From an uncultured Lachnospiraceae bacterium (lineage in GTDB: Bacteria; Bacillota; Clostridia; Lachnospirales; Lachnospiraceae): DNA of 64,000 nt. Shown one piece after another: positions 1 through 64,000 of the stretch (its first letter is position 1; each line of letters begins with the position of its first letter). The notes below the pieces were generated by a model. That model saw nothing but the letters and a program-made list of their open reading frames with translations, was not told the DNA's origin and ran no database searches. The translations under genes and the position numbers were made by a program. The DNA is taken from the NCBI GenBank assembly GCA_910588295.1, contig CAJUQO010000009.1, positions 8,261 through 72,260 of the forward strand. Reading direction: 5' to 3'.

Positions 1-210
1 ATGCTCGGCGGCCTTTTCATTAAAGGAAGCGCCTCCATGGAAACGTTTGATCAGATCCTGAGATTCCAGTATGGCCAGATCTCTTCGTATGGTCAGTTCG
101 GAGACATTCAGAAGCCGGCTGGCCTCGGCAACGGATACTGTTTTTTTCTCACGGATATGGTTCATAAGTTTTTTTTGGCGGGTTTCGATAATACTTCTTG
201 ACTGGTTCAT
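1..210 (-). CDS. DeoR-family transcriptional regulator, N-terminal part (gene continues past the left edge)
   Basis: Reverse complement of 1-210 reads MNQSRSIIETRQKKLMNHIREKKTVSVAEASRLLNVSELTIRRDLAILESQDLIKRFHGGASFNEKAAEH, a textbook DeoR winged HTH. The ATG is the complement of 208-210. It is missing from the track because no stop lies in the window. The listed 1..201 (+) ORF is its antisense shadow. Confidence 0.8.
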   Translation of the reverse strand, partial: MNQSRSIIETRQKKLMNHIREKKTVSVAEASRLLNVSELTIRRDLAILESQDLIKRFHGGASFNEKAAEH

Positions 211-391
211 ATAGTAGCCCTCATTGTACTGTATTAATAATATGTTTCCGGGAAAAGTATATCTGAATGAATTTGTTAGTTTTCCGGATGATTATGATTA
301 TTCGTTCATAAAACAAGGATAAATGAATTTTTTCAAGAAATCAAGGAAAAACAGCACAAAAATAAATAAATAAAGCTGTTGAAGATGCCAA

Positions 392-420
392 TTGAAACCA
401 AGGACAATAAGTGATATGAT
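392..420 (+). promoter_or_regulatory. putative sigma-A promoter of the ABC/ula-like operon
   Basis: TTGAAA (392-397), 17-nt spacer, TATGAT (415-420), in an AT-rich intergenic region about 110 nt upstream of the SBP start. Confidence 0.4.
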
Positions 421-532
421 TCAAACAGTTCAATTAAACGTTCTAATAAATGGAAGAAAATGGAATATACGAACGTTTAAAAGAAAAAGAAACAATTGAA
501 GCAAACGATTCATGTAAAAGAAAGGGAAAAAA

Positions 533-1702
533 ATGAAAAGAAAAATTCTGAAAAAAGTCATCGGTATCACAGCGGCAGCGGCCATGATGGGAACGCTTTT
601 CGTCGGATGCGGCAGCAGTTCCAGCAGTTCTGCCACTTCCGAAGCGCCGGCTTCTTCCAAAGTATCGGCAGCTTCTGAAGCGCCGGCCTCATCATCGCCT
701 GAAGCATCGGCGGCAGAAACCACACCGGATTCCGGCAAAAAATATAAAATTGCTCTGAGCAATTCCTATATGGGAAATGACTGGCGTCAGCTGATGATCA
801 AGACAGCTCAGGTTGTAGCTGAAAAAGAGCCGTATGCCAGCCAGGTTGAACTGGATATTGTTACCTGTGAAAACACGGCGGAAGCCCAGTCCGCTTCCAT
901 CGACGCTTTGGTTGAGGAAGGCTATGACGCTATTCTGATCGAGGCTTCCTCTCCCACAGCTCTGATTCCGGCCATCCAGAGAGCGCAGGACGCGGGTATC
1001 GTTATCGTTACCTTTGACAATACCGTAGACGCGGAAGGCGTGTATAAAGTAGGTACGGATCTGGCAGACATGAGTGAAGCATGGGCCACATGGCTGGTTA
1101 CCGCCTGCGGAGACGGCGCTAACATCATTATGGATACAGGTATTGCCGGCTCCACTTCCGGAAACATCATGTATGAAGCGGCGAAGAAAGTATTTGATGA
1201 GCATGGTATCAACGTGGTTTCCGAATTTGCCAGCGAGTATGCAGACGGTGTAGGTCAGGAGCAGATCGCTAGTGTGCTGGCCGCCAACGACAAGATTGAC
1301 GGCGTATATGCTCTCTGCTACGCCAATACGGTATACAATGCGTTCACAGACGCCGGCAGAGATCTGGTACCGACCACAAGCTTTAATACCAACATTGGCC
1401 AGTCGATTGCTTTTGATAACAATATGCAGGTGCTGATCGGACAGAATACGCCGGGCCTTGGCGCGGAAGCTATGAAGGTAGCCGTAGACGTATTAAACGG
1501 CGAAAATGTACCGCAGGAAAATCTGGTTAAGGCAGGATTCTTTACCAACGACACATCTGTAGATTTTGGATGGGCAACAACCAAGCTTGAAGAAGGCGTT
1601 ACTTTCTTCCGCGACCTTCCGGACGCATTTGATTTCCCGGCGGTTCCGGCAGATTTCGATCCGCAGGTAACAGCAGAGGAAGTATCCAACTATCAGCAGT
1701 AA
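533..1702 (+). CDS. sugar ABC transporter substrate-binding lipoprotein (RbsB/type-1 PBP-like)
   Basis: Signal peptide plus lipobox LFVGCGSS, followed by a Ser/Ala-rich linker. The body has a periplasmic-binding-protein-type layout (KIALSNSYMGNDWRQ..., DAILIEASSP). It is the first gene of an ABC operon. Confidence 0.85.
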   Translation: MKRKILKKVIGITAAAAMMGTLFVGCGSSSSSSATSEAPASSKVSAASEAPASSSPEASAAETTPDSGKKYKIALSNSYMGNDWRQLMIKTAQVVAEKEPYASQVELDIVTCENTAEAQSASIDALVEEGYDAILIEASSPTALIPAIQRAQDAGIVIVTFDNTVDAEGVYKVGTDLADMSEAWATWLVTACGDGANIIMDTGIAGSTSGNIMYEAAKKVFDEHGINVVSEFASEYADGVGQEQIASVLAANDKIDGVYALCYANTVYNAFTDAGRDLVPTTSFNTNIGQSIAFDNNMQVLIGQNTPGLGAEAMKVAVDVLNGENVPQENLVKAGFFTNDTSVDFGWATTKLEEGVTFFRDLPDAFDFPAVPADFDPQVTAEEVSNYQQ

Positions 1703-1712
1703 GCACCAGGAA

Positions 1713-1741
1713 AAAGCCTGCCGCCTGTGGCGGCGGGCTTT
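1713..1741 (+). terminator. intercistronic stem-loop after the SBP gene (partial terminator or mRNA stabiliser)
   Basis: AAAGCCTGCCGCC-TGT-GGCGGCGGGCTTT is a 13-bp stem with one G.U pair. The U-tract is weak, so this looks like attenuation or stabilisation rather than full termination. Confidence 0.4.
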
Positions 1742-1779
1742 CAAAGTAAATATACAGAAACTTGTGAGAGGAGAAAAGC

Positions 1780-3300
1780 ATGGCAGACTTAGAGATGAAC
1801 CAGATTACCAAGTCTTTCGGCGAAGTAACGGTTTTAAAGGATGTCACTTTACACTGTAATCGCGGTGAAGTGCATGCTTTGCTGGGAGAAAACGGCGCCG
1901 GAAAAAGTACGCTATTGAAGGTGCTCAGCGGTGCACATCTCCCGGACGCAGGAGAAATAAAGCTGTTTGGTAAAAAGGCGGAGATCCGTAATCCCAACGA
2001 TGCAATGCGTTACGGCATTGGCACGGTATACCAGGAACTGTCCGTCATACCGGAGCTGACAGTCAGTGAAAATATTTTTGTGGGGCGGATCCCCAAAAGA
2101 AAAACAGGCATGTTTGACAGAAAAAAGCTGGAAGAAGACACCAGGAAGCTTTTTGAAGAATATGGGATAGATGATATTGACCCGAATGCTAAAGCCCGGT
2201 CACTCTCCCTGTCCCAGAAGCAGATTGTGGAAATCCTGAAAACACTGGCAAAAAACCCCGAGATCATTATTCTGGATGAGGCAACCTCCGCCCTTACGGA
2301 TGACAGAGTTGTATGGCTTTTGGGAGTGGCGAGGAAACTGGCTGACCAGGGCAGGATCGTGCTGTTTATTTCTCACAGAATGGCGGAAATTCAATATGGA
2401 TGTGACATGATTACGATTTTGAGGAATGGTGAGAATTCCGGTGAGGTCAGCGCTAAAGAAATAGATATGGATGATGTTATCAGCAAGATGCTGGGAAGAA
2501 AGATGGCGGGCTATTTTCCGGAGATCACCAGCTATAAAACGGATGATTTGGTGATGCAGGTACGGAATCTGACCTATTTACATGTTCTTAACGGCGTGGA
2601 TCTGGACGTATACCGGGGCGAGGTGCTGGGAATCGGCGGTCTGGCAGGACAGGGACAGGCAGAACTTCTGCAGGCTCTCTACGGCGTGCTGAAAACAAAG
2701 GGAGAGGTCAGGCTGAAGGGAAAAAGCATCCGGCTGCATTCGGTAAAATCCGCTATACGAAACGGTATTGCGCTGATTCCGGAAGAAAGGGCCATTCAGG
2801 GACTGATTTTACGTGATTCCATACGTTATAATATATCCCTTCCGATTCTAAATAAAATCAGCAATCCCATGTGGGTATCCCAGAAGAAAGAATATGCTGT
2901 TGTAGATAAATATATGAAAGAGCTGCAGATCAAAGCCGACAGCCGGGAAATGGCGGCTATCAATCTGTCTGGAGGAAACCAGCAGAAGGTTGTTATGGCC
3001 AAGATTCTTGCCATGGAACCGGAGGTTTTTTTGATGCATGATATTACGCGCGGCGTGGATATAGGAACCAAGAAGGAAATGTTCCATATGGTCCGCGAGT
3101 TTGCCAAAGAAGGCCATCCGGTTATCTTCTTCTCCACGGACGTGGAAGAATTGGTTAACGTATGCGACCGAGTTGCCGTTATGTATGATGGAAAGATCCA
3201 GGCGGATCTGCAGGATCAGGCGCTTACCAGAGAGAATATTATCAAAGCGGCTATCGGAAACAGTGTGGATGATGAAACTGCTGTAAAGGAGGGGGCATAA
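1780..3300 (+). CDS. sugar ABC transporter ATP-binding protein (duplicated ATPase, RbsA/MglA type)
   Basis: 506 aa. Walker A GENGAGKST, signature LSLSQKQ/LSGGNQQK, Walker B IIILDE. The two NBDs are typical of CUT2 importers. Confidence 0.9.
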   Translation: MADLEMNQITKSFGEVTVLKDVTLHCNRGEVHALLGENGAGKSTLLKVLSGAHLPDAGEIKLFGKKAEIRNPNDAMRYGIGTVYQELSVIPELTVSENIFVGRIPKRKTGMFDRKKLEEDTRKLFEEYGIDDIDPNAKARSLSLSQKQIVEILKTLAKNPEIIILDEATSALTDDRVVWLLGVARKLADQGRIVLFISHRMAEIQYGCDMITILRNGENSGEVSAKEIDMDDVISKMLGRKMAGYFPEITSYKTDDLVMQVRNLTYLHVLNGVDLDVYRGEVLGIGGLAGQGQAELLQALYGVLKTKGEVRLKGKSIRLHSVKSAIRNGIALIPEERAIQGLILRDSIRYNISLPILNKISNPMWVSQKKEYAVVDKYMKELQIKADSREMAAINLSGGNQQKVVMAKILAMEPEVFLMHDITRGVDIGTKKEMFHMVREFAKEGHPVIFFSTDVEELVNVCDRVAVMYDGKIQADLQDQALTRENIIKAAIGNSVDDETAVKEGA

Positions 3301-3301
3301 G

Positions 3302-4282
3302 ATGAAGACAGGTAAAAGGTTTAATCTGAAAGATTTTCTGAAGGAAAACTGGATTGCCCTGATTCCCTATGTTATGTTTGTGATCATGTTTGCGGTCATG
3401 GGTGTGTTAAACAGCAGTACGCTCACGCTGCGGTATATTGCCAACAAAATGGACGCGGCATTTTCTCTGATCCTCTGCGCGGCAGGCCAGACACTGGTGC
3501 TTCTTACGGGCGGTTTTGATCTTTCGGTAGGCGGTGTGATTTGCATGACCAACAGTCTGTCGGCATCCCGTATGCAGGATAATCTGGGAAGTATGCTGCT
3601 TTGGGCATTGATCTGTTTGATGATCGGGCTCGGTATCGGTATCTTTAATGGTTATGTTATAGAGAAAACAAAACTGCAGCCGTTTATTGTAACTCTGGCT
3701 GTTCAGTATATCTGTTACGGTGCGGCGCTTCTGATCCTGAAAGTGGACGGCGGCCTTGTGCCGGCTTCCTACATCAGCGGTTTACTGCACAGATTCGGTC
3801 CGATTCCGTTATCCATGATTCTTACTGTCGTATTGATTCTGGCATGGCTGTTTTTCAAAAACACAAAGCCGGGCTTTAGCATCTATGCTGTCGGCAGCAA
3901 TGAAAACGCAGCCCGTTTGAACGGTATCTCCATCCTGAGAACAAAAATGCTGGCTTACGGTCTTTCCGGCGCTTTTGCGGCTCTGGCCGGTCTGTTTCGG
4001 ACGGCGCAGGTGGCCAGTGGTTCACCTACAGCCGGTGCGGATTTCGTCATGATCTCCATTTCATCAGCGGTGATTGGAGGTACGGCGCTGACCGGAGGTT
4101 CCGGCGGAATGATAGGAACTGTGGTAGGCGCGCTGGTACTTCGCACGATCAGCGACCTGCTGGTATTTATGAAAGTTTCTTCATACTGGTCTTCCCTTGT
4201 GCAGGGTGTACTGCTCATTCTCGCGGTGGCAGCCAGCGCCTATGGCTCCATGTTGAAACGAAGAGGAGGTGCGGCTTCATGA
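3302..4282 (+). CDS. ABC transporter permease (RbsC/branched-chain-type)
   Basis: 326 aa and highly hydrophobic. RbsC-like motifs (LLTGGFDLSVGG, YAVGSNENAARLNGI). It follows the ATPase stop directly. Confidence 0.85.
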   Translation: MKTGKRFNLKDFLKENWIALIPYVMFVIMFAVMGVLNSSTLTLRYIANKMDAAFSLILCAAGQTLVLLTGGFDLSVGGVICMTNSLSASRMQDNLGSMLLWALICLMIGLGIGIFNGYVIEKTKLQPFIVTLAVQYICYGAALLILKVDGGLVPASYISGLLHRFGPIPLSMILTVVLILAWLFFKNTKPGFSIYAVGSNENAARLNGISILRTKMLAYGLSGAFAALAGLFRTAQVASGSPTAGADFVMISISSAVIGGTALTGGSGGMIGTVVGALVLRTISDLLVFMKVSSYWSSLVQGVLLILAVAASAYGSMLKRRGGAAS

Positions 4283-5226
4283 ATGCAAGAGCAATGTTCA
4301 AAAAGAATTTTTCTGTGATCATGACCTTTTTGATTGCCATAGCCCTTTTTGCCGTGATCTCTGTCATGAGGCCGGGCTATGCGAACGTCAATAATATCCG
4401 CGTGCTTTGTATCACAGCGTCTTTTCTCGGCCTGACGGCCATGGGGCAGATGGCGGCTATATTAACCGGCGGTATGGATCTGTCCATCCCCTGGATGTTC
4501 ACCATCGCCGCGTTTCTTACGGCCAGTCTCACGAAGGGGGAGGACGGCAGGCTGTTTTACGCGATACCGGTGGTTTTGCTGGTGGGCGTGCTTATGGGCG
4601 CGTTTAATGGCTTTGGAATCGCGTATGTCGGTATCGCGCCGGTAATCATGACCATGGCGTCCAATATCATTTTTCAGGGGCTTCTGGTGGGCCTTACCGG
4701 AGGGACTCCCGGAGGAACGGCGCCAAAGGCGCTGAAATCCTTTGCCAATGGTTCTGTGGGCCCGGTTTCGGCCGCGTTGATTTTCTGGATCATCGTATCT
4801 GCGGTTTTTTACATTTTGATCGCCAGATCGCCCTATGGCCGTAAGCTATATGCTATAGGAAACAGTGATACCGTAGCTATTTTCTCCGGTATCAATGTCA
4901 AACTGACCAGAGCCAGCGCCTATATGATTTGCGGATTTTTTGCCGCGCTGGCCGGTATTCTGTACTCCGGACGTGTAAGTCAGCTATATCTGGGTATGGG
5001 AGATCCGTACCAGATGGATTCTGTTTCCGCAGTAGCCATCGGCGGCGTTTCGCTGTTGGGCGGGTCGGGCAGCTACATCGGCGTGATCGGCGGCGTTTTT
5101 GTCCTGGTTATGCTTAACGGCGTACTTACCGCGCTGGGATTTGAACAGAGCGTGCAGAAGATCGTATTTGGTGTAGTACTTTTCCTGGCGGTGCTGTTAT
5201 CCAGCCGGAGGCAGAAAAGCAGGTAA
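4279..5226 (+). CDS. ABC transporter permease (second RbsC-like subunit)
   Basis: 315 aa, with an ATGA overlap onto the previous gene. Motifs ILTGGMDLSIP and YAIGNSDTVAIFSGINV. Confidence 0.85.
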   Translation: MNARAMFKKNFSVIMTFLIAIALFAVISVMRPGYANVNNIRVLCITASFLGLTAMGQMAAILTGGMDLSIPWMFTIAAFLTASLTKGEDGRLFYAIPVVLLVGVLMGAFNGFGIAYVGIAPVIMTMASNIIFQGLLVGLTGGTPGGTAPKALKSFANGSVGPVSAALIFWIIVSAVFYILIARSPYGRKLYAIGNSDTVAIFSGINVKLTRASAYMICGFFAALAGILYSGRVSQLYLGMGDPYQMDSVSAVAIGGVSLLGGSGSYIGVIGGVFVLVMLNGVLTALGFEQSVQKIVFGVVLFLAVLLSSRRQKSR

Positions 5227-5258
5227 ACATATAAAGTAATTAAGAAAGGGGATTAGAT

Positions 5259-6770
5259 ATGGCAAAGAACGGGGCGGCCTGCGGCTTTCCGTATGTGGAC
5301 ATTCTTAACGGACAGCAATTGAACGCGGTGCGGTCAGGGGTATATGACATTCTGAAAAACACCGGTGTAACTGTACAGAACGAAAAGATGCGGCAGGTTC
5401 TGGCTGAGTTTGGCTGCCGTGTGGATCATGCCCGGGAAAGGGTGTATTTTGACCAGGAAGTGGTGGACCGGGCTCTGGCGCTGGCGCCTAAGGGATTCAC
5501 GGTTACTGCCAGAGACCAGGCAAACAATGTCCTGCTGCAGCCGGGAAAAACGACACAGTTTATCAATGCCTGCGGAACAGCGATCTGGCGTGAGGATAAA
5601 CAGGAATCAGCCGTTCCTTCCAGAAAAGAATTCTATGAATATATGAGGCTGTTGGATGCCCTTCCGAATCTGGATTTCCATAACTGCTTTCCTTTCTTTG
5701 GTTTCGATAAAGTGCCGGAGTGCATGAAGCTGATTGAATCCGTAGCGGCAAAATACCGGGTATCGACAAAGGCCCAGATTGAGGGGACCGTATTTGATAA
5801 TTACCGGTTTACGACAGAAATGGCCAAAGCCATGGGCGTGGATCTGTGCCAGATCGTCAATTCGGCAGCCCCGCTGACTTATTTTACGGAGACCGCGGAC
5901 CAGATCTTTAACTACACGCAGGCAGATCTGCCCTTTCACTTTGCCGCAGGGCCCACCAGGGGACTGACCAGCCCCATGAGCGCGGCGGGATCGGTGATCT
6001 CCAACAACGCCGAGTGCCTTGCCGGACTTATCATGGCTCAGGCGGTAAAACCGGGAGCAAGAGTCTGGATGAACAGTATGATCATGACTCCGAATATGGC
6101 GACGGGCAAACCGGCTTTCGGAGATATCGGAAACACGTATACCGATATGGCGTTTAACCAGTACTGGAGAAGCTGCGGTATACCCTGCTGGTCAAACGCG
6201 GCGTCCTGGAGCAGTTCAAAAAATATAGATTATCAGGCCGGTTATGAACAGACCATGGCGCTGATGGGGCAGGTCCTTAGTGGATCAACGGTTATTTCCT
6301 ATCAGGGCGGCATGTACGCGGAACTCTACGCCAGTCCGTTAAAGGCTGTCATTGATGACGACGTGGTAGGCATGGTGAAGCGGCTGATGAGGGGCATTGA
6401 TACTTCGGAAGAAGGATTATCTCTGGAATTGATCCAGGAGACGGGCCCGATTCCCGGTTCCTTTATGGATTCTGATGAGACGCTTCTCGGATGGCGGGAG
6501 GAGTGTTATATTCCCACGGTATCTTCAAGAACAGGATATGAAGAATGGAAAAATGGTGGCAAAAAAGATGTGATTCAAAATGCGGGCGAGAGAACAGAAA
6601 AGCTTTTGAAGGAACAGAAGGTGCAGACGCTGCCGGCGGATCAAGAACAGGCGCTAGAAGACATCCTAAATGACGCCCGCCAGTATTATTATAAAACAGG
6701 AAAAATTACGGAAGAAGAATGGAAGGCGTATCAGGAAGATATTCATTCACCGAATTATCCGTTTGCTTGA
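5259..6770 (+). CDS. MttB-superfamily (trimethylamine methyltransferase-like) protein, non-pyrrolysine type
   Basis: 503 aa. The N-terminus (LNGQQLNAVRSGVYDILKNTGVTVQNEKMRQVLAEFGCRVDHARERVYFDQEVVDRAL) matches the MttB family pattern as I know it. The ORF is uninterrupted, with no in-frame TAG. Confidence 0.7.
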   Translation: MAKNGAACGFPYVDILNGQQLNAVRSGVYDILKNTGVTVQNEKMRQVLAEFGCRVDHARERVYFDQEVVDRALALAPKGFTVTARDQANNVLLQPGKTTQFINACGTAIWREDKQESAVPSRKEFYEYMRLLDALPNLDFHNCFPFFGFDKVPECMKLIESVAAKYRVSTKAQIEGTVFDNYRFTTEMAKAMGVDLCQIVNSAAPLTYFTETADQIFNYTQADLPFHFAAGPTRGLTSPMSAAGSVISNNAECLAGLIMAQAVKPGARVWMNSMIMTPNMATGKPAFGDIGNTYTDMAFNQYWRSCGIPCWSNAASWSSSKNIDYQAGYEQTMALMGQVLSGSTVISYQGGMYAELYASPLKAVIDDDVVGMVKRLMRGIDTSEEGLSLELIQETGPIPGSFMDSDETLLGWREECYIPTVSSRTGYEEWKNGGKKDVIQNAGERTEKLLKEQKVQTLPADQEQALEDILNDARQYYYKTGKITEEEWKAYQEDIHSPNYPFA

Positions 6771-6787
6771 ATTAAGGAGGAAAGGGC

Positions 6788-8266
6788 ATGTATGTGGTGG
6801 TTCTGGATGTGGGCACATCCAGTATGCGGGGGATACTTGCCGATGAACAGGGCCGGTTCCTGGCTTTGAAACAGATAAACTATTGCCCAAGATACGTGAC
6901 GGATCGCTGGATCGAGCAGGATGCCGCCGATTTTGATTCGGCGCTGACGGCCATAGGAAAATCCATGGCGGAGGCGGCGAAGGAACATCATATACAGATT
7001 TCCTGCATATCTGTTACCTCCCAGCGGTCGGCGGTTATTCCTGTGGATCGGTCGGGGGATCCGTTGATGCCTGCCGTGATGTGGCAGGACACCAGAAACG
7101 CAGATATCGTGAAACGGCTGAAGGCGCAGGATGATCTTGTTTTTTCCATCAGCGGAGCGGGCGTTAATACGGTGTTTTCCGGATCAAAAATGACCTGGAT
7201 TAGAGAAAGGTGCGGGGATGTATACAGAAAACTGTACAAATATGTGACCATACCCTCTTATCTGATGTTTCGGATGACGGGATCATACTTCATGGATTAT
7301 ACCTATGCCAGCCGGTCAAATCTGCTGGATCTGAAAGAAAAAAGGTGGAGTACAGAGCTTCTGGAACTGTTTCGTGTGAAAGAGGAACACCTGTGTACGC
7401 TTATCGAACCGGGAATGTCTGTTGGGACGGTAACCCGGGAGTTTGCAAACGCTACGGGGCTTACGCAGGGGATACCGGTAGTGTCGGCCGGCGGCGACCA
7501 GCAGTGCGCGGCTGTGGGACAGGGCGCTTTTAAGGAAGGCGTGGTATCCGTTGTTGCGGGAACGGGGGCGTTCCTTGTTACTGCCTGCGACAGTTTTCCT
7601 CAAAATCTGAAAAAAGATCTTACCTGCAATTGTTCGGCAGTTGCGGGAAAATACATTCTGGAGGCAAATGTACTGACCTGTGCCTCTGCATTCGACTGGT
7701 TCAGGAGAATGTTTTACAGTGATCCGCAGGATTATGCCCTGATCAGTCGGGAACTGGCAGAAGCCTGTCTGGAAAACAGCGATGAGATTGTCCTCCCGTT
7801 TTTCCAGGGAAGAAGCTTTGGAGGCTGGAATCCGGATGCAAAAGCCTATTTCGGCAATATCACGCTGTCAACGACCCGCGGGGAAATGCTGAAAGCATTG
7901 CTGCAGGGGATTTTCCTGGAAGTTTATAACGGAATTTTGGCTTTTGAAGAATATGTACCTGTGAGAGAGGCTTATATCAGCGGCGGTATGACAAAAAGCG
8001 GCGTGATGAACCAGCTGCAGGCAGACATATACGGAATCCGGCTGCATCGCGGCAAAAACAGTGAATCAACGGCATTGGGAGCGTTGTTGTCGGCGCTGAC
8101 GGCGATGGGCGCATATCCGGATATGGATACTGCTTTTATGGCAGCGGGCCCGAAAAATGAAGATATTTATGTGCCGGACAGAGAAAAAACGGCGCAATAT
8201 GAAAAAGTTAGAGTTGAAGTTAACCGGCTGTACGGAAAGATTAATTCCAAGGAGAAGAAGAGATGA
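6788..8266 (+). CDS. FGGY-family carbohydrate kinase
   Basis: 492 aa. N-terminal [12 protein letters not shown] phosphate-1 motif, then [13 protein letters not shown] and GGMTKS motifs typical of the xylulo/glycerol/L-xylulose kinase family. Confidence 0.85.
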
Positions 8267-9366
8267 GTAAAATCAATGATATTACCAGAGAAAGCTGGAT
8301 CATGAGTACATTTCCGGAATGGGGAACGTGGCTGAATGAAGAGATAGAGAATGAAGAGGTAAAACCGGGAACCGTAGCCATGTGGTGGCTTGGCTGTACC
8401 GGTATGTGGTTCAAAACTCCCGGCGGATGCAACATTACGGTGGATCTTTGGGCAGGAAATGGAAAACGTTCCCACGGTAACGGAAAAATGAAAGCCGGTC
8501 ACCAGATGGCCAATATGGCCGGCGTGCGGAATATGCAGCCGAATCTCAGAGCGGTTCCCTTTGTCATTGATCCATTTGCCGTCAAACAGGTGGACGCGGT
8601 ACTGGCGACCCATTATCATCAGGACCATATGAGCGCGGAATATGCAGCCCATGTGATTAAGAGCGGGATGACTACCGTGGACGAAAAGGGCAAAGAAATC
8701 CCGGTTCCGTTTATTGGACCGAAAAAATCCGTAGAGCTCTGGGAAAGATGGGGCGTTCCCGCAGACCGCTGCATCACGGTCAGACCGGGAGACGCCATAA
8801 AAATAAAAGATATAGAGATCGTGGCGCTGGATTCTTTTGACAGAACCTGTCTGGTGACTACGGATTCCACCGATGCGGACAGAGAAGAACTGACCGGAAG
8901 ACTGCCGGACGATATGGATGAGAAAGCGGTGAATTATCTGATTAAGACTCCCGGTGGAAATATTTATCACAGCGGGGATTCCCATTATTCCATTTATTTT
9001 GCCAAACATGGCAAGGATTACGATGTGGATGTGGCATTTGGCTCTTATGGAGAGAATCCGGTGGGTATCCAGGATAAGATGACTTCCTGCGATATCCTCC
9101 GCATGGCGGAAGCGCTGCGCTGTAAAGTAGTTATACCGATCCATTACGATGTATGGTCGAATTTTATGGCAGATATTAATGAAATCAAGGTGCTTTATGA
9201 GATGAAGAAAGATCGGCTGAATTATCAGTTCCATCCTTTTTTCTGGGAAGTGGGAGGCAAATATGTATATCCCACGGATAAAGATAAGAGAGCCTATCAC
9301 CATTACAGAGGATTTGATGACTGCTTTGAAAATCCGCAGAATATTCCTTTCAGATCATTGCTGTAA
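8263..9366 (+). CDS. ulaG: L-ascorbate-6-phosphate lactonase UlaG-like MBL-fold hydrolase
   Basis: 367 aa. [44 protein letters not shown].., ..HYHQDH.., ..YHSGDSHYS.. and C-terminal RGFDDCF...PFRSLL are collinear with E. coli UlaG as I recall it. ATGA overlap with the kinase gene. Confidence 0.85.
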
Positions 9367-9391
9367 CCGCGGGCAGAGGGAGGCAGATATT

Positions 9392-10441
9392 GTGAAAGCA
9401 TCAAAAAAAGTGATTGGACAGTTGAGGAAATGTTATTCGGTAGCTCCCTTATGTTATCAGGGAAAAGATCATTTTCTTGTGGCGGCGGAAAAACAGGATC
9501 CCTGCTATCTGTTTGATATGGAAGGAAATAAAGAAGAGACTGTGTGGGAAGGCCCGGGCGGCGTCATGAGTATGGTACAGGTTCCCGATACGGACGGCGT
9601 TTTTCTGGCTACCAGAAAGTTTTATTCCCCTAATGACTCCAAAGAAGCAAGTATAGTCGTTGTAACGCCGGAGGGGAAGAATCGCTGGCAGGTGAAAACT
9701 CTGGTGAAATTGCCTTTCGTTCATCGGTTTGATATTCTGACCAGAAACGGAGTGCGTTATCTGATCGCCTGTACTCTGAAATCGAACCATGAATATAAAG
9801 ATGACTGGAGATTTCCGGGCAGGGTATATGCTGCGGTGCTGCCGGAGGATCTGCGGGATTTTGATGATAAAAATCAGCTAGAGCTTCAGGTAATCAAGGA
9901 GGATATGCCAAGAAATCACGGGTATTACCGAGATCTGCAGGACGGTGTGGAAACTGCTTTGATTTCCGCGGAATCGGGCATTTTCCGTTTTGCGCCGCCG
10001 ATGCGGACGGGAGGAGAATGGCAGATCGAGAAGGTGAAAGACAGCGCGGCCAGCGACGCGGTTATGGTGGATCTGGACGGTGATGGTGAAAAGGAGCTGA
10101 TCTATCTTGCGCCTTTCCACGGAAATGAGATACATATCTGCCGCAAAACGGAAAAAGGTTATGAGAGCGTCTATTGTTATGATCGCGCGGAATTTGCCCA
10201 TGCCATTTATGGCGGCGCTCTCTGTGACAGGCCGGCAGTATTGATCGGACATCGTAAGGCGGACCAAGACCTGCTGGCATTTACGTATTGCAAAGATACG
10301 GGGGGATACGTCTGTGATGTGATTGATCATGGCTGCGGCCCGGCTAATGTCTACAAATTCACTGTGGATGGCAGGGATATGGTGGTGGCGGCCAACCGTG
10401 AAACCGATGAGATTGCTATGTACACAGCGTTTTGTGAATAA
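9392..10441 (+). CDS. conserved hypothetical cytoplasmic protein, possible FG-GAP/beta-propeller-like fold
   Basis: The track ORF 9263.. overlaps ulaG. GTG at 9392 sits 8 nt after the RBS GAGGGAGG (9376-9383). No signal peptide. A DLDGDGEKELI motif resembles an FG-GAP/VCBS calcium loop. Function unknown. Confidence 0.6.
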   Translation: MKASKKVIGQLRKCYSVAPLCYQGKDHFLVAAEKQDPCYLFDMEGNKEETVWEGPGGVMSMVQVPDTDGVFLATRKFYSPNDSKEASIVVVTPEGKNRWQVKTLVKLPFVHRFDILTRNGVRYLIACTLKSNHEYKDDWRFPGRVYAAVLPEDLRDFDDKNQLELQVIKEDMPRNHGYYRDLQDGVETALISAESGIFRFAPPMRTGGEWQIEKVKDSAASDAVMVDLDGDGEKELIYLAPFHGNEIHICRKTEKGYESVYCYDRAEFAHAIYGGALCDRPAVLIGHRKADQDLLAFTYCKDTGGYVCDVIDHGCGPANVYKFTVDGRDMVVAANRETDEIAMYTAFCE

Positions 10442-10482
10442 CCTTCCCCTAACAAATTGCTGTAGAAATCTCGTGTAAATTC

Positions 10483-10511
10483 TTGACAACCACCCTTTCC
10501 CATGCTATAGT
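10483..10511 (+). promoter_or_regulatory. putative promoter of rpmG-secE-nusG
   Basis: TTGACA (10483-10488), 17 nt, TATAGT (10506-10511). It overlaps the left arm of the terminator above. Confidence 0.55.
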
Positions 10512-10543
10512 TGTATAACGACATGGGAAAGGGTCTTTTTTTT
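10493..10543 (+). terminator. rho-independent terminator of the upstream operon
   Basis: Perfect 12-bp stem CCCTTTCCCATG / CATGGGAAAGGG with a 17-nt loop, then TC plus T8. Confidence 0.7.
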
Positions 10544-10620
10544 ATGTCCAAAAATCCCTTGCTGGAAGGGGGAGGTTTCCCGGGTCGAATAACGCAAAAG
10601 AACACATGGAGGTGGAAGTC

Positions 10621-10770
10621 GTGCGCGTAAGAATCACATTGGCATGTACGGAATGTAAGCAGCGTAATTACAACATGACAAAAGAGAAAAAAAATCATCC
10701 CGAGCGGATGGAGACCAAGAAGTATTGTAGATTCTGCCGGAAACATACAATGCACAAGGAAACCAAGTAA
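10621..10770 (+). CDS. rpmG: 50S ribosomal protein L33
   Basis: Below the track cutoff (49 aa). GTG start 6 nt after GGAGGTGG. Translation [49 protein letters not shown], with the CxxC...CxxC zinc ribbon of L33. Confidence 0.9.
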
Positions 10771-10793
10771 TCTGGCTGGTGAGAGGTGAAAGA

Positions 10794-10997
10794 ATGGCTG
10801 ATTCTGCAAAAAAGGGAAAAGAAAAGAAAAGCTGGTTTAGCGGCCTGAAAACCGAGTTCGGCAAGATCGTCTGGGCTGATAACAAAACCCTGGCGAGGGA
10901 AACCACGGCGGTGGTGGCCGTTATGGCCGTTATGGGCATCCTGATTTCACTGATCGACAGCGTCGTATTGCAGCTCGTAAATCTTCTGATTAAATAA
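10794..10997 (+). CDS. secE: preprotein translocase subunit SecE
   Basis: MADSAKKGKEKKSWFSGLKTEFGKIVWADNKTLARETTAVVAVMAVMGILISLIDSVV.. has a basic N-terminus, a KV.WP-like motif and a single TM. Canonical position between rpmG and nusG. Start trimmed to ATG 10794. Confidence 0.85.
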   Translation: MADSAKKGKEKKSWFSGLKTEFGKIVWADNKTLARETTAVVAVMAVMGILISLIDSVVLQLVNLLIK

Positions 10998-11013
10998 GGA
11001 CAAGGGTAGATAA

Positions 11014-11538
11014 ATGTCAGAAGCAAATTGGTATGTAGTCCACACCTATTCGGGCTACGAAAAGAAAGTGAAAGCCAACATTGAAAAGACAATAGAAAAC
11101 CGGCATCTGGAGGATCAGATTCTGGAAGTCCGTGTTCCGATGGAGGAGGTTGTAGAGCTTCGTAATGGTGCCGCGAGACAGGTGGAGAGAAAGTTGTTTC
11201 CCGGGTATGTCCTGCTGAACATGATCATGAATGACGATACCTGGTATGTCGTCCGGAATACCCGCGGCGTCACAGGCTTCGTGGGGCCGGGATCCAAGCC
11301 GGTGCCGCTGACGGAGGCGGAGATGCTTCCTCTGGGTATCAAGAGCGAGGACAGCAAGCGGGTTGAGATTGACTTTGCGGAGGGGGATGCCGTGGTTGTG
11401 ACCGGCGGCGCATGGAAGGATACGACCAGCGTGGTGAGCAGCATCAACAGGGCAAAACAGACCGTAACCATCAGCGTGGAGCTGTTTGGCCGCGAGACAC
11501 CGGTGGAGATCAGTTTCGCGGAAGTTAAAAAAGTGTAA
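11014..11538 (+). CDS. nusG: transcription termination/antitermination factor NusG
   Basis: 174 aa. WYVVHTYSGYEKKVK NGN domain, FPGYVLL, and a C-terminal KOW domain (GDAVVVTGGAWKD). Confidence 0.95.
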   Translation: MSEANWYVVHTYSGYEKKVKANIEKTIENRHLEDQILEVRVPMEEVVELRNGAARQVERKLFPGYVLLNMIMNDDTWYVVRNTRGVTGFVGPGSKPVPLTEAEMLPLGIKSEDSKRVEIDFAEGDAVVVTGGAWKDTTSVVSSINRAKQTVTISVELFGRETPVEISFAEVKKV

Positions 11539-11588
11539 GCTAACTGTGAAGGTACAAAGCAGTTACAGTTTGAACGGCCATGGCCGTT

Positions 11589-11617
11589 CGTGGGAGGGAA
11601 ATTCCCGCAATGACCAC
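11589..11617 (+). promoter_or_regulatory. candidate L1-binding translational operator (copy 1, upstream of rplK)
   Basis: CGTGGGAGGGAAATTCCCGCAATGACCAC lies 5 nt upstream of the rplK SD. It is 27/29 identical to a second copy before rplA. It can fold as GTGG..CCAC enclosing GGGA-AAT-TCCC. Confidence 0.45.
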
Positions 11618-11636
11618 ATTATAGGAGGTGCCAAAG

Positions 11637-12062
11637 ATGGCAAAGAAAGTTACAGGTTATATTAAATTACAGATCCCGGCTGGCAAGGCAACGCCAGCGC
11701 CCCCGGTTGGTCCCGCACTGGGCCAGCACGGTGTGAATATCGTACAGTTTACAAAGGAATTCAACGCCAGGACAGCGGATAAGGGCGACCTGATTATTCC
11801 GGTTATCATCACTGTCTATGCGGACAGAAGTTTCAGCTTTGTAACCAAGACTCCTCCGGCAGCCGTTTTGCTAAAGAAAGCCTGCAATATTAAATCCGGT
11901 TCAGGCGTTCCGAACAAGACCAAGGTGGCCAGCGTCTCCAAGGCAAAGATCCAGGAGATTGCCGAGATGAAGATGCCCGACCTGAATGCGGCTTCCCTGG
12001 AAGCGGCTATGAGTATGATCGCCGGAACAGCCAGAAGCATGGGTATCACGGTTGAGGAGTAG
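11637..12062 (+). CDS. rplK: 50S ribosomal protein L11
   Basis: [35 protein letters not shown].. is a canonical L11. ATG 11637 follows AGGAGG (11623-11628). Confidence 0.95.
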
Positions 12063-12081
12063 CAGAATAGATCAGATAGAA

Positions 12082-12110
12082 CGTGGGAGGGAGATTCCCG
12101 CAATTACCAC
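12082..12110 (+). promoter_or_regulatory. candidate L1-binding translational operator (copy 2, upstream of rplA)
   Basis: CGTGGGAGGGAGATTCCCGCAATTACCAC lies immediately 5' of the rplA SD (AGGAGG 12112-12117). Both differences from copy 1 fall in predicted unpaired positions. Confidence 0.45.
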
Positions 12111-12124
12111 TAGGAGGTTAGAAA

Positions 12125-12817
12125 ATGAAACGAGGAAAAAAATACGTTGAGGCTGCAAAGGCCGTAGAACGCACAACATTATATGATCCGGCAGACGCCA
12201 TTGCACTGGTAAAGAAGACCGCCGTGGCAAAATTTGACGAGACCGTTGAGGCCCATATCCGTACAGGCTGTGACGGCCGTCATGCCGATCAGCAGATCCG
12301 CGGCGCCGTAGTGCTGCCCCACGGTACAGGCAAGACTGTCCGTGTGCTGGTATTTGCCAAAAACGAAAAGGCCGATGAGGCCCAGGCCGCAGGCGCTGAC
12401 TTCGTAGGGGCTGAGGAATTGGTTCCAAAGATCCAGAAGGAAGGCTGGTTGGATTTTGATGTGGTTGTGGCCACACCGGATATGATGGGCGTTGTGGGCC
12501 GCCTGGGCCGCGTACTGGGACCGAAGGGCCTGATGCCCAACCCGAAGGCCGGTACAGTGACCATGGATGTTACGAAAGCCATCAACGAGATTAAAGCCGG
12601 TAAGATTGAATACCGTCTTGACAAGACCAATATTATTCACGTGCCGATCGGAAAAGCTTCTTTCTCGGAGGAAGACCTGGCCGACAACTTCCAGACTCTT
12701 ATGGATGCCATCATCAAGGCAAAACCGTCCGCTGTAAAGGGTACCTATCTGAAGAGCGTAGTCATCACTTCTACTATGGGCCCGGGCGTGAAGGTGAACC
12801 CGATGAAATTCGTGTAA
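12125..12817 (+). CDS. rplA: 50S ribosomal protein L1
   Basis: 230 aa. MKRGKKY..EAAK.., ..[24 protein letters not shown].. is a canonical L1. Confidence 0.95.
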
Positions 12818-12842
12818 ACGCGAAACATGTGTCCTATATACG

Positions 12843-12874
12843 GACTGCCATGTATCCCATGGCAGTCTTTTTTT
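12843..12874 (+). terminator. rho-independent terminator after rplA
   Basis: GACTGCCATG-tatcc-CATGGCAGTC (10-bp stem) followed by T7. It abuts the stop codon of the convergent XRE gene. Confidence 0.75.
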
Positions 12875-13109
12875 ATGCATTTTTGTCACCGGGAACAAAT
12901 TCCAGCAGATCCTCGATCCGGCAGTTTAACGCGGTGCACAGCCGGGCCAGGACGGCAGTATCCAGACGGGTAACTTCGTTCTTGCAGTACTGATTTATCT
13001 GGGTGCGCTGCATTTCCGCACGGTGGGAGAGCTTGTTTTTGCTGATGTGGTTGGCAGCAATAAGGCTGGCAAGCTTGATCTGGATGCGGCCATAATATTG
13101 TTCTTCCAT
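12873..13109 (-). CDS. XRE-family helix-turn-helix transcriptional regulator
   Basis: MEEQYYGRIQIKLASLIAANHISKNKLSHRAEMQRTQINQYCKNEVTRLDTAVLARLCTALNCRIEDLLEFVPGD is a Cro/C1-type HTH. Start trimmed to the ATG (complement of 13107-13109), which is preceded by AAGGAGAAAAGGGA. Confidence 0.8.
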   Translation of the reverse strand: MEEQYYGRIQIKLASLIAANHISKNKLSHRAEMQRTQINQYCKNEVTRLDTAVLARLCTALNCRIEDLLEFVPGDKNA

Positions 13110-13154
13110 TCCCTTTTCTCCTTTGTGGTTTGCAAACACTATGTGATCTTATAG

Positions 13155-13185
13155 TTGACAAACCTAGTGTATTAAATATAATACA
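13155..13185 (+). promoter_or_regulatory. putative promoter with overlapping palindromic operator
   Basis: TTGACA (13155-13160), 16 nt, TATAAT (13177-13182). The inverted repeat TGTATTA-aata-TAATACA (13168-13185) covers the -10 box. Confidence 0.45.
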
Positions 13186-13241
13186 TTAATATAAGCTCCA
13201 GAAAGTCTTGTCAGACTTCTTGTACATAAGGGAGGGAAAAG

Positions 13242-13421
13242 ATGTATAATAGATATAAAATGGGTTTTTCAAACCCCATAACGACCCAGGAAGAATTTAA
13301 TGAGCGGGTGAACGGTTTTATGGACAGGGGGGAGGAGGAGGCCCTTTTGGCCCTGTTGGAACAGTACCCGGATTTTATGGTACGGTATGCCGTGGAGCTG
13401 GAGAAGGAGCTGGGACTGTAG
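13242..13421 (+). CDS. small hypothetical protein (59 aa, below the track cutoff)
   Basis: ATG 13242 lies 5 nt after AAGGGAGGG. Translation MYNRYKMGFSNPITTQEEFNERVNGFMDRGEEEALLALLEQYPDFMVRYAVELEKELGL, ending in TAG at 13419-13421. Divergent from the XRE gene and downstream of the promoter above. Confidence 0.4.
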   Translation: MYNRYKMGFSNPITTQEEFNERVNGFMDRGEEEALLALLEQYPDFMVRYAVELEKELGL

Positions 13422-13511
13422 CGGAAAAGGGCCTTATGATTTTTTCACATTTCCATACTTTTCTTTTGCGGGGAGCAGGAGTATACTAGACATCGTGAGG
13501 AGGTATAGGAA

Positions 13512-14621
13512 ATGAATAAAATATTATGCAGGGTTCTGCTGGCCGTCATGATGGTGTGCAGCGTAGGGTCGGTGTCTGCACGGGCGGCAGAGGCTTCTCA
13601 GAGTGAGAAAGTTGCCGACGGCGGGACGACAGAGGTTTTAAACGGCCTGGTGAAAAAGGACGGTGAAACCTATTATTACGTGGACGGTGTCAGGCAGACC
13701 GGCTGCTGGTACAAAAAAGGCAGCGCATCCTACTATTTTAAGTCAAATGGCCGTATGGCGGTCGGTATGACAAAGATCAAGGGTAAGTATTATTACTTTA
13801 AGTCCAACGGCCGGATGGTTACCGGCATGAAGAAGATTGACGGTAAATACTATTATTTTAAATCTAATGGACAGAGGAAGACGGGATGGCTTCATACCGA
13901 TAACGGCAAGAGCTACTATTTTGATAAAAAGACCGGTGTCCGCCTGACGGGAAAACATACGATTTCCCACTATATCCGCTATTTCGATAAAAAAGGCGTG
14001 CTGTACCGCACCATAGATAAAAAGAAAAAGATGGTGGCCCTGACGTATGATGACGGGCCGTCCAGGGATACGCCGACGATTCTCAAGGTGTTGAAAGCCA
14101 ACAACAGCGTGGCTACGTTTTTTGTGGTGGGCAACCGTGTATCTTCCTATAAAACTACCGTTAAAAAGGCTTATGAACAGGGGTGCGAGATCGCTAATCA
14201 TACATATAGCCATCAGATCCTGACCCGTCTGGGCGCATCGGCCATCAAGAGCCAGATATCCAAAACGAACCGGATCGTAAAAAAGATCACCGGCCAGTCG
14301 CCCAAATTGCTCCGGACGCCCGGGGGCGCCACCAGCAGCAGCGTAAAGCGCGCAGCCGGAATGCCGGTAATTCTCTGGTCTGTTGATACGCTGGACTGGA
14401 AGACCAGGAGCGCGTCAAAGACGGTCAGCGCGGTATTGAACCATGTGAAGGACGGCGATGTTGTCCTGATGCATGACCTGCATCACTGCACGGCGGTGGC
14501 CTCCAAGACGATCATCCCCAGGCTGGTCAAAAAAGGCTATCAGCTTGTCACGGTCAGCGAGCTGGCCGAGTGCAGGGGCGGCGTGAAAAAGGGAAAGGTC
14601 TATTACAATTTTCGGAAATAA
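13512..14621 (+). CDS. secreted polysaccharide deacetylase (CE4/NodB) with N-terminal cell-wall-binding repeats
   Basis: Signal peptide MNKILCRVLLAVMMVCSVGSVSARA. Four to five 20-aa YYF(K/D)xNG..tG repeats. NodB motifs TYDDGP, HTYSH and LMHD. Confidence 0.85.
   Translation: MNKILCRVLLAVMMVCSVGSVSARAAEASQSEKVADGGTTEVLNGLVKKDGETYYYVDGVRQTGCWYKKGSASYYFKSNGRMAVGMTKIKGKYYYFKSNGRMVTGMKKIDGKYYYFKSNGQRKTGWLHTDNGKSYYFDKKTGVRLTGKHTISHYIRYFDKKGVLYRTIDKKKKMVALTYDDGPSRDTPTILKVLKANNSVATFFVVGNRVSSYKTTVKKAYEQGCEIANHTYSHQILTRLGASAIKSQISKTNRIVKKITGQSPKLLRTPGGATSSSVKRAAGMPVILWSVDTLDWKTRSASKTVSAVLNHVKDGDVVLMHDLHHCTAVASKTIIPRLVKKGYQLVTVSELAECRGGVKKGKVYYNFRK
13662..13952 (+). repeat. 60-bp-period tandem coding repeats (cell-wall/choline-binding-type 20-aa repeats)
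   Basis: GETYYYVDGVRQTGCW / ASYYFKSNGRMAVGMTKIKG / KYYYFKSNGRMVTGMKKIDG / KYYYFKSNGQRKTGWLHTDNG / KSYYFDKKTGVRLTG. Confidence 0.7.
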
Positions 14622-14636
14622 AATAGCACAAAAGGC

Positions 14637-14665
14637 TTGACAGAAATAATTAAGGATGCTATAGT
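14637..14665 (+). promoter_or_regulatory. putative rplJL promoter
   Basis: TTGACA (14637-14642), 17 nt, TATAGT (14660-14665). Confidence 0.6.
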
Positions 14666-14838
14666 ACCAAAGATATCTGCCGAAGACAGCAGGTGCCGTA
14701 AGGCATAAGGATAAAACGCCTGCCGAGGAGTACAATTCTGATCGGGAATTTGTGGGTCTTTCTGCGTGCAGAGAGACCCTTTTTAGACTTCAAAAACCGG
14801 CGGTACACATCAAAATCTATAAGGAGGTGCACCAATTC
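14666..14838 (+). promoter_or_regulatory. L10 (rplJ) leader with transcription attenuator
   Basis: About 170-nt 5' UTR. It contains the hairpin GGGTCTTTCTGCGTGCAGAGAGACCC (14754-14779) followed by T5 (14780-14784), 55 nt before the rplJ ATG. This layout matches the Firmicute L10-leader attenuation mechanism. Confidence 0.6.
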
Positions 14839-15318
14839 ATGGCAAAAGTTGAACTGAAAAAACCTGTAGTTGACGAAATTGCGCAGAGCATTGACGGGGC
14901 GGCTTCGGTAATTCTTGTGAATTACTCCGGTCTGACAGTCGAGCAGGATACTCAGCTTCGTAAGGAAATGAGGGAAGCCGGAGTCGTGTATAAAGTATAT
15001 AAAAACACGATGATGAACCTGGCGTTCAAGGATACTCCCTGCGAGGCTCTTTGTAAGGATCTGGAGGGGACAAACGCTCTGGCCATCGGCAAGGATGACG
15101 CCACGGCTCCCGCCCGTATCATTGCAAAGGTGGCCAAGACAGCCCCGGCAGTCGAGTTCGTATCCGGCGTTGTGGAAGGCAATTATTTTGACAAAGCCGG
15201 CGTGACGGCCCTGTCCGCGGTTCCGTCCAGAGAAGAGCTGCTCGGAAAACTGCTTGGCAGCATCCAGTCGCCCATCGCCAACTTCGCAAGAGTCATCAGC
15301 CAGGTGGCAGAGGCATGA
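14839..15318 (+). CDS. rplJ: 50S ribosomal protein L10
   Basis: MAKVELKKPVVDEIAQSIDGAASVILVNYSGLTVEQDTQLRKEMREAGV.. Start trimmed to ATG 14839, which follows AAGGAGGTG. Confidence 0.95.
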   Translation: MAKVELKKPVVDEIAQSIDGAASVILVNYSGLTVEQDTQLRKEMREAGVVYKVYKNTMMNLAFKDTPCEALCKDLEGTNALAIGKDDATAPARIIAKVAKTAPAVEFVSGVVEGNYFDKAGVTALSAVPSREELLGKLLGSIQSPIANFARVISQVAEA

Positions 15319-15489
15319 GTTTCTTAGTGAAGCCAAGCTGCTAGGCGTAGGCTGAGCTTAGAAACTCAGCCGTTCTGCTGAGCAAAGCGAAGCAGAACAT
15401 CCTTGCAAAAATTCTCAGCCCGTCCAAGTATCAGGCTGAGCCCAGAACATCACTGTATAAATCAAAATAATAATCGGAGGTAAATAATA

Positions 15490-15861
15490 ATGGCAAAATT
15501 AACAACAGCTGAGTTTATTGAAGCGATCAAAGAGCTGACCGTACTGGAACTGAATGATCTCGTAAAAGCCTGTGAGGAAGAGTTTGGCGTATCCGCAGCC
15601 GCCGGCGTGGTGGTGGCGGCAGCCGGCCCGGCAGAGGCAGCCGAGGAGAAAGATGAGTTTGATGTTGAGCTGACAGAGGTTGGCCCGAACAAGGTTAAAG
15701 TTATCAAGGTTGTGCGTGAAGCTACCGGCCTGGGCCTGAAAGAAGCCAAGGCAGTGGTTGACGAGGCTCCCAAGAACGTAAAAGAGGGCGTTTCCAAGGC
15801 AGAGGCCGAGGAACTCAAGACCAAGCTGGAGGCCGAGGGAGCGAAAGTTACCCTCAAGTAA
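15490..15861 (+). CDS. rplL: 50S ribosomal protein L7/L12
   Basis: 123 aa. ..[21 protein letters not shown].. then an Ala-rich hinge and ..[17 protein letters not shown]...P..VKEGVSK.EAEE.K..LE..GA.V.LK. Confidence 0.95.
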
Positions 15862-15885
15862 TCAGAATGCAGAGACATCCGTGGA

Positions 15886-15923
15886 GAACCGGAACTGCCA
15901 GAGGGCAGATTCCGGTTCTTTTT
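15886..15923 (+). terminator. rho-independent terminator after rplL
   Basis: GAACCGGAA-CTGCC-agag-GGCAG-a-TTCCGGTTC followed by T5. Confidence 0.75.
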
Positions 15924-16083
15924 ACCCTGTTGTGTGGCGGCTGCGGAAAACATGGACAGACTGTTGGTGTTTTCGACAGCCCATGCAGAAAAACGACGAT
16001 TTGTCAAGCGGCAGATAACGAAATTCTGCACGATATTCCTATTCAAAAACTGTGCAATCGCACAAAAAAACCCATTTTTTTTG

Positions 16084-16112
16084 TTGACAACCCTTGAAAA
16101 CTATGATACAGT
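16084..16112 (+). promoter_or_regulatory. putative rpoBC promoter
   Basis: TTGACA (16084-16089), 17 nt, TACAGT (16107-16112) with an upstream TG (extended -10). Confidence 0.45.
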
Positions 16113-16226
16113 AAAAAATGCACTATTATGGCATGATATGCCTGTTTTTTCCAGCTTTGGGGGCTGCAAAAAGGAGGCATGTAAAAGGCAGTAATAAATT
16201 TAGCAGATACAAGGGGTGAAACGTCA

Positions 16227-19200
16227 ATGGAGAAAAACAGAATACGTCCGATTACCTCGGGAAAAGGCATGCGGATGAGTTACCAGAGACAAAAGGAAGT
16301 TTTGGAAATGCCCAACCTGATTGAGGTCCAGAAAGATTCCTACAACTGGTTCCTGACCGATGGGTTGAGGGAAGTTTTTGACGACATCTCACCGATCACG
16401 GATTACAGCGGCAAACTGAGCCTGGAATTTGTGGATTTTGCACTCTGCGAGGATGAAGTGAAATATTCCATCGAGGAGTGCAAGGAGCGGGATACCACCT
16501 ATGCGGCGCCCCTGAAGGTGAAGGTGCGGCTGTATAACAGGGAGAACGATGAGATCAATGAGCATGAGATTTTCATGGGCGATCTGCCTCTGATGACGGC
16601 CACCGGCACTTTTGTGATCAACGGCGCGGAGCGTGTCATTGTCAGCCAGCTGGTTCGTTCCCCCGGTATTTACTATGCGATTTCCCACGATAAATTAGGT
16701 AAGGAGCTGTACTCCTGTACGGTGATTCCCAACAGGGGCGCGTGGCTGGAGTATGAGACGGACTCCAACGACGTATTTTATGTTCGTGTGGACCGTACCA
16801 GGAAGGTGCCCATCACGGTGCTGATCCGTGCCCTGGGCTACGGCACTAACCAGGAGATCCTGGATCTGTTCGGCGAGGAACCCAAGATCCTGGCCAGTTT
16901 TTCCAAGGATACGGCGGCCAGCTACCAGGAGGGTCTCCTTGAGCTGTACAAAAAGATCCGTCCCGGCGAGCCCCTGGCAGTAGAGAGCGCGGAGAGCCTG
17001 ATTATGTCCATGTTCTTTGATCCGCGCCGCTATGACCTGGCCAAAGTGGGTCGTTACAAATTTAATAAGAAACTTCTTCTCAGAAACCGCATTACCGGCC
17101 ATGTGCTGGCGGAGGATGTGGTGGATCAGACGACAGGGGAGATTCTGGCCGAGGCAGGGACAAAGGTGACACAGGAGATGGCGGATGCTATCCAGAACGC
17201 GGCTGTTCCCAGCGTATGGATCCAGACGGAGACCAGAAACGTCAAGGTTCTGTCCAGCATGATGGTGGATCTGCGCTCCTTTGTGGATGTGGATCCCGCG
17301 GAGGTGGGCGTGACGGAGCTGGTGTACTACCCGGTGCTGTCCCGGATCCTGTCTGAGAATACGGAGATGGAGGATATCAAGGAGGCGATCCGCCGTGATA
17401 TCCATGACCTGATCCCGAAGCACGTGACCAAGGAAGACATTCTGGCTTCCATCAACTATAATATGCACCTGGAGTACCATCTGGGCAACGATGACGATAT
17501 CGACCATTTGGGCAACCGGCGTATCCGCGCCGTAGGCGAGCTTTTGCAGAACCAGTACCGCATCGGCCTTTCCCGGCTGGAGCGTGTGGTGCGCGAGCGT
17601 ATGACCACCCAGGATATCGAGGGAATTTCGCCCCAGTCGCTGATTAATATCAAGCCGGTGACGGCGGCGGTGAAGGAGTTTTTCGGTTCCTCCCAGTTGT
17701 CGCAGTTCATGGATCAGAACAACCCCCTGGGTGAGCTGACCCATAAGAGGCGTCTTTCTGCCCTGGGCCCCGGCGGCCTGTCCCGTGACCGGGCCGGGTT
17801 TGAGGTGCGTGACGTCCACTATTCCCATTACGGGAGGATGTGCCCCATTGAGACTCCTGAGGGCCCCAACATTGGTTTGATCAATTCCCTGGCGTCTTAT
17901 GCCCGGATCAATCAGTACGGGTTTGTGGAGGCGCCTTACCGGAAAATCGACCGGACCGATCCGAAGAATCCCAGGGTCACCGACGAGGTGGTATATATGA
18001 CCGCCGACGAGGAGGACAATTACCATGTGGCCCAGGCTAATGAGCCCCTGGATGCGGAGGGACATTTCATAAGGAAAAATGTATCTGGCCGTTATATGGA
18101 TGAGACCCAGGAATACGAGAAGAGTATGTTTGAATTTATGGACGTATCCCCGAAGATGGTGTTCTCTGTGGCTACGGCCCTGATTCCGTTCTTGCAGAAC
18201 GATGATGCCAACCGTGCGCTGATGGGTTCCAACATGCAGCGTCAGGCCGTGCCGCTGATGATCACCGAGGCTCCGGTGGTGGGAACGGGCATGGAGGCAA
18301 AGACTGCCGTAGACTCCGGCGTGTGCGTGGTGGCAAAGAAGGCGGGTACGGTTCTGCGCTCCACCTCCCGGGAGATCACGGTCAAATATGACGATGACGG
18401 CAAGGTGGAGAATTACCGCCTGACCAAATTCATGCGCAGTAACCAGAGTAACTGTTACAATCAGAAACCCATTGTGTTTAAAGGCGACCATGTGGAGGCC
18501 GGCGAGGTGATCGCCGACGGCCCGTCAACCTTTGACGGCGAGCTGGCCCTGGGCAAGAATCCCCTGATCGGATTCATGACCTGGGAGGGCTACAACTATG
18601 AGGACGCGGTTCTCTTAAGCGAGCGTCTGGTACAGGAAGATGTATATACTTCCATTCATATAGAAGAATACGAGGCCGAGGCCAGGGATACCAAGCTGGG
18701 ACCGGAGGAGATCACGAAGGATGTGCCCGGCGTGGGCGACGAGGCCCTGAAGGATCTGGATGAGAGAGGTATCATCCGTATCGGCGCCGAGGTGCGCGCC
18801 GGTGATATACTGGTGGGCAAGGTGACGCCCAAGGGCGAGACGGAGCTGACCGCCGAGGAGCGTCTGCTGCGCGCCATCTTCGGTGAGAAGGCCCGGGAAG
18901 TCCGTGACACCTCCCTGAAGGTGCCCCACGGCGAGTACGGTATCGTCGTGGACGCGAAAGTATTCACCAGGGATCACGGCGACGAGCTGTCTCCCGGTGT
19001 CAACCAGTCGGTGCGTATTTATATCGCCCAGAAGAGAAAGATCTCCGTGGGCGACAAGATGGCCGGCCGTCACGGTAACAAGGGTGTGGTTTCCCGCGTG
19101 CTTCCCATGGAGGATATGCCGTTTTTGCCCAACGGGCGTCCGCTGGACATCGTGCTGAATCCCCTGGGTGTGCCTTCCCGAATGAATATCGGGCAGGTGC

Positions 19201-20066
19201 TGGAGATCCATCTGAGCCTGGCCGCCAAGGCTCTGGGCTTTAATATCGCCACGCCGGTGTTTGACGGCGCCAACGAGGTGGATATCCAGGATACCCTGGA
19301 GTTGGCCAATGATTATGTCAATCTGTCCTGGGATGAGTTCTCCGAGAAACACAGGGAAGAGCTGGTTCCGGAAGTATATGAATATCTGGATGAGCATAAA
19401 GACCATCGCAAATTATGGAAAGGTGTGCCGATCTCCCGGGACGGCAAGGTGCTCCTGCGGGACGGCCGGACCGGCGAATTTTTCGACAGCCCCACCACCA
19501 TCGGCCACATGCATTATCTGAAACTGCATCATCTGGTGGACGACAAGATCCATGCCCGTTCCACCGGCCCGTACTCTTTGGTTACGCAGCAGCCCCTGGG
19601 CGGCAAGGCTCAGTTTGGCGGCCAGCGTTTCGGTGAAATGGAGGTGTGGGCCCTGGAGGCGTACGGCGCGTCCTACACCCTGCAGGAGATCCTGACAGTG
19701 AAGTCCGACGATGTGATCGGACGTGTCAAGACCTACGAGGCCATCATTAAGGGAGACAATATTCCCGAGCCGGGTATCCCCGAGTCCTTCAAGGTTATGC
19801 TCAAGGAGCTGCAGTCTTTGGGCCTGGATATCAAGGTGCTCAAGGATGACAATACGGAAGTACAGATCATGGAGACCAGCGATTACGGCGATACGGATCT
19901 GCGCTCGATCATTGAGGGCGACAGGAGTTACCGCAGAGAGGAGGAATCCTTCGGCGACTACGGCTTTAGCAAACAGGAGTTTGAGGGAGAGGAGCTAAAG
20001 GATGTGGAAGAGCCTGAGGAAGAGCCCGCGTATGCCGCTCTGGACGACGTTCTGGATGAAGAGTAG
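16227..20066 (+). CDS. rpoB: DNA-directed RNA polymerase subunit beta
   Basis: 1279 aa and collinear with bacterial beta (..[24 protein letters not shown].., ..[10 protein letters not shown].., ..[13 protein letters not shown]..). Acidic C-terminal tail. Confidence 0.97.
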
Positions 20067-20077
20067 GAGGGATAGTA

Positions 20078-23998
<3,921 letters not shown>

Positions 23999-24009
23999 CA
24001 AATAGAAAA

Positions 24010-24051
24010 AGACCTGCTGCCCGTACACAAGCGGGACGGCGGGTCTTTTTT
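24010..24051 (+). terminator. rho-independent terminator after rpoC
   Basis: GACC..CCCG-tacacaa-GCGGG..GGTC imperfect GC-rich hairpin followed by T6. Confidence 0.7.
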
Positions 24052-24116
24052 ATATCCGGACAAACAAAACGGCCGGGACGTGTGTGACCATTTTCAGAAC
24101 AAAAATAAAAAAACCC

Positions 24117-24145
24117 TTGCATATGTAAACAAAAGTGGTTATACT
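24117..24145 (+). promoter_or_regulatory. putative promoter of the kinase operon
   Basis: TTGCAT (24117-24122), 17 nt, TATACT (24140-24145). It leaves a roughly 135-nt 5' UTR. Confidence 0.5.
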
Positions 24146-24285
24146 AAAGATATCATTTATCTATTGTCTATTCGACAAATGTTTCCCATTTATTAAAAGT
24201 GAATATGATAATGGCCTTTAGAGTCGGCGCGGGCTGGCATGCGTTATGTCTGCCATAGCCAAGAGGGCTGTTTGGAGGGATTGCG

Positions 24286-26097
24286 ATGCTGGAAATAGGA
24301 ACTGTAGTGGACGGCAAATATAAGATCCTCAGTAAAGTAGGGCAGGGCGGCATGAGCGTCGTGTATCTGGCGCTGAATGAACGGGCCAATAAGACATGGG
24401 CCATCAAAGAGGTGCGGAAGGACGGAGTGCGGGATTTTGCCACGGTGAAACAAAGAGTGGTCGCGGAGATAGAGATTTTAAAGGGGCTGAACCATACATA
24501 TCTGCCCTGCATCATCGATATCCTTGATGATGACGACACGTTTATCATTGTTATGGATTATATAGAGGGCCGGGCGCTGGATGTGGTACTGCGGGAGAAT
24601 CTATCGGAGAAGCATCTTCCCGTTGCCGCGGAAGACGTGATTGCCTGGGGCGTTCAGCTCTGTGAGGTACTGCGCTACCTTCATACCAGGGAACCCCCCA
24701 TTGTTTACCGGGATATGAAACCGTCCAATATTATGCTTAAACCGGACGGGAAGATTTGTTTAATAGATTTCGGTACGGCCAGAATATTTAAAAAGGGCAA
24801 TTCCGACGATACTACCTGCCTGGGCACACCCGGTTATGCGGCGCCGGAGCAGTACGGAGGGAACGGCCAGTCCAGTCCTCGGAGTGATATCTACTGCCTG
24901 GGCGCTACCCTGCATCATCTGATCACCGGGCGTAATCCGGCAGCCACTCCTTTTCATTTTCCGCCGATTACCCAGTGCCGTCCTTCGCTTTTGGAAGAGA
25001 CGCCGAAGGAATTAAGAAATGCGCTGCGGGGACTGGAAATAATCATTGGAACATGTACCCGGTACAGGGAAGAGGAGCGTTACCAAAATTGTGCTCAGCT
25101 GCAGTATGCCCTGGAGCATCCGGAAAAGCTGGGATTTTCGTACAGAAGGAAATTAAAAAGAAAACTGCTGGCTTTTTCTGCCAGCACCGGTATGGGACTG
25201 CTCATGGGGATTAGTTCGCTGGCCGGCGCCGTTCTGGCCGGGCAGGAAAAGGCTACGGGTTTTGATTACTATATGGAGAGCGCTTCGACGGCGGCAGATC
25301 AGGATAAACTGGGGTTATATCGAAAGGCCATAGCCCTTAAGCCCCGGCGGGAGGAGGGATGGCTGGGAATGCTGGAGACGGTGGGTGCGGATGACAGGTT
25401 TACCGCAGAGGAGGACGGCTGCATTCTTTCTCTTTTGAGCTCCAGGGATAACGGCAGGAGCCAGGATAATAAAACTATCTTTCGAAAGAATGAAGCCGGA
25501 TATGTCCGTTTTGCCTATAATCTGGGGATGCTGTACTACTATGCGGAAGGCAGAGGGCATAATAAGGCGTCCGCCGGCGGCTGGTTTGACGTTGTCTGTC
25601 AGGCGGATCTGTCAAGTCTGGATCTGGGTGCGGATAATGATAAAAAATCGGCCTGGAAAGCCCGTGCGGAGACATTGGGTAAAATCAGCGGCTACAACAG
25701 CAGGATTGGGAAGACTAATCTGGCAGGTGACGCGCAGACTACGTATCTTGATTACTGGAACGACCTAAAGAGCCTTGTGGACGACAATATTGCCGGTCAG
25801 GATAATGTGGTCACGGAGCTGCGGCTGTATAACGAGATTGCCTACCAGGTCTGTACCCATTGTGATGCCTTTTGCGAAGCCGGAGTGACCGGGGAGGATA
25901 TGACACGGGCCCTGGCCGATATGGAAAGTCTTGTTCGGGGATTGCATACTGCGGATAATCCGGTGGCGGAGGGTCTGGAAAAAGAGATTCTAAAAGTGGT
26001 CGAGCTGGGTAGAAAACAGGTAGCGGCTGTTTTCGCAGCTAATGCACGGATAGGAACCGTTGGGGATATCGTGATGAAAGGAGACGAGACGGGATGA
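24286..26097 (+). CDS. transmembrane Hanks-type Ser/Thr protein kinase with non-PASTA extracellular domain
   Basis: 603 aa. GQGGMSVVY (G-loop), WAIKEV (VAIK Lys), YRDMKPSNIM (catalytic loop, Tyr in place of the HRD His), DFGTA, GTPGYAAPEQ. One TM (LLAFSASTGMGLLMGISSLAGAVLAG). A roughly 280-aa helical C-terminal ectodomain has no PASTA repeats that I can see. Confidence 0.9.
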   Translation: MLEIGTVVDGKYKILSKVGQGGMSVVYLALNERANKTWAIKEVRKDGVRDFATVKQRVVAEIEILKGLNHTYLPCIIDILDDDDTFIIVMDYIEGRALDVVLRENLSEKHLPVAAEDVIAWGVQLCEVLRYLHTREPPIVYRDMKPSNIMLKPDGKICLIDFGTARIFKKGNSDDTTCLGTPGYAAPEQYGGNGQSSPRSDIYCLGATLHHLITGRNPAATPFHFPPITQCRPSLLEETPKELRNALRGLEIIIGTCTRYREEERYQNCAQLQYALEHPEKLGFSYRRKLKRKLLAFSASTGMGLLMGISSLAGAVLAGQEKATGFDYYMESASTAADQDKLGLYRKAIALKPRREEGWLGMLETVGADDRFTAEEDGCILSLLSSRDNGRSQDNKTIFRKNEAGYVRFAYNLGMLYYYAEGRGHNKASAGGWFDVVCQADLSSLDLGADNDKKSAWKARAETLGKISGYNSRIGKTNLAGDAQTTYLDYWNDLKSLVDDNIAGQDNVVTELRLYNEIAYQVCTHCDAFCEAGVTGEDMTRALADMESLVRGLHTADNPVAEGLEKEILKVVELGRKQVAAVFAANARIGTVGDIVMKGDETG

Positions 26098-26540
26098 CGG
26101 AAGCATCAATAATACAAAATTTTGAAAGGCGCTGCTGTTTATATGAAAAAATCTGCCTGTACTGCGGTGTAGCGGCCGTCATTTTCCTGCTGTTGTCCAT
26201 GATCTTTTTTTTGGCCTTACATATTCCGCAGGTGTTTGGGGAGTTCACGGGGCGGACGGCCCGCAGGGCAGTACGGCGCATGACAGACGGCAGCAGGCGA
26301 AGGTACAGGCCCGTAACGGGAGAAAGAGAAGCCGGGTCACGTTCCCGCCGGGAACAGGGCGGCAGAAATGACGCGCCGTCTGGTCTGGCGTTCCAGGGCG
26401 ATACCATGGCGTCCCATACCATGCAGAGGGCGTCGGCTTTTTTTACGGCTGAGACAGCCGCGCTGCCGCAGGAGGAGCCGGAGACAGCCGCGCTGCCGTT
26501 GGGGGAGACGGAAACGATTGTGCCGAAAGGAAGAAGATAA
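26094..26540 (+). CDS. small bitopic membrane protein with Arg/Pro-rich tail
   Basis: 148 aa, with an ATGA overlap onto the kinase stop. One TM (ICLYCGVAAVIFLLLSMIFFLALHI). Basic stretch RTARRAVRRMTDGSRRRYRP and a repeated ETAALP(Q/L) unit. I recognise no family. Confidence 0.6.
   Translation: MTEASIIQNFERRCCLYEKICLYCGVAAVIFLLLSMIFFLALHIPQVFGEFTGRTARRAVRRMTDGSRRRYRPVTGEREAGSRSRREQGGRNDAPSGLAFQGDTMASHTMQRASAFFTAETAALPQEEPETAALPLGETETIVPKGRR
26451..26498 (+). repeat. 30-bp-period direct repeat inside the small membrane-protein gene
   Basis: GAGACAGCCGCGCTGCCG occurs at 26451-26468 and again at 26481-26498. Confidence 0.6.
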
Positions 26541-26625
26541 TGCCATAAAAAGTATGAGGGAAGCGGAAAGAGGGGACGGCCTTAAAGAACGCTGAGGAAA
26601 TTCATGTGGACGAGGTAAAGGAAAT

Positions 26626-29600
26626 ATGAAAAAGGAGAAGAAACTGGGGATAAAAAGAATACCGGCTTTTTTGCTGGCTATGGCACTGGCCTTTTTTGCG
26701 TGTCTGCCGCTCAATTTGTACAGCATGATGGCGGCAGAGAGTGGTGCGGAGGACATAAGGATCAAAGCAGAATTATCCGAAGACGCAGGCTCTTCCGGAG
26801 AAGAGAGTAATAACGAAACTGAAAAGGACGAAGCCAGTGATGGAGAGAGGAAGAACGGGAAGGTTATATTTTCAGGAGCGTATACGGAGCAGGCTCCTTT
26901 GACGTTGGTATACGGGACAGTGGGGGCGGCAGAAGTTTTTTCTCTTCGGTGTGAGGATGAAAGGCTTCCGGATGAAGTATTACCTGACGTTTCGGTTTTA
27001 GTGGGGGATAAAAGTGTGCTGGGTGTTGCCGTAGATCCGGAGAATAGAACGGTCACATTTACACCCCGAAAAGTTTCCGGGGAGCCGACAAGAGTGGAAC
27101 TGTCCATGGAGACGGAACATTACAGCTTTAAGGGCGCTATTTATATAAAAGTGCTTCCTCTCCCGCTGGCCATTGATACCGGCAGCATCACTGTCAGCGC
27201 GCCGGGAAAGGGGAGCTATACGAACTCAAAGATCTATGATGCCGATGACAGCGTGGACGTCAGAGCTACCTTGAAAACGTCGGGAGAATTTTCTGTGACG
27301 GCTCAAACAGAGCAGGAGGTGAAACAGTATTTTACCGATGTGGTTTTCTATAATTATGCCAGCGGCCTGGTAAATGTGCAGGGGGAAAATGGGACGCAGT
27401 CTTTTTGCTTTGCGCCAGGGGATCTGTCTTTATGTACAGATATCGCAGACGTGTCAGTCAGAAACAGCTATACCGTTATAGCTGATGAAAAAGCAGCGGA
27501 TATTCCTCTGATTATTAAAAAGAGAATACTGTCTTTGGCCGTCGCGGACAGCGAGAGGCCGTTTAGAAGTCTCGCCTATACAAAGCCATTGCGGACGCTG
27601 GTTGATGTAGAAGCGGGCGGAGAAGATACGGGGTTTGTGGGGAAGGATTGCGCAGAAATGGAGGGGTTTTCTTTTCCCATGGTTATAGATACCACAGCAA
27701 AGGGACTGACAGAGAAGAATGTCAGAACAGAAGATACGGCAGTTTACGGTGCGCATGGGGAAGGGCTGATACTGGATACTGCTACTGGAAATGCCACGGG
27801 CAATTATGCGTTTGATCTGCGGAATTATACCAGGGGCACACTGGCCATATCAGAAGAAATAGACGCCGAAGATTACGTGACGATAGATAGAACGTCCAGC
27901 GTCCGCGTATGTGAAATAGCCAGAGACGGAAGACAGGTTTGCTGTTTTGGCCGGGATGCGCGGATTCGGTTTGCCTTGGGCGGCGGTTACAATAAGATCT
28001 ATCTGGCCGACGGTACGGATGTCACAGGCACGGGGATTGCGGGCCCTGTTCCCGCCGCCGATATTTCAGGCGGCGTCAATGAACTGAGTTTTTACCTTAC
28101 CAGAGAGGAGCCCGTGGCTGCGGGAACAGTCAGAGCCAAGACGAAGCCTTTCCGCCTTTATTTCGTTTACGACCAGGACGCGCCGGACTGTACAAAAATG
28201 GTTTTTGGCGTGAAAAACAGAGTCATTTCTGACCTGGCTTCCGTGATCACTTTCGGGATTTATGATAATAAGCAGATGGTAGCCGATGTATCCTTTGATG
28301 ATGCCGTGGCCGGAGTAAACAGCTGGTCCTATTTTATAGCGGCAACGGACAGGGACGGTACATATGAAGAGCTTTTGGAAAACGCCGTGTTTCAGGCAGG
28401 GACGGCGGATGGGAGGATTCCGGTGGGCACGTTGGCGGGCGGGCAGCCGCCGGGAGAAGGGAATAATTATGTTGTATTTGTCAAAGTGACGGATCGTGTG
28501 GGGAACTCCGGCATCTATGGGTCCAATGGCATTGTACTGGAGAATTTCCGTGACATTTCCGTCAGCTATAGGGAAAGAGCGGCAGGGGAAGCCGAGTCTG
28601 CAGGAACATGGAATGGTATTACATATTATTCCGGTGATGCCGTACTGACTCTGAAAGCGGAAGAAAACGCCGGCGAGAGCGGCTATTATTCCGGGCTCAA
28701 AAATATGGCGTATGTGGTTACCAGACATTCCGGCGACGGAAAGATCGTGACAGATCGGGAAAAAACAATTGTAACGAAAAATACAGAGGATCACGCCGTT
28801 TTACCTGCGTTTCCCGGAGAGGTTACACTGGCCGGGCTGAGGGAATACTGTGTGATCACAAAGACATTGGAATTTGCCAATAATCCGCAAAAATCCCAGA
28901 TTATTACCGTCAGTGCAGAAGCCGGAGATCATGCGGGCAATATCATGGGGAAGCCTTCGCGGCATACGATTGTGCTGGATTCGATCTGCCCGGAGGTCAC
29001 GTCTTCTTGTACGCAGGCCAATCACCACGGGGCATTTTTGAACGGATCTTACGCTAACAGCGGGGTAACGTATACCGTTACCGTCAGGGAGCGCTTTTTG
29101 CAGAAGCTGAAAGTGCATATCAATGACATGTCCTGCACGCTGGCCGAGCTGGAAGCAAAAAAGGATTCTCTGGGTATTTCATCCGTCACAAAGGACGCGG
29201 AGGCAGATATTTCACAGTCGACGGACGAGACGGTATATCATTTCAGCATTACCTTTACGGCAGACGGCGAGTATACATTACAGACGACAGCCGTGGATGC
29301 AGCCGGTAACAGTGGTCATGATTCCCCTTTTTATTTTGTGATCGATACGGTGCGGCCCAAACTGGAACTTACCTATACGGCTGTTCATACGGACGGCACG
29401 CGGATGGTTCTGGATCTGTCCAAAGACCGTGTGTTTGCGGGCGGAGATGTCTCCCATGTAACGGTATCAGCTGTGGTGACAGAGCGCAATTTTGCTCCCG
29501 GAGAGGCAGAACTTATAGTCAGAGCCACAGACAGCCGGGGCAGAGAAGTTCGGGTGGCCGATTACGATGCGGCTATCCGCAGCGGCTGGATAAATAAAGG

Positions 29601-32172
29601 CTGTGTCAGTGGCGCGGACAACCGTTATATCTACGGACTGACGCTGCCGCCGATTTGCGTAGACGCCAACTACGATTTTACTTACAGATGCACGGATCTG
29701 GCGGGCAATGAGCTGGAAGCCGTACTGACACATACCTTCACGCTGGACCGCGCCAAACCCACGGGCGCTGTGACGGCTGAAGAACTCGTAAACGGCGCCC
29801 GGATCATGACATGGGAAAAGCTGCTTCATGTCATGACTTTTGGATTTTTCGGCAAAAACCGCGTCAGGGTTTCCCTGGCAGCCGCGGATGAGACCGCCGG
29901 CGTGGCTTCTGTCTGGTACCTGGCGTCCGAAACCTTCCTGAGCAAACGTGACCTGGAGAAAAGAACGGACTGGCTGAAATATAAAAACAAGAAGACTTTC
30001 AGATCGGACAGGTATCTGGTCGTGTATGGAAAGATTATTGACAAAGCCGGTAATATCAGGTACATCAGCACGGATGGCATTATTGTGGATGATAGGGCGC
30101 CGGAACCGGCGATAGTGATTACGCCGACAAAGCCGGACTGGGGTAAAGGGATATACAGTGCGGCAGATCATCCCGGATTTGAGGTGTCCGTTACGGATCC
30201 GCCGGTTAAAGGGGTATATGCGGGACTGAAAAAAATCACATACAAGATTGTCAACAAAACGAATGGATATACGGAGACAGGCACTCTTGCGGAACTGAAA
30301 AAAGCGGCGCACAGACAGACATGGACGGGTCATGTCAGGATCAATCCGTCCGGATTCTATTCTAATGACGTCCGTATCATGGTATCAGCCGAGGACTGGT
30401 CAGGCAACGACGCCGTATCTAAAGAAATCAGCGTGAGGATGGACAATAAGGCTCCGGTGGTCAGGTTTTCTTTCGACGAAAGTGATGCACAGAACGGCAG
30501 TTATTACCGGACTGATAAGAAACTGACAATCACGGTGGAGGAGAGAAACTTTGACGCGTCTTACGCTCCGGAAGTGACATCTTCGGCGGGAGGCGGCTAC
30601 AGGATCGGCCCATGGATGCACCGGGGGGAGAGCCATACGGCGGTTCTGGCCTTCACGGAAGACGGTGATTATACTGTGAGCTATCGATGTTATGACCTGG
30701 CGGGCAACAGATCTAATACAGAAGTGCTTCGGACATTTACCGTGGATAAAACGGCGCCGGCTTTTCAGGTGGCCTATGATAATCATGATGTTCAGAATGA
30801 CAGCTACTACAGGGCCGCGAGAACGGCCACGATTACAGTCACGGAACATAATTTTGACCCGGCAAAGATTGTGGTGAAGACGACGGCTTCATCGGGCGGC
30901 GTACCAGAGATCAGCGGCTGGTCCGGTTCCGGCGATATCCATACGGCAAAGATCAGCTTTTCCCATGATGCCGGCTATACGTTCAGCGTCAGCGGTACGG
31001 ATCTGGCGGGCAACCGGTCGGCCGGAATCTTGCCGGAAAAATTTACGGTTGACCTGACGGCGCCGGAGATTACATTTGAGGGCATAAAAGATCGATCGGC
31101 TAACAATGGAGTCGTGGCGCCCGTGATTAGGATTCGGGATGCCAATTTTCTGGCCGATAGTACGGAAGTAACGCTGACAGGTGCGGGCCGCAAAGAACAG
31201 AACGTGGATAAGATGGCAACGGTCAGCCCGGATGCCTTCGGTATGGAAGTTCGATTTAAGAATTTTGCGGGGGGTATGGACGATATTTATACACTGAATT
31301 GTAAGTCTGTGGATAAAGCGGGCAACGAGAGTGTGGCGGCCATCCGTTTTTCCGTAAACCGTGAGGGGTCTGCCTACGAGTTGGATAAAACCACACAGAC
31401 GTTGCTGGATCGGGGATATGCCAGCCGGCCGCAGGATATCATTGTTACGGAAATCAACGTGAACGAGTTAAAATTCATTGAACTTAGCTGCAGCCGGGAC
31501 GGCGGAATCACCGTTCTGAGAGAGGGCACAGATTATACCGTGGAAAAGAGTGGTCGGGAAGAACAGTGGAAAAGGTATATTTACCGGATCCGCAGGGCAT
31601 GTTTTGAGGCGGAGGGGACATATGCCGTCAATATGTACTCCGAGGATGCGGCCCATAACAGGGCCTCCAATAAGTCTAAGGCAAAGACACTGGAATTTAC
31701 GATAGATAAGACCGCTCCCACTATGGCCGTGGCCAATCTGGAGGACGGCGGCCGTTATAAAGAGGAGAGCCATTTCTTCACGCTACATGTAAAGGATAAT
31801 TTCTTTTTGGATTATGTGGAGGTCTGGCTGGACGGTGAGCTGATGCACACTTACAGAGGCGATGAACTAACGGCGGCGGAGGGAGAGATCCGTCTGGCTG
31901 TCGGCAGCCGCCGCCGTTATCAGACGATTTCGCTGGTATCCGTTGATAAGGCGGGCAATGTCGGCAGAAAGGCCTATGACCCGGTGACCCACGGACAAAC
32001 AGACGCGTCCTACAGAGTACTGGTTACTGCCGACGGTTTCGTACAATTTGTAAATAATGTGCCGTTACTGACAGGGATAGCGCTGTCTGCCGCCGCCGTG
32101 ATCCTGTTGGTTGTGCTGGCCGGAAAACGGAGGCGCAACAAGAAATGGAAAGAGAGAAAAATTTCCCCTTGA
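26626..32172 (+). CDS. giant cell-surface protein with about 11 Ig/HYR-like repeat modules and a C-terminal membrane anchor
   Basis: 1848 aa. Signal peptide (KRIPAFLLAMALAFFACLPLNLYSMMAAES). Recurring D-x-(A/S/V)-G-N motif (VTDRVGN, AGDHAGN, AVDAAGN, CTDLAGN, IIDKAGN, AEDWSGN, CYDLAGN, GTDLAGN, SVDKAGN x2, variant SEDAAHN), usually followed by (I/V/L/M)D-x-x-x-P. C-terminal TM plus a basic tail (IALSAAAVILLVVLAGKRRRNKKWKERK). No LPXTG motif. Confidence 0.85.
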   Translation: MKKEKKLGIKRIPAFLLAMALAFFACLPLNLYSMMAAESGAEDIRIKAELSEDAGSSGEESNNETEKDEASDGERKNGKVIFSGAYTEQAPLTLVYGTVGAAEVFSLRCEDERLPDEVLPDVSVLVGDKSVLGVAVDPENRTVTFTPRKVSGEPTRVELSMETEHYSFKGAIYIKVLPLPLAIDTGSITVSAPGKGSYTNSKIYDADDSVDVRATLKTSGEFSVTAQTEQEVKQYFTDVVFYNYASGLVNVQGENGTQSFCFAPGDLSLCTDIADVSVRNSYTVIADEKAADIPLIIKKRILSLAVADSERPFRSLAYTKPLRTLVDVEAGGEDTGFVGKDCAEMEGFSFPMVIDTTAKGLTEKNVRTEDTAVYGAHGEGLILDTATGNATGNYAFDLRNYTRGTLAISEEIDAEDYVTIDRTSSVRVCEIARDGRQVCCFGRDARIRFALGGGYNKIYLADGTDVTGTGIAGPVPAADISGGVNELSFYLTREEPVAAGTVRAKTKPFRLYFVYDQDAPDCTKMVFGVKNRVISDLASVITFGIYDNKQMVADVSFDDAVAGVNSWSYFIAATDRDGTYEELLENAVFQAGTADGRIPVGTLAGGQPPGEGNNYVVFVKVTDRVGNSGIYGSNGIVLENFRDISVSYRERAAGEAESAGTWNGITYYSGDAVLTLKAEENAGESGYYSGLKNMAYVVTRHSGDGKIVTDREKTIVTKNTEDHAVLPAFPGEVTLAGLREYCVITKTLEFANNPQKSQIITVSAEAGDHAGNIMGKPSRHTIVLDSICPEVTSSCTQANHHGAFLNGSYANSGVTYTVTVRERFLQKLKVHINDMSCTLAELEAKKDSLGISSVTKDAEADISQSTDETVYHFSITFTADGEYTLQTTAVDAAGNSGHDSPFYFVIDTVRPKLELTYTAVHTDGTRMVLDLSKDRVFAGGDVSHVTVSAVVTERNFAPGEAELIVRATDSRGREVRVADYDAAIRSGWINKGCVSGADNRYIYGLTLPPICVDANYDFTYRCTDLAGNELEAVLTHTFTLDRAKPTGAVTAEELVNGARIMTWEKLLHVMTFGFFGKNRVRVSLAAADETAGVASVWYLASETFLSKRDLEKRTDWLKYKNKKTFRSDRYLVVYGKIIDKAGNIRYISTDGIIVDDRAPEPAIVITPTKPDWGKGIYSAADHPGFEVSVTDPPVKGVYAGLKKITYKIVNKTNGYTETGTLAELKKAAHRQTWTGHVRINPSGFYSNDVRIMVSAEDWSGNDAVSKEISVRMDNKAPVVRFSFDESDAQNGSYYRTDKKLTITVEERNFDASYAPEVTSSAGGGYRIGPWMHRGESHTAVLAFTEDGDYTVSYRCYDLAGNRSNTEVLRTFTVDKTAPAFQVAYDNHDVQNDSYYRAARTATITVTEHNFDPAKIVVKTTASSGGVPEISGWSGSGDIHTAKISFSHDAGYTFSVSGTDLAGNRSAGILPEKFTVDLTAPEITFEGIKDRSANNGVVAPVIRIRDANFLADSTEVTLTGAGRKEQNVDKMATVSPDAFGMEVRFKNFAGGMDDIYTLNCKSVDKAGNESVAAIRFSVNREGSAYELDKTTQTLLDRGYASRPQDIIVTEINVNELKFIELSCSRDGGITVLREGTDYTVEKSGREEQWKRYIYRIRRACFEAEGTYAVNMYSEDAAHNRASNKSKAKTLEFTIDKTAPTMAVANLEDGGRYKEESHFFTLHVKDNFFLDYVEVWLDGELMHTYRGDELTAAEGEIRLAVGSRRRYQTISLVSVDKAGNVGRKAYDPVTHGQTDASYRVLVTADGFVQFVNNVPLLTGIALSAAAVILLVVLAGKRRRNKKWKERKISP

Positions 32173-32197
32173 CAGCCATACAAACTGAACGTATAAT
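32169..32197 (+). promoter_or_regulatory. putative str-operon (rpsL) promoter
   Basis: TTGACA (32169-32174, overlapping the TGA stop of the giant gene), 17 nt, TATAAT (32192-32197). Confidence 0.6.
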
Positions 32198-32290
32198 AAC
32201 CCATGCGTGCACAAAACAGGCAGTTATTTTTGTGTGCGTTTGACGAAGAAAAATAGCAACCGCAGAGAACTTTTACAGGAGGTGAAAGGA

Positions 32291-32707
32291 ATGCCCACAT
32301 TTAATCAGTTAGTAAGAAAGGGACGCCAGACATCAGTAAAGAAGTCCAACGCTCCGGCTCTTCAGAAAAGCTTCAACTCTCTGAGGAAAAAAACTACGGA
32401 TATGTCCTCTCCCCAGAAGAGGGGCGTATGCACGGCAGTTAAGACGGCAACTCCTAAAAAGCCGAATTCAGCGCTCAGAAAGATCGCCAGGGTTCGTCTT
32501 TCTAACGGAATCGAGGTTACATCCTACATTCCGGGTGAGGGCCACAATCTGCAGGAGCACAGTGTTGTGCTGATCCGCGGCGGCCGTGTTAAAGATTTAC
32601 CTGGTACGAGATACCACATTATCAGAGGTACTCTGGATACGGCAGGTGTTGCAAACCGGAAACAGGCCCGTTCCAAATACGGCGCCAAGAGGCCCAAAAA
32701 GAAATAA
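32291..32707 (+). CDS. rpsL: 30S ribosomal protein S12
   Basis: [13 protein letters not shown]...[63 protein letters not shown]. Start trimmed to ATG 32291. Confidence 0.95.
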
Positions 32708-33004
32708 TTTTAGGAAATCGGATTTCCGAACGTAACAAGTATCACAGAGAGTATCACAGAAAATTGTTTTGTACGGTATTCCATATACCCTGTCGGTTGC
32801 GGGTCATATAGAGGATTTTACTCGTGCGAACACAAGACGGCGGGAGGTAAACTGCATACGCCCGTCATGTGAGTACCGATGAGATAATCATTTGTAACTA
32901 TTCAGGACAGGTCGAAGCGCGAGGCTGATTTTAGATAGCTTTTTGCATCGTAACTGTGAAGATACGGAATGGTTATAATCATTTTGATTAAGGAGGGAAG
33001 TAAC

Positions 33005-33475
33005 GTGCCACGTAAAGGACATACACCAAAAAGAGATGTTTTAGCAGATCCGATGTACAACAGCAAAGTGGTCACCAAGCTTATCAACAACATCATGTTG
33101 GACGGTAAGAAGGGTATTGCCCAGAAGATTGTGTACGGCGCGTTTGCTAAAATGGAAGCAAAGTCCGGGAAGCCGGCTTTGGATGTATTTGAAGAAGCTA
33201 TGAATAATATCATGCCGGTGCTGGAAGTAAAGGCCAGACGTATCGGCGGCGCTACCTATCAGGTTCCGATCGAGGTAAGGCCCGACAGGCGTCAGGCCCT
33301 GGCCCTACGCTGGATCACCATGTTCTCCCGCAAGAGAGGCGAGAAAACCATGGAAGACAGGCTGGCGAATGAACTTCTGGATGCCATGAATAATACGGGA
33401 GCTTCTGTAAAGCGTAAAGAAGACATGCATAAGATGGCAGAGGCCAACAAGGCATTTGCTCATTACAGATTCTAG
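33005..33475 (+). CDS. rpsG: 30S ribosomal protein S7
   Basis: [45 protein letters not shown].. GTG 33005 lies 7 nt after AAGGAGGG. Confidence 0.95.
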
Positions 33476-33489
33476 AGGAGGAAATCTCA

Positions 33490-35607
<2,118 letters not shown>

Positions 35608-35638
35608 GGAAATAAAGCAATTACACTGATTTTTGTGC

Positions 35639-35667
35639 TTGCAAATATCCTTGGTTTACCATATAAT
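35639..35667 (+). promoter_or_regulatory. putative internal promoter for tuf
   Basis: TTGCAA (35639-35644), 17 nt, TATAAT (35662-35667) in the fusA-tuf spacer. Confidence 0.55.
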
Positions 35668-35749
35668 CTAGGATAGCAGCCACAGGACTGAAAAGTAATC
35701 AATAGTGAATAGCCCGGGAGGGGCAAAGATTTTAAGGAGGACTTTAGAA

Positions 35750-36937
<1,188 letters not shown>

Positions 36938-36961
36938 TGATAATTTATTCAGTAAAATCAG

Positions 36962-36992
36962 GGCTTTCGGGGATTTCTCCGAAAGCCTTTTT
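36962..36992 (+). terminator. rho-independent terminator after tuf
   Basis: GGCTTTCGG-ggatttct-CCGAAAGCC followed by T5. Confidence 0.8.
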
Positions 36993-37236
36993 ACGTGAAA
37001 CAATTCAAAATACTCTGTGATGCTAATATGGTTCTAAAAAATTTGTTCATCAGTAAAATGCATTCAAAATATCTTCTAAGAGCTCTCTACGGGAATATTA
37101 AATGAGTTCATCAAACTATCTATCCATATGTTGTATTCATCACTATCAATTTTTTCACTTTCCAGTTCTTTATTCAATTCATACCAACGAGATACAAGAG
37201 ATGCAATCTGCGGACTTTCTATGTTGTGTTAAAATT

Positions 37237-37740
37237 CATATTTTAGGAGGATTGGCAGGGGAACAAGAAGAAAAAGCAGAAACGTGGGTTTAAAACAAAA
37301 AAAGAAGCATTGGAGTGGTAAAATAATTTCAAACCGTCTGCCAATGCCAATATAGATATGACGATGGGCGCATTTGTGGAGATTTATTTTCCTGACAAAA
37401 AGGGTGAGCTGAAAGAGCGTTCTATCAAGGATAAAAGATATGTGATAGAAGCGCATATATTGCCACATTTTCAAAATAAGAAAATGAATGAAATAACGCC
37501 ATCAAATATTATTCAGTGGCAGAATTTTATGGTGGAGAAAGGCTATGCATCGACTTATCTCCGCATGGTGCAAAATCAGATTACAGCATTATTTCCCATG
37601 CGAGCAGCGTCTATAATCTGTCAAATAGTCCATGTAAGAGAGTGAAAAAGATGGGAAAGACGGATGCGGATAAGCTGGATCTTTGAACGAAAGAAGAATA
37701 TGACCAATTTATCAGTACGGTTGAGGTTGGAAATCTCCGA
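37237..37740 (+). pseudogene. tyrosine recombinase (phage-type integrase) remnant
   Basis: Reads ..GNKKKKQKRGFKTKKEALEW*NNFK..DMTMGAFVEIYFPDKKGELKERSIKDKRYVIEAHILPHFQNKKMNEITPSNIIQWQNFMVEKGYASTYLRMVQNQITALF. After a frameshift it continues ..YNLSNSPCKRVKKMGKTDADKLD(stop)TKEEYDQFISTVE. This is arm-binding plus SAM-like N-terminal domains only. The N-terminus and the whole catalytic domain are missing, with an in-frame stop and a frameshift. Confidence 0.65.
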
Positions 37741-38158
37741 TCTGCGTATCCCAGATGGCTTCTTCGATAATTTTAATACATTCATCCGTACGTCTGACAA
37801 TATCCTGCCCCCAGAAATGGATAACCGTCCAGCCAAGGAACAGGAGCTTTTTGTCTGTTTCCACGTCACGGTTCCGGTTCCGTTCGATTTTCTTAATCCA
37901 ATAGTCCGGATTTTTCCCTTTTTCTAAACGCAGCTTCAGAATCTCCCAGTCTTTACCGTGAAAAAATTCACTGTCACAGAAAATGGCAATTTTGTATTTT
38001 GTCAATACGATATCCGGTGATCCGGGAAGGAGTTTATAATTTTTTCGGTAACGATAGCCCCTATGCCACAGGGCTTTGCGAAGCCGTATCTCTATGGAGG
38101 TGTCAGAGCCGTGGATTTTGCTCATGTTTTTTGATATGATTTTCTGGCTACGGGCCAT
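37712..38158 (-). CDS. vsr: very-short-patch repair endonuclease
   Basis: 148 aa. ..NMSKI.G.DT..E..LRK.LW..G.RYR.N...LPG.PDIVL.KYK.AIF.D..F.HG..W.. is the Vsr pattern. It sits beside an m5C methyltransferase. Its last roughly 12 codons may derive from the integrase remnant it abuts. Confidence 0.9.
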   Translation of the reverse strand: MARSQKIISKNMSKIHGSDTSIEIRLRKALWHRGYRYRKNYKLLPGSPDIVLTKYKIAIFCDSEFFHGKDWEILKLRLEKGKNPDYWIKKIERNRNRDVETDKKLLFLGWTVIHFWGQDIVRRTDECIKIIEEAIWDTQIGDFQPQPY

Positions 38159-38269
38159 AATGGTTTCCTCTTTAGATTCTTAAGAATACCCATATTTTAG
38201 CAGGAAAAATCAAAAGTGTAAATATTTTACCGCGGGCGTCCCTCCTTTTTCAGGACGGTAAGTATTTAA

Positions 38270-38298
38270 TTGACGGTATAAATGAATTGTTTTATACT
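38270..38298 (+). promoter_or_regulatory. putative promoter of the MTase-REase operon
   Basis: TTGACG (38270-38275), 17 nt, TATACT (38293-38298). Confidence 0.5.
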
Positions 38299-38347
38299 GG
38301 ACAAGTACAAATGGGGGTAAATTTGTACTGGAAAATGGAGAGTAAAT

Positions 38348-39556
38348 TTGGTGGGCGCTTTAGAATATAAACAATACAGCAAATATTGTGAAAACAGGGA
38401 TGTAATTTCTCTGTTTTCAGGTGCTATGGGGCTGGATCTTGGGCTGATCAAAGCGGGACTCCGTGTCGTGATCGGACAGGACTTTGATGCTTTCTGTGTA
38501 AAGACAATGCAGGCGAACGGCTATGAAGTGCTGGAGGGAGATATCAGAGCGATCGGGCCGCAGCAGGTATTGGATTATGTGGGACTGCATGTAGGTGAAC
38601 CTTTTATGATCTGTGGGGGACCGCCCTGCCAGCCCTTTTCGACGGCGGGAAAGAGACTGGGGATTAACGATCCAAGAGGCAGCCTGTTTATGGATTTTAT
38701 CCGAATGATCGATTATATTCGGCCCAGATTTTTTGTGATGGAGAACGTAAAGGGAATCATGTCTGCACCGTTGAAACATGTGCCTTTGACGGAAAGGGAT
38801 GAGAAAGATCCCGAGCAGCACCTGGGGACGGTTCTGGATGTGATCTTGTCAGAGTTTGACAAGTTAGGGTATAAGACTGTTTATGGCGTACTGGATGCTG
38901 TCAATTATGGTGTGCCGCAATTTAGAGAACGATTTGTATTGGTTGGAAGCAGAGACAAGGAAGAAATTTTTCTACCGATACCAACACATTTTTCCATGCA
39001 TCAGAATCAGGAATATCAGTGGCAGACCGTACGGAGTGCAATAAAAAGCTTGGAATTTGACAATGGAGAATGTGCCGCGTTTAGCGAGGATCGCTTAAAA
39101 TTTCTTAAAATGGTTCCGGAGGGCGGGAACTGGAGGGATTTACCACAGGAAATCGTTCCAATGGCTATGGGCGGTGCTTATACGTCTGGGGGCGGTAAGG
39201 TGGGGTTTTACAGAAGGCTTTCTTATGACCAGCCTTCGCCGACCGTGGTGACGTCTCCGGTGCAGAAAGCCACGATGATGTGCCATCCTACCCAGGACAG
39301 ACCCTTGAGTGTGAAAGAATATGCCAGGATCCAGCAATTTCCGGATGAATGGGTGTTTACTGGGACGACCGCGGCGAAGTACAGGCAGATCGGTAATGCG
39401 GTTCCGGTCGGAATGGCGGAAGCCATAGGAAAAGCAGTCATAGCTACTGCCAATAAGTCAGCAGTGGTTGCGACAAAAAGATTCAGAGGAACCAATGTAC
39501 ATAACCGAATTAAAAATGCGATAGAGCTAGGGGGGAACAGGCTTGGCGTTAAATAA
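38348..39556 (+). CDS. DNA (cytosine-5)-methyltransferase
   Basis: Motif I FSGAMGLDLG, IV GGPPCQPFS, VI ENVKG, VIII QFRERF, X GNAVPV. The start is TTG 38348 or GTG 38351 (RBS GGAGAG 38337-38342). Confidence 0.9.
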   Translation: MVGALEYKQYSKYCENRDVISLFSGAMGLDLGLIKAGLRVVIGQDFDAFCVKTMQANGYEVLEGDIRAIGPQQVLDYVGLHVGEPFMICGGPPCQPFSTAGKRLGINDPRGSLFMDFIRMIDYIRPRFFVMENVKGIMSAPLKHVPLTERDEKDPEQHLGTVLDVILSEFDKLGYKTVYGVLDAVNYGVPQFRERFVLVGSRDKEEIFLPIPTHFSMHQNQEYQWQTVRSAIKSLEFDNGECAAFSEDRLKFLKMVPEGGNWRDLPQEIVPMAMGGAYTSGGGKVGFYRRLSYDQPSPTVVTSPVQKATMMCHPTQDRPLSVKEYARIQQFPDEWVFTGTTAAKYRQIGNAVPVGMAEAIGKAVIATANKSAVVATKRFRGTNVHNRIKNAIELGGNRLGVK

Positions 39557-40286
39557 TTCCTATGATGAACAGGCAGTTATTCGGGCAATAGCGTCTGCGT
39601 TGGACACGTTTTATGAAATATTAATCGAGAAGATTGATGGACTGAACATACAGAAGATCATGAAGCGGAAAAATCCATATCTGTATCGGGCAAAGGCCAT
39701 GGAGAGCGCGGCGGAGATAGTGGAATCTGTGTTGACAGCTTTTGTCAGCTCCAGTGAGGAAACGATATTTGGGAATTGTTTTTTTGAACCGATTGCCCTT
39801 GCGGCAAGTGGCGGAAATAAGGCTTTGGCAGAAGGTATTGACATTATGATTCATAATAAAGAGTCAAATACCATTTCCGCTATTGCGGTTAAGAGCGGGC
39901 CATCCGTATTTAACGCCGATAGTAAAAAGCGGCAAGAGCAGAATTTTATGGCAGCTTCTAAACTGGCTCAACAGGTGAAAGCAAGATATGAAGCATATAT
40001 CGGTTACTGTTATGGAAAAAAGAAAGAGACGGGGCGGGGAAGACCCAAAATGTATCAGGAACTCGCCGGAAAGAGGTTTTGGGCGGAGCTGACAGGCGAT
40101 GATGAGTTTTACGTAAAGATCATCGGGTACATGGGTACGATGCCGGAACAGTATGTGGCAGGCTATAAGGAAAGCTATCATAAGGCGGCTAACCGGCTGG
40201 TGAGGGAATTTTCCAATAGCTTTTGCAGGGAAGACGGGAGTATTGACTGGGAAAAACTGGTGGAGTTCAATTCGGGAGATTCGTGA
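39543..40286 (+). CDS. putative type II restriction endonuclease (family not assigned)
   Basis: 247 aa. It overlaps the MTase stop by 14 nt (TTG start, uncertain), has no TM and has an islet-like AT-rich composition. A possible nuclease core is GID(100)-x14-AVK(117), but this is weak. The call rests mainly on context. Confidence 0.5.
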   Translation: MALNNSYDEQAVIRAIASALDTFYEILIEKIDGLNIQKIMKRKNPYLYRAKAMESAAEIVESVLTAFVSSSEETIFGNCFFEPIALAASGGNKALAEGIDIMIHNKESNTISAIAVKSGPSVFNADSKKRQEQNFMAASKLAQQVKARYEAYIGYCYGKKKETGRGRPKMYQELAGKRFWAELTGDDEFYVKIIGYMGTMPEQYVAGYKESYHKAANRLVREFSNSFCREDGSIDWEKLVEFNSGDS

Positions 40287-40393
40287 TAAGTGAAATTTTG
40301 CCTGAGGTAATAGAAGGGAGTATTATTATGGTAGCTAATAGAAGTAAAATGTGATATTAGTCAGTATTGATTGATACCAGATAAGGATAGATT

Positions 40394-40657
40394 TTAGATT
40401 GCCAAAAGTATATTGAAAAAGGTTTTTGCATATGCTATAATGCCGATAGGCAAAAAGATATGACAGTTCCATGTGAACGAAGAATGAATCCCCAAACCGT
40501 AGTAGCGTACAGTCTGGGGATTCTTCTTTTCTTTTATAGTGGCAAAGCGCCCACTAGGCAATTTGTTGTCCTTTCGGTCACTGTCAAGCCATTTGATGAT
40601 GTAGTGGCAGGCTACACCAGCCGCAACAGCGACTATAAAAGATATGACAAACTCCAT
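40394..40657 (-). CDS. small membrane protein, type I toxin-like N-terminus
   Basis: The ATG (complement of 40655-40657) lies 5 nt after GGGAGGAGGTG. MEFVISFIVAVAAGVACHYIIKWLDSDRKDNK.. is one hydrophobic helix followed by a charged segment. The ORF stays open for 87 aa. The longer track start (40699) lacks an RBS. Confidence 0.4.
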   Translation of the reverse strand: MEFVISFIVAVAAGVACHYIIKWLDSDRKDNKLPSGRFATIKEKKNPQTVRYYGLGIHSSFTWNCHIFLPIGIIAYAKTFFNILLAI

Positions 40658-40909
40658 GGAAGCACCTCCTCCCGTTGCCGGGTGTAGGTTGGACAACACA
40701 AGAATTATAGCATATCCATTAATATTCTTATATCCTTTTCTTAAAAGGCTTTAAGGTTGGGATTGTGGCTGATACAATCCGATGCTCGCTGCTGTATCTG
40801 CGGGCATTGTCACAAAATGGCTTCTCGTGGAGCTAATTTTTTTAATCAATGCCGTTACCTTCCGAAGACTTATTTTTGTCCTAATCTGGTTTTAGTTTTG
40901 TGTACTGAT

Positions 40910-42301
40910 TTACAAAATATTCTTTTGGCTGCGATTCATCGGCAATTCCAGAACAAACGCCGCTCCACCCTCCGGCGCGTCGGTCACGGTAAGTCGGCCG
41001 CCGTGCTGCTTTATAATATCCTGGGCGATGGACAGGCCCAGGCCGTAGTGAGCTTTATCGGAGCGGGATGATTCGGCGCGGTAGAACCGTTCAAAGACAG
41101 CCTTTTTGTCCTTGTCGGGGATGCCGGGGCCGGTATCGGATACCGTGATTGTAAAATGGCGGTTGGCCACAGTCAGAGCCAGGCGCACCATCCCCCCGGC
41201 GGGGGTATAGCTCAGCGCGTTATCCATCAATACGGCCAGGGACTGCAGGATGCGTTCCTGGTCGCAGAGGCAGTCGGGAAGAGGGGCGTCGGGCAGGGAC
41301 ACTGTCAGGCGGATTCCCTTTTTGGCCGCCAGAGGCTCGTATTTTTCGCAGACATCTAAGAGCAGAGTGTCCAGGGGAACCGGCTTAAGGTGCAGACGGG
41401 GCGCCCGGGCATCCATGCCGGCAAGCTGCAGCATATCCTGGACGAGGTGGTTCATACGGCGGCTCTCGGAGAAAATAGCGTCCAGAAAACGCCGCAGGGA
41501 AGCTTCACGGGTATTTGCGGCGCCATCGGTATTTGAAGGTTCTGCGCATGCAGGGGATTTTTCTTCATTTAGAATCTCCAGCAGACAGGAAGCGCTGGAC
41601 AGAATGACTGCCAGAGGGGTGCGCAGTTCGTGGGAGGCGGCGGCCACGAAGCGGGCCTGCTTTTTTCGGCTCTCTTCCACGGGGCGGAGCATAGCTCCGG
41701 TGAAAAACCAGAAAAAAACGGTCAGAGCAGCCAGGGCCAGCAGGGCGGCGGCCAGAAAGTCTCTGCGCTGCCTGTGGGTCTGGGCAGTCAGGGATGCCAG
41801 AGGATGCAGAATCACAGCCCCCAGGCTGGCCTTTTTCCCAGGGATTAGCACAGCGGAAGCGTAATACCGTTCGTTTTTGGCGGCAAATATAAATTCCGTG
41901 TGCTGGGTCAGGGTATGGGAGCTATTCGAAGAAAGGATATTTATGCCTTTCTTTTTTTGTGCCTCGGCAATAACCTGATCGGCCAGAGCGGTATCGTGTG
42001 CCTGCTTTTTTTCCTGGGAGCCGGAGGGCAGGCTGTTGATCAGGAGGGGGGTGCCGTTGTCGTAGAGCCAGAGGGCCAGGTTGTGGCTGCTCTCCATGCG
42101 CAGTACCCATTCATGGGAGATCACGGACTGGCTTTCCAGGTAGCTGACGATAGAATAAACAGAATTTTCGAAGGTGTGATATTCGTTCTGCTCCATGTTT
42201 TTTCCGGAAATATGCAGACAGAGCAGACTCATGGCGGTAAGGATCAGGGCTGAAACGATGGCGCAGAACCCGGTCAGCCGTATTTGCAGTCGTTTGATCA
42301 T
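40910..42301 (-). CDS. sensor histidine kinase (HisKA/HATPase_c)
   Basis: Start trimmed to MIKRLQIRLTGF.. (RBS GGGAGAA). Two TMs flank a roughly 170-aa sensor loop. H-box AASHELRTPL. N, G1 and G2 boxes (MDNALSYTP, DTGPGI, GLGLSIA). Confidence 0.85.
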   Translation of the reverse strand: MIKRLQIRLTGFCAIVSALILTAMSLLCLHISGKNMEQNEYHTFENSVYSIVSYLESQSVISHEWVLRMESSHNLALWLYDNGTPLLINSLPSGSQEKKQAHDTALADQVIAEAQKKKGINILSSNSSHTLTQHTEFIFAAKNERYYASAVLIPGKKASLGAVILHPLASLTAQTHRQRRDFLAAALLALAALTVFFWFFTGAMLRPVEESRKKQARFVAAASHELRTPLAVILSSASCLLEILNEEKSPACAEPSNTDGAANTREASLRRFLDAIFSESRRMNHLVQDMLQLAGMDARAPRLHLKPVPLDTLLLDVCEKYEPLAAKKGIRLTVSLPDAPLPDCLCDQERILQSLAVLMDNALSYTPAGGMVRLALTVANRHFTITVSDTGPGIPDKDKKAVFERFYRAESSRSDKAHYGLGLSIAQDIIKQHGGRLTVTDAPEGGAAFVLELPMNRSQKNIL

Positions 42302-42380
42302 GAAAATTTCTCCCGGACAGGCGTCCACCCTGACCGTGTATGGCAGAAAGGCCACGGTGGACCGGTAATAGAATCTGTGC

Positions 42381-43061
42381 TTACTTATGGGCATTTTCCA
42401 GACAGTAGCCGATGCCGCGGATGGTCCGCAGGGTTACGTGGCTGCTAACGGCCCGCAGCCGTCGGCGGATAAAATGAATATAGTTGTCCAGATTTCCCTC
42501 CTCCACGGGAGCATCCGGCCCCCAGACCCGGGACAGGATCAATGGCCGGGGCAGAGACTGCCCCGGATTACGCAAAAAAAATTCTATCAGATCGCCCTCC
42601 CGTTTGGAGAGGACGAATTTTTTTCCGTTGCCGGAAAGCTCGTGGAGAAGGACATCGTAGGCGATGTCACCAAAGGAAAGGCGTTCGCTGTTTTCCCAGC
42701 GGGACGGCCTGCGGCTGATGCAGTGGATCCGGGCGGTGAGTTCTTCGAAGTCGAAGGGCTTGACCATATAGTCGTCGGCGCCGCAGTTCAGCCCCTCAAT
42801 CCGGTCGCTCACTTCCCCCAGAGCCGTAAGAAGGATAACCGGTGTGTGGATCTGTCCGGCTCTGGCTTTTTTTAGTACGGAGGCGCCGTCCAGGGAGGGG
42901 AGCATACGATCCAGAAGAATCAGGTCGTATGCCTGCTCCCGAATGAGCAGGAGGCCCTCCTCGCCGTCGTGGCATATATCCACGGTGAAACCCTGGCGCT
43001 CCAGATAGAAGCTTAAGGAATGGCATAGTTTTTTATCATCTTCAATTAAAAGAAGCCGCAT
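42381..43061 (-). CDS. OmpR/PhoB-family response regulator
   Basis: MRLLLIEDDKKL.. receiver domain (DLILLD, phospho-acceptor Asp; KPF) plus a winged-helix C-terminus (LSKREGDLIEFF, IRGIGY). Start trimmed to the ATG (complement of 43059-43061) after GGGAGG. Confidence 0.9.
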   Translation of the reverse strand: MRLLLIEDDKKLCHSLSFYLERQGFTVDICHDGEEGLLLIREQAYDLILLDRMLPSLDGASVLKKARAGQIHTPVILLTALGEVSDRIEGLNCGADDYMVKPFDFEELTARIHCISRRPSRWENSERLSFGDIAYDVLLHELSGNGKKFVLSKREGDLIEFFLRNPGQSLPRPLILSRVWGPDAPVEEGNLDNYIHFIRRRLRAVSSHVTLRTIRGIGYCLENAHK

Positions 43062-43243
43062 AATACCTCCCGGAAAACAGAGCGCGGCCTTATATTCGGT
43101 GATGATTCCTCGGCCGCGGCAATAGAAGAACTCGTAACAGTTCAAGCTTGGCTGAACTGTTACAAGAATTCTGTTTTGCATATGAATATCTGGAGTATAA
43201 CATGGTTTTCTGTAATTAATCTCTAAAATAACGAGATTTTTCC

Positions 43244-43864
43244 TTAATCAAATAAAGTTTTCCATGAATCAGAGCGATAGGCGTCAAAGCACATCCGGAT
43301 TTGTTCTTCATTATTTTTTTCTTCTGCCAGTTGTGGCAGCTCATCAGGGCCGAAATAGTTACTTTCTACGGTTTCTATATTGGATTCAAATGTACCGCCG
43401 ACGGCTGTGCACAATATAAAAATCTTACACACCTTATAAGCGTAAACGGGTAAATTGTGCTTTTCCCTGTCCTGTACCGCAATGACCATATCGGCGGTAA
43501 CGTCCAGGCCCGCTTCTTCTTTTACTTCTTTGACGGTATTTTCTTTGACGGAGACATGGACGTCAACCCATCCCCCGGGCAGAGACCAGGTTCCGTTGTT
43601 TTCTTTTACCAACAGTATTTTTCCGTTTTGAAAGACTGCCGCCCGGGTATCCAGTTTCGGGGTTTGATAACCAATTTCGGAACAAAACAGGTCTTTTACT
43701 TTGGCGACCGGTATTTCTGACTGGCGGGCTATCATTTCGGCCGCGATTTCCCGAATCCTTTCAAAACGCTCTTTGTCATAGGGATCCTTTCCATAATAGA
43801 TCCCCGCCTGGGCAATACTCTGCAATTCCACCGCCCATGAAAGCCATTCCGTATTATTATCCAT
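43244..43864 (-). CDS. NUDIX hydrolase with N-terminal Nudix_N-type helical domain
   Basis: MDNNTEWLSWAVELQSIAQAGIYYGKDPYDKERFERIREIA.. followed by the Nudix box GGWVDVHVSVKENTVKEVKEEAGLDV. Start trimmed to 43864. Confidence 0.85.
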   Translation of the reverse strand: MDNNTEWLSWAVELQSIAQAGIYYGKDPYDKERFERIREIAAEMIARQSEIPVAKVKDLFCSEIGYQTPKLDTRAAVFQNGKILLVKENNGTWSLPGGWVDVHVSVKENTVKEVKEEAGLDVTADMVIAVQDREKHNLPVYAYKVCKIFILCTAVGGTFESNIETVESNYFGPDELPQLAEEKNNEEQIRMCFDAYRSDSWKTLFD

Positions 43865-44097
43865 AGTACGATCTCCTTGTGTTTTATAGATGTTTAAGTT
43901 TTCCGCAACAGTAAGCGTTTTCCCTGCGCAATGTCGTTTGCTTAAACCTTCATGCACAGCAGAGAGGACATCCCGCCGTTTTCTGAATGCCGGATTACTA
44001 TGTTCATTATAAGCGTTTGCTTCGGCTATAGCAATGGAAGAAATATTTACCTAAATGACAGAGGCTGAACTATTACCAAAAGCTTTCTTTGGCTTTT

Positions 44098-44136
44098 TTA
44101 GAGAAAAAATAGAGCCCCCTTAGAGGGAATTTAGAG
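44098..44136 (+). promoter_or_regulatory. four (T/A)TAGAG direct repeats phased at exactly 11 bp (candidate response-regulator binding array)
   Basis: TTAGAG 44098, ATAGAG 44109, TTAGAG 44120, TTAGAG 44131, plus an inverted copy CTCTAG at 44151-44156. They lie 50-90 bp upstream of the lipoprotein ATG at 44187. Confidence 0.4.
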
Positions 44137-44186
44137 AAAAAGAGGGTAAACTCTAGACAGTCGCAAAAAGGGAGGTAAATAATACG

Positions 44187-46520
44187 ATGAAACGTAAGCG
44201 AAAAAAAATAGGAGTTTTTGTGCTGACGGCGGCTTTGGCCGTACAGTCGCTTGGGGGATGCCAGAAGCAGGCGGGCGATGCGCCGGGTTCAGGGGACGTC
44301 CAGGGGTCGGCAGACGCGTCAGGGCCGACGGCCGGTTCGGCCATGGGGACTTCAGAGAACGGCGCCGGCGGGGAGAAGGCCATGGGCCGGTATCTGGAGT
44401 CGGAGATCGAATTCCCCGAGGGCGTGTACACGGCCTGCGGCGTGGGAGTACTAGAGGACGGCTCGCTGCGGCTGCTGGGGGAAGATGAAAATGCCATAAG
44501 CCGCACACTCTGGTCGTCGACGGACGGGGGCGCTTCCTGGAATGAGGAGAAGCTGCCGGAGGCGCTGTCTATGGACAGCGTGGATGATATCCTGGGCCTG
44601 AGCTTTGGGCCGAAGGGGGAGATGGCGGCGCTGGATGCCGGTTATACCCCCATTATTACCGGTGCGGACGGTGCGGGAGGAAAAGTGACATTCACCCTGC
44701 CGGACGGTTCGGCCGCCGAGATGATGTTTGAGCTGCATTTTGCGCCCGGCGGGGAACTGGTGGGGATGGAGAGCGGCGGCAGTCTGTATCTGCTGGATGC
44801 GGAGCAGAAAAAGGCGACGCTCTGTTACAATGAGTCCGGCGACGGGGCGGCCGGTTACAGCTTTGCGGGCGGGAATCTCCTTACCTACGGAAGCGGCGGC
44901 ATCCAGATCTATGATACGGCCACCGGGGAGCAGAAGGATATAGACAGCGTATTAAATGACAATGCGATACTGGAATCCCAGGCAATGGACGGCGATACCC
45001 CGGCGGGCGGGAACCGTTCGCTGATGTTTGTTTCCGGTGAAGGGGAAGATGATCTCTATTTCTGTAATGACGAGGGGATCTACCATCATGTCCTGGGGGG
45101 CAGCGTCAGTGAGCAGATCGCCAACGGCGCCTTGAACAGCCTCAGCAATCCCAGCCTGTCCCGGCGGGAATTTGGCGTACTGCCGGGAGGGGATTTCTTT
45201 ATCTTTGGTTTCGACGCGGCGGAGAGCAATACAAAGCTCCTGCGCTACACCTGGTCGGCGGATACGCCGGCTATGCCGGATACGGAGCTACGCATGTTTG
45301 CACTGGAGGATTCCTCGGGGCTCAGACAGGCCATTGCCCTCTACCAGAAAAATAACCCCGATGTGTACGTCCATATGGAGGTGGGCCTGACAGGCGGTGA
45401 CGGCAAGACCGCCGAGGATGCGGTCCGCGCTCTGAATACGGATCTGCTGGCCGGGAACGGGCCGGATCTGCTGGTGCTGGACGGTATGCCGGTGGACAGC
45501 TATATTGAAAAAGATATGCTTTTAGATGTTCACGACGTGGTGGATGAGGTGAGCGGCAGCGACGGACTCTTTGAGAACGTGGCCCGGGCCTATGAGAAAG
45601 ACGGGGCGGTTTACGCGGTGCCTACCAGGATCAGTATCCCCATCATCCAGGCGGAGAGTCAGATTCTGGACGCGGCGGGCAGCCTGGAAGCCCTGGCCGA
45701 CACGGCGGAAACGATGAAAGCGGAGACGGGCGGGGGCATATTGCGCTCGATGGACGCAAAGATTTTTACCTATCTGCTGTACCGCATGGACTCGGCCAAC
45801 TGGATGGGTGAAGGCGGTATGATCGACGAGGCGGCCGTGACGAACTTTCTCACCCAGGCCGCACGGCTGTACCAGACCAGCGGTACGGTGGATAGCCATC
45901 GAACAAGCTGGGACACTTATGACAGTATTCCCGGGGCGAAGAGGGACAGCGTCGTGTCCGTGGGCCTGATGATGAAGTCCGACGGCGAGCGCATAGAGCT
46001 GGGCAACCTGGATTCCATGTGGGAGTATATGGAGATGACCTCGGTGAACCACTCAAGCGAAGAGAAATATCCCTACAGGGCCATGCAGACGGGAACCAAC
46101 GCGGCCTTTATACCGGCCTGCCAGATCGGCGTAAGCAGTAAGAGCACCGCACCGGACAAGGCGAAGGGGCTCTTGAAGGAGCTGATCGGTGTGCAGATCC
46201 AGTCCTCCGGCGACGGTTTTCCCGTCAACAAAGCGGCATTTGCCAAAATGACCGAGGAGAATGAGACCCAGTCCAGCCTGTCGGTGGGAAGCTCCGACGG
46301 GGAGGGCGGCAGCGTGAGCCTGGAGCTGAACTGGCCGAATGCCGAGGAGATCAAAGCGCTGTCCGATATGCTGGAAAGCGCGGATACGCCGGCGTTGACG
46401 GATCATGTGATTGAGGAGATCGTGCTGGAGCAGGGGGTGCGCTGCCTGGAGGGCAGCCAGAGCCCCGAGGGAGCCGCCGCCAATATTATGCAGAAAGTGA
46501 AGCTGTACCTTGCGGAATAA
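44187..46520 (+). CDS. fusion lipoprotein: N-terminal BNR/Asp-box beta-propeller-like domain plus C-terminal ABC (CUT1-type) solute-binding domain
   Basis: 777 aa. Lipobox LAVQSLGGC. Asp-box SSTDGGASW. The C-terminal half has SBP features (LYQKNNPDVYVHMEVGL.., GNGPDLLVLDGMP). It is followed by two permease genes. Confidence 0.75.
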   Translation: MKRKRKKIGVFVLTAALAVQSLGGCQKQAGDAPGSGDVQGSADASGPTAGSAMGTSENGAGGEKAMGRYLESEIEFPEGVYTACGVGVLEDGSLRLLGEDENAISRTLWSSTDGGASWNEEKLPEALSMDSVDDILGLSFGPKGEMAALDAGYTPIITGADGAGGKVTFTLPDGSAAEMMFELHFAPGGELVGMESGGSLYLLDAEQKKATLCYNESGDGAAGYSFAGGNLLTYGSGGIQIYDTATGEQKDIDSVLNDNAILESQAMDGDTPAGGNRSLMFVSGEGEDDLYFCNDEGIYHHVLGGSVSEQIANGALNSLSNPSLSRREFGVLPGGDFFIFGFDAAESNTKLLRYTWSADTPAMPDTELRMFALEDSSGLRQAIALYQKNNPDVYVHMEVGLTGGDGKTAEDAVRALNTDLLAGNGPDLLVLDGMPVDSYIEKDMLLDVHDVVDEVSGSDGLFENVARAYEKDGAVYAVPTRISIPIIQAESQILDAAGSLEALADTAETMKAETGGGILRSMDAKIFTYLLYRMDSANWMGEGGMIDEAAVTNFLTQAARLYQTSGTVDSHRTSWDTYDSIPGAKRDSVVSVGLMMKSDGERIELGNLDSMWEYMEMTSVNHSSEEKYPYRAMQTGTNAAFIPACQIGVSSKSTAPDKAKGLLKELIGVQIQSSGDGFPVNKAAFAKMTEENETQSSLSVGSSDGEGGSVSLELNWPNAEEIKALSDMLESADTPALTDHVIEEIVLEQGVRCLEGSQSPEGAAANIMQKVKLYLAE

Positions 46521-47352
46521 ATATGAGTATAGTGGGCTCTGGTTCATCCTGCCCAGTCTCCTGGGCGTGATGATCTTTATCCTGCTGCCCTTTATGGATG
46601 TGGTGCGGCGCTCCTTTATGGGCGCCGTGAACGGCAAATGGGTGGGGCTGGCCAATTACCGGAACGTGCTGGGAAACCAGGCGTTCCTCCTGGCGGCGGG
46701 GAATACGGCCCGGTTTGCGGCGGTCTGTATCCCTATGCTGATTGGCCTGTCCCTCTTTACGGCCGTATTTTTACAGCGGTATAAGACCTGGGGCGGCTGG
46801 CTGAAAAGCGCGTACCTGGTGCCCATGGCCATTCCGGTGGCTTCGGTGGTGCTGCTCTGGCGGGCGCTTTTCGACCGTCAGGGCATTTTAAACGGCGGCC
46901 TGTCCCTGCTAGATCTTCCCGCCAGGGACTGGATGAATTCAGGGACGGCTTTCGGGGTGCTGGTGTTCAGCTACATATGGAAAAATCTGGGCTACGATGT
47001 GGTGCTCTGGATGGCGGGGCTGTCTTCCATACCGGAGAGCCTCGGCGAAGCGGCCCGGGTGGACGGGGCGAATGAGTGGCAGTGCTTTTGGCGGATCACG
47101 CTGCCGAATCTGCTGCCCACGCTGTTTACCATCACGGTGCTGTCCTTTCTCAATTCTTTTAAGGTGTTTCGGGAGGCCTATCTGGTGGCGGGAAACTATC
47201 CGGATCAGAGTATGTACCTGATGCAGCACCTGTTTAACAACTGGTTCCGGGATCTGGATATGGATAAAATGGCGGCGGGGGCGGTGTTGATGTCCCTGGT
47301 GATCCTGGCGCTGGTCCTGCTTTTGCAGAAAGCCTGGGGCGAGGAGGAATAG
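46510..47352 (+). CDS. carbohydrate ABC transporter permease (MalF/CUT1 type)
   Basis: 280 aa, 6 TM, EAA loop (SIPESLGEAARVDGANEWQCFWRITLP). The TTG start overlaps the upstream stop and is uncertain. Confidence 0.85.
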   Translation: MRNKYEYSGLWFILPSLLGVMIFILLPFMDVVRRSFMGAVNGKWVGLANYRNVLGNQAFLLAAGNTARFAAVCIPMLIGLSLFTAVFLQRYKTWGGWLKSAYLVPMAIPVASVVLLWRALFDRQGILNGGLSLLDLPARDWMNSGTAFGVLVFSYIWKNLGYDVVLWMAGLSSIPESLGEAARVDGANEWQCFWRITLPNLLPTLFTITVLSFLNSFKVFREAYLVAGNYPDQSMYLMQHLFNNWFRDLDMDKMAAGAVLMSLVILALVLLLQKAWGEEE

Positions 47353-47402
47353 CGGAGAGCGCTTTTTCGGACGAGGAGCAAAGAGGGCAGAGGAGGTTTT
47401 GT

Positions 47403-48251
47403 ATGATAAAGCTGGGACGTAAAATGATTATTGTTTTTCTGGCCCTGCTGGCGTTTATCGCCTGCTATCCGGTGCTTTTCCTGGCGGTGGGTTCCCTGAT
47501 GGAAAAGCAGGAGGTGCGGGAGGCCCTGGGCGGCATTTTGTCCGGCGGGTCAGAGTTTGTATCATGGCGGTTCGTCCCGCTGTATCCCACCCTGGCCTCC
47601 TGGGTGGAGCTTATGCTGGATTCGCCCCAGTTTTTTGTGATGTTCTGGAATTCGGTGCGGCTGACCGCCGGGGTGCTCCTGGGGCAGCTCGTGATCGCGG
47701 TTCCGGCGGCCTGGGGCTTTGCCCGGTACGATTTCCCGCTAAAGCGGATCCTGTTCATGGTGTATGTCATCCTGATGATGATGCCGTTCCAGGTGACGAT
47801 GCTGTCCGGCTATCTGGTGCTGTCGGGCCTGCGTCTGCTGGACACTTACGGCAGTATCTGGCTGCCGGGGATCTTCTCCACCTTTCCGGTATTTATCATG
47901 TACCGGTTTTTTCGGGGAATCCCGGGGGCTGTCATCGAGTCGGCCAAGCTGGACGGCGCGGGGGATCTGCAGATTTTCTTCTATCTGGGGCTGCCCCTGG
48001 GGAGCGGGGGCATCGTGTCGGCCATGGTACTGGGATTTCTGGAATACTGGAATCTGATCGAACAGCCTCTGGCGTATCTGAAAGATCCGTCTCTGTGGCC
48101 GTTGTCCCTGTATCTGCCGAATATCGGGCTGGAGGAAGCGGGGCTGGCATTCTGCGCTTCGGTGACGGTGCTGATTCCGGCGCTTTTTGCTTTTTTCGCG
48201 GGGCAGGATTATCTGGAGCAGGGAATCGTGGCTGCGGCGGTGAAGGAATGA
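47403..48251 (+). CDS. carbohydrate ABC transporter permease (MalG/CUT1 type)
   Basis: 282 aa, EAA loop (GIPGAVIESAKLDGAGDLQIFFYLGLP). RBS AGAGGAGG. Confidence 0.85.
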   Translation: MIKLGRKMIIVFLALLAFIACYPVLFLAVGSLMEKQEVREALGGILSGGSEFVSWRFVPLYPTLASWVELMLDSPQFFVMFWNSVRLTAGVLLGQLVIAVPAAWGFARYDFPLKRILFMVYVILMMMPFQVTMLSGYLVLSGLRLLDTYGSIWLPGIFSTFPVFIMYRFFRGIPGAVIESAKLDGAGDLQIFFYLGLPLGSGGIVSAMVLGFLEYWNLIEQPLAYLKDPSLWPLSLYLPNIGLEEAGLAFCASVTVLIPALFAFFAGQDYLEQGIVAAAVKE

Positions 48252-48311
48252 GAAGCCCCGCCGTTATACGCCGGACGTATCCCGGATGGGTTATAAGGAG
48301 GATGGAATAAC

Positions 48312-50048
48312 ATGGGGAGACTGGAAGAATTTTTAAAATTTCTGGAGCGGCGGAATGCCACGCTGCGGGATAAGGCGCTTAAGGGGCTTTGCCTGTTTCT
48401 CTGTCTGATGATGGGATTTACGGTTCTGTCTAGGGCGGCGGACAGTGTGACGATCGCCCGGGTGCGGGTGGAGCAGGCTTCGCCGCAGACGCTGGACAGG
48501 AGCATTGAGGTGCAGGGGAAAGTGACGGCGGAGCGCGAGGTGGCGCTGCGGGTGCAGGCGGGGATTGTGGTGGACAGCATCCCGGTTCTTGCGGGCCAGC
48601 AGGTGGAAAAGGGAGATCTTCTGATGGAACTTGACGTGCAGGATCTGGATGAGCTGATCTGCGGGGCCCGCCTGGAGATCGAGAAGCTGGAATTGAACCA
48701 AAGGGACGTGGACAGCCAGAAAGCGGCGGCGGACGCCCAGCAGAAGAAGGCCGCCAAGCGGGCCGGCGAGGATTATGCGAAGGCGAAAAAGCAGAGCGGC
48801 CGGACAGTGGCGGAGGCTGAAAAGGAGCTAAAGCAGGCGAAGCAGAAGCTGGCGGATTTCCGCAAAAATAAGAAAAAGGCAGCCGGTGGCGGCGGGACGG
48901 ACAGTGTGCGAAGCTCTCTGGAGGAGGTCGTCGGGGAGAAGGAAAAAGCCCTGGAGGCGGCCGAGGAGGAGCAGGTGCGGCTTACGGCGGAGCGGGAGGA
49001 TGCCGTGAAGGACGCCCTTACGGCAGCCCGGCAGGAGAATCCGGAGCTCACCGTCCAGGAGGAGGAAACGCTCCGCGGCGAGGTTGAGCAGAATTATAAA
49101 GGGGCCCTGGATGGGGCAAAGAAGGCGGTAAAGCAGGCCGAAAAGGAACTGGAAGAGGCCGAAGACGCCCTGACGGATTACGACGCGCAGCAGCAGGAGG
49201 ACAGCCAGGCCAGCCTAAAGGAACAGGAGGAGGCGCTGGCGGCCGATGTGGAGCTGAAAGAAAAAGCGGTAAAAGAGGCTAAAAGCGCGGGACAGGACAG
49301 TGAGGAGGCGGCCCGCCGGGCCCTGGAGGACGCCCGGGCGCCCCAGGAGGGCGACAGCAGCGGAACCATCACGGAGTTGGAGATCGAGCAAAAACAGGCG
49401 GAACTGGAGAAGCTGGAAGCCCTCCAAAAGCAGGAGGGCCGGATCTGTGCCCCGGTGAACGGCGTGATCACGGAGATCTGCGCGGCGGTGGGCGACCGGA
49501 CCGGCGATACGGCGGCGTTCCGGCTGGCGGATCTGCAGCAGGGCTGCCGGTTTACTGCAACGCTTACCGGGGAACAGTCCCGGTATCTGGCCCAGGGCGA
49601 TCCGGTGACGCTGACGGCGGACGGCAGCGGGAAGAAGCTGGGGGAGTATACCGTGGATTCCGTGACGGCAGCGGTGGAGGCGGAGACGGAAGACGCGGGG
49701 GAGCAGTATGAGGTGACGGTGCGCCTCGGGGCCGACGGACCGGCCCTCGGCTCATCGGTTACGATGACCTGTGTGAAGAAAACGCAGAAATACCAGACCA
49801 CCGTTCCGCTGACGGCCCTGCATCAGGACAATCAGAGGAATTTTGTGTGGGTAGTAAATGAGACGGCATCGGTGCTGGGCAGTACGCTGACGGTACAGCG
49901 AGTGGATGTGACGGTGGCGGAAAAGAATGATTCCTATGCGGCGCTGGCGGAGGGCTCCCTCACCAGCGAGCAGCAGATCGTGACCTATGCGGACCGCACC
50001 ATCGAGGCGGGAAGCCGGGTGCGGCTGGAGGAAGAATCGGGGAGGTAA
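48312..50048 (+). CDS. HlyD/MFP-family periplasmic adaptor with an unusually long coiled coil
   Basis: 578 aa. N-terminal TM, barrel-sandwich segments (VQAGIVVDSIPVLAGQQVEKGDLLMELD ... ICAPVNGVITEI). These are separated by a roughly 260-aa E/A/K-rich helical region. C-terminal beta-barrel (FVWVVNE..). Confidence 0.8.
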   Translation: MGRLEEFLKFLERRNATLRDKALKGLCLFLCLMMGFTVLSRAADSVTIARVRVEQASPQTLDRSIEVQGKVTAEREVALRVQAGIVVDSIPVLAGQQVEKGDLLMELDVQDLDELICGARLEIEKLELNQRDVDSQKAAADAQQKKAAKRAGEDYAKAKKQSGRTVAEAEKELKQAKQKLADFRKNKKKAAGGGGTDSVRSSLEEVVGEKEKALEAAEEEQVRLTAEREDAVKDALTAARQENPELTVQEEETLRGEVEQNYKGALDGAKKAVKQAEKELEEAEDALTDYDAQQQEDSQASLKEQEEALAADVELKEKAVKEAKSAGQDSEEAARRALEDARAPQEGDSSGTITELEIEQKQAELEKLEALQKQEGRICAPVNGVITEICAAVGDRTGDTAAFRLADLQQGCRFTATLTGEQSRYLAQGDPVTLTADGSGKKLGEYTVDSVTAAVEAETEDAGEQYEVTVRLGADGPALGSSVTMTCVKKTQKYQTTVPLTALHQDNQRNFVWVVNETASVLGSTLTVQRVDVTVAEKNDSYAALAEGSLTSEQQIVTYADRTIEAGSRVRLEEESGR

Positions 50049-51259
50049 TGGTTTTGCGGGGAGAGGATAAAAAAGGGGTAAATGGATACGCGGTATTGTA
50101 TCTGCTGTGGCTGGCGTTTACGCTGTGTTACGGTTATGGGGTGGTGCAGGCGAATCTTGCGGCCGAGCTGCACAGAGGGGCTGTGGTGGCGCTGGACGCG
50201 GGGCTTGGCAGAGAGGACGGGAAAGGGATCTCGGATCTGGAGGCCGAGGAGGACACGCCCCTGGACTTTGCCCTGTGGCGGGAAACGCCGGGAGAGATTT
50301 TCGCGGATGGCGAGGGGCGCGGCCGTTTGCCTGCGGCGGTGGTGGACTGCTTCGGCAGTACCCGGCTGGCCTGTCAGGACGGAAGTGCGCCGGAGCTTCT
50401 TTTTGGGGATGAGGAGGGCTGCCTTTTGTCCGCTGATCTGGCCCGGGAGCTGTTTGGCAGCGAGAACGTGGTGGGGCAGACGATCTTTTGCCGGAATCGG
50501 CAGATGGTGATCCGGGGGATCCTGCGCCGCGGCAGGGGGCAGATCGTTTTGCAGGCGTGGGAGAATTTCGCGGAAACGATGGACCGGCTGACCGTCGGCG
50601 GTACGGGGAACCAGGCGGATGCCTTCCTGCTGCGCCACGGGCTGTCTGGGCAGAAGCTGTCTCTGGACTATGCCTCCCTGGCGGCAAAGATGGCGGCCTG
50701 GGGCCTGCTGCTCTTTATCGGCCTGTATCCGCTGTATGGGGCATACGGATCGTCCAAAGCGTGTCCGGCTGTGCCCCATATTTCTTATCCGAGAAGCCGC
50801 GCTTTGATCCGCCGGCTCTGGGTTCTTGCGGCGGCATGTCTGTACCTGTGCCTGCTGATTGCGTCTATGGGCTGGGGCGGCAGTTTTTCCTTCAGCGAGC
50901 TTTTGCCTACCAAATGGTCAGATTTTGCCTTTTGGAGCAGAAAAGGACAGGAGATCGCGGCTTCTATAGGTTTTTTATTTCGCAGTGAGAAGACAGAAGG
51001 GGAACAAATGGTGCTCCAGACGGCGGTAGTGGCAATATTTTTTCTGTTTCTGGCGTTCCTGCTCTACGGGAGCACGATGAGGCGGCTGGCTGGTGTATCC
51101 GTCTATACCCTCACTGCCCTGGCAGTCCTCCACTGGGCAGGGCTGGCGGCGCTGGCCGTGCGCTGTGGGGAGAGCAGTACCGTGTGGGCGGGCCAAAGGG
51201 GTTTGTGGCTGACTGCCCCTTTTGGGATGCTGATGGCGTGGTGGAGGGGGCGGGGATGA
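50048..51259 (+). CDS. polytopic membrane protein with a large first extracytoplasmic loop (MacB/FtsX-like topology, no recognisable FtsX motif)
   Basis: 403 aa, with a TAATG overlap onto the adaptor gene. TM1, then a roughly 190-aa loop (..CLLSADLARELFGSENVVGQTIF..MVIRGIL.. resembles the MacB periplasmic core), then 4-5 further TMs. Confidence 0.55.
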   Translation: MVLRGEDKKGVNGYAVLYLLWLAFTLCYGYGVVQANLAAELHRGAVVALDAGLGREDGKGISDLEAEEDTPLDFALWRETPGEIFADGEGRGRLPAAVVDCFGSTRLACQDGSAPELLFGDEEGCLLSADLARELFGSENVVGQTIFCRNRQMVIRGILRRGRGQIVLQAWENFAETMDRLTVGGTGNQADAFLLRHGLSGQKLSLDYASLAAKMAAWGLLLFIGLYPLYGAYGSSKACPAVPHISYPRSRALIRRLWVLAAACLYLCLLIASMGWGGSFSFSELLPTKWSDFAFWSRKGQEIAASIGFLFRSEKTEGEQMVLQTAVVAIFFLFLAFLLYGSTMRRLAGVSVYTLTALAVLHWAGLAALAVRCGESSTVWAGQRGLWLTAPFGMLMAWWRGRG

Positions 51260-51552
51260 ATGTCCCGCATCCGCTCAATGCAACTGCGCTGTATCGCCCG
51301 GCTTCCTTTGCCGGCAGCAGTATGGGGGATTGTTATATCCATAAGCAACCTCCTGTCCGCTTTGTTGTATTTTACGTTACCGTAGCACGATTTTGATAAA
51401 ATAGAAATAGCCATAGTGAGAAAGTTGATTGCAGGAGAAATGTGTGTTATAAAAGAAATACGCGTAGAAGAGAATGGGAGCATGCCGAGGCAGAAGTCTG
51501 TCCGGCTTGCAAGGTGATTTTCTATTTAGCCATGTGTCAGGAGGAAAAACAA

Positions 51553-52023
51553 ATGTCCATAGAAAGAGTAAAAGCATATTTCAGGGAATACGGCATGGAA
51601 GACAGAATACGAGAGCTTGCTATGTCCAGCGCGACGGTGGAGCTGGCCGCGGCGGCGTTGGGATGCGAGCCCCAGCGGATCGCAAAGACCCTGTCGTTTC
51701 TTGTGGCGGGCCATGCCATCCTGGTGGTGGCCGCCGGTGACGCGAAGGTTGACAACCACAAATATAAGGGACAGTTCGCCTCAAAGGCCAAGATGCTCTC
51801 CCGGGAGGAGGCGGAAACCATGGTGGGACATGCCGTGGGCGGCGTATGCCCCTTTGCTGTGAACGAGGGCGTGGAGGTTTATCTGGACGTGTCTCTGAAG
51901 CGTTTCGAGACGGTGTTCCCCGCCTGCGGCAGCGCCAACAGCGCCATCGAGCTTACGATCCCGGAGCTGGAGAAATATTCCGGGTATCGGGCGTGGGTGG
52001 ATGTGTGCAAGGGATATCAGTAA
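51553..52023 (+). CDS. YbaK/EbsC-family aminoacyl-tRNA deacylase-like protein
   Basis: Start trimmed to ATG 51553 after CAGGAGGAAAAA. ..ATVELAAAALGCEPQRIAKTLSF.. and ..GHAVGGVCPFA.. are YbaK-domain signatures. Confidence 0.8.
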   Translation: MSIERVKAYFREYGMEDRIRELAMSSATVELAAAALGCEPQRIAKTLSFLVAGHAILVVAAGDAKVDNHKYKGQFASKAKMLSREEAETMVGHAVGGVCPFAVNEGVEVYLDVSLKRFETVFPACGSANSAIELTIPELEKYSGYRAWVDVCKGYQ

Positions 52024-52039
52024 AACACAGGCAGAGAAA

Positions 52040-52077
52040 ACGGCATGGCCTCCCGGGGCCATGCCGTAAGCTTTTTT
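52040..52077. terminator. bidirectional terminator between convergent ybaK-like gene and metK
   Basis: ACGGCATGGCC-tcccgg-GGCCATGCCGT (11-bp stem), flanked by an A-run upstream and T6 downstream. Confidence 0.7.
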
Positions 52078-52093
52078 GCAAAAATGCTGCCGT

Positions 52094-53287
52094 TTATGCC
52101 GGAAGATATTTCTTAAGCTCCTCCACTTTATCCAGCTTCTCCCAGGGCAGATCCAGATCATTCCGTCCGAAGTGGCCGTAGGCTGCAGTCTGTTTGTAGA
52201 TCGGCCGACGCAGATCCAGCATCCGGATGATACCGGCGGGGCGCAGGTCAAAGTTCTCGCGGATGATCTCCTCCAGCTTAGCGTCGTCCACCTTGCCGGT
52301 ACCGTAGGTGTCCGCCATGACGGAGGTGGGATAGGCCACGCCGATGGCGTAGGAGAGCTGGATTTCACACTTGTCGGCCAGCCCTGCCGCCACGATATTC
52401 TTTGCCACATAGCGGGCGGCGTAGGCCGCGGAACGATCCACCTTCGTGCAGTCCTTGCCGGAGAAAGCGCCGCCGCCGTGGCGGGCGTAGCCGCCGTAGG
52501 TGTCCACGATGATCTTGCGCCCGGTCAGGCCGCTGTCGCCGTGGGGGCCTCCGATCACGAACCGCCCCGTGGGGTTGATGAACAGCTTTGTCTTATCATC
52601 CACCATCCCGGCGGGCAGCACCGGATCAAACACGTATTTCCGGATATCTTTATGGATCTGTTCCTGGGACACGTCCGGGTCGTGCTGGGTGGACAGGACT
52701 ACGGCGTCCAGGCGGAACGGCTTGCCGTTTTCGTCATATTCCACGGTCACCTGGGTCTTGCCGTCGGGGCGCAGATATTTTAAGGTGCCGTCCTTGCGTA
52801 CTTTGGTGAGCTGCAGGGCCAGCTTATGGGCCAGGGAAATGGGGTAGGGCATGTACTCGTCGGTCTCATTGGTGGCGTAGCCGAACATCATGCCCTGGTC
52901 GCCGGCGCCGATGGCGTCCAGATCCGCCTCGGACATCCGGTTTTCCTTTGCTTCCAGGGCTTTGTCCACGCCCATGGCAATGTCGGCGGACTGCTCGTCG
53001 ATAGCCGTCAGTACACCGCAGGCGTCGGCATTAAAACCGTATTCGTCGCCGGTATAGCCGATCTCCCGGATGGTGTCCCGGACAATTTTCTGGATATCCA
53101 CATAGGCCTTCGTGGTGATCTCGCCCATCACCAGCACCAGGCCCGTGGTGGTACAGGTCTCGCAGGCTACGCGGCTCATGGGATCCTGGGCCATCAGAGC
53201 GTCCAGGATGGCGTCTGAGATCTGGTCGCACATTTTGTCGGGGTGGCCTTCTGTTACAGATTCAGAAGTAAACAATCGTTTTTCCAT
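52094..53287 (-). CDS. metK: S-adenosylmethionine synthase
   Basis: [30 protein letters not shown].., [21 protein letters not shown]. Start trimmed to the ATG (complement of 53285-53287) after AAGGAGAA. Confidence 0.97.
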
Positions 53288-53356
53288 AGTGATTCTCCTT
53301 TCGGTATATATCTTTCGGGTATCCTGTGCCGCCTTTCGGCATTTCACAAAGTATGC

Positions 53357-53514
53357 AAAAAAATAAGTCCACTCATAAGCGGACCCAACATTGTATCAGA
53401 ATGTTAAATCCCCTTATTGTTCGATCACATCGCTCAGGCGGGCACCTTCCTGTCGCCAGGGGTTGCCGTGGTTTCACAGATCCTATGTATCTCCACCACT
53501 CTGAATAAGAGAAC
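53357..53514 (-). promoter_or_regulatory. SAM-I (S-box) riboswitch with terminator expression platform
   Basis: The minus strand reads UUCUCUUAUUCAGAGUGGUGGAGAUA..GGAUCUGUGAAACCACGGCAACC..AAGGUGCC..CCUGAGCGA..AAUAAGGGGA. P1 (CUUAU/AUAAG), GGUGGAG, GGCAACC and AAGGUGC are S-box hallmarks. It is followed by GTCCGCT-tatg-AGTGGAC plus a T-run (53357-53386), upstream of metK. Confidence 0.85.
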
Positions 53515-53533
53515 TTGTTTTTTTGTCAAAATC

Positions 53534-53562
53534 AATATACAGCGGTTCTTTGTATGTGTCAA
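53534..53562 (-). promoter_or_regulatory. putative metK promoter
   Basis: On the minus strand: TTGACA (complement of 53557-53562), 17 nt, TATATT (complement of 53534-53539). Confidence 0.55.
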
Positions 53563-53668
53563 TAGAGGAGGCAAATGTTTACAGGATTTTTACAAAAGAT
53601 TTAGAAAAAGGAAGGCTACCTTTCGGACGCTTATGCTATAATGGGAGAACAGGAATGGGGGAAGGTAC

Positions 53669-55180
53669 ATGAAGAAATTAAAGACAAGACTGGTTTTGGC
53701 CTTTGTGATCATGATTTTGCTCCCGGTACTCTTGATCGCGGGCGCTTTTTTCGGCTTTATGAATCACCGTCTTCATATGATGGAAAAAAATTACGGAATA
53801 AAAGTGACGTATGATTCCCTGTCGGACAATGCCGCCCTGATCAGTAATCTGACGGAGAGCTATGTATCCGCGCTGGAGGAACAGATCGGCAAAGATTCTT
53901 CTCTTCTGCTGGATCCGGAATATCTCAAAAAGATCAATGCGGAGATGGAGAGCCGCCATTCCTGTCTGATCCTGCGGGTGGACGGAGAGATCATGTATTC
54001 CGGGGTCGGCGGGACGCTGCGGGACGTGGAGGATCTGATCTATGGGACGCTTCCCGATTACAGGGGATATCAGGATGCCCGGGAAAACCGGGTGTATCTG
54101 GGCGGCCAGGTGCAGGCCCTGGTAAAGCAGCTCGACTTTGAGGCGGAGGGCGGCCGCAGGGCCAGCCTGTACGTGCTGACCAGCTCGTCGGCGCTGGTGC
54201 CTCAGATTCAGGAGCTGATGGCGAATCTGGTCATCCTGGCGGTCTGTGTGCTGGCGCTGACCAGCCTGCTGATGAGTGTGTGGCTCTACACCAGCATCAG
54301 TGCTCCGCTGAACCAGTTAAAGACGGCCACCAATAATATCAAGGCGGGTAATCTGGATTTTACCGTCGAGGGATGCGCGGTGGCGGAGATCAACGATCTG
54401 TGTGAGGACTTTGAGGATATGCGCCGTCGGCTTAAAGCCACCACCGAGGAAAAGATGGCCTTTGACAAGGAGAGCAAGGCCCTGATCAGCAATATCTCCC
54501 ATGATCTTAAGACGCCGATTACGGCGGTAAAGGGCTATGTGGAGGGGATCATGGACGGTGTGGCCGATACCCCGGAAAAGATGGCTCGCTACATCCGCAC
54601 TATTTATATGAAGGCAAACGAGATGGACCGGCTGATCAATGAGCTGACCTTTTACTCCAAAATTGACACAAACCGGATCCCCTATACGTTTAGCAAGATC
54701 CCTATCGCCGGGTATTTTGACGACTGCGCGGAGGAACTGGGGATCGAGCTGGAGAACGAGGGGATCGAGCTGGAGTACAGCTGTCAGGTGGCGCCGGATG
54801 TGATTGTGATCGCCGATGCGGAGCAGCTGAAACGTGTGATCAACAACGTGATCAGCAACTCCATTAAATATATGGACAAGGAAAAACGAAAAATCCAGAT
54901 CCGTCTGCGGGATGTGGGGGATTTCATCCAGATCGAAATGGAGGATAACGGCCGGGGCATAGAGGCCCGGGAGGTACCCAGCATTTTTGAGCGGTTCTAT
55001 AGGACAGACGCCTCGCGTAATTCCTCCAAGGGCGGCAGCGGCATCGGGCTGTCCATTGTGAGAAAGATTATGGAGGATCACGGCGGCAAGGTATGGGCCA
55101 CCAGCGTGGAGGGCGAGGGGACGACGATCTATTTCGTACTGCGAAAATATCAGGATGCGGCAGCCGTTCAGCGAAAATGA
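53669..55180 (+). CDS. sensor histidine kinase (HAMP + HisKA + HATPase_c)
   Basis: 503 aa. Two TMs, HAMP region, H-box ISHDLKTPIT, N box NVISNSIKY, G boxes DNGRGI and GSGIGLSIV. Confidence 0.85.
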   Translation: MKKLKTRLVLAFVIMILLPVLLIAGAFFGFMNHRLHMMEKNYGIKVTYDSLSDNAALISNLTESYVSALEEQIGKDSSLLLDPEYLKKINAEMESRHSCLILRVDGEIMYSGVGGTLRDVEDLIYGTLPDYRGYQDARENRVYLGGQVQALVKQLDFEAEGGRRASLYVLTSSSALVPQIQELMANLVILAVCVLALTSLLMSVWLYTSISAPLNQLKTATNNIKAGNLDFTVEGCAVAEINDLCEDFEDMRRRLKATTEEKMAFDKESKALISNISHDLKTPITAVKGYVEGIMDGVADTPEKMARYIRTIYMKANEMDRLINELTFYSKIDTNRIPYTFSKIPIAGYFDDCAEELGIELENEGIELEYSCQVAPDVIVIADAEQLKRVINNVISNSIKYMDKEKRKIQIRLRDVGDFIQIEMEDNGRGIEAREVPSIFERFYRTDASRNSSKGGSGIGLSIVRKIMEDHGGKVWATSVEGEGTTIYFVLRKYQDAAAVQRK

Positions 55181-55204
55181 ATGGGCCGGATACAGGGAGG
55201 TTTT

Positions 55205-55897
55205 ATGATGAATAAAATATTAATTATTGAAGATGAGGAAGCTATTGCGGAGCTGGAGAAAGATTATCTGGAACTGAGCGGATTTTCTGTAGAGATTGAA
55301 AACCGCGGGGATGAAGGGCTCAAAAGGGCCCTGGAAGGGGATTTCAACCTATTCATCCTGGATCTGATGCTGCCGGGGATGGACGGTTTTGAGATCTGTA
55401 AGCAGATCCGGCAGGAGAAGAATACGCCGGTGATTCTGGTCTCCGCGAAAAAGGACGATATAGACAAGATCCGCGGCCTGGGGCTGGGGGCGGACGACTA
55501 TATCACCAAGCCCTTCTCCCCCAGCGAGCTGGTGGCCCGAGTGAAGGCCCATCTGGCCCGGTACGAGCGGTTGATCGGCAGCGGTCTGCCGGAGAATGAT
55601 ATCGTGGAGATCCGCGGCATCAAGATCGACAAGACGGCCCGCCGCGTCTGGGTGAACGGTGAGGAGAAGAATTTCACCACCAAGGAATTTGACCTTCTGA
55701 CTTTTCTGGCCCAGAATCCGAACCGGGTGTTTACCAAGGATGAGCTGTTCAACAAGATCTGGGATATGGAGTCCATCGGTGATATAGCCACCGTTACCGT
55801 GCACATCAAGAAGATCCGGGAGAAGATCGAGTTTAATACGGCCAAGCCTCAGTACATTGAGACGATCTGGGGCGTGGGGTACCGATTTAAGGTGTAA
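55205..55897 (+). CDS. OmpR/PhoB-family response regulator
   Basis: MMNKILIIEDEE.. (FILDLMLPGMDG, KPF) plus a winged helix (TTKEFDLLTFLAQNP.., IETIWGVGYRF). Start trimmed to the ATG after CAGGGAGG. Confidence 0.9.
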   Translation: MMNKILIIEDEEAIAELEKDYLELSGFSVEIENRGDEGLKRALEGDFNLFILDLMLPGMDGFEICKQIRQEKNTPVILVSAKKDDIDKIRGLGLGADDYITKPFSPSELVARVKAHLARYERLIGSGLPENDIVEIRGIKIDKTARRVWVNGEEKNFTTKEFDLLTFLAQNPNRVFTKDELFNKIWDMESIGDIATVTVHIKKIREKIEFNTAKPQYIETIWGVGYRFKV

Positions 55898-56041
55898 AAA
55901 GAAAAAATGCTTGCAGGAGGGGGATGTCTGTCAGAGTCATTCCCCTTTTTCATCTGTTGATCAACATGTAAAAAAGATGCCCGGTTTTTTGGGCAGATTT
56001 ACGGATAGTTTTTTCTTTGCTATTGTGGTATTATCTTATCG

Positions 56042-56080
56042 TGAAACGATTCATGAAACGCGTAGAGGGAATTGTATAAT
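56042..56080 (+). promoter_or_regulatory. putative promoter with a TGAAACG direct repeat in the -35 region
   Basis: TGAAACG at 56042-56048 and 56054-56060 (12-bp period). TATAAT at 56075-56080. About 40 nt before the URO-D-like gene. Confidence 0.35.
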
Positions 56081-56121
56081 GAAAAAGCACAGAAAACCAG
56101 CGGACAAGGGGAGAGGATAAT

Positions 56122-57378
56122 ATGACAGGAAAAGAAAAATTAAAGCTGGCCCTGAACCATGAGGAGGGCCCGCTGCTGTTTGACATCGGAGGAATGCCCA
56201 CCACGGGCATGCACTGTATTGTGATGGAGGAGCTGAGGGATTTCTACGGTCTGGAAAAACATCCCATCAAGATTCTTGAGCCGGTGCAGATGCTGGGCGT
56301 GGTGGAGGATGACCTGAAGGAATGCCTGGGCGTACAGACTACGCCGCTGTGGTCGGCGGGGTGTATGTTCGGCTTCCGGGTGGAGGACAAATGGAAGGAG
56401 TGGCGGACGCCCTGGGGCCAGGACGTGCTGGTGCCGGAGGAGTTCGAGGTGACTGTCAATGAAAAGGGCGATACGCTGATCTACGCCTGCGGCGACAGGG
56501 ACAGCGAGCCCGCCGGATGTATGCCAAAGACAGGGAAATTTTTCGACAACATCGACAGAGCCCCGGAATATGATGAGGACACCTATGATGTAAAGGACAA
56601 TTTTGAGGAGTTCCAGCCCGTGGGCGAACGGGATCTGGCCTGGCTGAGAAAGCAGAAGGACACCATCGGCGAGACCGGCGACGTGGTCATGGGCAATCTG
56701 GGAGGCACGGCTTTCGGTGATCCGGCCCTGGTGCCCGGCCCCATGCTCCGCAGCCCGAAGGGGATCCGGCGGCTGACGGACTGGTACATGGCCACGGTTT
56801 CCGATCAGGATATTCTCCACGAGATATTCAGCTATGAGGTGGAAGTGGGCTTGAAGAATCTGGAGAAGATGCACGGGGTGCTGGGGGATTTCCTGGACGT
56901 GACCTACATATGCGGAACAGATTTCGGCAGCCAGCGGGCGCCTTTTTACAGCCTGGCCACTTTTGAGGATGTGTATGCGCCTTATTATAAGAAGGTGGAC
57001 GACTGGATCCACACCCACACGAAGTGGGCGACGTTCAAGCATACCTGCGGCAGCATCGAGCCGTTTATCGGAGGTATGGCCGATGCGGGCCTGGACTGCA
57101 TTAACCCGGTGCAGTGGACGGCGGATCACATGGACAGGAATCTGCTGAAGGAAAAATACGGCGACCGGGTGGTGTTCTGGGGCGGCGGCATCGACACCCA
57201 GCATATGCTTCCCGAGGGGACGCCGGAGCAGGTGTACGAGCAGGCCCTGGAATGTTGCCGGATCTTCGGCAGGGGCGGCGGCTATGTATTCAACACGATC
57301 CATAATATCGTGCCCGGGGTGTCAGCGGCCAATGTGGACGCGCTGGCGAGGGCGGTGCGTACTTATAATAAAGGATAA
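56122..57378 (+). CDS. uroporphyrinogen decarboxylase (URO-D)/MtaA-like superfamily protein
   Basis: 418 aa. The C-terminal ..VVFWGGGIDTQHMLPEGTPEQVYEQALECCRIFGRGGGYVFNTIHNIVPGVSAANVDALARAV resembles the URO-D/methylcobamide methyltransferase fold family. Assignment is from memory only. Confidence 0.6.
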   Translation: MTGKEKLKLALNHEEGPLLFDIGGMPTTGMHCIVMEELRDFYGLEKHPIKILEPVQMLGVVEDDLKECLGVQTTPLWSAGCMFGFRVEDKWKEWRTPWGQDVLVPEEFEVTVNEKGDTLIYACGDRDSEPAGCMPKTGKFFDNIDRAPEYDEDTYDVKDNFEEFQPVGERDLAWLRKQKDTIGETGDVVMGNLGGTAFGDPALVPGPMLRSPKGIRRLTDWYMATVSDQDILHEIFSYEVEVGLKNLEKMHGVLGDFLDVTYICGTDFGSQRAPFYSLATFEDVYAPYYKKVDDWIHTHTKWATFKHTCGSIEPFIGGMADAGLDCINPVQWTADHMDRNLLKEKYGDRVVFWGGGIDTQHMLPEGTPEQVYEQALECCRIFGRGGGYVFNTIHNIVPGVSAANVDALARAVRTYNKG

Positions 57379-57394
57379 TGTGAAAGGAGACGCT

Positions 57395-58501
57395 ATGAAC
57401 GATATCAAGAGAGAACTGGAGCTGGCGACCATACCCGAGATGCCGGAGAGAAAGGATTATCGCATCGGTATCATCGGGGCGGGCTTCATCGTCCAGGGGT
57501 GCCATCTGGTGGCATATCAGAAAGCGGGATTTACGCCCTATGCCATCACATCGAAATCCGGTGTCCGGGCGAAGGAGGCGGCGGAGGCTTTTCAGATCCC
57601 GAATGTGTACGATACCTGGCAGGCGTTGATCGACGATCCCCGGGTGGAGATCCTGGATATCGCGGTGCCGCCCCATGTGCAGCCGGAGATTGTGCGCTAT
57701 GCCTGCGGCAAAATGCATATCAAAGGAATTCTGTGTCAGAAGCCCATCGCCATGTCCACGGCGGACGCCGAGGAGATCGCCCGGCTGGGGGAGGAGGCCG
57801 GCATACCCATCGCCGTAAACTCCAATATGCGCTATGACCAGTCCATGCGGGCGCTGAAAAAGATTCTGGAGAAAGGGCTGATCGGCCGGCCGGTCATCGC
57901 CTCCATCGATATGCGGGCTATCCCGGACTGGCAGACGTTCTTAAAGGATTACAAGAAGCTGGAAATCTACGCCATGGCGGTGCACCATATCGACGCTTTT
58001 CGCTATCTGTTCGGCGATCCGGAAAAGATCACGGCCGTGTGCCGCACCGATCCCAGGACGAAGTTTGAGCATACGGACGGGATCGTGCAGTACACGTTCC
58101 AGTATAAGGACGGCCTGATGGCCACCTCCCTGGACGATGTATGGGCATGGCCCGAGGAGCCCTGCGAGAAGCACAACTATATCAACTGGCGCGTGGAGGG
58201 CACGGACGGTTTTGCAGAGGGGGATATCGGATGGCATAAAAGGGAGCCGGAGTTTTGCGGCAGTACCCTGCGTCTGGCCTGCAAAGCTTACCCCAACCAG
58301 TGGATCGAACCGAAATGGGAGACCATGTGGTTTCCGGATGCCTTCGTGGGCACCATGGCCAGTCTGCTGCGGGCCGTGGAGAGTGGCACGGAGCCGGAGA
58401 TCAGCGTCCAGGATAATATCCGCACCCTGGCCTGCGTGGAGGCGTGCTATCAATCAATCGCGGAAGAAAAGACGGTGTATCTGAGCGAAATACTGAAATA
58501 A
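57395..58501 (+). CDS. Gfo/Idh/MocA-family NAD(P)-dependent oxidoreductase
   Basis: Start trimmed to ATG 57395. YRIGIIGAGFIVQGCHLVAY Rossmann motif, ..ILCQKPIA.. (EKP motif variant). Confidence 0.85.
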   Translation: MNDIKRELELATIPEMPERKDYRIGIIGAGFIVQGCHLVAYQKAGFTPYAITSKSGVRAKEAAEAFQIPNVYDTWQALIDDPRVEILDIAVPPHVQPEIVRYACGKMHIKGILCQKPIAMSTADAEEIARLGEEAGIPIAVNSNMRYDQSMRALKKILEKGLIGRPVIASIDMRAIPDWQTFLKDYKKLEIYAMAVHHIDAFRYLFGDPEKITAVCRTDPRTKFEHTDGIVQYTFQYKDGLMATSLDDVWAWPEEPCEKHNYINWRVEGTDGFAEGDIGWHKREPEFCGSTLRLACKAYPNQWIEPKWETMWFPDAFVGTMASLLRAVESGTEPEISVQDNIRTLACVEACYQSIAEEKTVYLSEILK

Positions 58502-58582
58502 ACTTTCGTGCGCCGCATTGGCGCATCACCACAAATGAAAACCGCGCATCAATAAAAAATAAATGATCAGGAGGAAAGTATT

Positions 58583-59479
58583 ATGATCTCAGTAGGAATT
58601 TTCACCGGTTATTATCCGTACACACTGGCGGAGACCATCGAGCGGGCGAAAAAGGACGGGATGAGCTGCGTGCAGCTTGACCTGGAGTTTAAGGACATCG
58701 ACCTGTCCCGGGGCCATATCACGAAGGAGAAAGCCCATCAGGTGCGCGATGCCTTCCGGGACGCCAACCTGCCCATCGTGGCCATCTCCGCTTACACCAA
58801 CTTAGTGCATAAGGATCCGGACGTCCGGGAGGCTAATATCAACTGGGTGAAGGAGATTCTGGCCCATGCCAGGGATTTCGGCACGCCCTACGTGGTCAGT
58901 GAGACGGGCACCTACCACGATGACGACTGGCTCTACGATCCGAAAAATGCCACCGAGGAGGCCTATCAGGAGTTCAAGGCGGTGGCCGAGGACCTGGCAA
59001 AGTTTGCCTATGACCACGACGCGGTATTTCTGATTGAGAATTATGTCAACAATATCGTGGGTTCCGTGCAGCGCACCGCCCGTCTGCTCCATGAGATCAA
59101 CCATCCGGGCATCGGCCTGATGCTTGACCCCACGAACTATTACGACGATTCCAACATCGACGATGTGGATCCGACCCTGTACGATATCTTCAATGTGCTG
59201 GACGATAAGGTGAAGGTGGCCCATGCCAAGGACTGCAAGCGGGCCGTGGATACGGGGACAAAGTTCGGCGGCGGTTCCGCGGAGCACAACAGCTTCCGGG
59301 GCGCGGGCGCGGTGGAACTTCCCGGCGCCGGCCTGGGCGTGCTGAACTACGAGCTGTACCTGACGCTGTTAAAGAAGAACCATCCCAACATACCGATCAT
59401 CATCGAACATATTGAAGAGGAGGACATCCCGCGGGCAAAGAAATTCGTGGACGATACTCTGAGGAAAGTGGGCGCCTGA
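58583..59479 (+). CDS. sugar phosphate isomerase/epimerase (xylose-isomerase-like TIM barrel)
   Basis: 298 aa. Layout typical of the AP_endonuc_2/TIM-barrel family (..VFLIENY.., ..GLMLDPTN.., ..VAHAKD.., ..IIIEH..). Confidence 0.75.
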   Translation: MISVGIFTGYYPYTLAETIERAKKDGMSCVQLDLEFKDIDLSRGHITKEKAHQVRDAFRDANLPIVAISAYTNLVHKDPDVREANINWVKEILAHARDFGTPYVVSETGTYHDDDWLYDPKNATEEAYQEFKAVAEDLAKFAYDHDAVFLIENYVNNIVGSVQRTARLLHEINHPGIGLMLDPTNYYDDSNIDDVDPTLYDIFNVLDDKVKVAHAKDCKRAVDTGTKFGGGSAEHNSFRGAGAVELPGAGLGVLNYELYLTLLKKNHPNIPIIIEHIEEEDIPRAKKFVDDTLRKVGA

Positions 59480-59525
59480 CGCTGGAGCCCTCTGCAGGAC
59501 ATGGCGTTGAAAATCTTTATGCGTT

Positions 59526-59553
59526 ATACCCATCGGCACTGGCCGATGGGTAT
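59526..59553 (+). terminator. stem-loop after the isomerase gene (probable terminator, weak U-tract)
   Basis: ATACCCATCGGC-act-GGCCGATGGGTAT is a 12-bp stem, followed by ATTT. Confidence 0.5.
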
Positions 59554-59817
59554 ATTTGGCTTCCATTCCATTTATATTTATAAAAAAATATGTGAACGCA
59601 TATTGTTATTTGACGTAGTTATGTGGTATGATTACGTCAGCATGTTATTTTGTTCGCAGAGTCTTTAAAAATCAGACATATGCGGGCGTAATAGTTATGC
59701 CAAAAAGGTGGCGGACTGTTACCAGGATGCTTGTGGCAATGCCGGGGTAACCGGCTTAACATACAGATAAAAGGCTTGCCGGATTAAAGAGCAGCGTTAA
59801 AATGGTATGAAAGGAAG

Positions 59818-62800
59818 ATGAAAGTCAGCATGAAGCATTTACTCTCACTTCAAGGGAAACGCATCAGTCGGAAAGGAAAGTGCCAGAGACGGCGCATAAC
59901 GGCGCTGTTATTGTGCCTGTGTCTGGTCTGCTCGAATCTGATCAGCGCCGTTTACGCGGCGGGGGTGGATGGCAGCGCGGCCGGTCAGGAGGCCGGCAGC
60001 GGCACGATAGAGGGGAGTCCGGCCCAGTCCGGCGGTTCATCGGAGGATAAGGGAAAGGATGACAGTGTCCCGGATACTGCCGGAGAGGAAAACAGTTCCG
60101 GGGAAAGTGATGGTGCGGCAGGAAGCCCGCCGGAGGGCACCGGAGAAACCGCGGGAGGCCAGACGCAGAATACCGATACGCCAGACGGAGCGGACAGTGT
60201 CGGGGCCGGTACGGTCATTGTGGGTGAAAACGGCCTTAAAAATGAAAGTGAGGATCAAACGGCCAAAACCGATGCCGGGGAATACAAGCTGTACATAACC
60301 CATGTGCTGACGGCGGACGGGCATATGTTTGCGGACGAGGACGTGGAGGTGGCCGGCGGCCTGACGGAGGATGATCTGTCGGGCGGCTATGACGTGCTGC
60401 AGAATGCCTACTCACGGGTTGGCGCGGCGGTTACCACGAAAAATCTTACAATCACCAAAGATGATTTTGATGAAAATAAAGTCTGTTATGCGAAGATTGA
60501 TTATCATGTGGCTGACGGCTATAGAGCGATCTATAGGCTGCCGGAGATCATGGCCTACAGTATATACGAGGGAACGTTCGAGGACGTGAAGTTTGAGGTT
60601 GCCAACACGGTGGATGTAAAGCTGGAGTACAGGTTCCACAAATCCACAGGGATGACAGATGTGCCCGCTCACAGTTACGACCAGCTTGTACTGAAGATGG
60701 ACGCGAACGGGAATTACAGCCTGTCGCATCAGATACCGGTGGGGAGCGGACAGGAGAATTCCCAGCTAAACGGATTGATGGTGGTGCTGAATCCGGAGCC
60801 TTTGGAAGCGTTGATCCCGGATGACTCAGAGCTGGCGGCTGATAAAGCGCCGTCTATTGATGCCGGAGAATTTCAGACGGCCCTGGTCAGATCCCGCACC
60901 CTGACCCAGACGGCCACGGCCAACGGAGGCAAGGTGAGCGTTACCTATAATTATGACGCGGATACAGGGCTGCTGACGGCATCGATCCCCAAGGCGGCCG
61001 TAGATACGCAGCAAAAAGAGCTGCTGACGCTGACGGTCTACTATTATCGGTGGAATCCAGGCTGGTATGGCGTGAATTATCGGGCCCTTAACGGTGTATC
61101 CCCGACGGAGGCGCTGGCTGATCCGAAATATTGTTTCGGACAGGAGGGGTCGCTTACGAACTATGATCCGAAAGCGGCAACGGAGAATAAGCAGGTGATC
61201 AGAAAAGACGGCAAGCTGTATATTGCCAGGGAGGTTGTCCAGCAGGAGATCAAGTCGTCGGCCTCGCAGGATCCTGCGGGCCCCGCGACCTGGGTAAATG
61301 TTTACTATGATGAATACAAATCGGATCTGTATCAGATTGTGTATGATACCCGCGGCGGATCTTATCAAGCGCCGGTTTCGGGTTCGAGCGGGGAGGGGCA
61401 TCCTATTTTGCTGCCGAGTGACTTAAACGGCAGCACGAATGCAAAGCTTAAGGCTCCCACAAAAACGGGATATGAGTTTGTAGAATGGCAGTATTGCAGT
61501 AAGAATAATCCAAGCGCAGGCGACGAGAAGGACGGATGGATCACTTTCTCGGAGGAGCCAACGCCTGAGGGGCATTATTATAACCCAAGTACCCATGTGC
61601 TGACCCTGACTACAGACTTTCTGAATAAAGTAAAAGTGGAGCAGGAAGGGGAAGAGGTTACTGTCGACGGCAAGAAGGAGACGGTTAATGTCAATGTGAT
61701 CCGTCTGAGGGCCAAATGGAGAAAGAAAGCCACGACTACGGCCAGAATAGAATTTTGGACAGAGGACTTAGATGCCGAACACCCGGAGAATGACGCCAAG
61801 AAGGTTGATGTGTCCCCCACAGACGCGCTTGCTTCCCGCCAGCCGGGAACCGGCGTCAGTACAGACGGTTACAGCTATGTGGGCGGTGTTATGGCGGACA
61901 ATATACCGACGGATCAGGATCTGAAGGATGTGCTGGCTGATGGAACGCCGGTGTTAAACAGCATTAAAGCTGCGTTTCAGAATGAGATAGGGTTTTCCAC
62001 GGAGGTGCCCTATTATGAGTATCAGGCATTCCGCTGCGAGGATTCGCAGGCGGAGGCGGACGGATCCACGGTGATCTATGTCTTTTATACCCGTAAACAG
62101 TATAAGGTGAGGTTCTCCTATTATCACATGGACGGAACCACCTACCAGTTGATAACGCGCAGCGATCCCACAGGTTCCTGGCCGGGGGCGGGAGTACAGG
62201 TGAATCCCGGCGGCCTGAACGGGAAAACGGGTTTTTGGATTCAGGCCAAGTACGGCGCGGATTTGCGGAAAGTCTGGCCGTATCCGTCCCCGGATTCCCC
62301 GGAATATATGATAGTCGGTAATACAAAATACTATCCTGGCGCCTGGTATCTGCCTTCCCAGACGGGGGAGGCGGGAACCTACATCACGGATATCTATCCG
62401 TCCATGGATGCGGGGCTGATCGCGGATGCCGGGGATGCGAATAAATATCGGGAGCTCACAGCCTCCTGGGAGAGCGACCGCAGACGCTATCGCTATAATT
62501 ATTGTCTGGAGATTCCGGGACTGAAGCCAGAGGACGTGGTGGAAGACATGGGCAGTCTTTTTTACGATCTGGAAACGAGCACACGGGTTGCCAGAAGCAC
62601 AGCCGCTGATAAAAATGAATTGTTGTATGGCGTAGCGGTTAACAGCAGCTGGTTTGCCGGCTACAGCATAAGGGATTACCTGAGAGTGAATGACAACGCA
62701 GTAGAGGAGTCAAACGGCGGTAAATACCTTATCAGGATCCACGGCGATAAATGCTATGTTGTTTTGGATTATATAGTGGTAATGGGCAGCTCGAATCCCG

Positions 62801-64000
62801 AAGAGCAGACTGCCGGTTCCCGGGCGCATATGACGCTGGTGAACGAGGGCGGAAAAGCGGATTACGTGAAATGCCGGCCCAAGACCGAGTATGACAGCGG
62901 TACAGAGGTTGAGGGTCTGGGAAAAGGCACGTATGATCAATGCTTTTTCTATTATGACCGGGATGACTGTGCCATTACCTACCTTGTGAATACAGAAGAA
63001 AATAACCCGGCCATCCTGGGAACTCTGAGTCTGCCCTATGGCGTGATGCTGGATGCGACGAAATACGGCTTCGGCAGTTATGACCACAACGGGGACATAG
63101 CCTATGACCTGGATTGTACAAAGCTTAACGGGGACTATGCGGTGGGCAGCGGTTCTGCGATCAGCAGCCGGCGGTTCTGGACGATACCGGAGGGTGTGGA
63201 CAGCAGACAGCCTGTGTGTCCGGAACGGTCCTCGATGGAAACGAAATACTGGGAACTGCGGGGCTGGATGTCTACGCCCACGAGCGATGCCGCAATGTTT
63301 GGCAGCGATAAATTTCTGGAGGGCGATATCCGCGTCTATGCCCAGTGGGAGCCGGATGAGTATAAGGTGACTTTTGATTTAGACGGCGGCCTGTTAACGG
63401 GAGGCGCCACGGATGATGATAAGGTTCAGACGATCCCGGGCGGTAAGAATATTTCCGCGTATGAGGACGGAACGGTTCTGCATCCCGTGCGGGTCGGTTA
63501 CGATCTCTCGGGATGGCTGGTGGAGTCCTTCACGCTGCCGGGAAATGTAACTTATACATATGACCGGCGTATGGGCGGATATTATAACCTGAACGGACAG
63601 AAATATAATTTGCAGGGTGTACAGGCGGAGGATCTGGAAAATGGCGCTCTCAAGTATCGGTTTGATATGAATGTTTTTGCCGATATGACGGTTAAGGCGC
63701 AATGGGTCGTGGATGACGAAGTTTACCAGCATGCTTCCGTAGGTTATGTGGTGCATTACTATGTGCTGGATGGCTATAACGAGAATGGCGTACCGATAGT
63801 CAAAGTAAGTAATTCCTCGAACCAGCCGGTTCGCGTAGCCCAGGATAAGGTGGTCAATAATATTCCGTTTCTGAATGATGGGACATGGGCGTGGGAACAG
63901 CCGGTCAAACCTACCATTGAGAAATACAGCAATTATTCCGCGACCGAGCAGACGGGCGGTGTGTTGTTGTCCCAGTACAGTGCGAAGAATGAGATTACTT
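59818..64000 (+). CDS. large secreted repeat protein with Listeria-Bacteroides (Flg_new)-type repeats; 3' end beyond the window
   Basis: Absent from the track (no stop in the window). I translated frame 1 by hand from ATG 59818 or 59830 to 64000 with no stop (>1390 codons). No track ORF occupies this frame over 4.2 kb. Signal peptide RRRITALLLCLCLVCSNLISAVYAAG, a Gly/Ser/Glu-rich linker, and repeats such as YQIVYDTRGGS...TGYEFVEWQY and YKVTFDLDGG...VGYDLSGWL...VKAQW. Confidence 0.8.
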   Translation, partial: MKVSMKHLLSLQGKRISRKGKCQRRRITALLLCLCLVCSNLISAVYAAGVDGSAAGQEAGSGTIEGSPAQSGGSSEDKGKDDSVPDTAGEENSSGESDGAAGSPPEGTGETAGGQTQNTDTPDGADSVGAGTVIVGENGLKNESEDQTAKTDAGEYKLYITHVLTADGHMFADEDVEVAGGLTEDDLSGGYDVLQNAYSRVGAAVTTKNLTITKDDFDENKVCYAKIDYHVADGYRAIYRLPEIMAYSIYEGTFEDVKFEVANTVDVKLEYRFHKSTGMTDVPAHSYDQLVLKMDANGNYSLSHQIPVGSGQENSQLNGLMVVLNPEPLEALIPDDSELAADKAPSIDAGEFQTALVRSRTLTQTATANGGKVSVTYNYDADTGLLTASIPKAAVDTQQKELLTLTVYYYRWNPGWYGVNYRALNGVSPTEALADPKYCFGQEGSLTNYDPKAATENKQVIRKDGKLYIAREVVQQEIKSSASQDPAGPATWVNVYYDEYKSDLYQIVYDTRGGSYQAPVSGSSGEGHPILLPSDLNGSTNAKLKAPTKTGYEFVEWQYCSKNNPSAGDEKDGWITFSEEPTPEGHYYNPSTHVLTLTTDFLNKVKVEQEGEEVTVDGKKETVNVNVIRLRAKWRKKATTTARIEFWTEDLDAEHPENDAKKVDVSPTDALASRQPGTGVSTDGYSYVGGVMADNIPTDQDLKDVLADGTPVLNSIKAAFQNEIGFSTEVPYYEYQAFRCEDSQAEADGSTVIYVFYTRKQYKVRFSYYHMDGTTYQLITRSDPTGSWPGAGVQVNPGGLNGKTGFWIQAKYGADLRKVWPYPSPDSPEYMIVGNTKYYPGAWYLPSQTGEAGTYITDIYPSMDAGLIADAGDANKYRELTASWESDRRRYRYNYCLEIPGLKPEDVVEDMGSLFYDLETSTRVARSTAADKNELLYGVAVNSSWFAGYSIRDYLRVNDNAVEESNGGKYLIRIHGDKCYVVLDYIVVMGSSNPEEQTAGSRAHMTLVNEGGKADYVKCRPKTEYDSGTEVEGLGKGTYDQCFFYYDRDDCAITYLVNTEENNPAILGTLSLPYGVMLDATKYGFGSYDHNGDIAYDLDCTKLNGDYAVGSGSAISSRRFWTIPEGVDSRQPVCPERSSMETKYWELRGWMSTPTSDAAMFGSDKFLEGDIRVYAQWEPDEYKVTFDLDGGLLTGGATDDDKVQTIPGGKNISAYEDGTVLHPVRVGYDLSGWLVESFTLPGNVTYTYDRRMGGYYNLNGQKYNLQGVQAEDLENGALKYRFDMNVFADMTVKAQWVVDDEVYQHASVGYVVHYYVLDGYNENGVPIVKVSNSSNQPVRVAQDKVVNNIPFLNDGTWAWEQPVKPTIEKYSNYSATEQTGGVLLSQYSAKNEIT

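Follow-up and report, generated by a model that had tools for sequence, protein, structure and literature searches.

An uncultured Lachnospiraceae bacterium of mouse-gut origin contains an eight-gene operon that we read, with a probability of about 0.6, as a PTS-independent operon for the catabolism of L-ascorbate (vitamin C) under a divergent DeoR-family regulator. It lies at one end of the window, i.e. the whole stretch of 64,000 nucleotides that was analysed. In the order of steps that we propose, the CUT2 ABC importer would bring in ascorbate that is not phosphorylated or, with greater likelihood, a small derivative of it, an MttB-family protein would process this derivative in the cell (our best guess is transfer of a methyl group to a corrinoid protein encoded elsewhere in the genome) and the FGGY kinase would act on the hydroxyl at C6, forming L-ascorbate-6-phosphate, the usual product of the UlaABC PTS. 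UlaG would then open the lactone to 3-keto-L-gulonate-6-phosphate, a beta-propeller protein designated here X would decarboxylate it to L-xylulose-5-phosphate in place of the absent UlaD, and orthologues of UlaE and UlaF/AraD located on other contigs would convert the latter into D-xylulose-5-phosphate. The only textbook route of ascorbate fermentation is the PTS-dependent one through the Ula proteins, as in enterobacteria and lactic acid bacteria. A survey published in 2011 describes ulaABCDEF as accompanying every UlaG orthologue (PMC3219644).

Gene content of the operon and of the rest of the genome

The gene set of the original prediction (DeoR regulator, CUT2 importer, MttB-like protein, FGGY kinase, UlaG and one extra protein) was found complete and in place (Table 1). 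The regulator is on the minus strand, divergent from the operon on the plus strand as had been claimed, and the coupling of ulaG to the kinase is real, the start of the former overlapping the stop of the latter as ATGA at 8263-8266. Intergenic gaps are, in operon order, 77, 1, -4, 32, 17, -4 and 25 nt; a Shine-Dalgarno sequence precedes each of the genes. There is a single good promoter-like site, whose -10 box is conserved together with the downstream ACAGTTCAA in two syntenic genomes, and a single intrinsic terminator, which was read directly; the automated scan, limited to loops of ≤8 nt, passed over it. The real start of X is a GTG with GGGAGG ahead of it, and an ATG at 9263 was rejected as the start because it would overlap ulaG. 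In addition, mouse-gut runs labelled as RNA-seq or metatranscriptomic contain contigs more than 99% identical that span gene junctions.

Table 1 Features of the operon and its regulator (window positions, except for the full DeoR gene, given on its contig)
Feature	Position	Strand	Description
DeoR-family regulator, N-terminal 70 codons	1..210	-	HTH_DeoR and DeoRC domains
DeoR-family regulator, full gene	C9:7691-8470		259 aa
Promoter-like site	392..420	+	TTGAAA-17-TATGAT, extended -10 TG
SBP of CUT2 importer	533..1702	+	Peripla_BP_4, lipoprotein signal
ABC ATPase	1780..3300	+	two fused (tandem) ATP-binding domains
ABC permease 1	3302..4282	+	BPD_transp_2
ABC permease 2	4279..5226	+	BPD_transp_2
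MttB-superfamily protein	5259..6770	+	PF06253
FGGY kinase	6788..8266	+	FGGY_N and FGGY_C
UlaG	8263..9366	+	NF008688
Protein X	9392..10441	+	349 aa, GTG start
Intrinsic terminator	10492..10543	+	13-bp stem ACCCTTTCCCATG/CATGGGAAAGGGT, 17-nt loop, T8; closes the operon

By its model scores the divergent regulator belongs to the DeoR family and is probably not a UlaR equivalog: it reached 102 bits with the UlaR model (cut-off 244), shares 24% identity with UlaR of E. coli and had AgaR as its best NCBIfam match (152 bits, cut-off 260). The importer has the components of a CUT2 system, a Peripla_BP_4 SBP, a fused double ATPase and two BPD_transp_2 permeases. The SBP (144 bits with Peripla_BP_4) stayed under all NCBIfam equivalog cut-offs, and its comparison with NCBIfam models and solved structures matched no characterised ligand class; the nearest solved structure, 4pe6 (107 bits), carries no function in its name.

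The window and the adjoining 8.2 kb on its left contain neither a PTS gene nor UlaD, UlaE or UlaF, in agreement with the original prediction, so that this is not a conventional ula cluster. The left flank codes instead for a GntR regulator, a ManD-family dehydratase, a Zn-ADH, an SDR and a 259-aa MBL protein. Over the whole assembly, tblastn gave no match to Lachnospiraceae UlaA, UlaB and UlaC (E ≤1e-4), to E. coli UlaABC (E ≤1e-3) or to E. coli UlaD and SgbH, and the only OMP-decarboxylase-fold gene in a genome-wide PF00215 search was PyrF, with no UlaD. Since the assembly is 93% complete and in 99 contigs, the absence of UlaD and UlaABC from this genome is not absolute. Enzyme I of the PTS is present and, therefore, the kinase route is not explained by loss of the PTS machinery. 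The last two enzymes of the pathway have orthologues unlinked from the operon. UlaE (C10:10860-11711) scored 369 bits with NF009689 (cut-off 200), is 48% identical to its E. coli counterpart and adjoins rpe, fsa and tkt. UlaF/AraD (C15:40162-40848) is 62% identical to E. coli UlaF.

UlaG, protein X and the missing UlaD

The MBL protein of the operon had been called a clear UlaG orthologue and the comparison bears this out. It scored 631 bits with NF008688 (cut-off 306) and 549 bits with the entire E. coli UlaG (2wyl, 63% identity), and it groups as UlaG, so that on these grounds we assign it as a true orthologue of UlaG, the L-ascorbate-6-phosphate lactonase. We have sampled one genome per genus, 201 Lachnospiraceae genomes in all. 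UlaG was detected in 21 of them and X in 23, and about a tenth of the sampled genera have ula loci. Wherever UlaG was intact and its contig usable (19 genomes) an X orthologue was present as well, and in 18 of the 20 loci fetched no more than 10 kb separates X from UlaG. Eight of these loci are of PTS type (UlaG-EIIA-EIIC-IIB-DeoR-UlaE-X-AraD) and ten have an FGGY kinase and a transporter with no PTS. Judging from these neighbourhoods UlaG-X is a fixed pair across Clostridia, joined either to a UlaABC-type PTS or to a transporter plus FGGY kinase, and this exchange of partners supports the sequence originally suggested, namely uptake of an unphosphorylated compound, phosphorylation in the cytoplasm and delactonisation. 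The UlaG nearest to that of the window is actually a PTS-linked one (91% identity). Both locus types are interleaved on the UlaG tree, supported branches forcing at least five switches with no kinase-specific UlaG clade; therefore the lactonase substrate is probably the same in both.

UlaD was found in none of the examined Lachnospiraceae ula loci, about half of which have no PTS either. Among 20 other UlaG-positive Lachnospiraceae, 16 have only PyrF or no OMPdecase-family gene, and in the remaining four the extra copies map at a distance from the ula locus. Beyond Lachnospiraceae, X without UlaD was seen at ten UlaG loci whose flanks were usable, and only two loci have a canonical UlaD, both without X. 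In these two UlaD directly precedes UlaE, as in E. coli, a neighbourhood that X occupies elsewhere. X and UlaD are thus mutually exclusive among the sampled loci, making X the best candidate for the missing decarboxylase of 3-keto-L-gulonate-6-phosphate and the likely replacement of UlaD.

X, a predicted cytoplasmic protein, belongs to no Pfam or NCBIfam family, and its own family is sizeable (680 clusters at 50% identity). The predicted fold is a seven-bladed beta-propeller (pLDDT 92.8) in which conserved His, Arg, Asp and Glu recur in successive blades; many of them are invariant, as is typical of a catalytic site. Most of the top structural matches are non-enzymatic propellers, the sole enzyme among them being the propeller domain of aldos-2-ulose dehydratase (TM 0.74-0.77, with 11-12% sequence identity, a likeness by fold alone). 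This predominance of non-enzymatic neighbours would also suit a different division of labour, in which decarboxylation is slow and spontaneous or is carried out by the RPE paralogue beside UlaE and X acts, for example, as an isomerase, a chaperone of the labile keto acid or a regulator. RPE and UlaD both belong to the ribulose-phosphate-binding barrel superfamily, and RPE-family genes are found in several ula clusters as well as next to UlaE on contig C10. We consider this very unlikely. RPE is missing from many UlaG-X loci (e.g. L017, L020, L027, L043 and L054), all of which have X, the mutual exclusivity with UlaD is seen for X and not for RPE, pentose-phosphate flux explains RPE beside tal and tkt, and the invariant residues of X point to catalysis.

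The kinase, the MttB-family protein and the imported compound

The kinase has both FGGY domains (FGGY_N 198 bits, FGGY_C 77 bits) and was rejected as a XylB, GlpK or LyxK. It is below the equivalog cut-offs of the XylB (269 bits, cut-off 380) and GlpK (240 bits, cut-off 590) models and outside all three clades. The original prediction had named the xylulokinase and glycerol kinase clades as the places where it should not fall, and the phylogeny agrees, grouping it with 13 other ula-linked FGGY kinases in a monophyletic clade of 14 (SH-aLRT 100) separate from GlpK, XylB, LyxK, AraB, LsrK, FucK and RhaB. The genome has GlpK and XylB orthologues of its own on contigs C19 and C26. We propose that the kinase of the operon is an L-ascorbate 6-kinase; a search of the literature found no ascorbate kinase described.

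An alternative order is that the unphosphorylated lactone is opened first, by UlaG or spontaneously, that the kinase acts on 3-keto-L-gulonate and that X decarboxylates the product. LyxK of the E. coli yiaK-S pathway, itself an FGGY kinase, has precisely this activity, and we know of no FGGY kinase that acts on lactones. Nevertheless, the kinase shares only 23% identity with LyxK and branches apart from it on the tree, and a separate LyxK-like gene (35% identical to LyxK) is found on contig C4. Furthermore, the PTS-linked UlaG so close to that of the window must act on a 6-phosphate, and an open-chain acid as the kinase substrate would make the lactonase needless. This order seems unlikely to us, and we keep phosphorylation of ascorbate ahead of lactone opening.

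The MttB-family protein matches PF06253 over the full-length domain (232 bits, residues 9-470) and is without pyrrolysine; its gene has no in-frame stop codon. Solved MttB and MtgB matched with only about 137-140 bits. Relatives at 51-94% identity are always encoded directly upstream of FGGY-UlaG-X, and this synteny makes the gene an obligatory part of the sub-variant and no passenger. One relative at 44% belongs to a methyltransferase cluster of the canonical kind, with corrinoid and pterin components, and one at 45% is found next to an amino-acid-type ABC importer. The operon and the rest of the window contain no gene for a corrinoid protein or a methyl-acceptor methyltransferase; genes for small corrinoid proteins are found on contigs C12 and C2 and also in all five of the other MttB-type genomes tested. 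We tentatively propose that the MttB-family protein processes the imported compound inside the cell, by demethylation. We know of no obvious natural methylated or quaternary-amine derivative of ascorbate that could be a candidate. There are precedents for MttB genes unlinked from their corrinoid partner in E. limosum (PMC8604678) and for a kinase paired with an MttB-family enzyme, MthK with MthB (PMC12155760). Kinase-type loci vary at the one gene position that MttB occupies here, others having a GH29, GH31 or nucleoside-hydrolase-like gene, which suggests that ascorbate conjugates are imported and then processed inside the cell.

The characterised substrates of the MttB family are all quaternary amines (PMC8604678, PMC12155760). 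Together with an SBP that fits no characterised ligand class, this could indicate another sugar lactone or derivative (e.g. L-gulono- or L-galactono-lactone, or a sugar acid that is methylated or bears a quaternary amine), with recruitment of UlaG and X to a route tied to the ManD, Zn-ADH, SDR and MBL operon of the left flank. Two other genomes have this flanking operon in synteny with the ula-like one, and in them X is followed by a KDPG aldolase. Such a substrate is improbable in our view, given that the ManD operon is missing from most MttB-type loci (L013, L049, L050 and L053), that UlaE and AraD, enzymes requiring L-xylulose-5-phosphate, accompany X and UlaG, and that UlaG is so similar to the E. 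coli enzyme and to a PTS-linked one, with no separate clade of kinase-type UlaGs. Ascorbate or one of its derivatives is thus the ligand that we favour.

A more speculative extension, doubtful when taken as a whole, is that three undescribed functions meet in this operon: an FGGY L-ascorbate 6-kinase, an enzyme displacing the OMP-decarboxylase-fold UlaD in nearly all sampled Clostridia ascorbate clusters, and an MttB enzyme acting on a methylated ascorbate-type compound and not on a classical betaine. The MttB superfamily would then reach beyond quaternary amines, and the sister GH29, GH31 and nucleoside-hydrolase-like loci would be import-and-deconjugate systems for natural ascorbate conjugates. 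If the inferences drawn here for the operon hold, a new FGGY specificity would be defined, the large uncharacterised family of X would receive a name, and a sugar-operon MttB homologue would gain a first functional context. They would also point to scavenging of vitamin C conjugates, besides the free vitamin, by gut commensals, with a bearing on host vitamin C availability and on the annotation of microbiome pathways, Lachnospiraceae being a dominant gut family.

Comparison with known systems

The E. coli ula regulon shares with this system UlaG, a divergent DeoR-family regulator and the UlaE and UlaF orthologues found in the genome, and the chemistry past ascorbate-6-phosphate is presumably the same. 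Here, however, the UlaABC PTS is replaced by an ABC importer together with an FGGY kinase, a beta-propeller protein stands beside UlaG while UlaD is absent, the operon includes an MttB-family gene, UlaE and UlaF are encoded away from it on other contigs and the regulator is under the UlaR cut-off. The E. coli yiaK-S system (YiaMNO TRAP importer, YiaK, LyxK, SgbH, SgbU and SgbE) resembles the proposed route in the import of an unphosphorylated ascorbate-related compound followed by cytoplasmic phosphorylation by an FGGY kinase. It differs in that the kinase described here is outside the LyxK clade, the importer is of ABC and not of TRAP type, the locus lacks a YiaK-type reductase, the lactonase is kept and SgbH is absent. 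The PTS-type ula clusters of Clostridia, Lachnospiraceae among them (e.g. Tyzzerella sp. An114 and Clostridium sp. Marseille-P2415), have the same UlaG-X pair (UlaG 85-91%, X about 62% identical) and no UlaD. In contrast, they keep EIIA, EIIC-GAT and EIIB, group UlaE and AraD at a single locus, often together with rpe, tal and tkt, and lack ABC importer, FGGY kinase and MttB.

The corrinoid-dependent MttB-superfamily methyltransferases of quaternary amines (MtgB, MtpB, MtcB, MtyB and MthB) share the full-length PF06253 fold free of pyrrolysine, as well as the unlinked corrinoid partner and the kinase pairing already mentioned. The gene described here belongs, unlike theirs, to a sugar-acid operon whose importer is an ABC system of monosaccharide type and not a BCCT or betaine transporter, and no quaternary-amine substrate is evident. 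Finally, the seven-bladed propeller predicted for X resembles the N-terminal domain of the Phanerochaete chrysosporium aldos-2-ulose dehydratase (4a7k, 4a7y and 4a7z), a metal-dependent (Zn) enzyme that acts on keto-sugars through enol intermediates. Unlike X, this is a three-domain fungal enzyme of 880 aa, and it performs dehydration and isomerisation versus the decarboxylation proposed for X.

Operon, gene calls and ula genes elsewhere in the genome

The source assembly (3.3 Mb in 99 contigs, 93% complete) carries an eight-gene operon divergent from a DeoR-family regulator gene. All the genes of the original prediction were confirmed, and the only correction concerned the start of the last one, which codes for a 349-aa protein here called X. 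GTG 9392 was preferred to ATG 9263, which overlaps ulaG, because the former has a Shine-Dalgarno sequence, avoids the overlap and agrees with homologues of 345-350 aa. Gaps along the operon are 77, 1, -4, 32, 17, -4 and 25 nt, each gene is preceded by a Shine-Dalgarno sequence and an ATGA overlap joins the kinase stop to the ulaG start. Comparison of the binding protein with solved relatives was uninformative about its ligand.

Features of the ula-like locus, in window coordinates (window, C9:8261-72260)
Feature	Position	Strand	Description
Left flank	8.2 kb left of the window		PAS-domain protein, GntR regulator, ManD-family dehydratase, Zn-dependent dehydrogenase, KduD-like SDR, 259-aa MBL hydrolase
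Regulator	N-terminus in first 210 bases	minus	DeoR family, 259 aa; divergent from operon
Promoter-like site	392-420		one good site
Operon	533-10441	plus	eight genes
Gene 1		plus	lipoprotein Peripla_BP_4 binding protein (SBP)
Gene 2		plus	double ABC ATPase
Genes 3-4		plus	two BPD_transp_2 permeases
Gene 5		plus	MttB-family protein, 503 aa, no in-frame stop
Gene 6		plus	FGGY kinase, 492 aa
Gene 7		plus	UlaG, 367 aa
Gene 8	from GTG 9392	plus	X, 349 aa, no Pfam or NCBIfam match
Terminator	10492-10543		13-bp stem, T8 tail

The intact locus was found in many mouse-gut metagenomes. In mouse-gut runs labelled RNA-seq or metatranscriptomic, contigs more than 99% identical and of low depth span the junctions of the second permease with MttB, MttB with the kinase, the kinase with UlaG and UlaG with X, which is compatible with co-transcription in vivo; DNA carry-over could also give such contigs.

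The possibility that the window edge cuts through a conventional ula cluster was ruled out by the left flank, named in the original prediction as the place to check: its 8.2 kb encode GntR, ManD, Zn-ADH, SDR and MBL proteins, and neither UlaD, UlaE or UlaF nor a PTS. Within the whole assembly (93% complete, 99 contigs) there was no match to Lachnospiraceae UlaA, UlaB and UlaC or to E. coli UlaD and SgbH, and PyrF was the sole gene of the OMP-decarboxylase fold. An UlaE orthologue is present on contig C10 (369 bits to NF009689, 48% identity to E. coli UlaE), followed by rpe, fsa and tkt, and an UlaF/AraD orthologue on contig C15 (62% identity to E. coli UlaF). This ulaE gene ends another sugar locus (L005, C10:1-16000) that encodes a PfkB kinase, a CUT2 ABC importer, a DeoR regulator and rhamnulokinase-like FGGY, PepQ-like, heme-degrading-domain and shikimate-dehydrogenase-like proteins; the tkt after it is split.

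The left-flank operon itself (L001, C9:3019-7701; GntR, ManD-family dehydratase, IdnD-like Zn-dependent dehydrogenase, KduD/IdnO-like SDR and 259-aa MBL) converges on the DeoR gene. Synteny between this block and the ula-like operon recurs in two other loci (L011 and L012), in which X is followed by a KDPG aldolase gene. The block looks like a route from L-idonate or L-gulonate (lactone) to KDG and may have a link to ascorbate breakdown products.

Protein X and the missing UlaD

UlaE and UlaF need L-xylulose-5-P, and its sole source is the decarboxylated UlaG product. We compared 201 Lachnospiraceae genomes, one per genus, in which UlaG was found in 21 and X in 23. Wherever UlaG was intact and its contig usable (19 genomes), an X orthologue was present too; the four X-only genomes, each of another genus, contain just distant paralogues (27-33% identity) without UlaG, indicating that the family extends more widely than ula loci. 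X lies no more than 10 kb from UlaG in 18 of 20 fetched loci. Eight of the loci carry PTS genes (PTS type) and ten have no PTS and instead an FGGY kinase with a transporter (kinase type), the latter being a CUT1 ABC, a CUT2 ABC or a 459-aa polytopic membrane protein. Both types occur in one genome (G193), once each and with a separate UlaG and X.

The PTS-type clusters of Tyzzerella sp. An114 and Clostridium sp. Marseille-P2415 also hold X and no UlaD, in the order UlaG, EIIA, EIIC-GAT, EIIB, DeoR, UlaE, X, HAD, rpe, araD, tal, tkt. In the Marseille-P2415 strain ulaG and the EIIA gene are duplicated in tandem (L002, 2084-6402), the two UlaG copies being identical, and the first pair is followed by short fragments, not EIIC.

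PyrF alone or no OMPdecase-family gene was found in 16 of 20 further Lachnospiraceae genomes with UlaG, and the remaining four have extra copies far from the ula locus. Beyond the family, UlaG loci with usable flanks were counted in class- and phylum-level samples. Ten of these have X and lack UlaD (five PTS type, two kinase type, three partial). Canonical UlaD (52-60% identity to the E. coli protein) was found in only two loci, both without X, where it directly precedes UlaE as in E. coli, the neighbourhood held by X in other clusters. X and UlaD occurred together in none of the loci examined. The pathway hole and this complementary distribution argue that X is the missing decarboxylase, to which we give roughly two chances in three, and that, without being an orthologue of UlaD, it has probably taken the place of that enzyme across Clostridia.

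More than 1,800 close homologues of X (none of them named) were found, the family comprising 680 clusters at 50% identity, and searches of Pfam, NCBIfam and PDB sequences gave no family for it. The literature searched contained no account of an UlaD-less ula cluster. The AlphaFold model of X (pLDDT 92.8, pTM 0.91) is a seven-bladed beta-propeller, with invariant His, Arg, Asp and Glu repeated close to the blade starts (HRFD 111-114, NHGY 175-178, FHG 242-244, H270, HR 287-288, NRE 335-337), a pattern compatible with a central metal and phosphate site. Its Foldseek neighbours are mostly non-enzymatic propellers. The sole enzyme near the top was aldos-2-ulose dehydratase, which acts on keto-sugars via enol intermediates; the match is to its Zn-dependent propeller domain (TM 0.74-0.77, 11-12% identity). 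The source genome also encodes an X paralogue (48% identity) in an unrelated setting, with MatE, DUF1002 and NlpC/P60 genes (L006, C40:26754-27791).

UlaG, the FGGY kinase and the order of steps

The window MBL protein is unambiguously UlaG by sequence, as had been claimed, with 631 bits to NF008688 (cut-off 306) and 549 bits and 63% identity over the full length to E. coli UlaG. On a tree of 38 PTS-linked and kinase-linked UlaG proteins the two groups are thoroughly interleaved, with at least five switches forced by well-supported branches, and the protein closest to ours (91% identity) is PTS-linked. It follows that the lactonase for the PTS product ascorbate-6-phosphate is almost unchanged in kinase loci, and mainly for this reason we put the kinase ahead of UlaG, where it would make ascorbate-6-phosphate. 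In a possible alternative the order would be LyxK-like, and phosphorylation would come after ring opening.

The kinase scores under the XylB and GlpK equivalog cut-offs, and its best solved relatives are glycerol kinases (188 bits). Its tree also included 13 further ula-linked kinases, the seven FGGY paralogues of the genome and E. coli XylB, LyxK, GlpK, AraB, RhaB, FucK and LsrK. All 14 ula-linked kinases fall into a single clade (SH-aLRT 100), outside the XylB and GlpK groups that the original prediction had considered, and the GlpK (C19) and XylB (C26) orthologues of the genome cluster with the E. coli enzymes. Cut-offs and tree together rule out a xylulokinase, a glycerol kinase or LyxK, and by phylogeny these kinases constitute an FGGY subfamily of their own, which accompanies UlaG and X. 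No description of an "ascorbate kinase" was found in the literature searched. A LyxK-like kinase (35% to E. coli LyxK) is encoded at C4:76040-77545 beside a CUT2 ABC ATPase, a permease and a DeoR gene, and may belong to an L-xylulose or 3-keto-L-gulonate route apart from the window operon.

The MttB-family gene and comparison with known pathways

Missing PTS machinery was ruled out as the reason for the kinase route, since Enzyme I (PF05524) is encoded here and in all the kinase-type genomes tested. In sister kinase-type loci the slot of the MttB gene holds a GH29 fucosidase-family gene (three loci), a GH31 glycosidase (two) or a nucleoside-hydrolase-like gene (one), and in another (L032) it is empty, the locus consisting of CUT2 ABC, UlaE, AraD, X, UlaG and a divergent FGGY-DeoR pair. 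The simplest reading would be that intact ascorbate conjugates are imported and ascorbate is freed in the cytoplasm, which would explain the need for a cytoplasmic kinase despite Enzyme I. MttB might then take the methyl group off a methylated ascorbate derivative, a role that we consider rather doubtful: no natural substrate is evident and, to our knowledge, all known MttB substrates are quaternary amines.

A chance neighbour was ruled out for MttB. This small subfamily (94 clusters at E <=1e-50) is only distantly related to the solved MttB and MtgB (about 137-140 bits), and members 51-94% identical stand directly before FGGY-UlaG-X in every context examined, often with UlaE next, in distant genomes and with different transporters and regulators. 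The position is kept even where SBP, kinase and X fall to 27-42% identity and the regulator is of SorC and not DeoR type. Judged from this conserved context, the gene is an integral but unexplained part of the sub-variant. Of two more remote relatives, one (44% identity) is flanked by a corrinoid protein and a pterin-binding methyltransferase, a canonical methyl-transfer system, and the other (45%) adjoins an amino-acid-type ABC importer. Lack of a corrinoid protein as a bar to methyl transfer was ruled out by its presence in six of six MttB-type genomes (the source and five others tested), although small corrinoid proteins are common and this is weak evidence. The source genome encodes them on C12, next to a further MttB paralogue, and on C2.

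One mouse isolate (L016/L009, G015 C20) lacks SBP, DeoR and the greater part of the left-flank operon, and a truncated ATPase abuts its ManD gene, with MttB-FGGY-UlaG-X-UlaE intact; the importer may have decayed, or another may be used. Beside another MttB-type locus (L049, 433-3575) EIIC-GAT and URO-D-family genes lie on the opposite strand. The URO-D family includes methylcobamide methyltransferases, and this gene could hint at a methyl-acceptor partner or be a coincidence.

We found no account of a sugar-linked MttB in the literature searched. An orphan MttB beside a kinase is less odd given that Eubacterium limosum has MttB-family genes unlinked from MtqA and the shared corrinoid protein MtqC (PMC8604678), and that MthB uses only phosphocholine, made by the kinase MthK (PMC12155760). 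A second MttB-FGGY pairing in the source genome (L014, C56:6000-22570; MttB 345 bits) includes an SDR, two FAD-linked oxidases, a 210-aa unknown protein, a BCCT betaine-type transporter and ETF alpha and beta, and by analogy may be a kinase-assisted quaternary-amine pathway resembling MthK/MthB.

In a 2011 survey every UlaG orthologue was reported to be accompanied by ulaABCDEF (PMC3219644). Replacement of the ascorbate PTS by an ABC importer plus an FGGY kinase, as originally proposed, is supported here by orthology, module swapping and phylogeny, and the operon would be a PTS-replacing version of the known ascorbate pathway, with UlaG, UlaE and UlaF in their established catalytic roles and the other proteins in predicted ones.

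What the first reader, a model, noticed from the sequence alone, without database searches (positions are those of the whole stretch)
24052..32172. An 8-kb kinase / small membrane protein / giant Ig-repeat surface protein operon sits between rpoC and rpsL
In most bacteria I know, rpoBC is followed directly (or after one small gene) by rpsL-rpsG-fusA-tuf. Here a strong rpoC terminator (24010-24051) is followed by a separate promoter (24117-24145) and three co-oriented genes. They are a transmembrane Hanks kinase without PASTA domains, a 148-aa bitopic Arg/Pro-rich protein coupled to it by an ATGA overlap, and a 1848-aa signal-peptide protein built from about 11 Ig/HYR-like modules with a C-terminal TM anchor. 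I see no terminator between the giant gene and rpsL. The rpsL -35 box overlaps its stop codon, so the module can read through into the str operon. Composition looks like the flanks, which argues for an old lineage-specific insertion rather than a recent island. An eSTK physically coupled to a giant adhesin-like protein at one of the most highly transcribed loci suggests an envelope-sensing or surface-display system. I cannot match it to any described system.
Basis: partly seen in the sequence, partly recalled or inferred. Interest (0 to 1): 0.7.

Follow-up and report, generated by a model that had tools for sequence, protein, structure and literature searches.

The report
Orphan secretion-system kinase and Ig-stalk module
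The three genes between rpoC and rpsL are a relocated, trimmed copy of a kinase, small membrane protein and giant Ig-repeat protein set that in related gut bacteria belongs to Tad-pilus or type VII secretion gene clusters, so it is an unusual variant of a recently described kind and not an unknown system.

Summary
[quoted passage not shown] The giant gene's stop codon lies inside a perfect rpsL -35 box.

The trio is not an unknown system. Its kinase ectodomain defines a Lachnospiraceae family (274 clusters at 50% identity; 65 species loci). In that family the kinase, small protein and giant protein travel together, usually behind a PP2C phosphatase and often with FHA proteins. They sit next to a Tad/Flp pilus locus, next to an EssC/YukD/WXG100 type VII locus, or alone.

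The architecture matches TsxD/TsxH/TsxI (plus TseF and TseJ) of T7SSd/T7SSe, described by Garrett et al. 2024.

The window's copy is derived. One relocation placed it in the spacer between the ancestral rpoC terminator and rpsL promoter. It lost the PP2C, the second small protein, the FHA/Tad genes and the small protein's conserved C-terminal Thr motif. All three genes stay under purifying selection (dN/dS 0.14-0.38).

In relatives the same spacer holds unrelated cargo. I rate it a new variant of a known kind, of moderate interest.

The parts
20078..23998 (+). rpoC (context, left flank)
   Evidence: TIGR02386 equivalog, 1785 bits
24005..24051 (+). Intrinsic terminator of rpoC. It is ancestral: relatives with adjacent rpoC and rpsL have one in the same place.
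   Evidence: dG -32 kcal/mol, z -7.1, U-run; equivalent hairpins in L089, L103, L104, L105 and L109
24108..24145 (+). Promoter-like block of the trio: an A-tract, -35 TTGCAT (24117-24122), a 17-nt spacer and -10 TATACT (24140-24145)
   Evidence: Identical in the window, L022 and L023 although the flanks diverge. Only 8/12 to consensus, so it was not listed by the scan.
24164..24178 (+). Conserved inverted repeat TTGTC-N5-GACAA in the leader; a candidate operator
   Evidence: Conserved in the window, L022 and L023. Its function is inferred only.
24286..26097 (+). TsxD-like membrane Ser/Thr kinase: Hanks kinase domain (aa 1-280), a long helix with a TM segment (about aa 297-320), and a TPR-like all-helical extracytoplasmic domain (aa 321-603)
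   Evidence: Pfam Pkinase E 3e-44. Catalytic K41, D143, K145, N148 and DFG 161-163 are invariant in 45 homologues. AF2 model pLDDT 87. Ectodomain model pLDDT 88, pTM 0.83. One TPR unit is detected by profile. dN/dS 0.14-0.16.
26094..26540 (+). TsxH-like small single-pass protein (148 aa): short N-terminus, TM segment within about aa 14-50, conserved juxtamembrane motif IPQVFGEFTGR, and a disordered Arg/Ala/Thr/Gly-rich tail. It lacks the family's C-terminal ...RSIVEIHTDEVI motif.
   Evidence: Homologous to the small proteins of relatives. The motif is absent only in PP2C-less loci. dN/dS 0.29-0.38. ATGA overlap.
26626..32172 (+). TsxI-like giant envelope protein (1848 aa): signal peptide, about 10-11 Ig-like (Big_3/Big_13/OmpL47-type) modules, a C-terminal TM helix and a basic tail. 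The membrane-proximal ~650 aa are conserved and the distal N-terminal part is variable.
   Evidence: Weak PDB hit to SiiE BIg domains. dN/dS 0.20-0.22.
32169..32197 (+). Ancestral rpsL promoter (TTGACA-17-TATAAT); its -35 box contains the giant gene's stop codon
   Evidence: 12/12 match. An equivalent promoter is found in 6 of the 7 relatives without the insertion that were examined (not L091).
32291..32707 (+). rpsL (context, right flank)
   Evidence: TIGR00981 equivalog, 219 bits

Best explanation
The trio is a relocated and trimmed copy of a conserved Lachnospiraceae envelope module. The module consists of a membrane Hanks kinase with a TPR-like ectodomain (TsxD-like), a small single-pass protein (TsxH-like) and a giant Sec-exported, C-terminally anchored Ig-repeat protein (TsxI-like).

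In relatives this module follows a PP2C phosphatase and is built into Tad/Flp-pilus or EssC-type (T7SSe-like) secretion clusters that also encode FHA-domain phosphothreonine readers.

In the window's lineage a single event moved only kinase, small protein and giant protein into the neutral spacer between the rpoC terminator and the rpsL promoter. The trio acquired its own promoter. A ~440-nt internal deletion removed the small protein's C-terminal Thr motif and the second small membrane protein.

Inferred mechanism: the three proteins form a membrane complex. The giant protein's conserved membrane-proximal modules and the small protein's TM segment dock on the kinase ectodomain and TM helix. 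The variable distal Ig modules contact the cell wall or an external ligand. The catalytically intact kinase converts that input into Ser/Thr phosphorylation of cytoplasmic targets. Because the locus-encoded phosphatase, FHA readers and tail motif are gone, the output in this lineage must go to other substrates or to a machine encoded elsewhere.

Shown: homology, synteny, the derived state of the window copy, purifying selection and the transcription signals. Inferred: complex formation, sensing and the phospho-targets.
For: Family and synteny:
- The kinase ectodomain defines a family of 274 clusters at 50% identity, always C-terminal to a kinase domain and TM segment.
- In 65 species-level loci, essentially all Lachnospiraceae, a PP2C is adjacent in 53, a giant Ig protein is present in 53 and a small1 homologue in 41.
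- Context look-ups show PP2C-kinase-small-giant at unrelated chromosomal sites.

Linkage to machines:
- A full Tad/Flp locus lies directly downstream in the window's closest PP2C-bearing relatives.
- In Pseudobutyrivibrio and Butyrivibrio the neighbours are DUF6382-FHA, a TadZ-like ATPase, YukD, EssC (TIGR03928, 1204 bits against a cutoff of 778) and WXG100.

Architecture: matches the published TsdD/TseD, TsdH/TseH, TsdI/TseI, TseF and TseJ (PMC11217815).

Derived state of the window copy:
- No PP2C, FHA, Tad, EssC or small2 anywhere in the 64 kb.
- DNA homology to relatives begins at the kinase start codon, and an internal deletion is visible.
- The window, L022 and L023 kinases are monophyletic (75/100), sister to the PP2C/Tad-linked L020, inside a clade with 100/100 support.
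- The small-protein C-terminal motif is present in most PP2C-bearing loci and absent in 5 of 5 PP2C-less close relatives.

Still functional: dN/dS 0.14-0.38; catalytic residues intact; conserved promoter block.

Giant protein: conserved base, variable tip.
Against: - No direct sequence comparison with the published TseD/H/I proteins was possible, because only accession numbers are available. The match rests on architecture, plus the fact that the same kinase family occurs in EssC/YukD/WXG100 loci.
- Only 64 kb of the genome is visible, so partner genes may exist elsewhere.
- Complex formation, ligand sensing and kinase substrates are untested.
- The motif Thr is not strictly invariant (L020 has HADEVI, L042 has HAKD), which weakens the idea that it is the phospho-acceptor.
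- The kinase TM segment is only moderately hydrophobic, so the topology relies on the AF2 helix and on analogy.
- The ectodomain has no significant structural neighbour, so its ligand is unknown.
Confidence: 0.6

Rival explanations
1. Split system. The trio still serves as integral parts (envelope conduit and regulator) of a Tad pilus or T7SS whose ATPase, pilin or WXG100, PP2C and FHA genes are encoded elsewhere in the same genome. Only the gene order has changed.
For: In every well-covered close relative that keeps a PP2C, the module is contiguous with Tad genes or T7SS genes. Purifying selection on all three genes fits a retained machine role. Garrett et al. treat TsxD/H/I as core T7SSd/e parts.
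Against: The window clade has lost exactly the elements that would couple the module to a phospho-dependent machine: the PP2C, the small protein's C-terminal motif and small2. Many species have PP2C-kinase-small-giant with no secretion genes within 10 kb. None of the partner genes is found in the 64 kb. The look-up on a TadZ homologue at the expected identity recovered only genomes with the full contiguous cluster.
Confidence: 0.25
2. One reading: a previously undescribed, self-contained adhesin-plus-sensor operon whose placement at the rpoBC/str junction is functionally meaningful, through coupling to highly expressed genes.
For: The trio has its own promoter, there is no terminator before rpsL, and the stop codon overlaps the -35 box. 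The arrangement is conserved in the window and L022; L023 shares the leader and the downstream rpsL, with its contig ending before rpoC.
Against: The architecture is already described as TsxD/H/I. The trio sits in the spacer between an ancestral strong terminator and an ancestral consensus promoter. The same spacer holds unrelated cargo in other relatives: an unrelated kinase with a PP2C, a cation-efflux gene with a GT2, a GGDEF-EAL protein, and YARHG proteins. Most family members lie at other loci.
Confidence: 0.06
3. A decaying remnant of a secretion-system cluster, with no remaining function.
For: Several partner genes have been lost and the small protein has lost its conserved C-terminal motif.
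Against: All three ORFs are intact in at least three species and in 10 or more independent assemblies. dN/dS is 0.14-0.38 at dS 0.4-1.2. The catalytic residues are conserved and so is the promoter block.
Confidence: 0.03
4. A kinase-based anti-phage defence system, with the giant surface protein acting as a phage decoy or sensor.
For: The kinase hits the PADLOC models mad6 and PD-T4-6. An RM system lies in the same window.
Against: The PADLOC hits cover only the generic kinase domain (aa 1-280). The small and giant proteins have no defence-model hits. The family's conserved neighbours are secretion and pilus genes, not defence islands.
Confidence: 0.03

Closest known systems
T7SSe / T7SSd components TseD/TsdD (kinase), TseH/TsdH (small 1-TM protein) and TseI/TsdI (giant Ig protein with signal peptide and C-terminal TM) - Garrett, Higginson & Palmer 2024, Microlife 5:uqae013 (PMC11217815)
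   Same: The three-protein architecture and topology are the same: an active membrane Hanks kinase with a helical extracytoplasmic C-terminus, a small single-TM protein with a disordered cytoplasmic tail, and a protein of about 1.6-1.8 k aa with a Sec signal, Ig-like domains and a C-terminal TM helix. Members of the same kinase family in Pseudobutyrivibrio and Butyrivibrio sit with PP2C (TseF-like), DUF6382-FHA (TseJ-like), YukD (TseB), EssC with an FHA domain (TseC) and WXG100 (TseA).
   Different: The window copy has no EssC, WXG100, YukD, PP2C or FHA protein within 64 kb. Its nearest PP2C-bearing relatives are joined to a Tad/Flp pilus locus, not to EssC. The Lachnospiraceae clusters carry extra recurrent genes that are not in the published parts list: a trypsin-TM-FHA fusion, an XRE-HTH protein of about 480 aa, a 4-TM small2, a TadZ-like ATPase and a second TPR kinase. 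The paper's held text does not mention Lachnospiraceae. Direct sequence homology to the published proteins could not be tested.
Tad/Flp (type IVc) pilus loci of Lachnospiraceae (TadZ-TadA-TadB-TadC-Flp-TadE/G-like-prepilin peptidase; E. rectale TadZ structure, Xu et al. 2012, cited in PMC11217815)
   Same: In the window's closest PP2C-bearing relatives the kinase-small-giant genes are contiguous and co-oriented with FHA-DUF2752-TadZ-TadA-TadB-TadC-Flp1-DUF5702-Peptidase_A24.
   Different: None of the Tad genes is present in the window. I found no published description of a kinase, PP2C or giant-Ig module as part of Tad loci in the held library.
T6SS threonine-phosphorylation pathway (PpkA kinase / PppA PP2C / Fha; Agrobacterium TssL-Fha) - analogy cited by Garrett et al.
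   Same: In the relatives the logic is the same: a membrane Hanks kinase with an extracytoplasmic sensor domain, a PP2C antagonist and FHA readers beside a secretion ATPase.
   Different: The proteins and machines are different. The window copy lacks the phosphatase and the FHA reader, so the switch logic cannot operate from this locus.
PASTA kinases PknB / PrkC / StkP / IreK
   Same: A Hanks kinase domain, a single TM segment and an extracytoplasmic sensor. The kinase domain scores 158 bits on NF033483.
   Different: No PASTA repeats; the score is far below the cutoff of 450. The ectodomain is an all-alpha TPR-like solenoid. The gene neighbourhood is different.
Giant BIg-repeat adhesins (e.g. 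Salmonella SiiE) and the T7SSb envelope protein EsaA/YueB
   Same: A long array of bacterial Ig-like modules (weak PDB hit to SiiE BIg domains). An envelope-spanning role analogous to EsaA has been proposed for TsdI.
   Different: The protein is anchored by a C-terminal TM helix and has no LPXTG motif. It is not a T1SS substrate, and it shows no sequence similarity to EsaA.

Membership tests
T7SSe-type secretion locus (Garrett et al. 2024) | [quoted passage not shown] | tested here: not met
   Absent from the 64-kb window (tblastn; gene calls). Present in the family members L083, L084, L071 and L077 (TIGR03928, 1204 bits against a cutoff of 778).
T7SSe-type secretion locus (Garrett et al. 2024) | TseA1/A2 WXG100 proteins and the TseB YukD-like protein | tested here: not met
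   None in the window. YukD and WXG100 are present in the Butyrivibrio and Pseudobutyrivibrio relatives.
T7SSe-type secretion locus (Garrett et al. 2024) | TseD: membrane Ser/Thr kinase with a conserved active site and a helical extracytoplasmic C-terminal domain | tested here: met
T7SSe-type secretion locus (Garrett et al. 2024) | TseH: small protein with one TM helix and a short unstructured cytoplasmic region | tested here: met
   148 aa, one hydrophobic segment within aa 14-50, low-complexity Arg/Ala/Thr/Gly-rich tail. The C-terminal motif typical of the Lachnospiraceae family is missing.
T7SSe-type secretion locus (Garrett et al. 2024) | TseI: large protein with a Sec signal peptide, Ig-like domains and a C-terminal TM helix | tested here: met
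T7SSe-type secretion locus (Garrett et al. 2024) | TseF PPM/PP2C phosphatase and TseJ DUF6382-FHA protein at the locus | tested here: not met
   No PP2C or FHA in the window. PP2C is adjacent in 53 of 65 relatives. DUF6382-FHA is present in L077.
T7SSe-type secretion locus (Garrett et al. 2024) | Sequence homology of the kinase, small and giant proteins to the published TseD/H/I (or TsdD/H/I) proteins | not testable with these tools
   The paper and its supplements give only accession numbers. The link is indirect: the same ectodomain family occurs in EssC-containing loci.
Tad/Flp pilus locus | TadZ, TadA (T2SSE), TadB/C (T2SSF), Flp pilin and an A24 prepilin peptidase | tested here: not met
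   Absent from the window. Present directly downstream of the module in L020, L021, L169 and L171-L175.
Hanks-type (eukaryote-like) Ser/Thr kinase | Catalytic Lys (VAIK), the HRD-loop Asp/Lys/Asn, DFG and APE motifs | tested here: met
   K41, D143, K145, N148, D161-F162-G163 and P187-E188 are invariant in 45 homologues including the window protein. The HRD motif reads YRD.
PASTA kinase (PknB/PrkC/Stk1) | Extracellular PASTA repeats | tested here: not met
   NF033483 scores 158 bits against a cutoff of 450 and aligns only with aa 4-278. The ectodomain is all-helical.
Sortase-anchored (LPXTG) adhesin | An LPXTG motif before the C-terminal hydrophobic segment | tested here: not met
   The C-terminus reads ...NNVPLLTGIALSAAAVILLVVLAGKRRRNKK. 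The relatives have N.PLF[FW]G with no Thr.
Known anti-phage defence systems (PADLOC) | Matches beyond a generic domain, for more than one component | tested here: not met
   Only kinase-domain hits. The small and giant proteins have none.

The most novel reading that the evidence does not exclude
The kinase / small TM protein / giant Ig-stalk set may not be a T7SS-specific 'core' at all. It may be a portable, machine-independent envelope signalling device, an 'Ig-antenna kinase', that Lachnospiraceae plug into Tad pili, into T7SS, or run alone. The window's clade would then be the extreme case: the set is kept under purifying selection with no phosphatase, no FHA reader, no phospho-tail motif and no secretion ATPase nearby. 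That would imply a kinase output, or a purely structural surface role, that is independent of any secretion machine.
Probability: 0.35. Interest if true: 0.65.

Novelty: new variant of a known kind. Interest (0 to 1): 0.5.

Why it matters
The TsxD/H/I proteins have so far been described only by bioinformatics, as parts of novel type VII secretion variants, and nobody knows what they do. This window and its relatives show three things.

1. The same module is widespread in gut and rumen Lachnospiraceae. Cultured strains carrying it include Catenibacillus scindens, Butyrivibrio fibrisolvens and Pseudobutyrivibrio species.
2. The module is attached to Tad pili as well as to T7SS, and it often stands alone.
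3. It can survive under selection after being stripped to three genes.

Together these give natural 'deletion series' for working out which partners the kinase and the Ig stalk actually need. They also point to a conserved C-terminal Thr motif in the small protein as a candidate phospho-switch. The placement next to rpsL is best read as use of a permissive inter-operon spacer, not as a regulatory novelty.

Tried and rejected
- Foldseek of the ectodomain model against the PDB gave no significant neighbour; the hits were only generic TPR, 14-3-3 and BamD-like solenoids (E > 0.1, TM <= 0.42). The ligand therefore cannot be inferred.
- Pfam and NCBIfam give no hit for the small protein.
It was repeated with five closer sequences.
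- I tried to find the window organism's own Tad locus through a TadZ homologue at the expected identity (P0274). It turned out to belong to another species with the full contiguous cluster. Whether partner genes exist elsewhere in this genome remains open.
- The kinase plus PP2C in L090, at the same rpoC-rpsL gap, looked like a possible remnant of the same insertion. It shares only the catalytic domain (29% identity), so I rejected it as independent cargo.
- The defence-system idea was rejected on the PADLOC result.
- The paper's supplement lists only accession numbers, so the taxonomy of published T7SSe loci and direct sequence comparison could not be obtained. The E. rectale TadZ paper is not held.
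- The 2090-aa ORF at the window's end is not a paralogue of the giant protein; it has only a Flg_new repeat hit.

Full report
**Observation.** The region is as described. rpoB (16227-20066) and rpoC (20078-23998) are followed by three co-oriented ORFs and then rpsL (32291-32707). The three ORFs are a 603-aa protein (24286-26097), a 148-aa protein (26094-26540) and a 1848-aa protein (26626-32172).
- The first protein has a Pkinase domain (E 3e-44) and no PASTA repeats. The PASTA-kinase model aligns only with aa 4-278 and scores 158 bits against a cutoff of 450.
- The kinase stop and the small-protein start overlap as ATGA.
- The giant protein carries Big_3_3, Big_13 and OmpL47-type Ig-like domains. 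It has ten regularly spaced D-x-x-G-N module signatures, an N-terminal signal-like segment and a C-terminal TM helix with a basic tail.
- The rpoC terminator is strong (dG -32 kcal/mol, z = -7.1).
- A 12/12 consensus promoter (32169-32197) has the giant gene's stop codon inside its -35 box, and no terminator-like site precedes rpsL.
- The proposed promoter of the trio (24117-24145) matches the consensus at only 8 of 12 positions. It lies in a block that is identical in the three species sharing this arrangement, while the neighbouring sequence diverges.

**The trio is a conserved unit, and part of something larger.**
- Identical copies occur in several MAGs and many read-set assemblies with the same rpoC...rpsL context.
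- Full-length kinase orthologues at 57-75% identity lie at unrelated chromosomal sites. They are always followed by a small protein and a giant Big-domain protein, and usually preceded by a PP2C phosphatase.
- The kinase's extracytoplasmic domain (aa 321-603) defines a distinct family. It has 274 clusters at 50% identity among 1.8 billion proteins, almost always at residues ~300-580 of kinase-sized proteins.
- A scan of species-representative genomes found 65 loci, essentially all Lachnospiraceae. They include Catenibacillus scindens DSM 106146, Butyrivibrio fibrisolvens 16/4, Pseudobutyrivibrio xylanivorans and P. ruminis.
- Across these 65 loci a PP2C is adjacent in 53 and a giant protein is present in 53. 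A recognisable small-protein homologue is present in 41, a trypsin-like protease-TM-FHA fusion in 33 and a second 4-TM small protein in 16. An XRE-HTH protein of about 480 aa occurs in 14 and a second TPR kinase in 11. Many of the negatives are loci cut by contig ends.

**Which machines it accompanies.**
- In Butyrivibrio and Pseudobutyrivibrio the module is followed by a DUF6382-FHA protein, a TadZ/ParA-type ATPase, YukD, an EssC ATPase with an FHA domain and a WXG100 protein. EssC scores 1204 bits on NCBIfam TIGR03928, against a cutoff of 778. WXG100 scores above the Pfam threshold. This is a genuine type VII locus.
- In the window's closest PP2C-bearing relatives the giant gene is followed directly by DUF4234-FHA, DUF2752, TadZ, TadA, TadB, TadC, an Flp pilin, DUF5702/TadE-like proteins and an A24 prepilin peptidase. 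That is a complete Tad/Flp pilus locus.
- In several species, including C. scindens, PP2C-kinase-small-giant stands alone among housekeeping genes.

**Comparison with what is known.** Garrett, Higginson & Palmer (2024; PMC11217815) defined T7SSd and T7SSe by EssC neighbourhood analysis.
- Their components include a membrane Ser/Thr kinase with a helical extracytoplasmic C-terminus (TsdD/TseD).
- They include a small protein with one TM helix and an unstructured cytoplasmic region (TsdH/TseH).
- They include a protein of about 1650 aa with a Sec signal, Ig-like domains and a C-terminal TM helix (TsdI/TseI), which the authors propose spans the envelope like EsaA.
- T7SSe additionally has a PPM phosphatase (TseF), a DUF6382-FHA protein (TseJ), TseK, YukD and two WXG100 proteins.

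The window trio matches TsxD/H/I feature by feature, and its family members in Pseudobutyrivibrio have the T7SSe complement. The statement that no described system matches is therefore not correct.

Three limits apply. I could not compare sequences with the published proteins, because only accession numbers are available. The held text of the paper does not mention Lachnospiraceae. No other paper in the library describes the Tad-linked or solitary forms.

**How the window copy differs.**
- The 64 kb contain no PP2C, FHA, Tad, EssC, YukD, WXG100 or small2 genes.
- DNA homology to the PP2C-bearing relatives starts at the kinase start codon, so the phosphatase was left behind.
- Between the small gene and the giant gene, a deletion of about 440 nt relative to L020 removed the small protein's C-terminus and all of small2.
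- Most small proteins of the family end in a conserved ...F.V.RSIVEIHT[DE]EVI motif (Butyrivibrio variant DIKITGSN..I). The motif is missing in the window, L022, L023, L025 and L018, which are the five PP2C-less loci of the close clade. I read this co-loss as loss of a kinase/phosphatase-controlled switch on the small protein's tail. This is an inference, and the Thr is Ala in L020 and L042.
- A neighbour-joining tree of kinases groups the window, L022 and L023 together (75/100). They are sister to the PP2C/Tad-linked L020, inside a clade with 100/100 support that is otherwise mostly PP2C-bearing. L018 and L025 lost the PP2C independently.
- The trio is not decaying. Between the window and L022 or L023, dN/dS is 0.14-0.16 for the kinase, 0.20-0.22 for the giant protein and 0.29-0.38 for the small protein, at dS 0.4-1.2. 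All catalytic residues are intact.

**The insertion site.** I surveyed 80 metagenome contigs with RpoC C-terminal identity of 56-84%; rpsL is visible downstream in 47.
- 38 of the 47 gaps are 660 nt or less, five are about 1-1.2 kb, and four are 2.2-6 kb.
- About 13 further contigs show no rpsL within 6-10 kb after rpoC.
- The fillers are unrelated to each other: an unrelated Hanks kinase with a PP2C, a cation-efflux gene with a GT2 glycosyltransferase, a PAS-GGDEF-EAL protein with an M24 peptidase, and YARHG or zinc-ribbon proteins.
- Where the two genes are adjacent, the spacer consists of a terminator hairpin followed by the rpsL promoter; a TTGACA-N17-type promoter was found in 6 of the 7 spacers examined.

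The window's trio therefore lies exactly between two ancestral signals, in a permissive inter-operon spacer. It is insulated from rpoBC transcription. Any read-through only adds to an already consensus rpsL promoter. The location does not argue for coupling to high expression.

**Structure.**
- AlphaFold models are confident: whole kinase pLDDT 87; ectodomain pLDDT 88 and pTM 0.83.
- The ectodomain is an all-alpha solenoid with one recognisable TPR unit. It has no significant PDB neighbour.
- The giant protein's membrane-proximal ~650 aa are conserved across the family, at 41-75% identity even with distant members. The N-terminal distal part is variable and shows whole-module gains and losses. 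This fits a conserved base that docks on membrane partners and a variable tip that meets the outside.

**Mechanism (inferred).** The kinase, the small TM protein and the Ig stalk form a membrane complex. Events at the stalk or ectodomain are converted into Ser/Thr phosphorylation. In relatives this is opposed by the PP2C and read by FHA proteins beside a Tad or T7SS ATPase, a logic analogous to the T6SS PpkA/PppA/Fha pathway. In the window lineage that circuitry is gone from the locus. The kinase must therefore act on other substrates or on a machine encoded elsewhere, or the complex mainly serves a surface and structural role.

**Rivals.**
- A split system working in trans. It cannot be excluded from 64 kb.
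- A novel, location-dependent operon. This is disfavoured.
- A decaying remnant. This is rejected by the selection data.
- Anti-phage defence. There are only generic kinase-domain hits.

**Verdict.** The finding is a new, reduced and relocated variant of a recently described (2024) and experimentally uncharacterised kind of module. The wider pattern (Tad-linked, T7SS-linked, solitary and stripped forms in Lachnospiraceae) is the more interesting result. It makes the function of TsxD/H/I testable in cultured gut and rumen bacteria.

Noticed in passing
window 12873-14621: A small HTH_26 gene (minus strand), a 59-aa ORF and a choline-binding polysaccharide deacetylase are inserted between rplA and rplJ. 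This is another insertion into the conserved ribosomal/RNAP gene string.
   Followed up: no
window 38348-40286: A DNA methylase and an EcoO109I-type restriction endonuclease (a type II RM pair) lie directly after tuf.
   Followed up: no
window 59830-64000 (runs off the end): A 2090-aa ORF whose only hit is one Flg_new/Listeria-Bacteroides repeat. It is a second very large putative surface protein, not a paralogue of the giant Ig protein.
   Followed up: partly
window 24164-24178: A perfect inverted repeat, TTGTC-N5-GACAA, lies just downstream of the trio's -10 box and is conserved in the window, L022 and L023. It is a candidate operator for an unknown regulator. In relatives an XRE-HTH protein of about 480 aa precedes the cluster.
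   Followed up: partly
L018 7125-8942 (also L019): A 605-aa bacterial protein with a eukaryote-type ubiquitin domain (PF00240, E 7e-25) occupies the position upstream of the kinase where the PP2C normally sits.
   Followed up: no
L090 4516-8349: An unrelated Hanks kinase, a PP2C and a 409-aa protein fill the same rpoC-rpsL gap in another Lachnospiraceae-like contig. The kinase shares only the catalytic domain with the window kinase.
   Followed up: yes
L032 6487-8241; L077 6589-8190; 33 of 65 loci: A trypsin-like protease (sometimes with FIVAR), TM segment and FHA fusion protein is conserved upstream of the PP2C. It does not appear in the published T7SSe component list and could be a mycosin-like processing protease under phospho-control.
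   Followed up: partly
L036 18727-20667 and 10 other loci: A second membrane kinase with TPR repeats directly follows the giant gene in 11 species-level loci.
   Followed up: no
L077, L083, L084, L071 (about 12.2-13.2 kb in each locus): A TadZ/ParA-type ATPase sits between the DUF6382-FHA gene and YukD/EssC in the T7SS-type loci. This links Tad-like and T7SS-like parts in a single operon. The published paper notes a similar ATPase (TsfV) only for T7SSf.
   Followed up: partly
window 32173-32290 and the rpsL leaders of L091, L103, L104, L105, L109: The rpsL 5' leader contains a recurring GTGCGC...GCGCA hairpin downstream of the consensus promoter in several relatives. It may be a conserved leader structure.
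   Followed up: no
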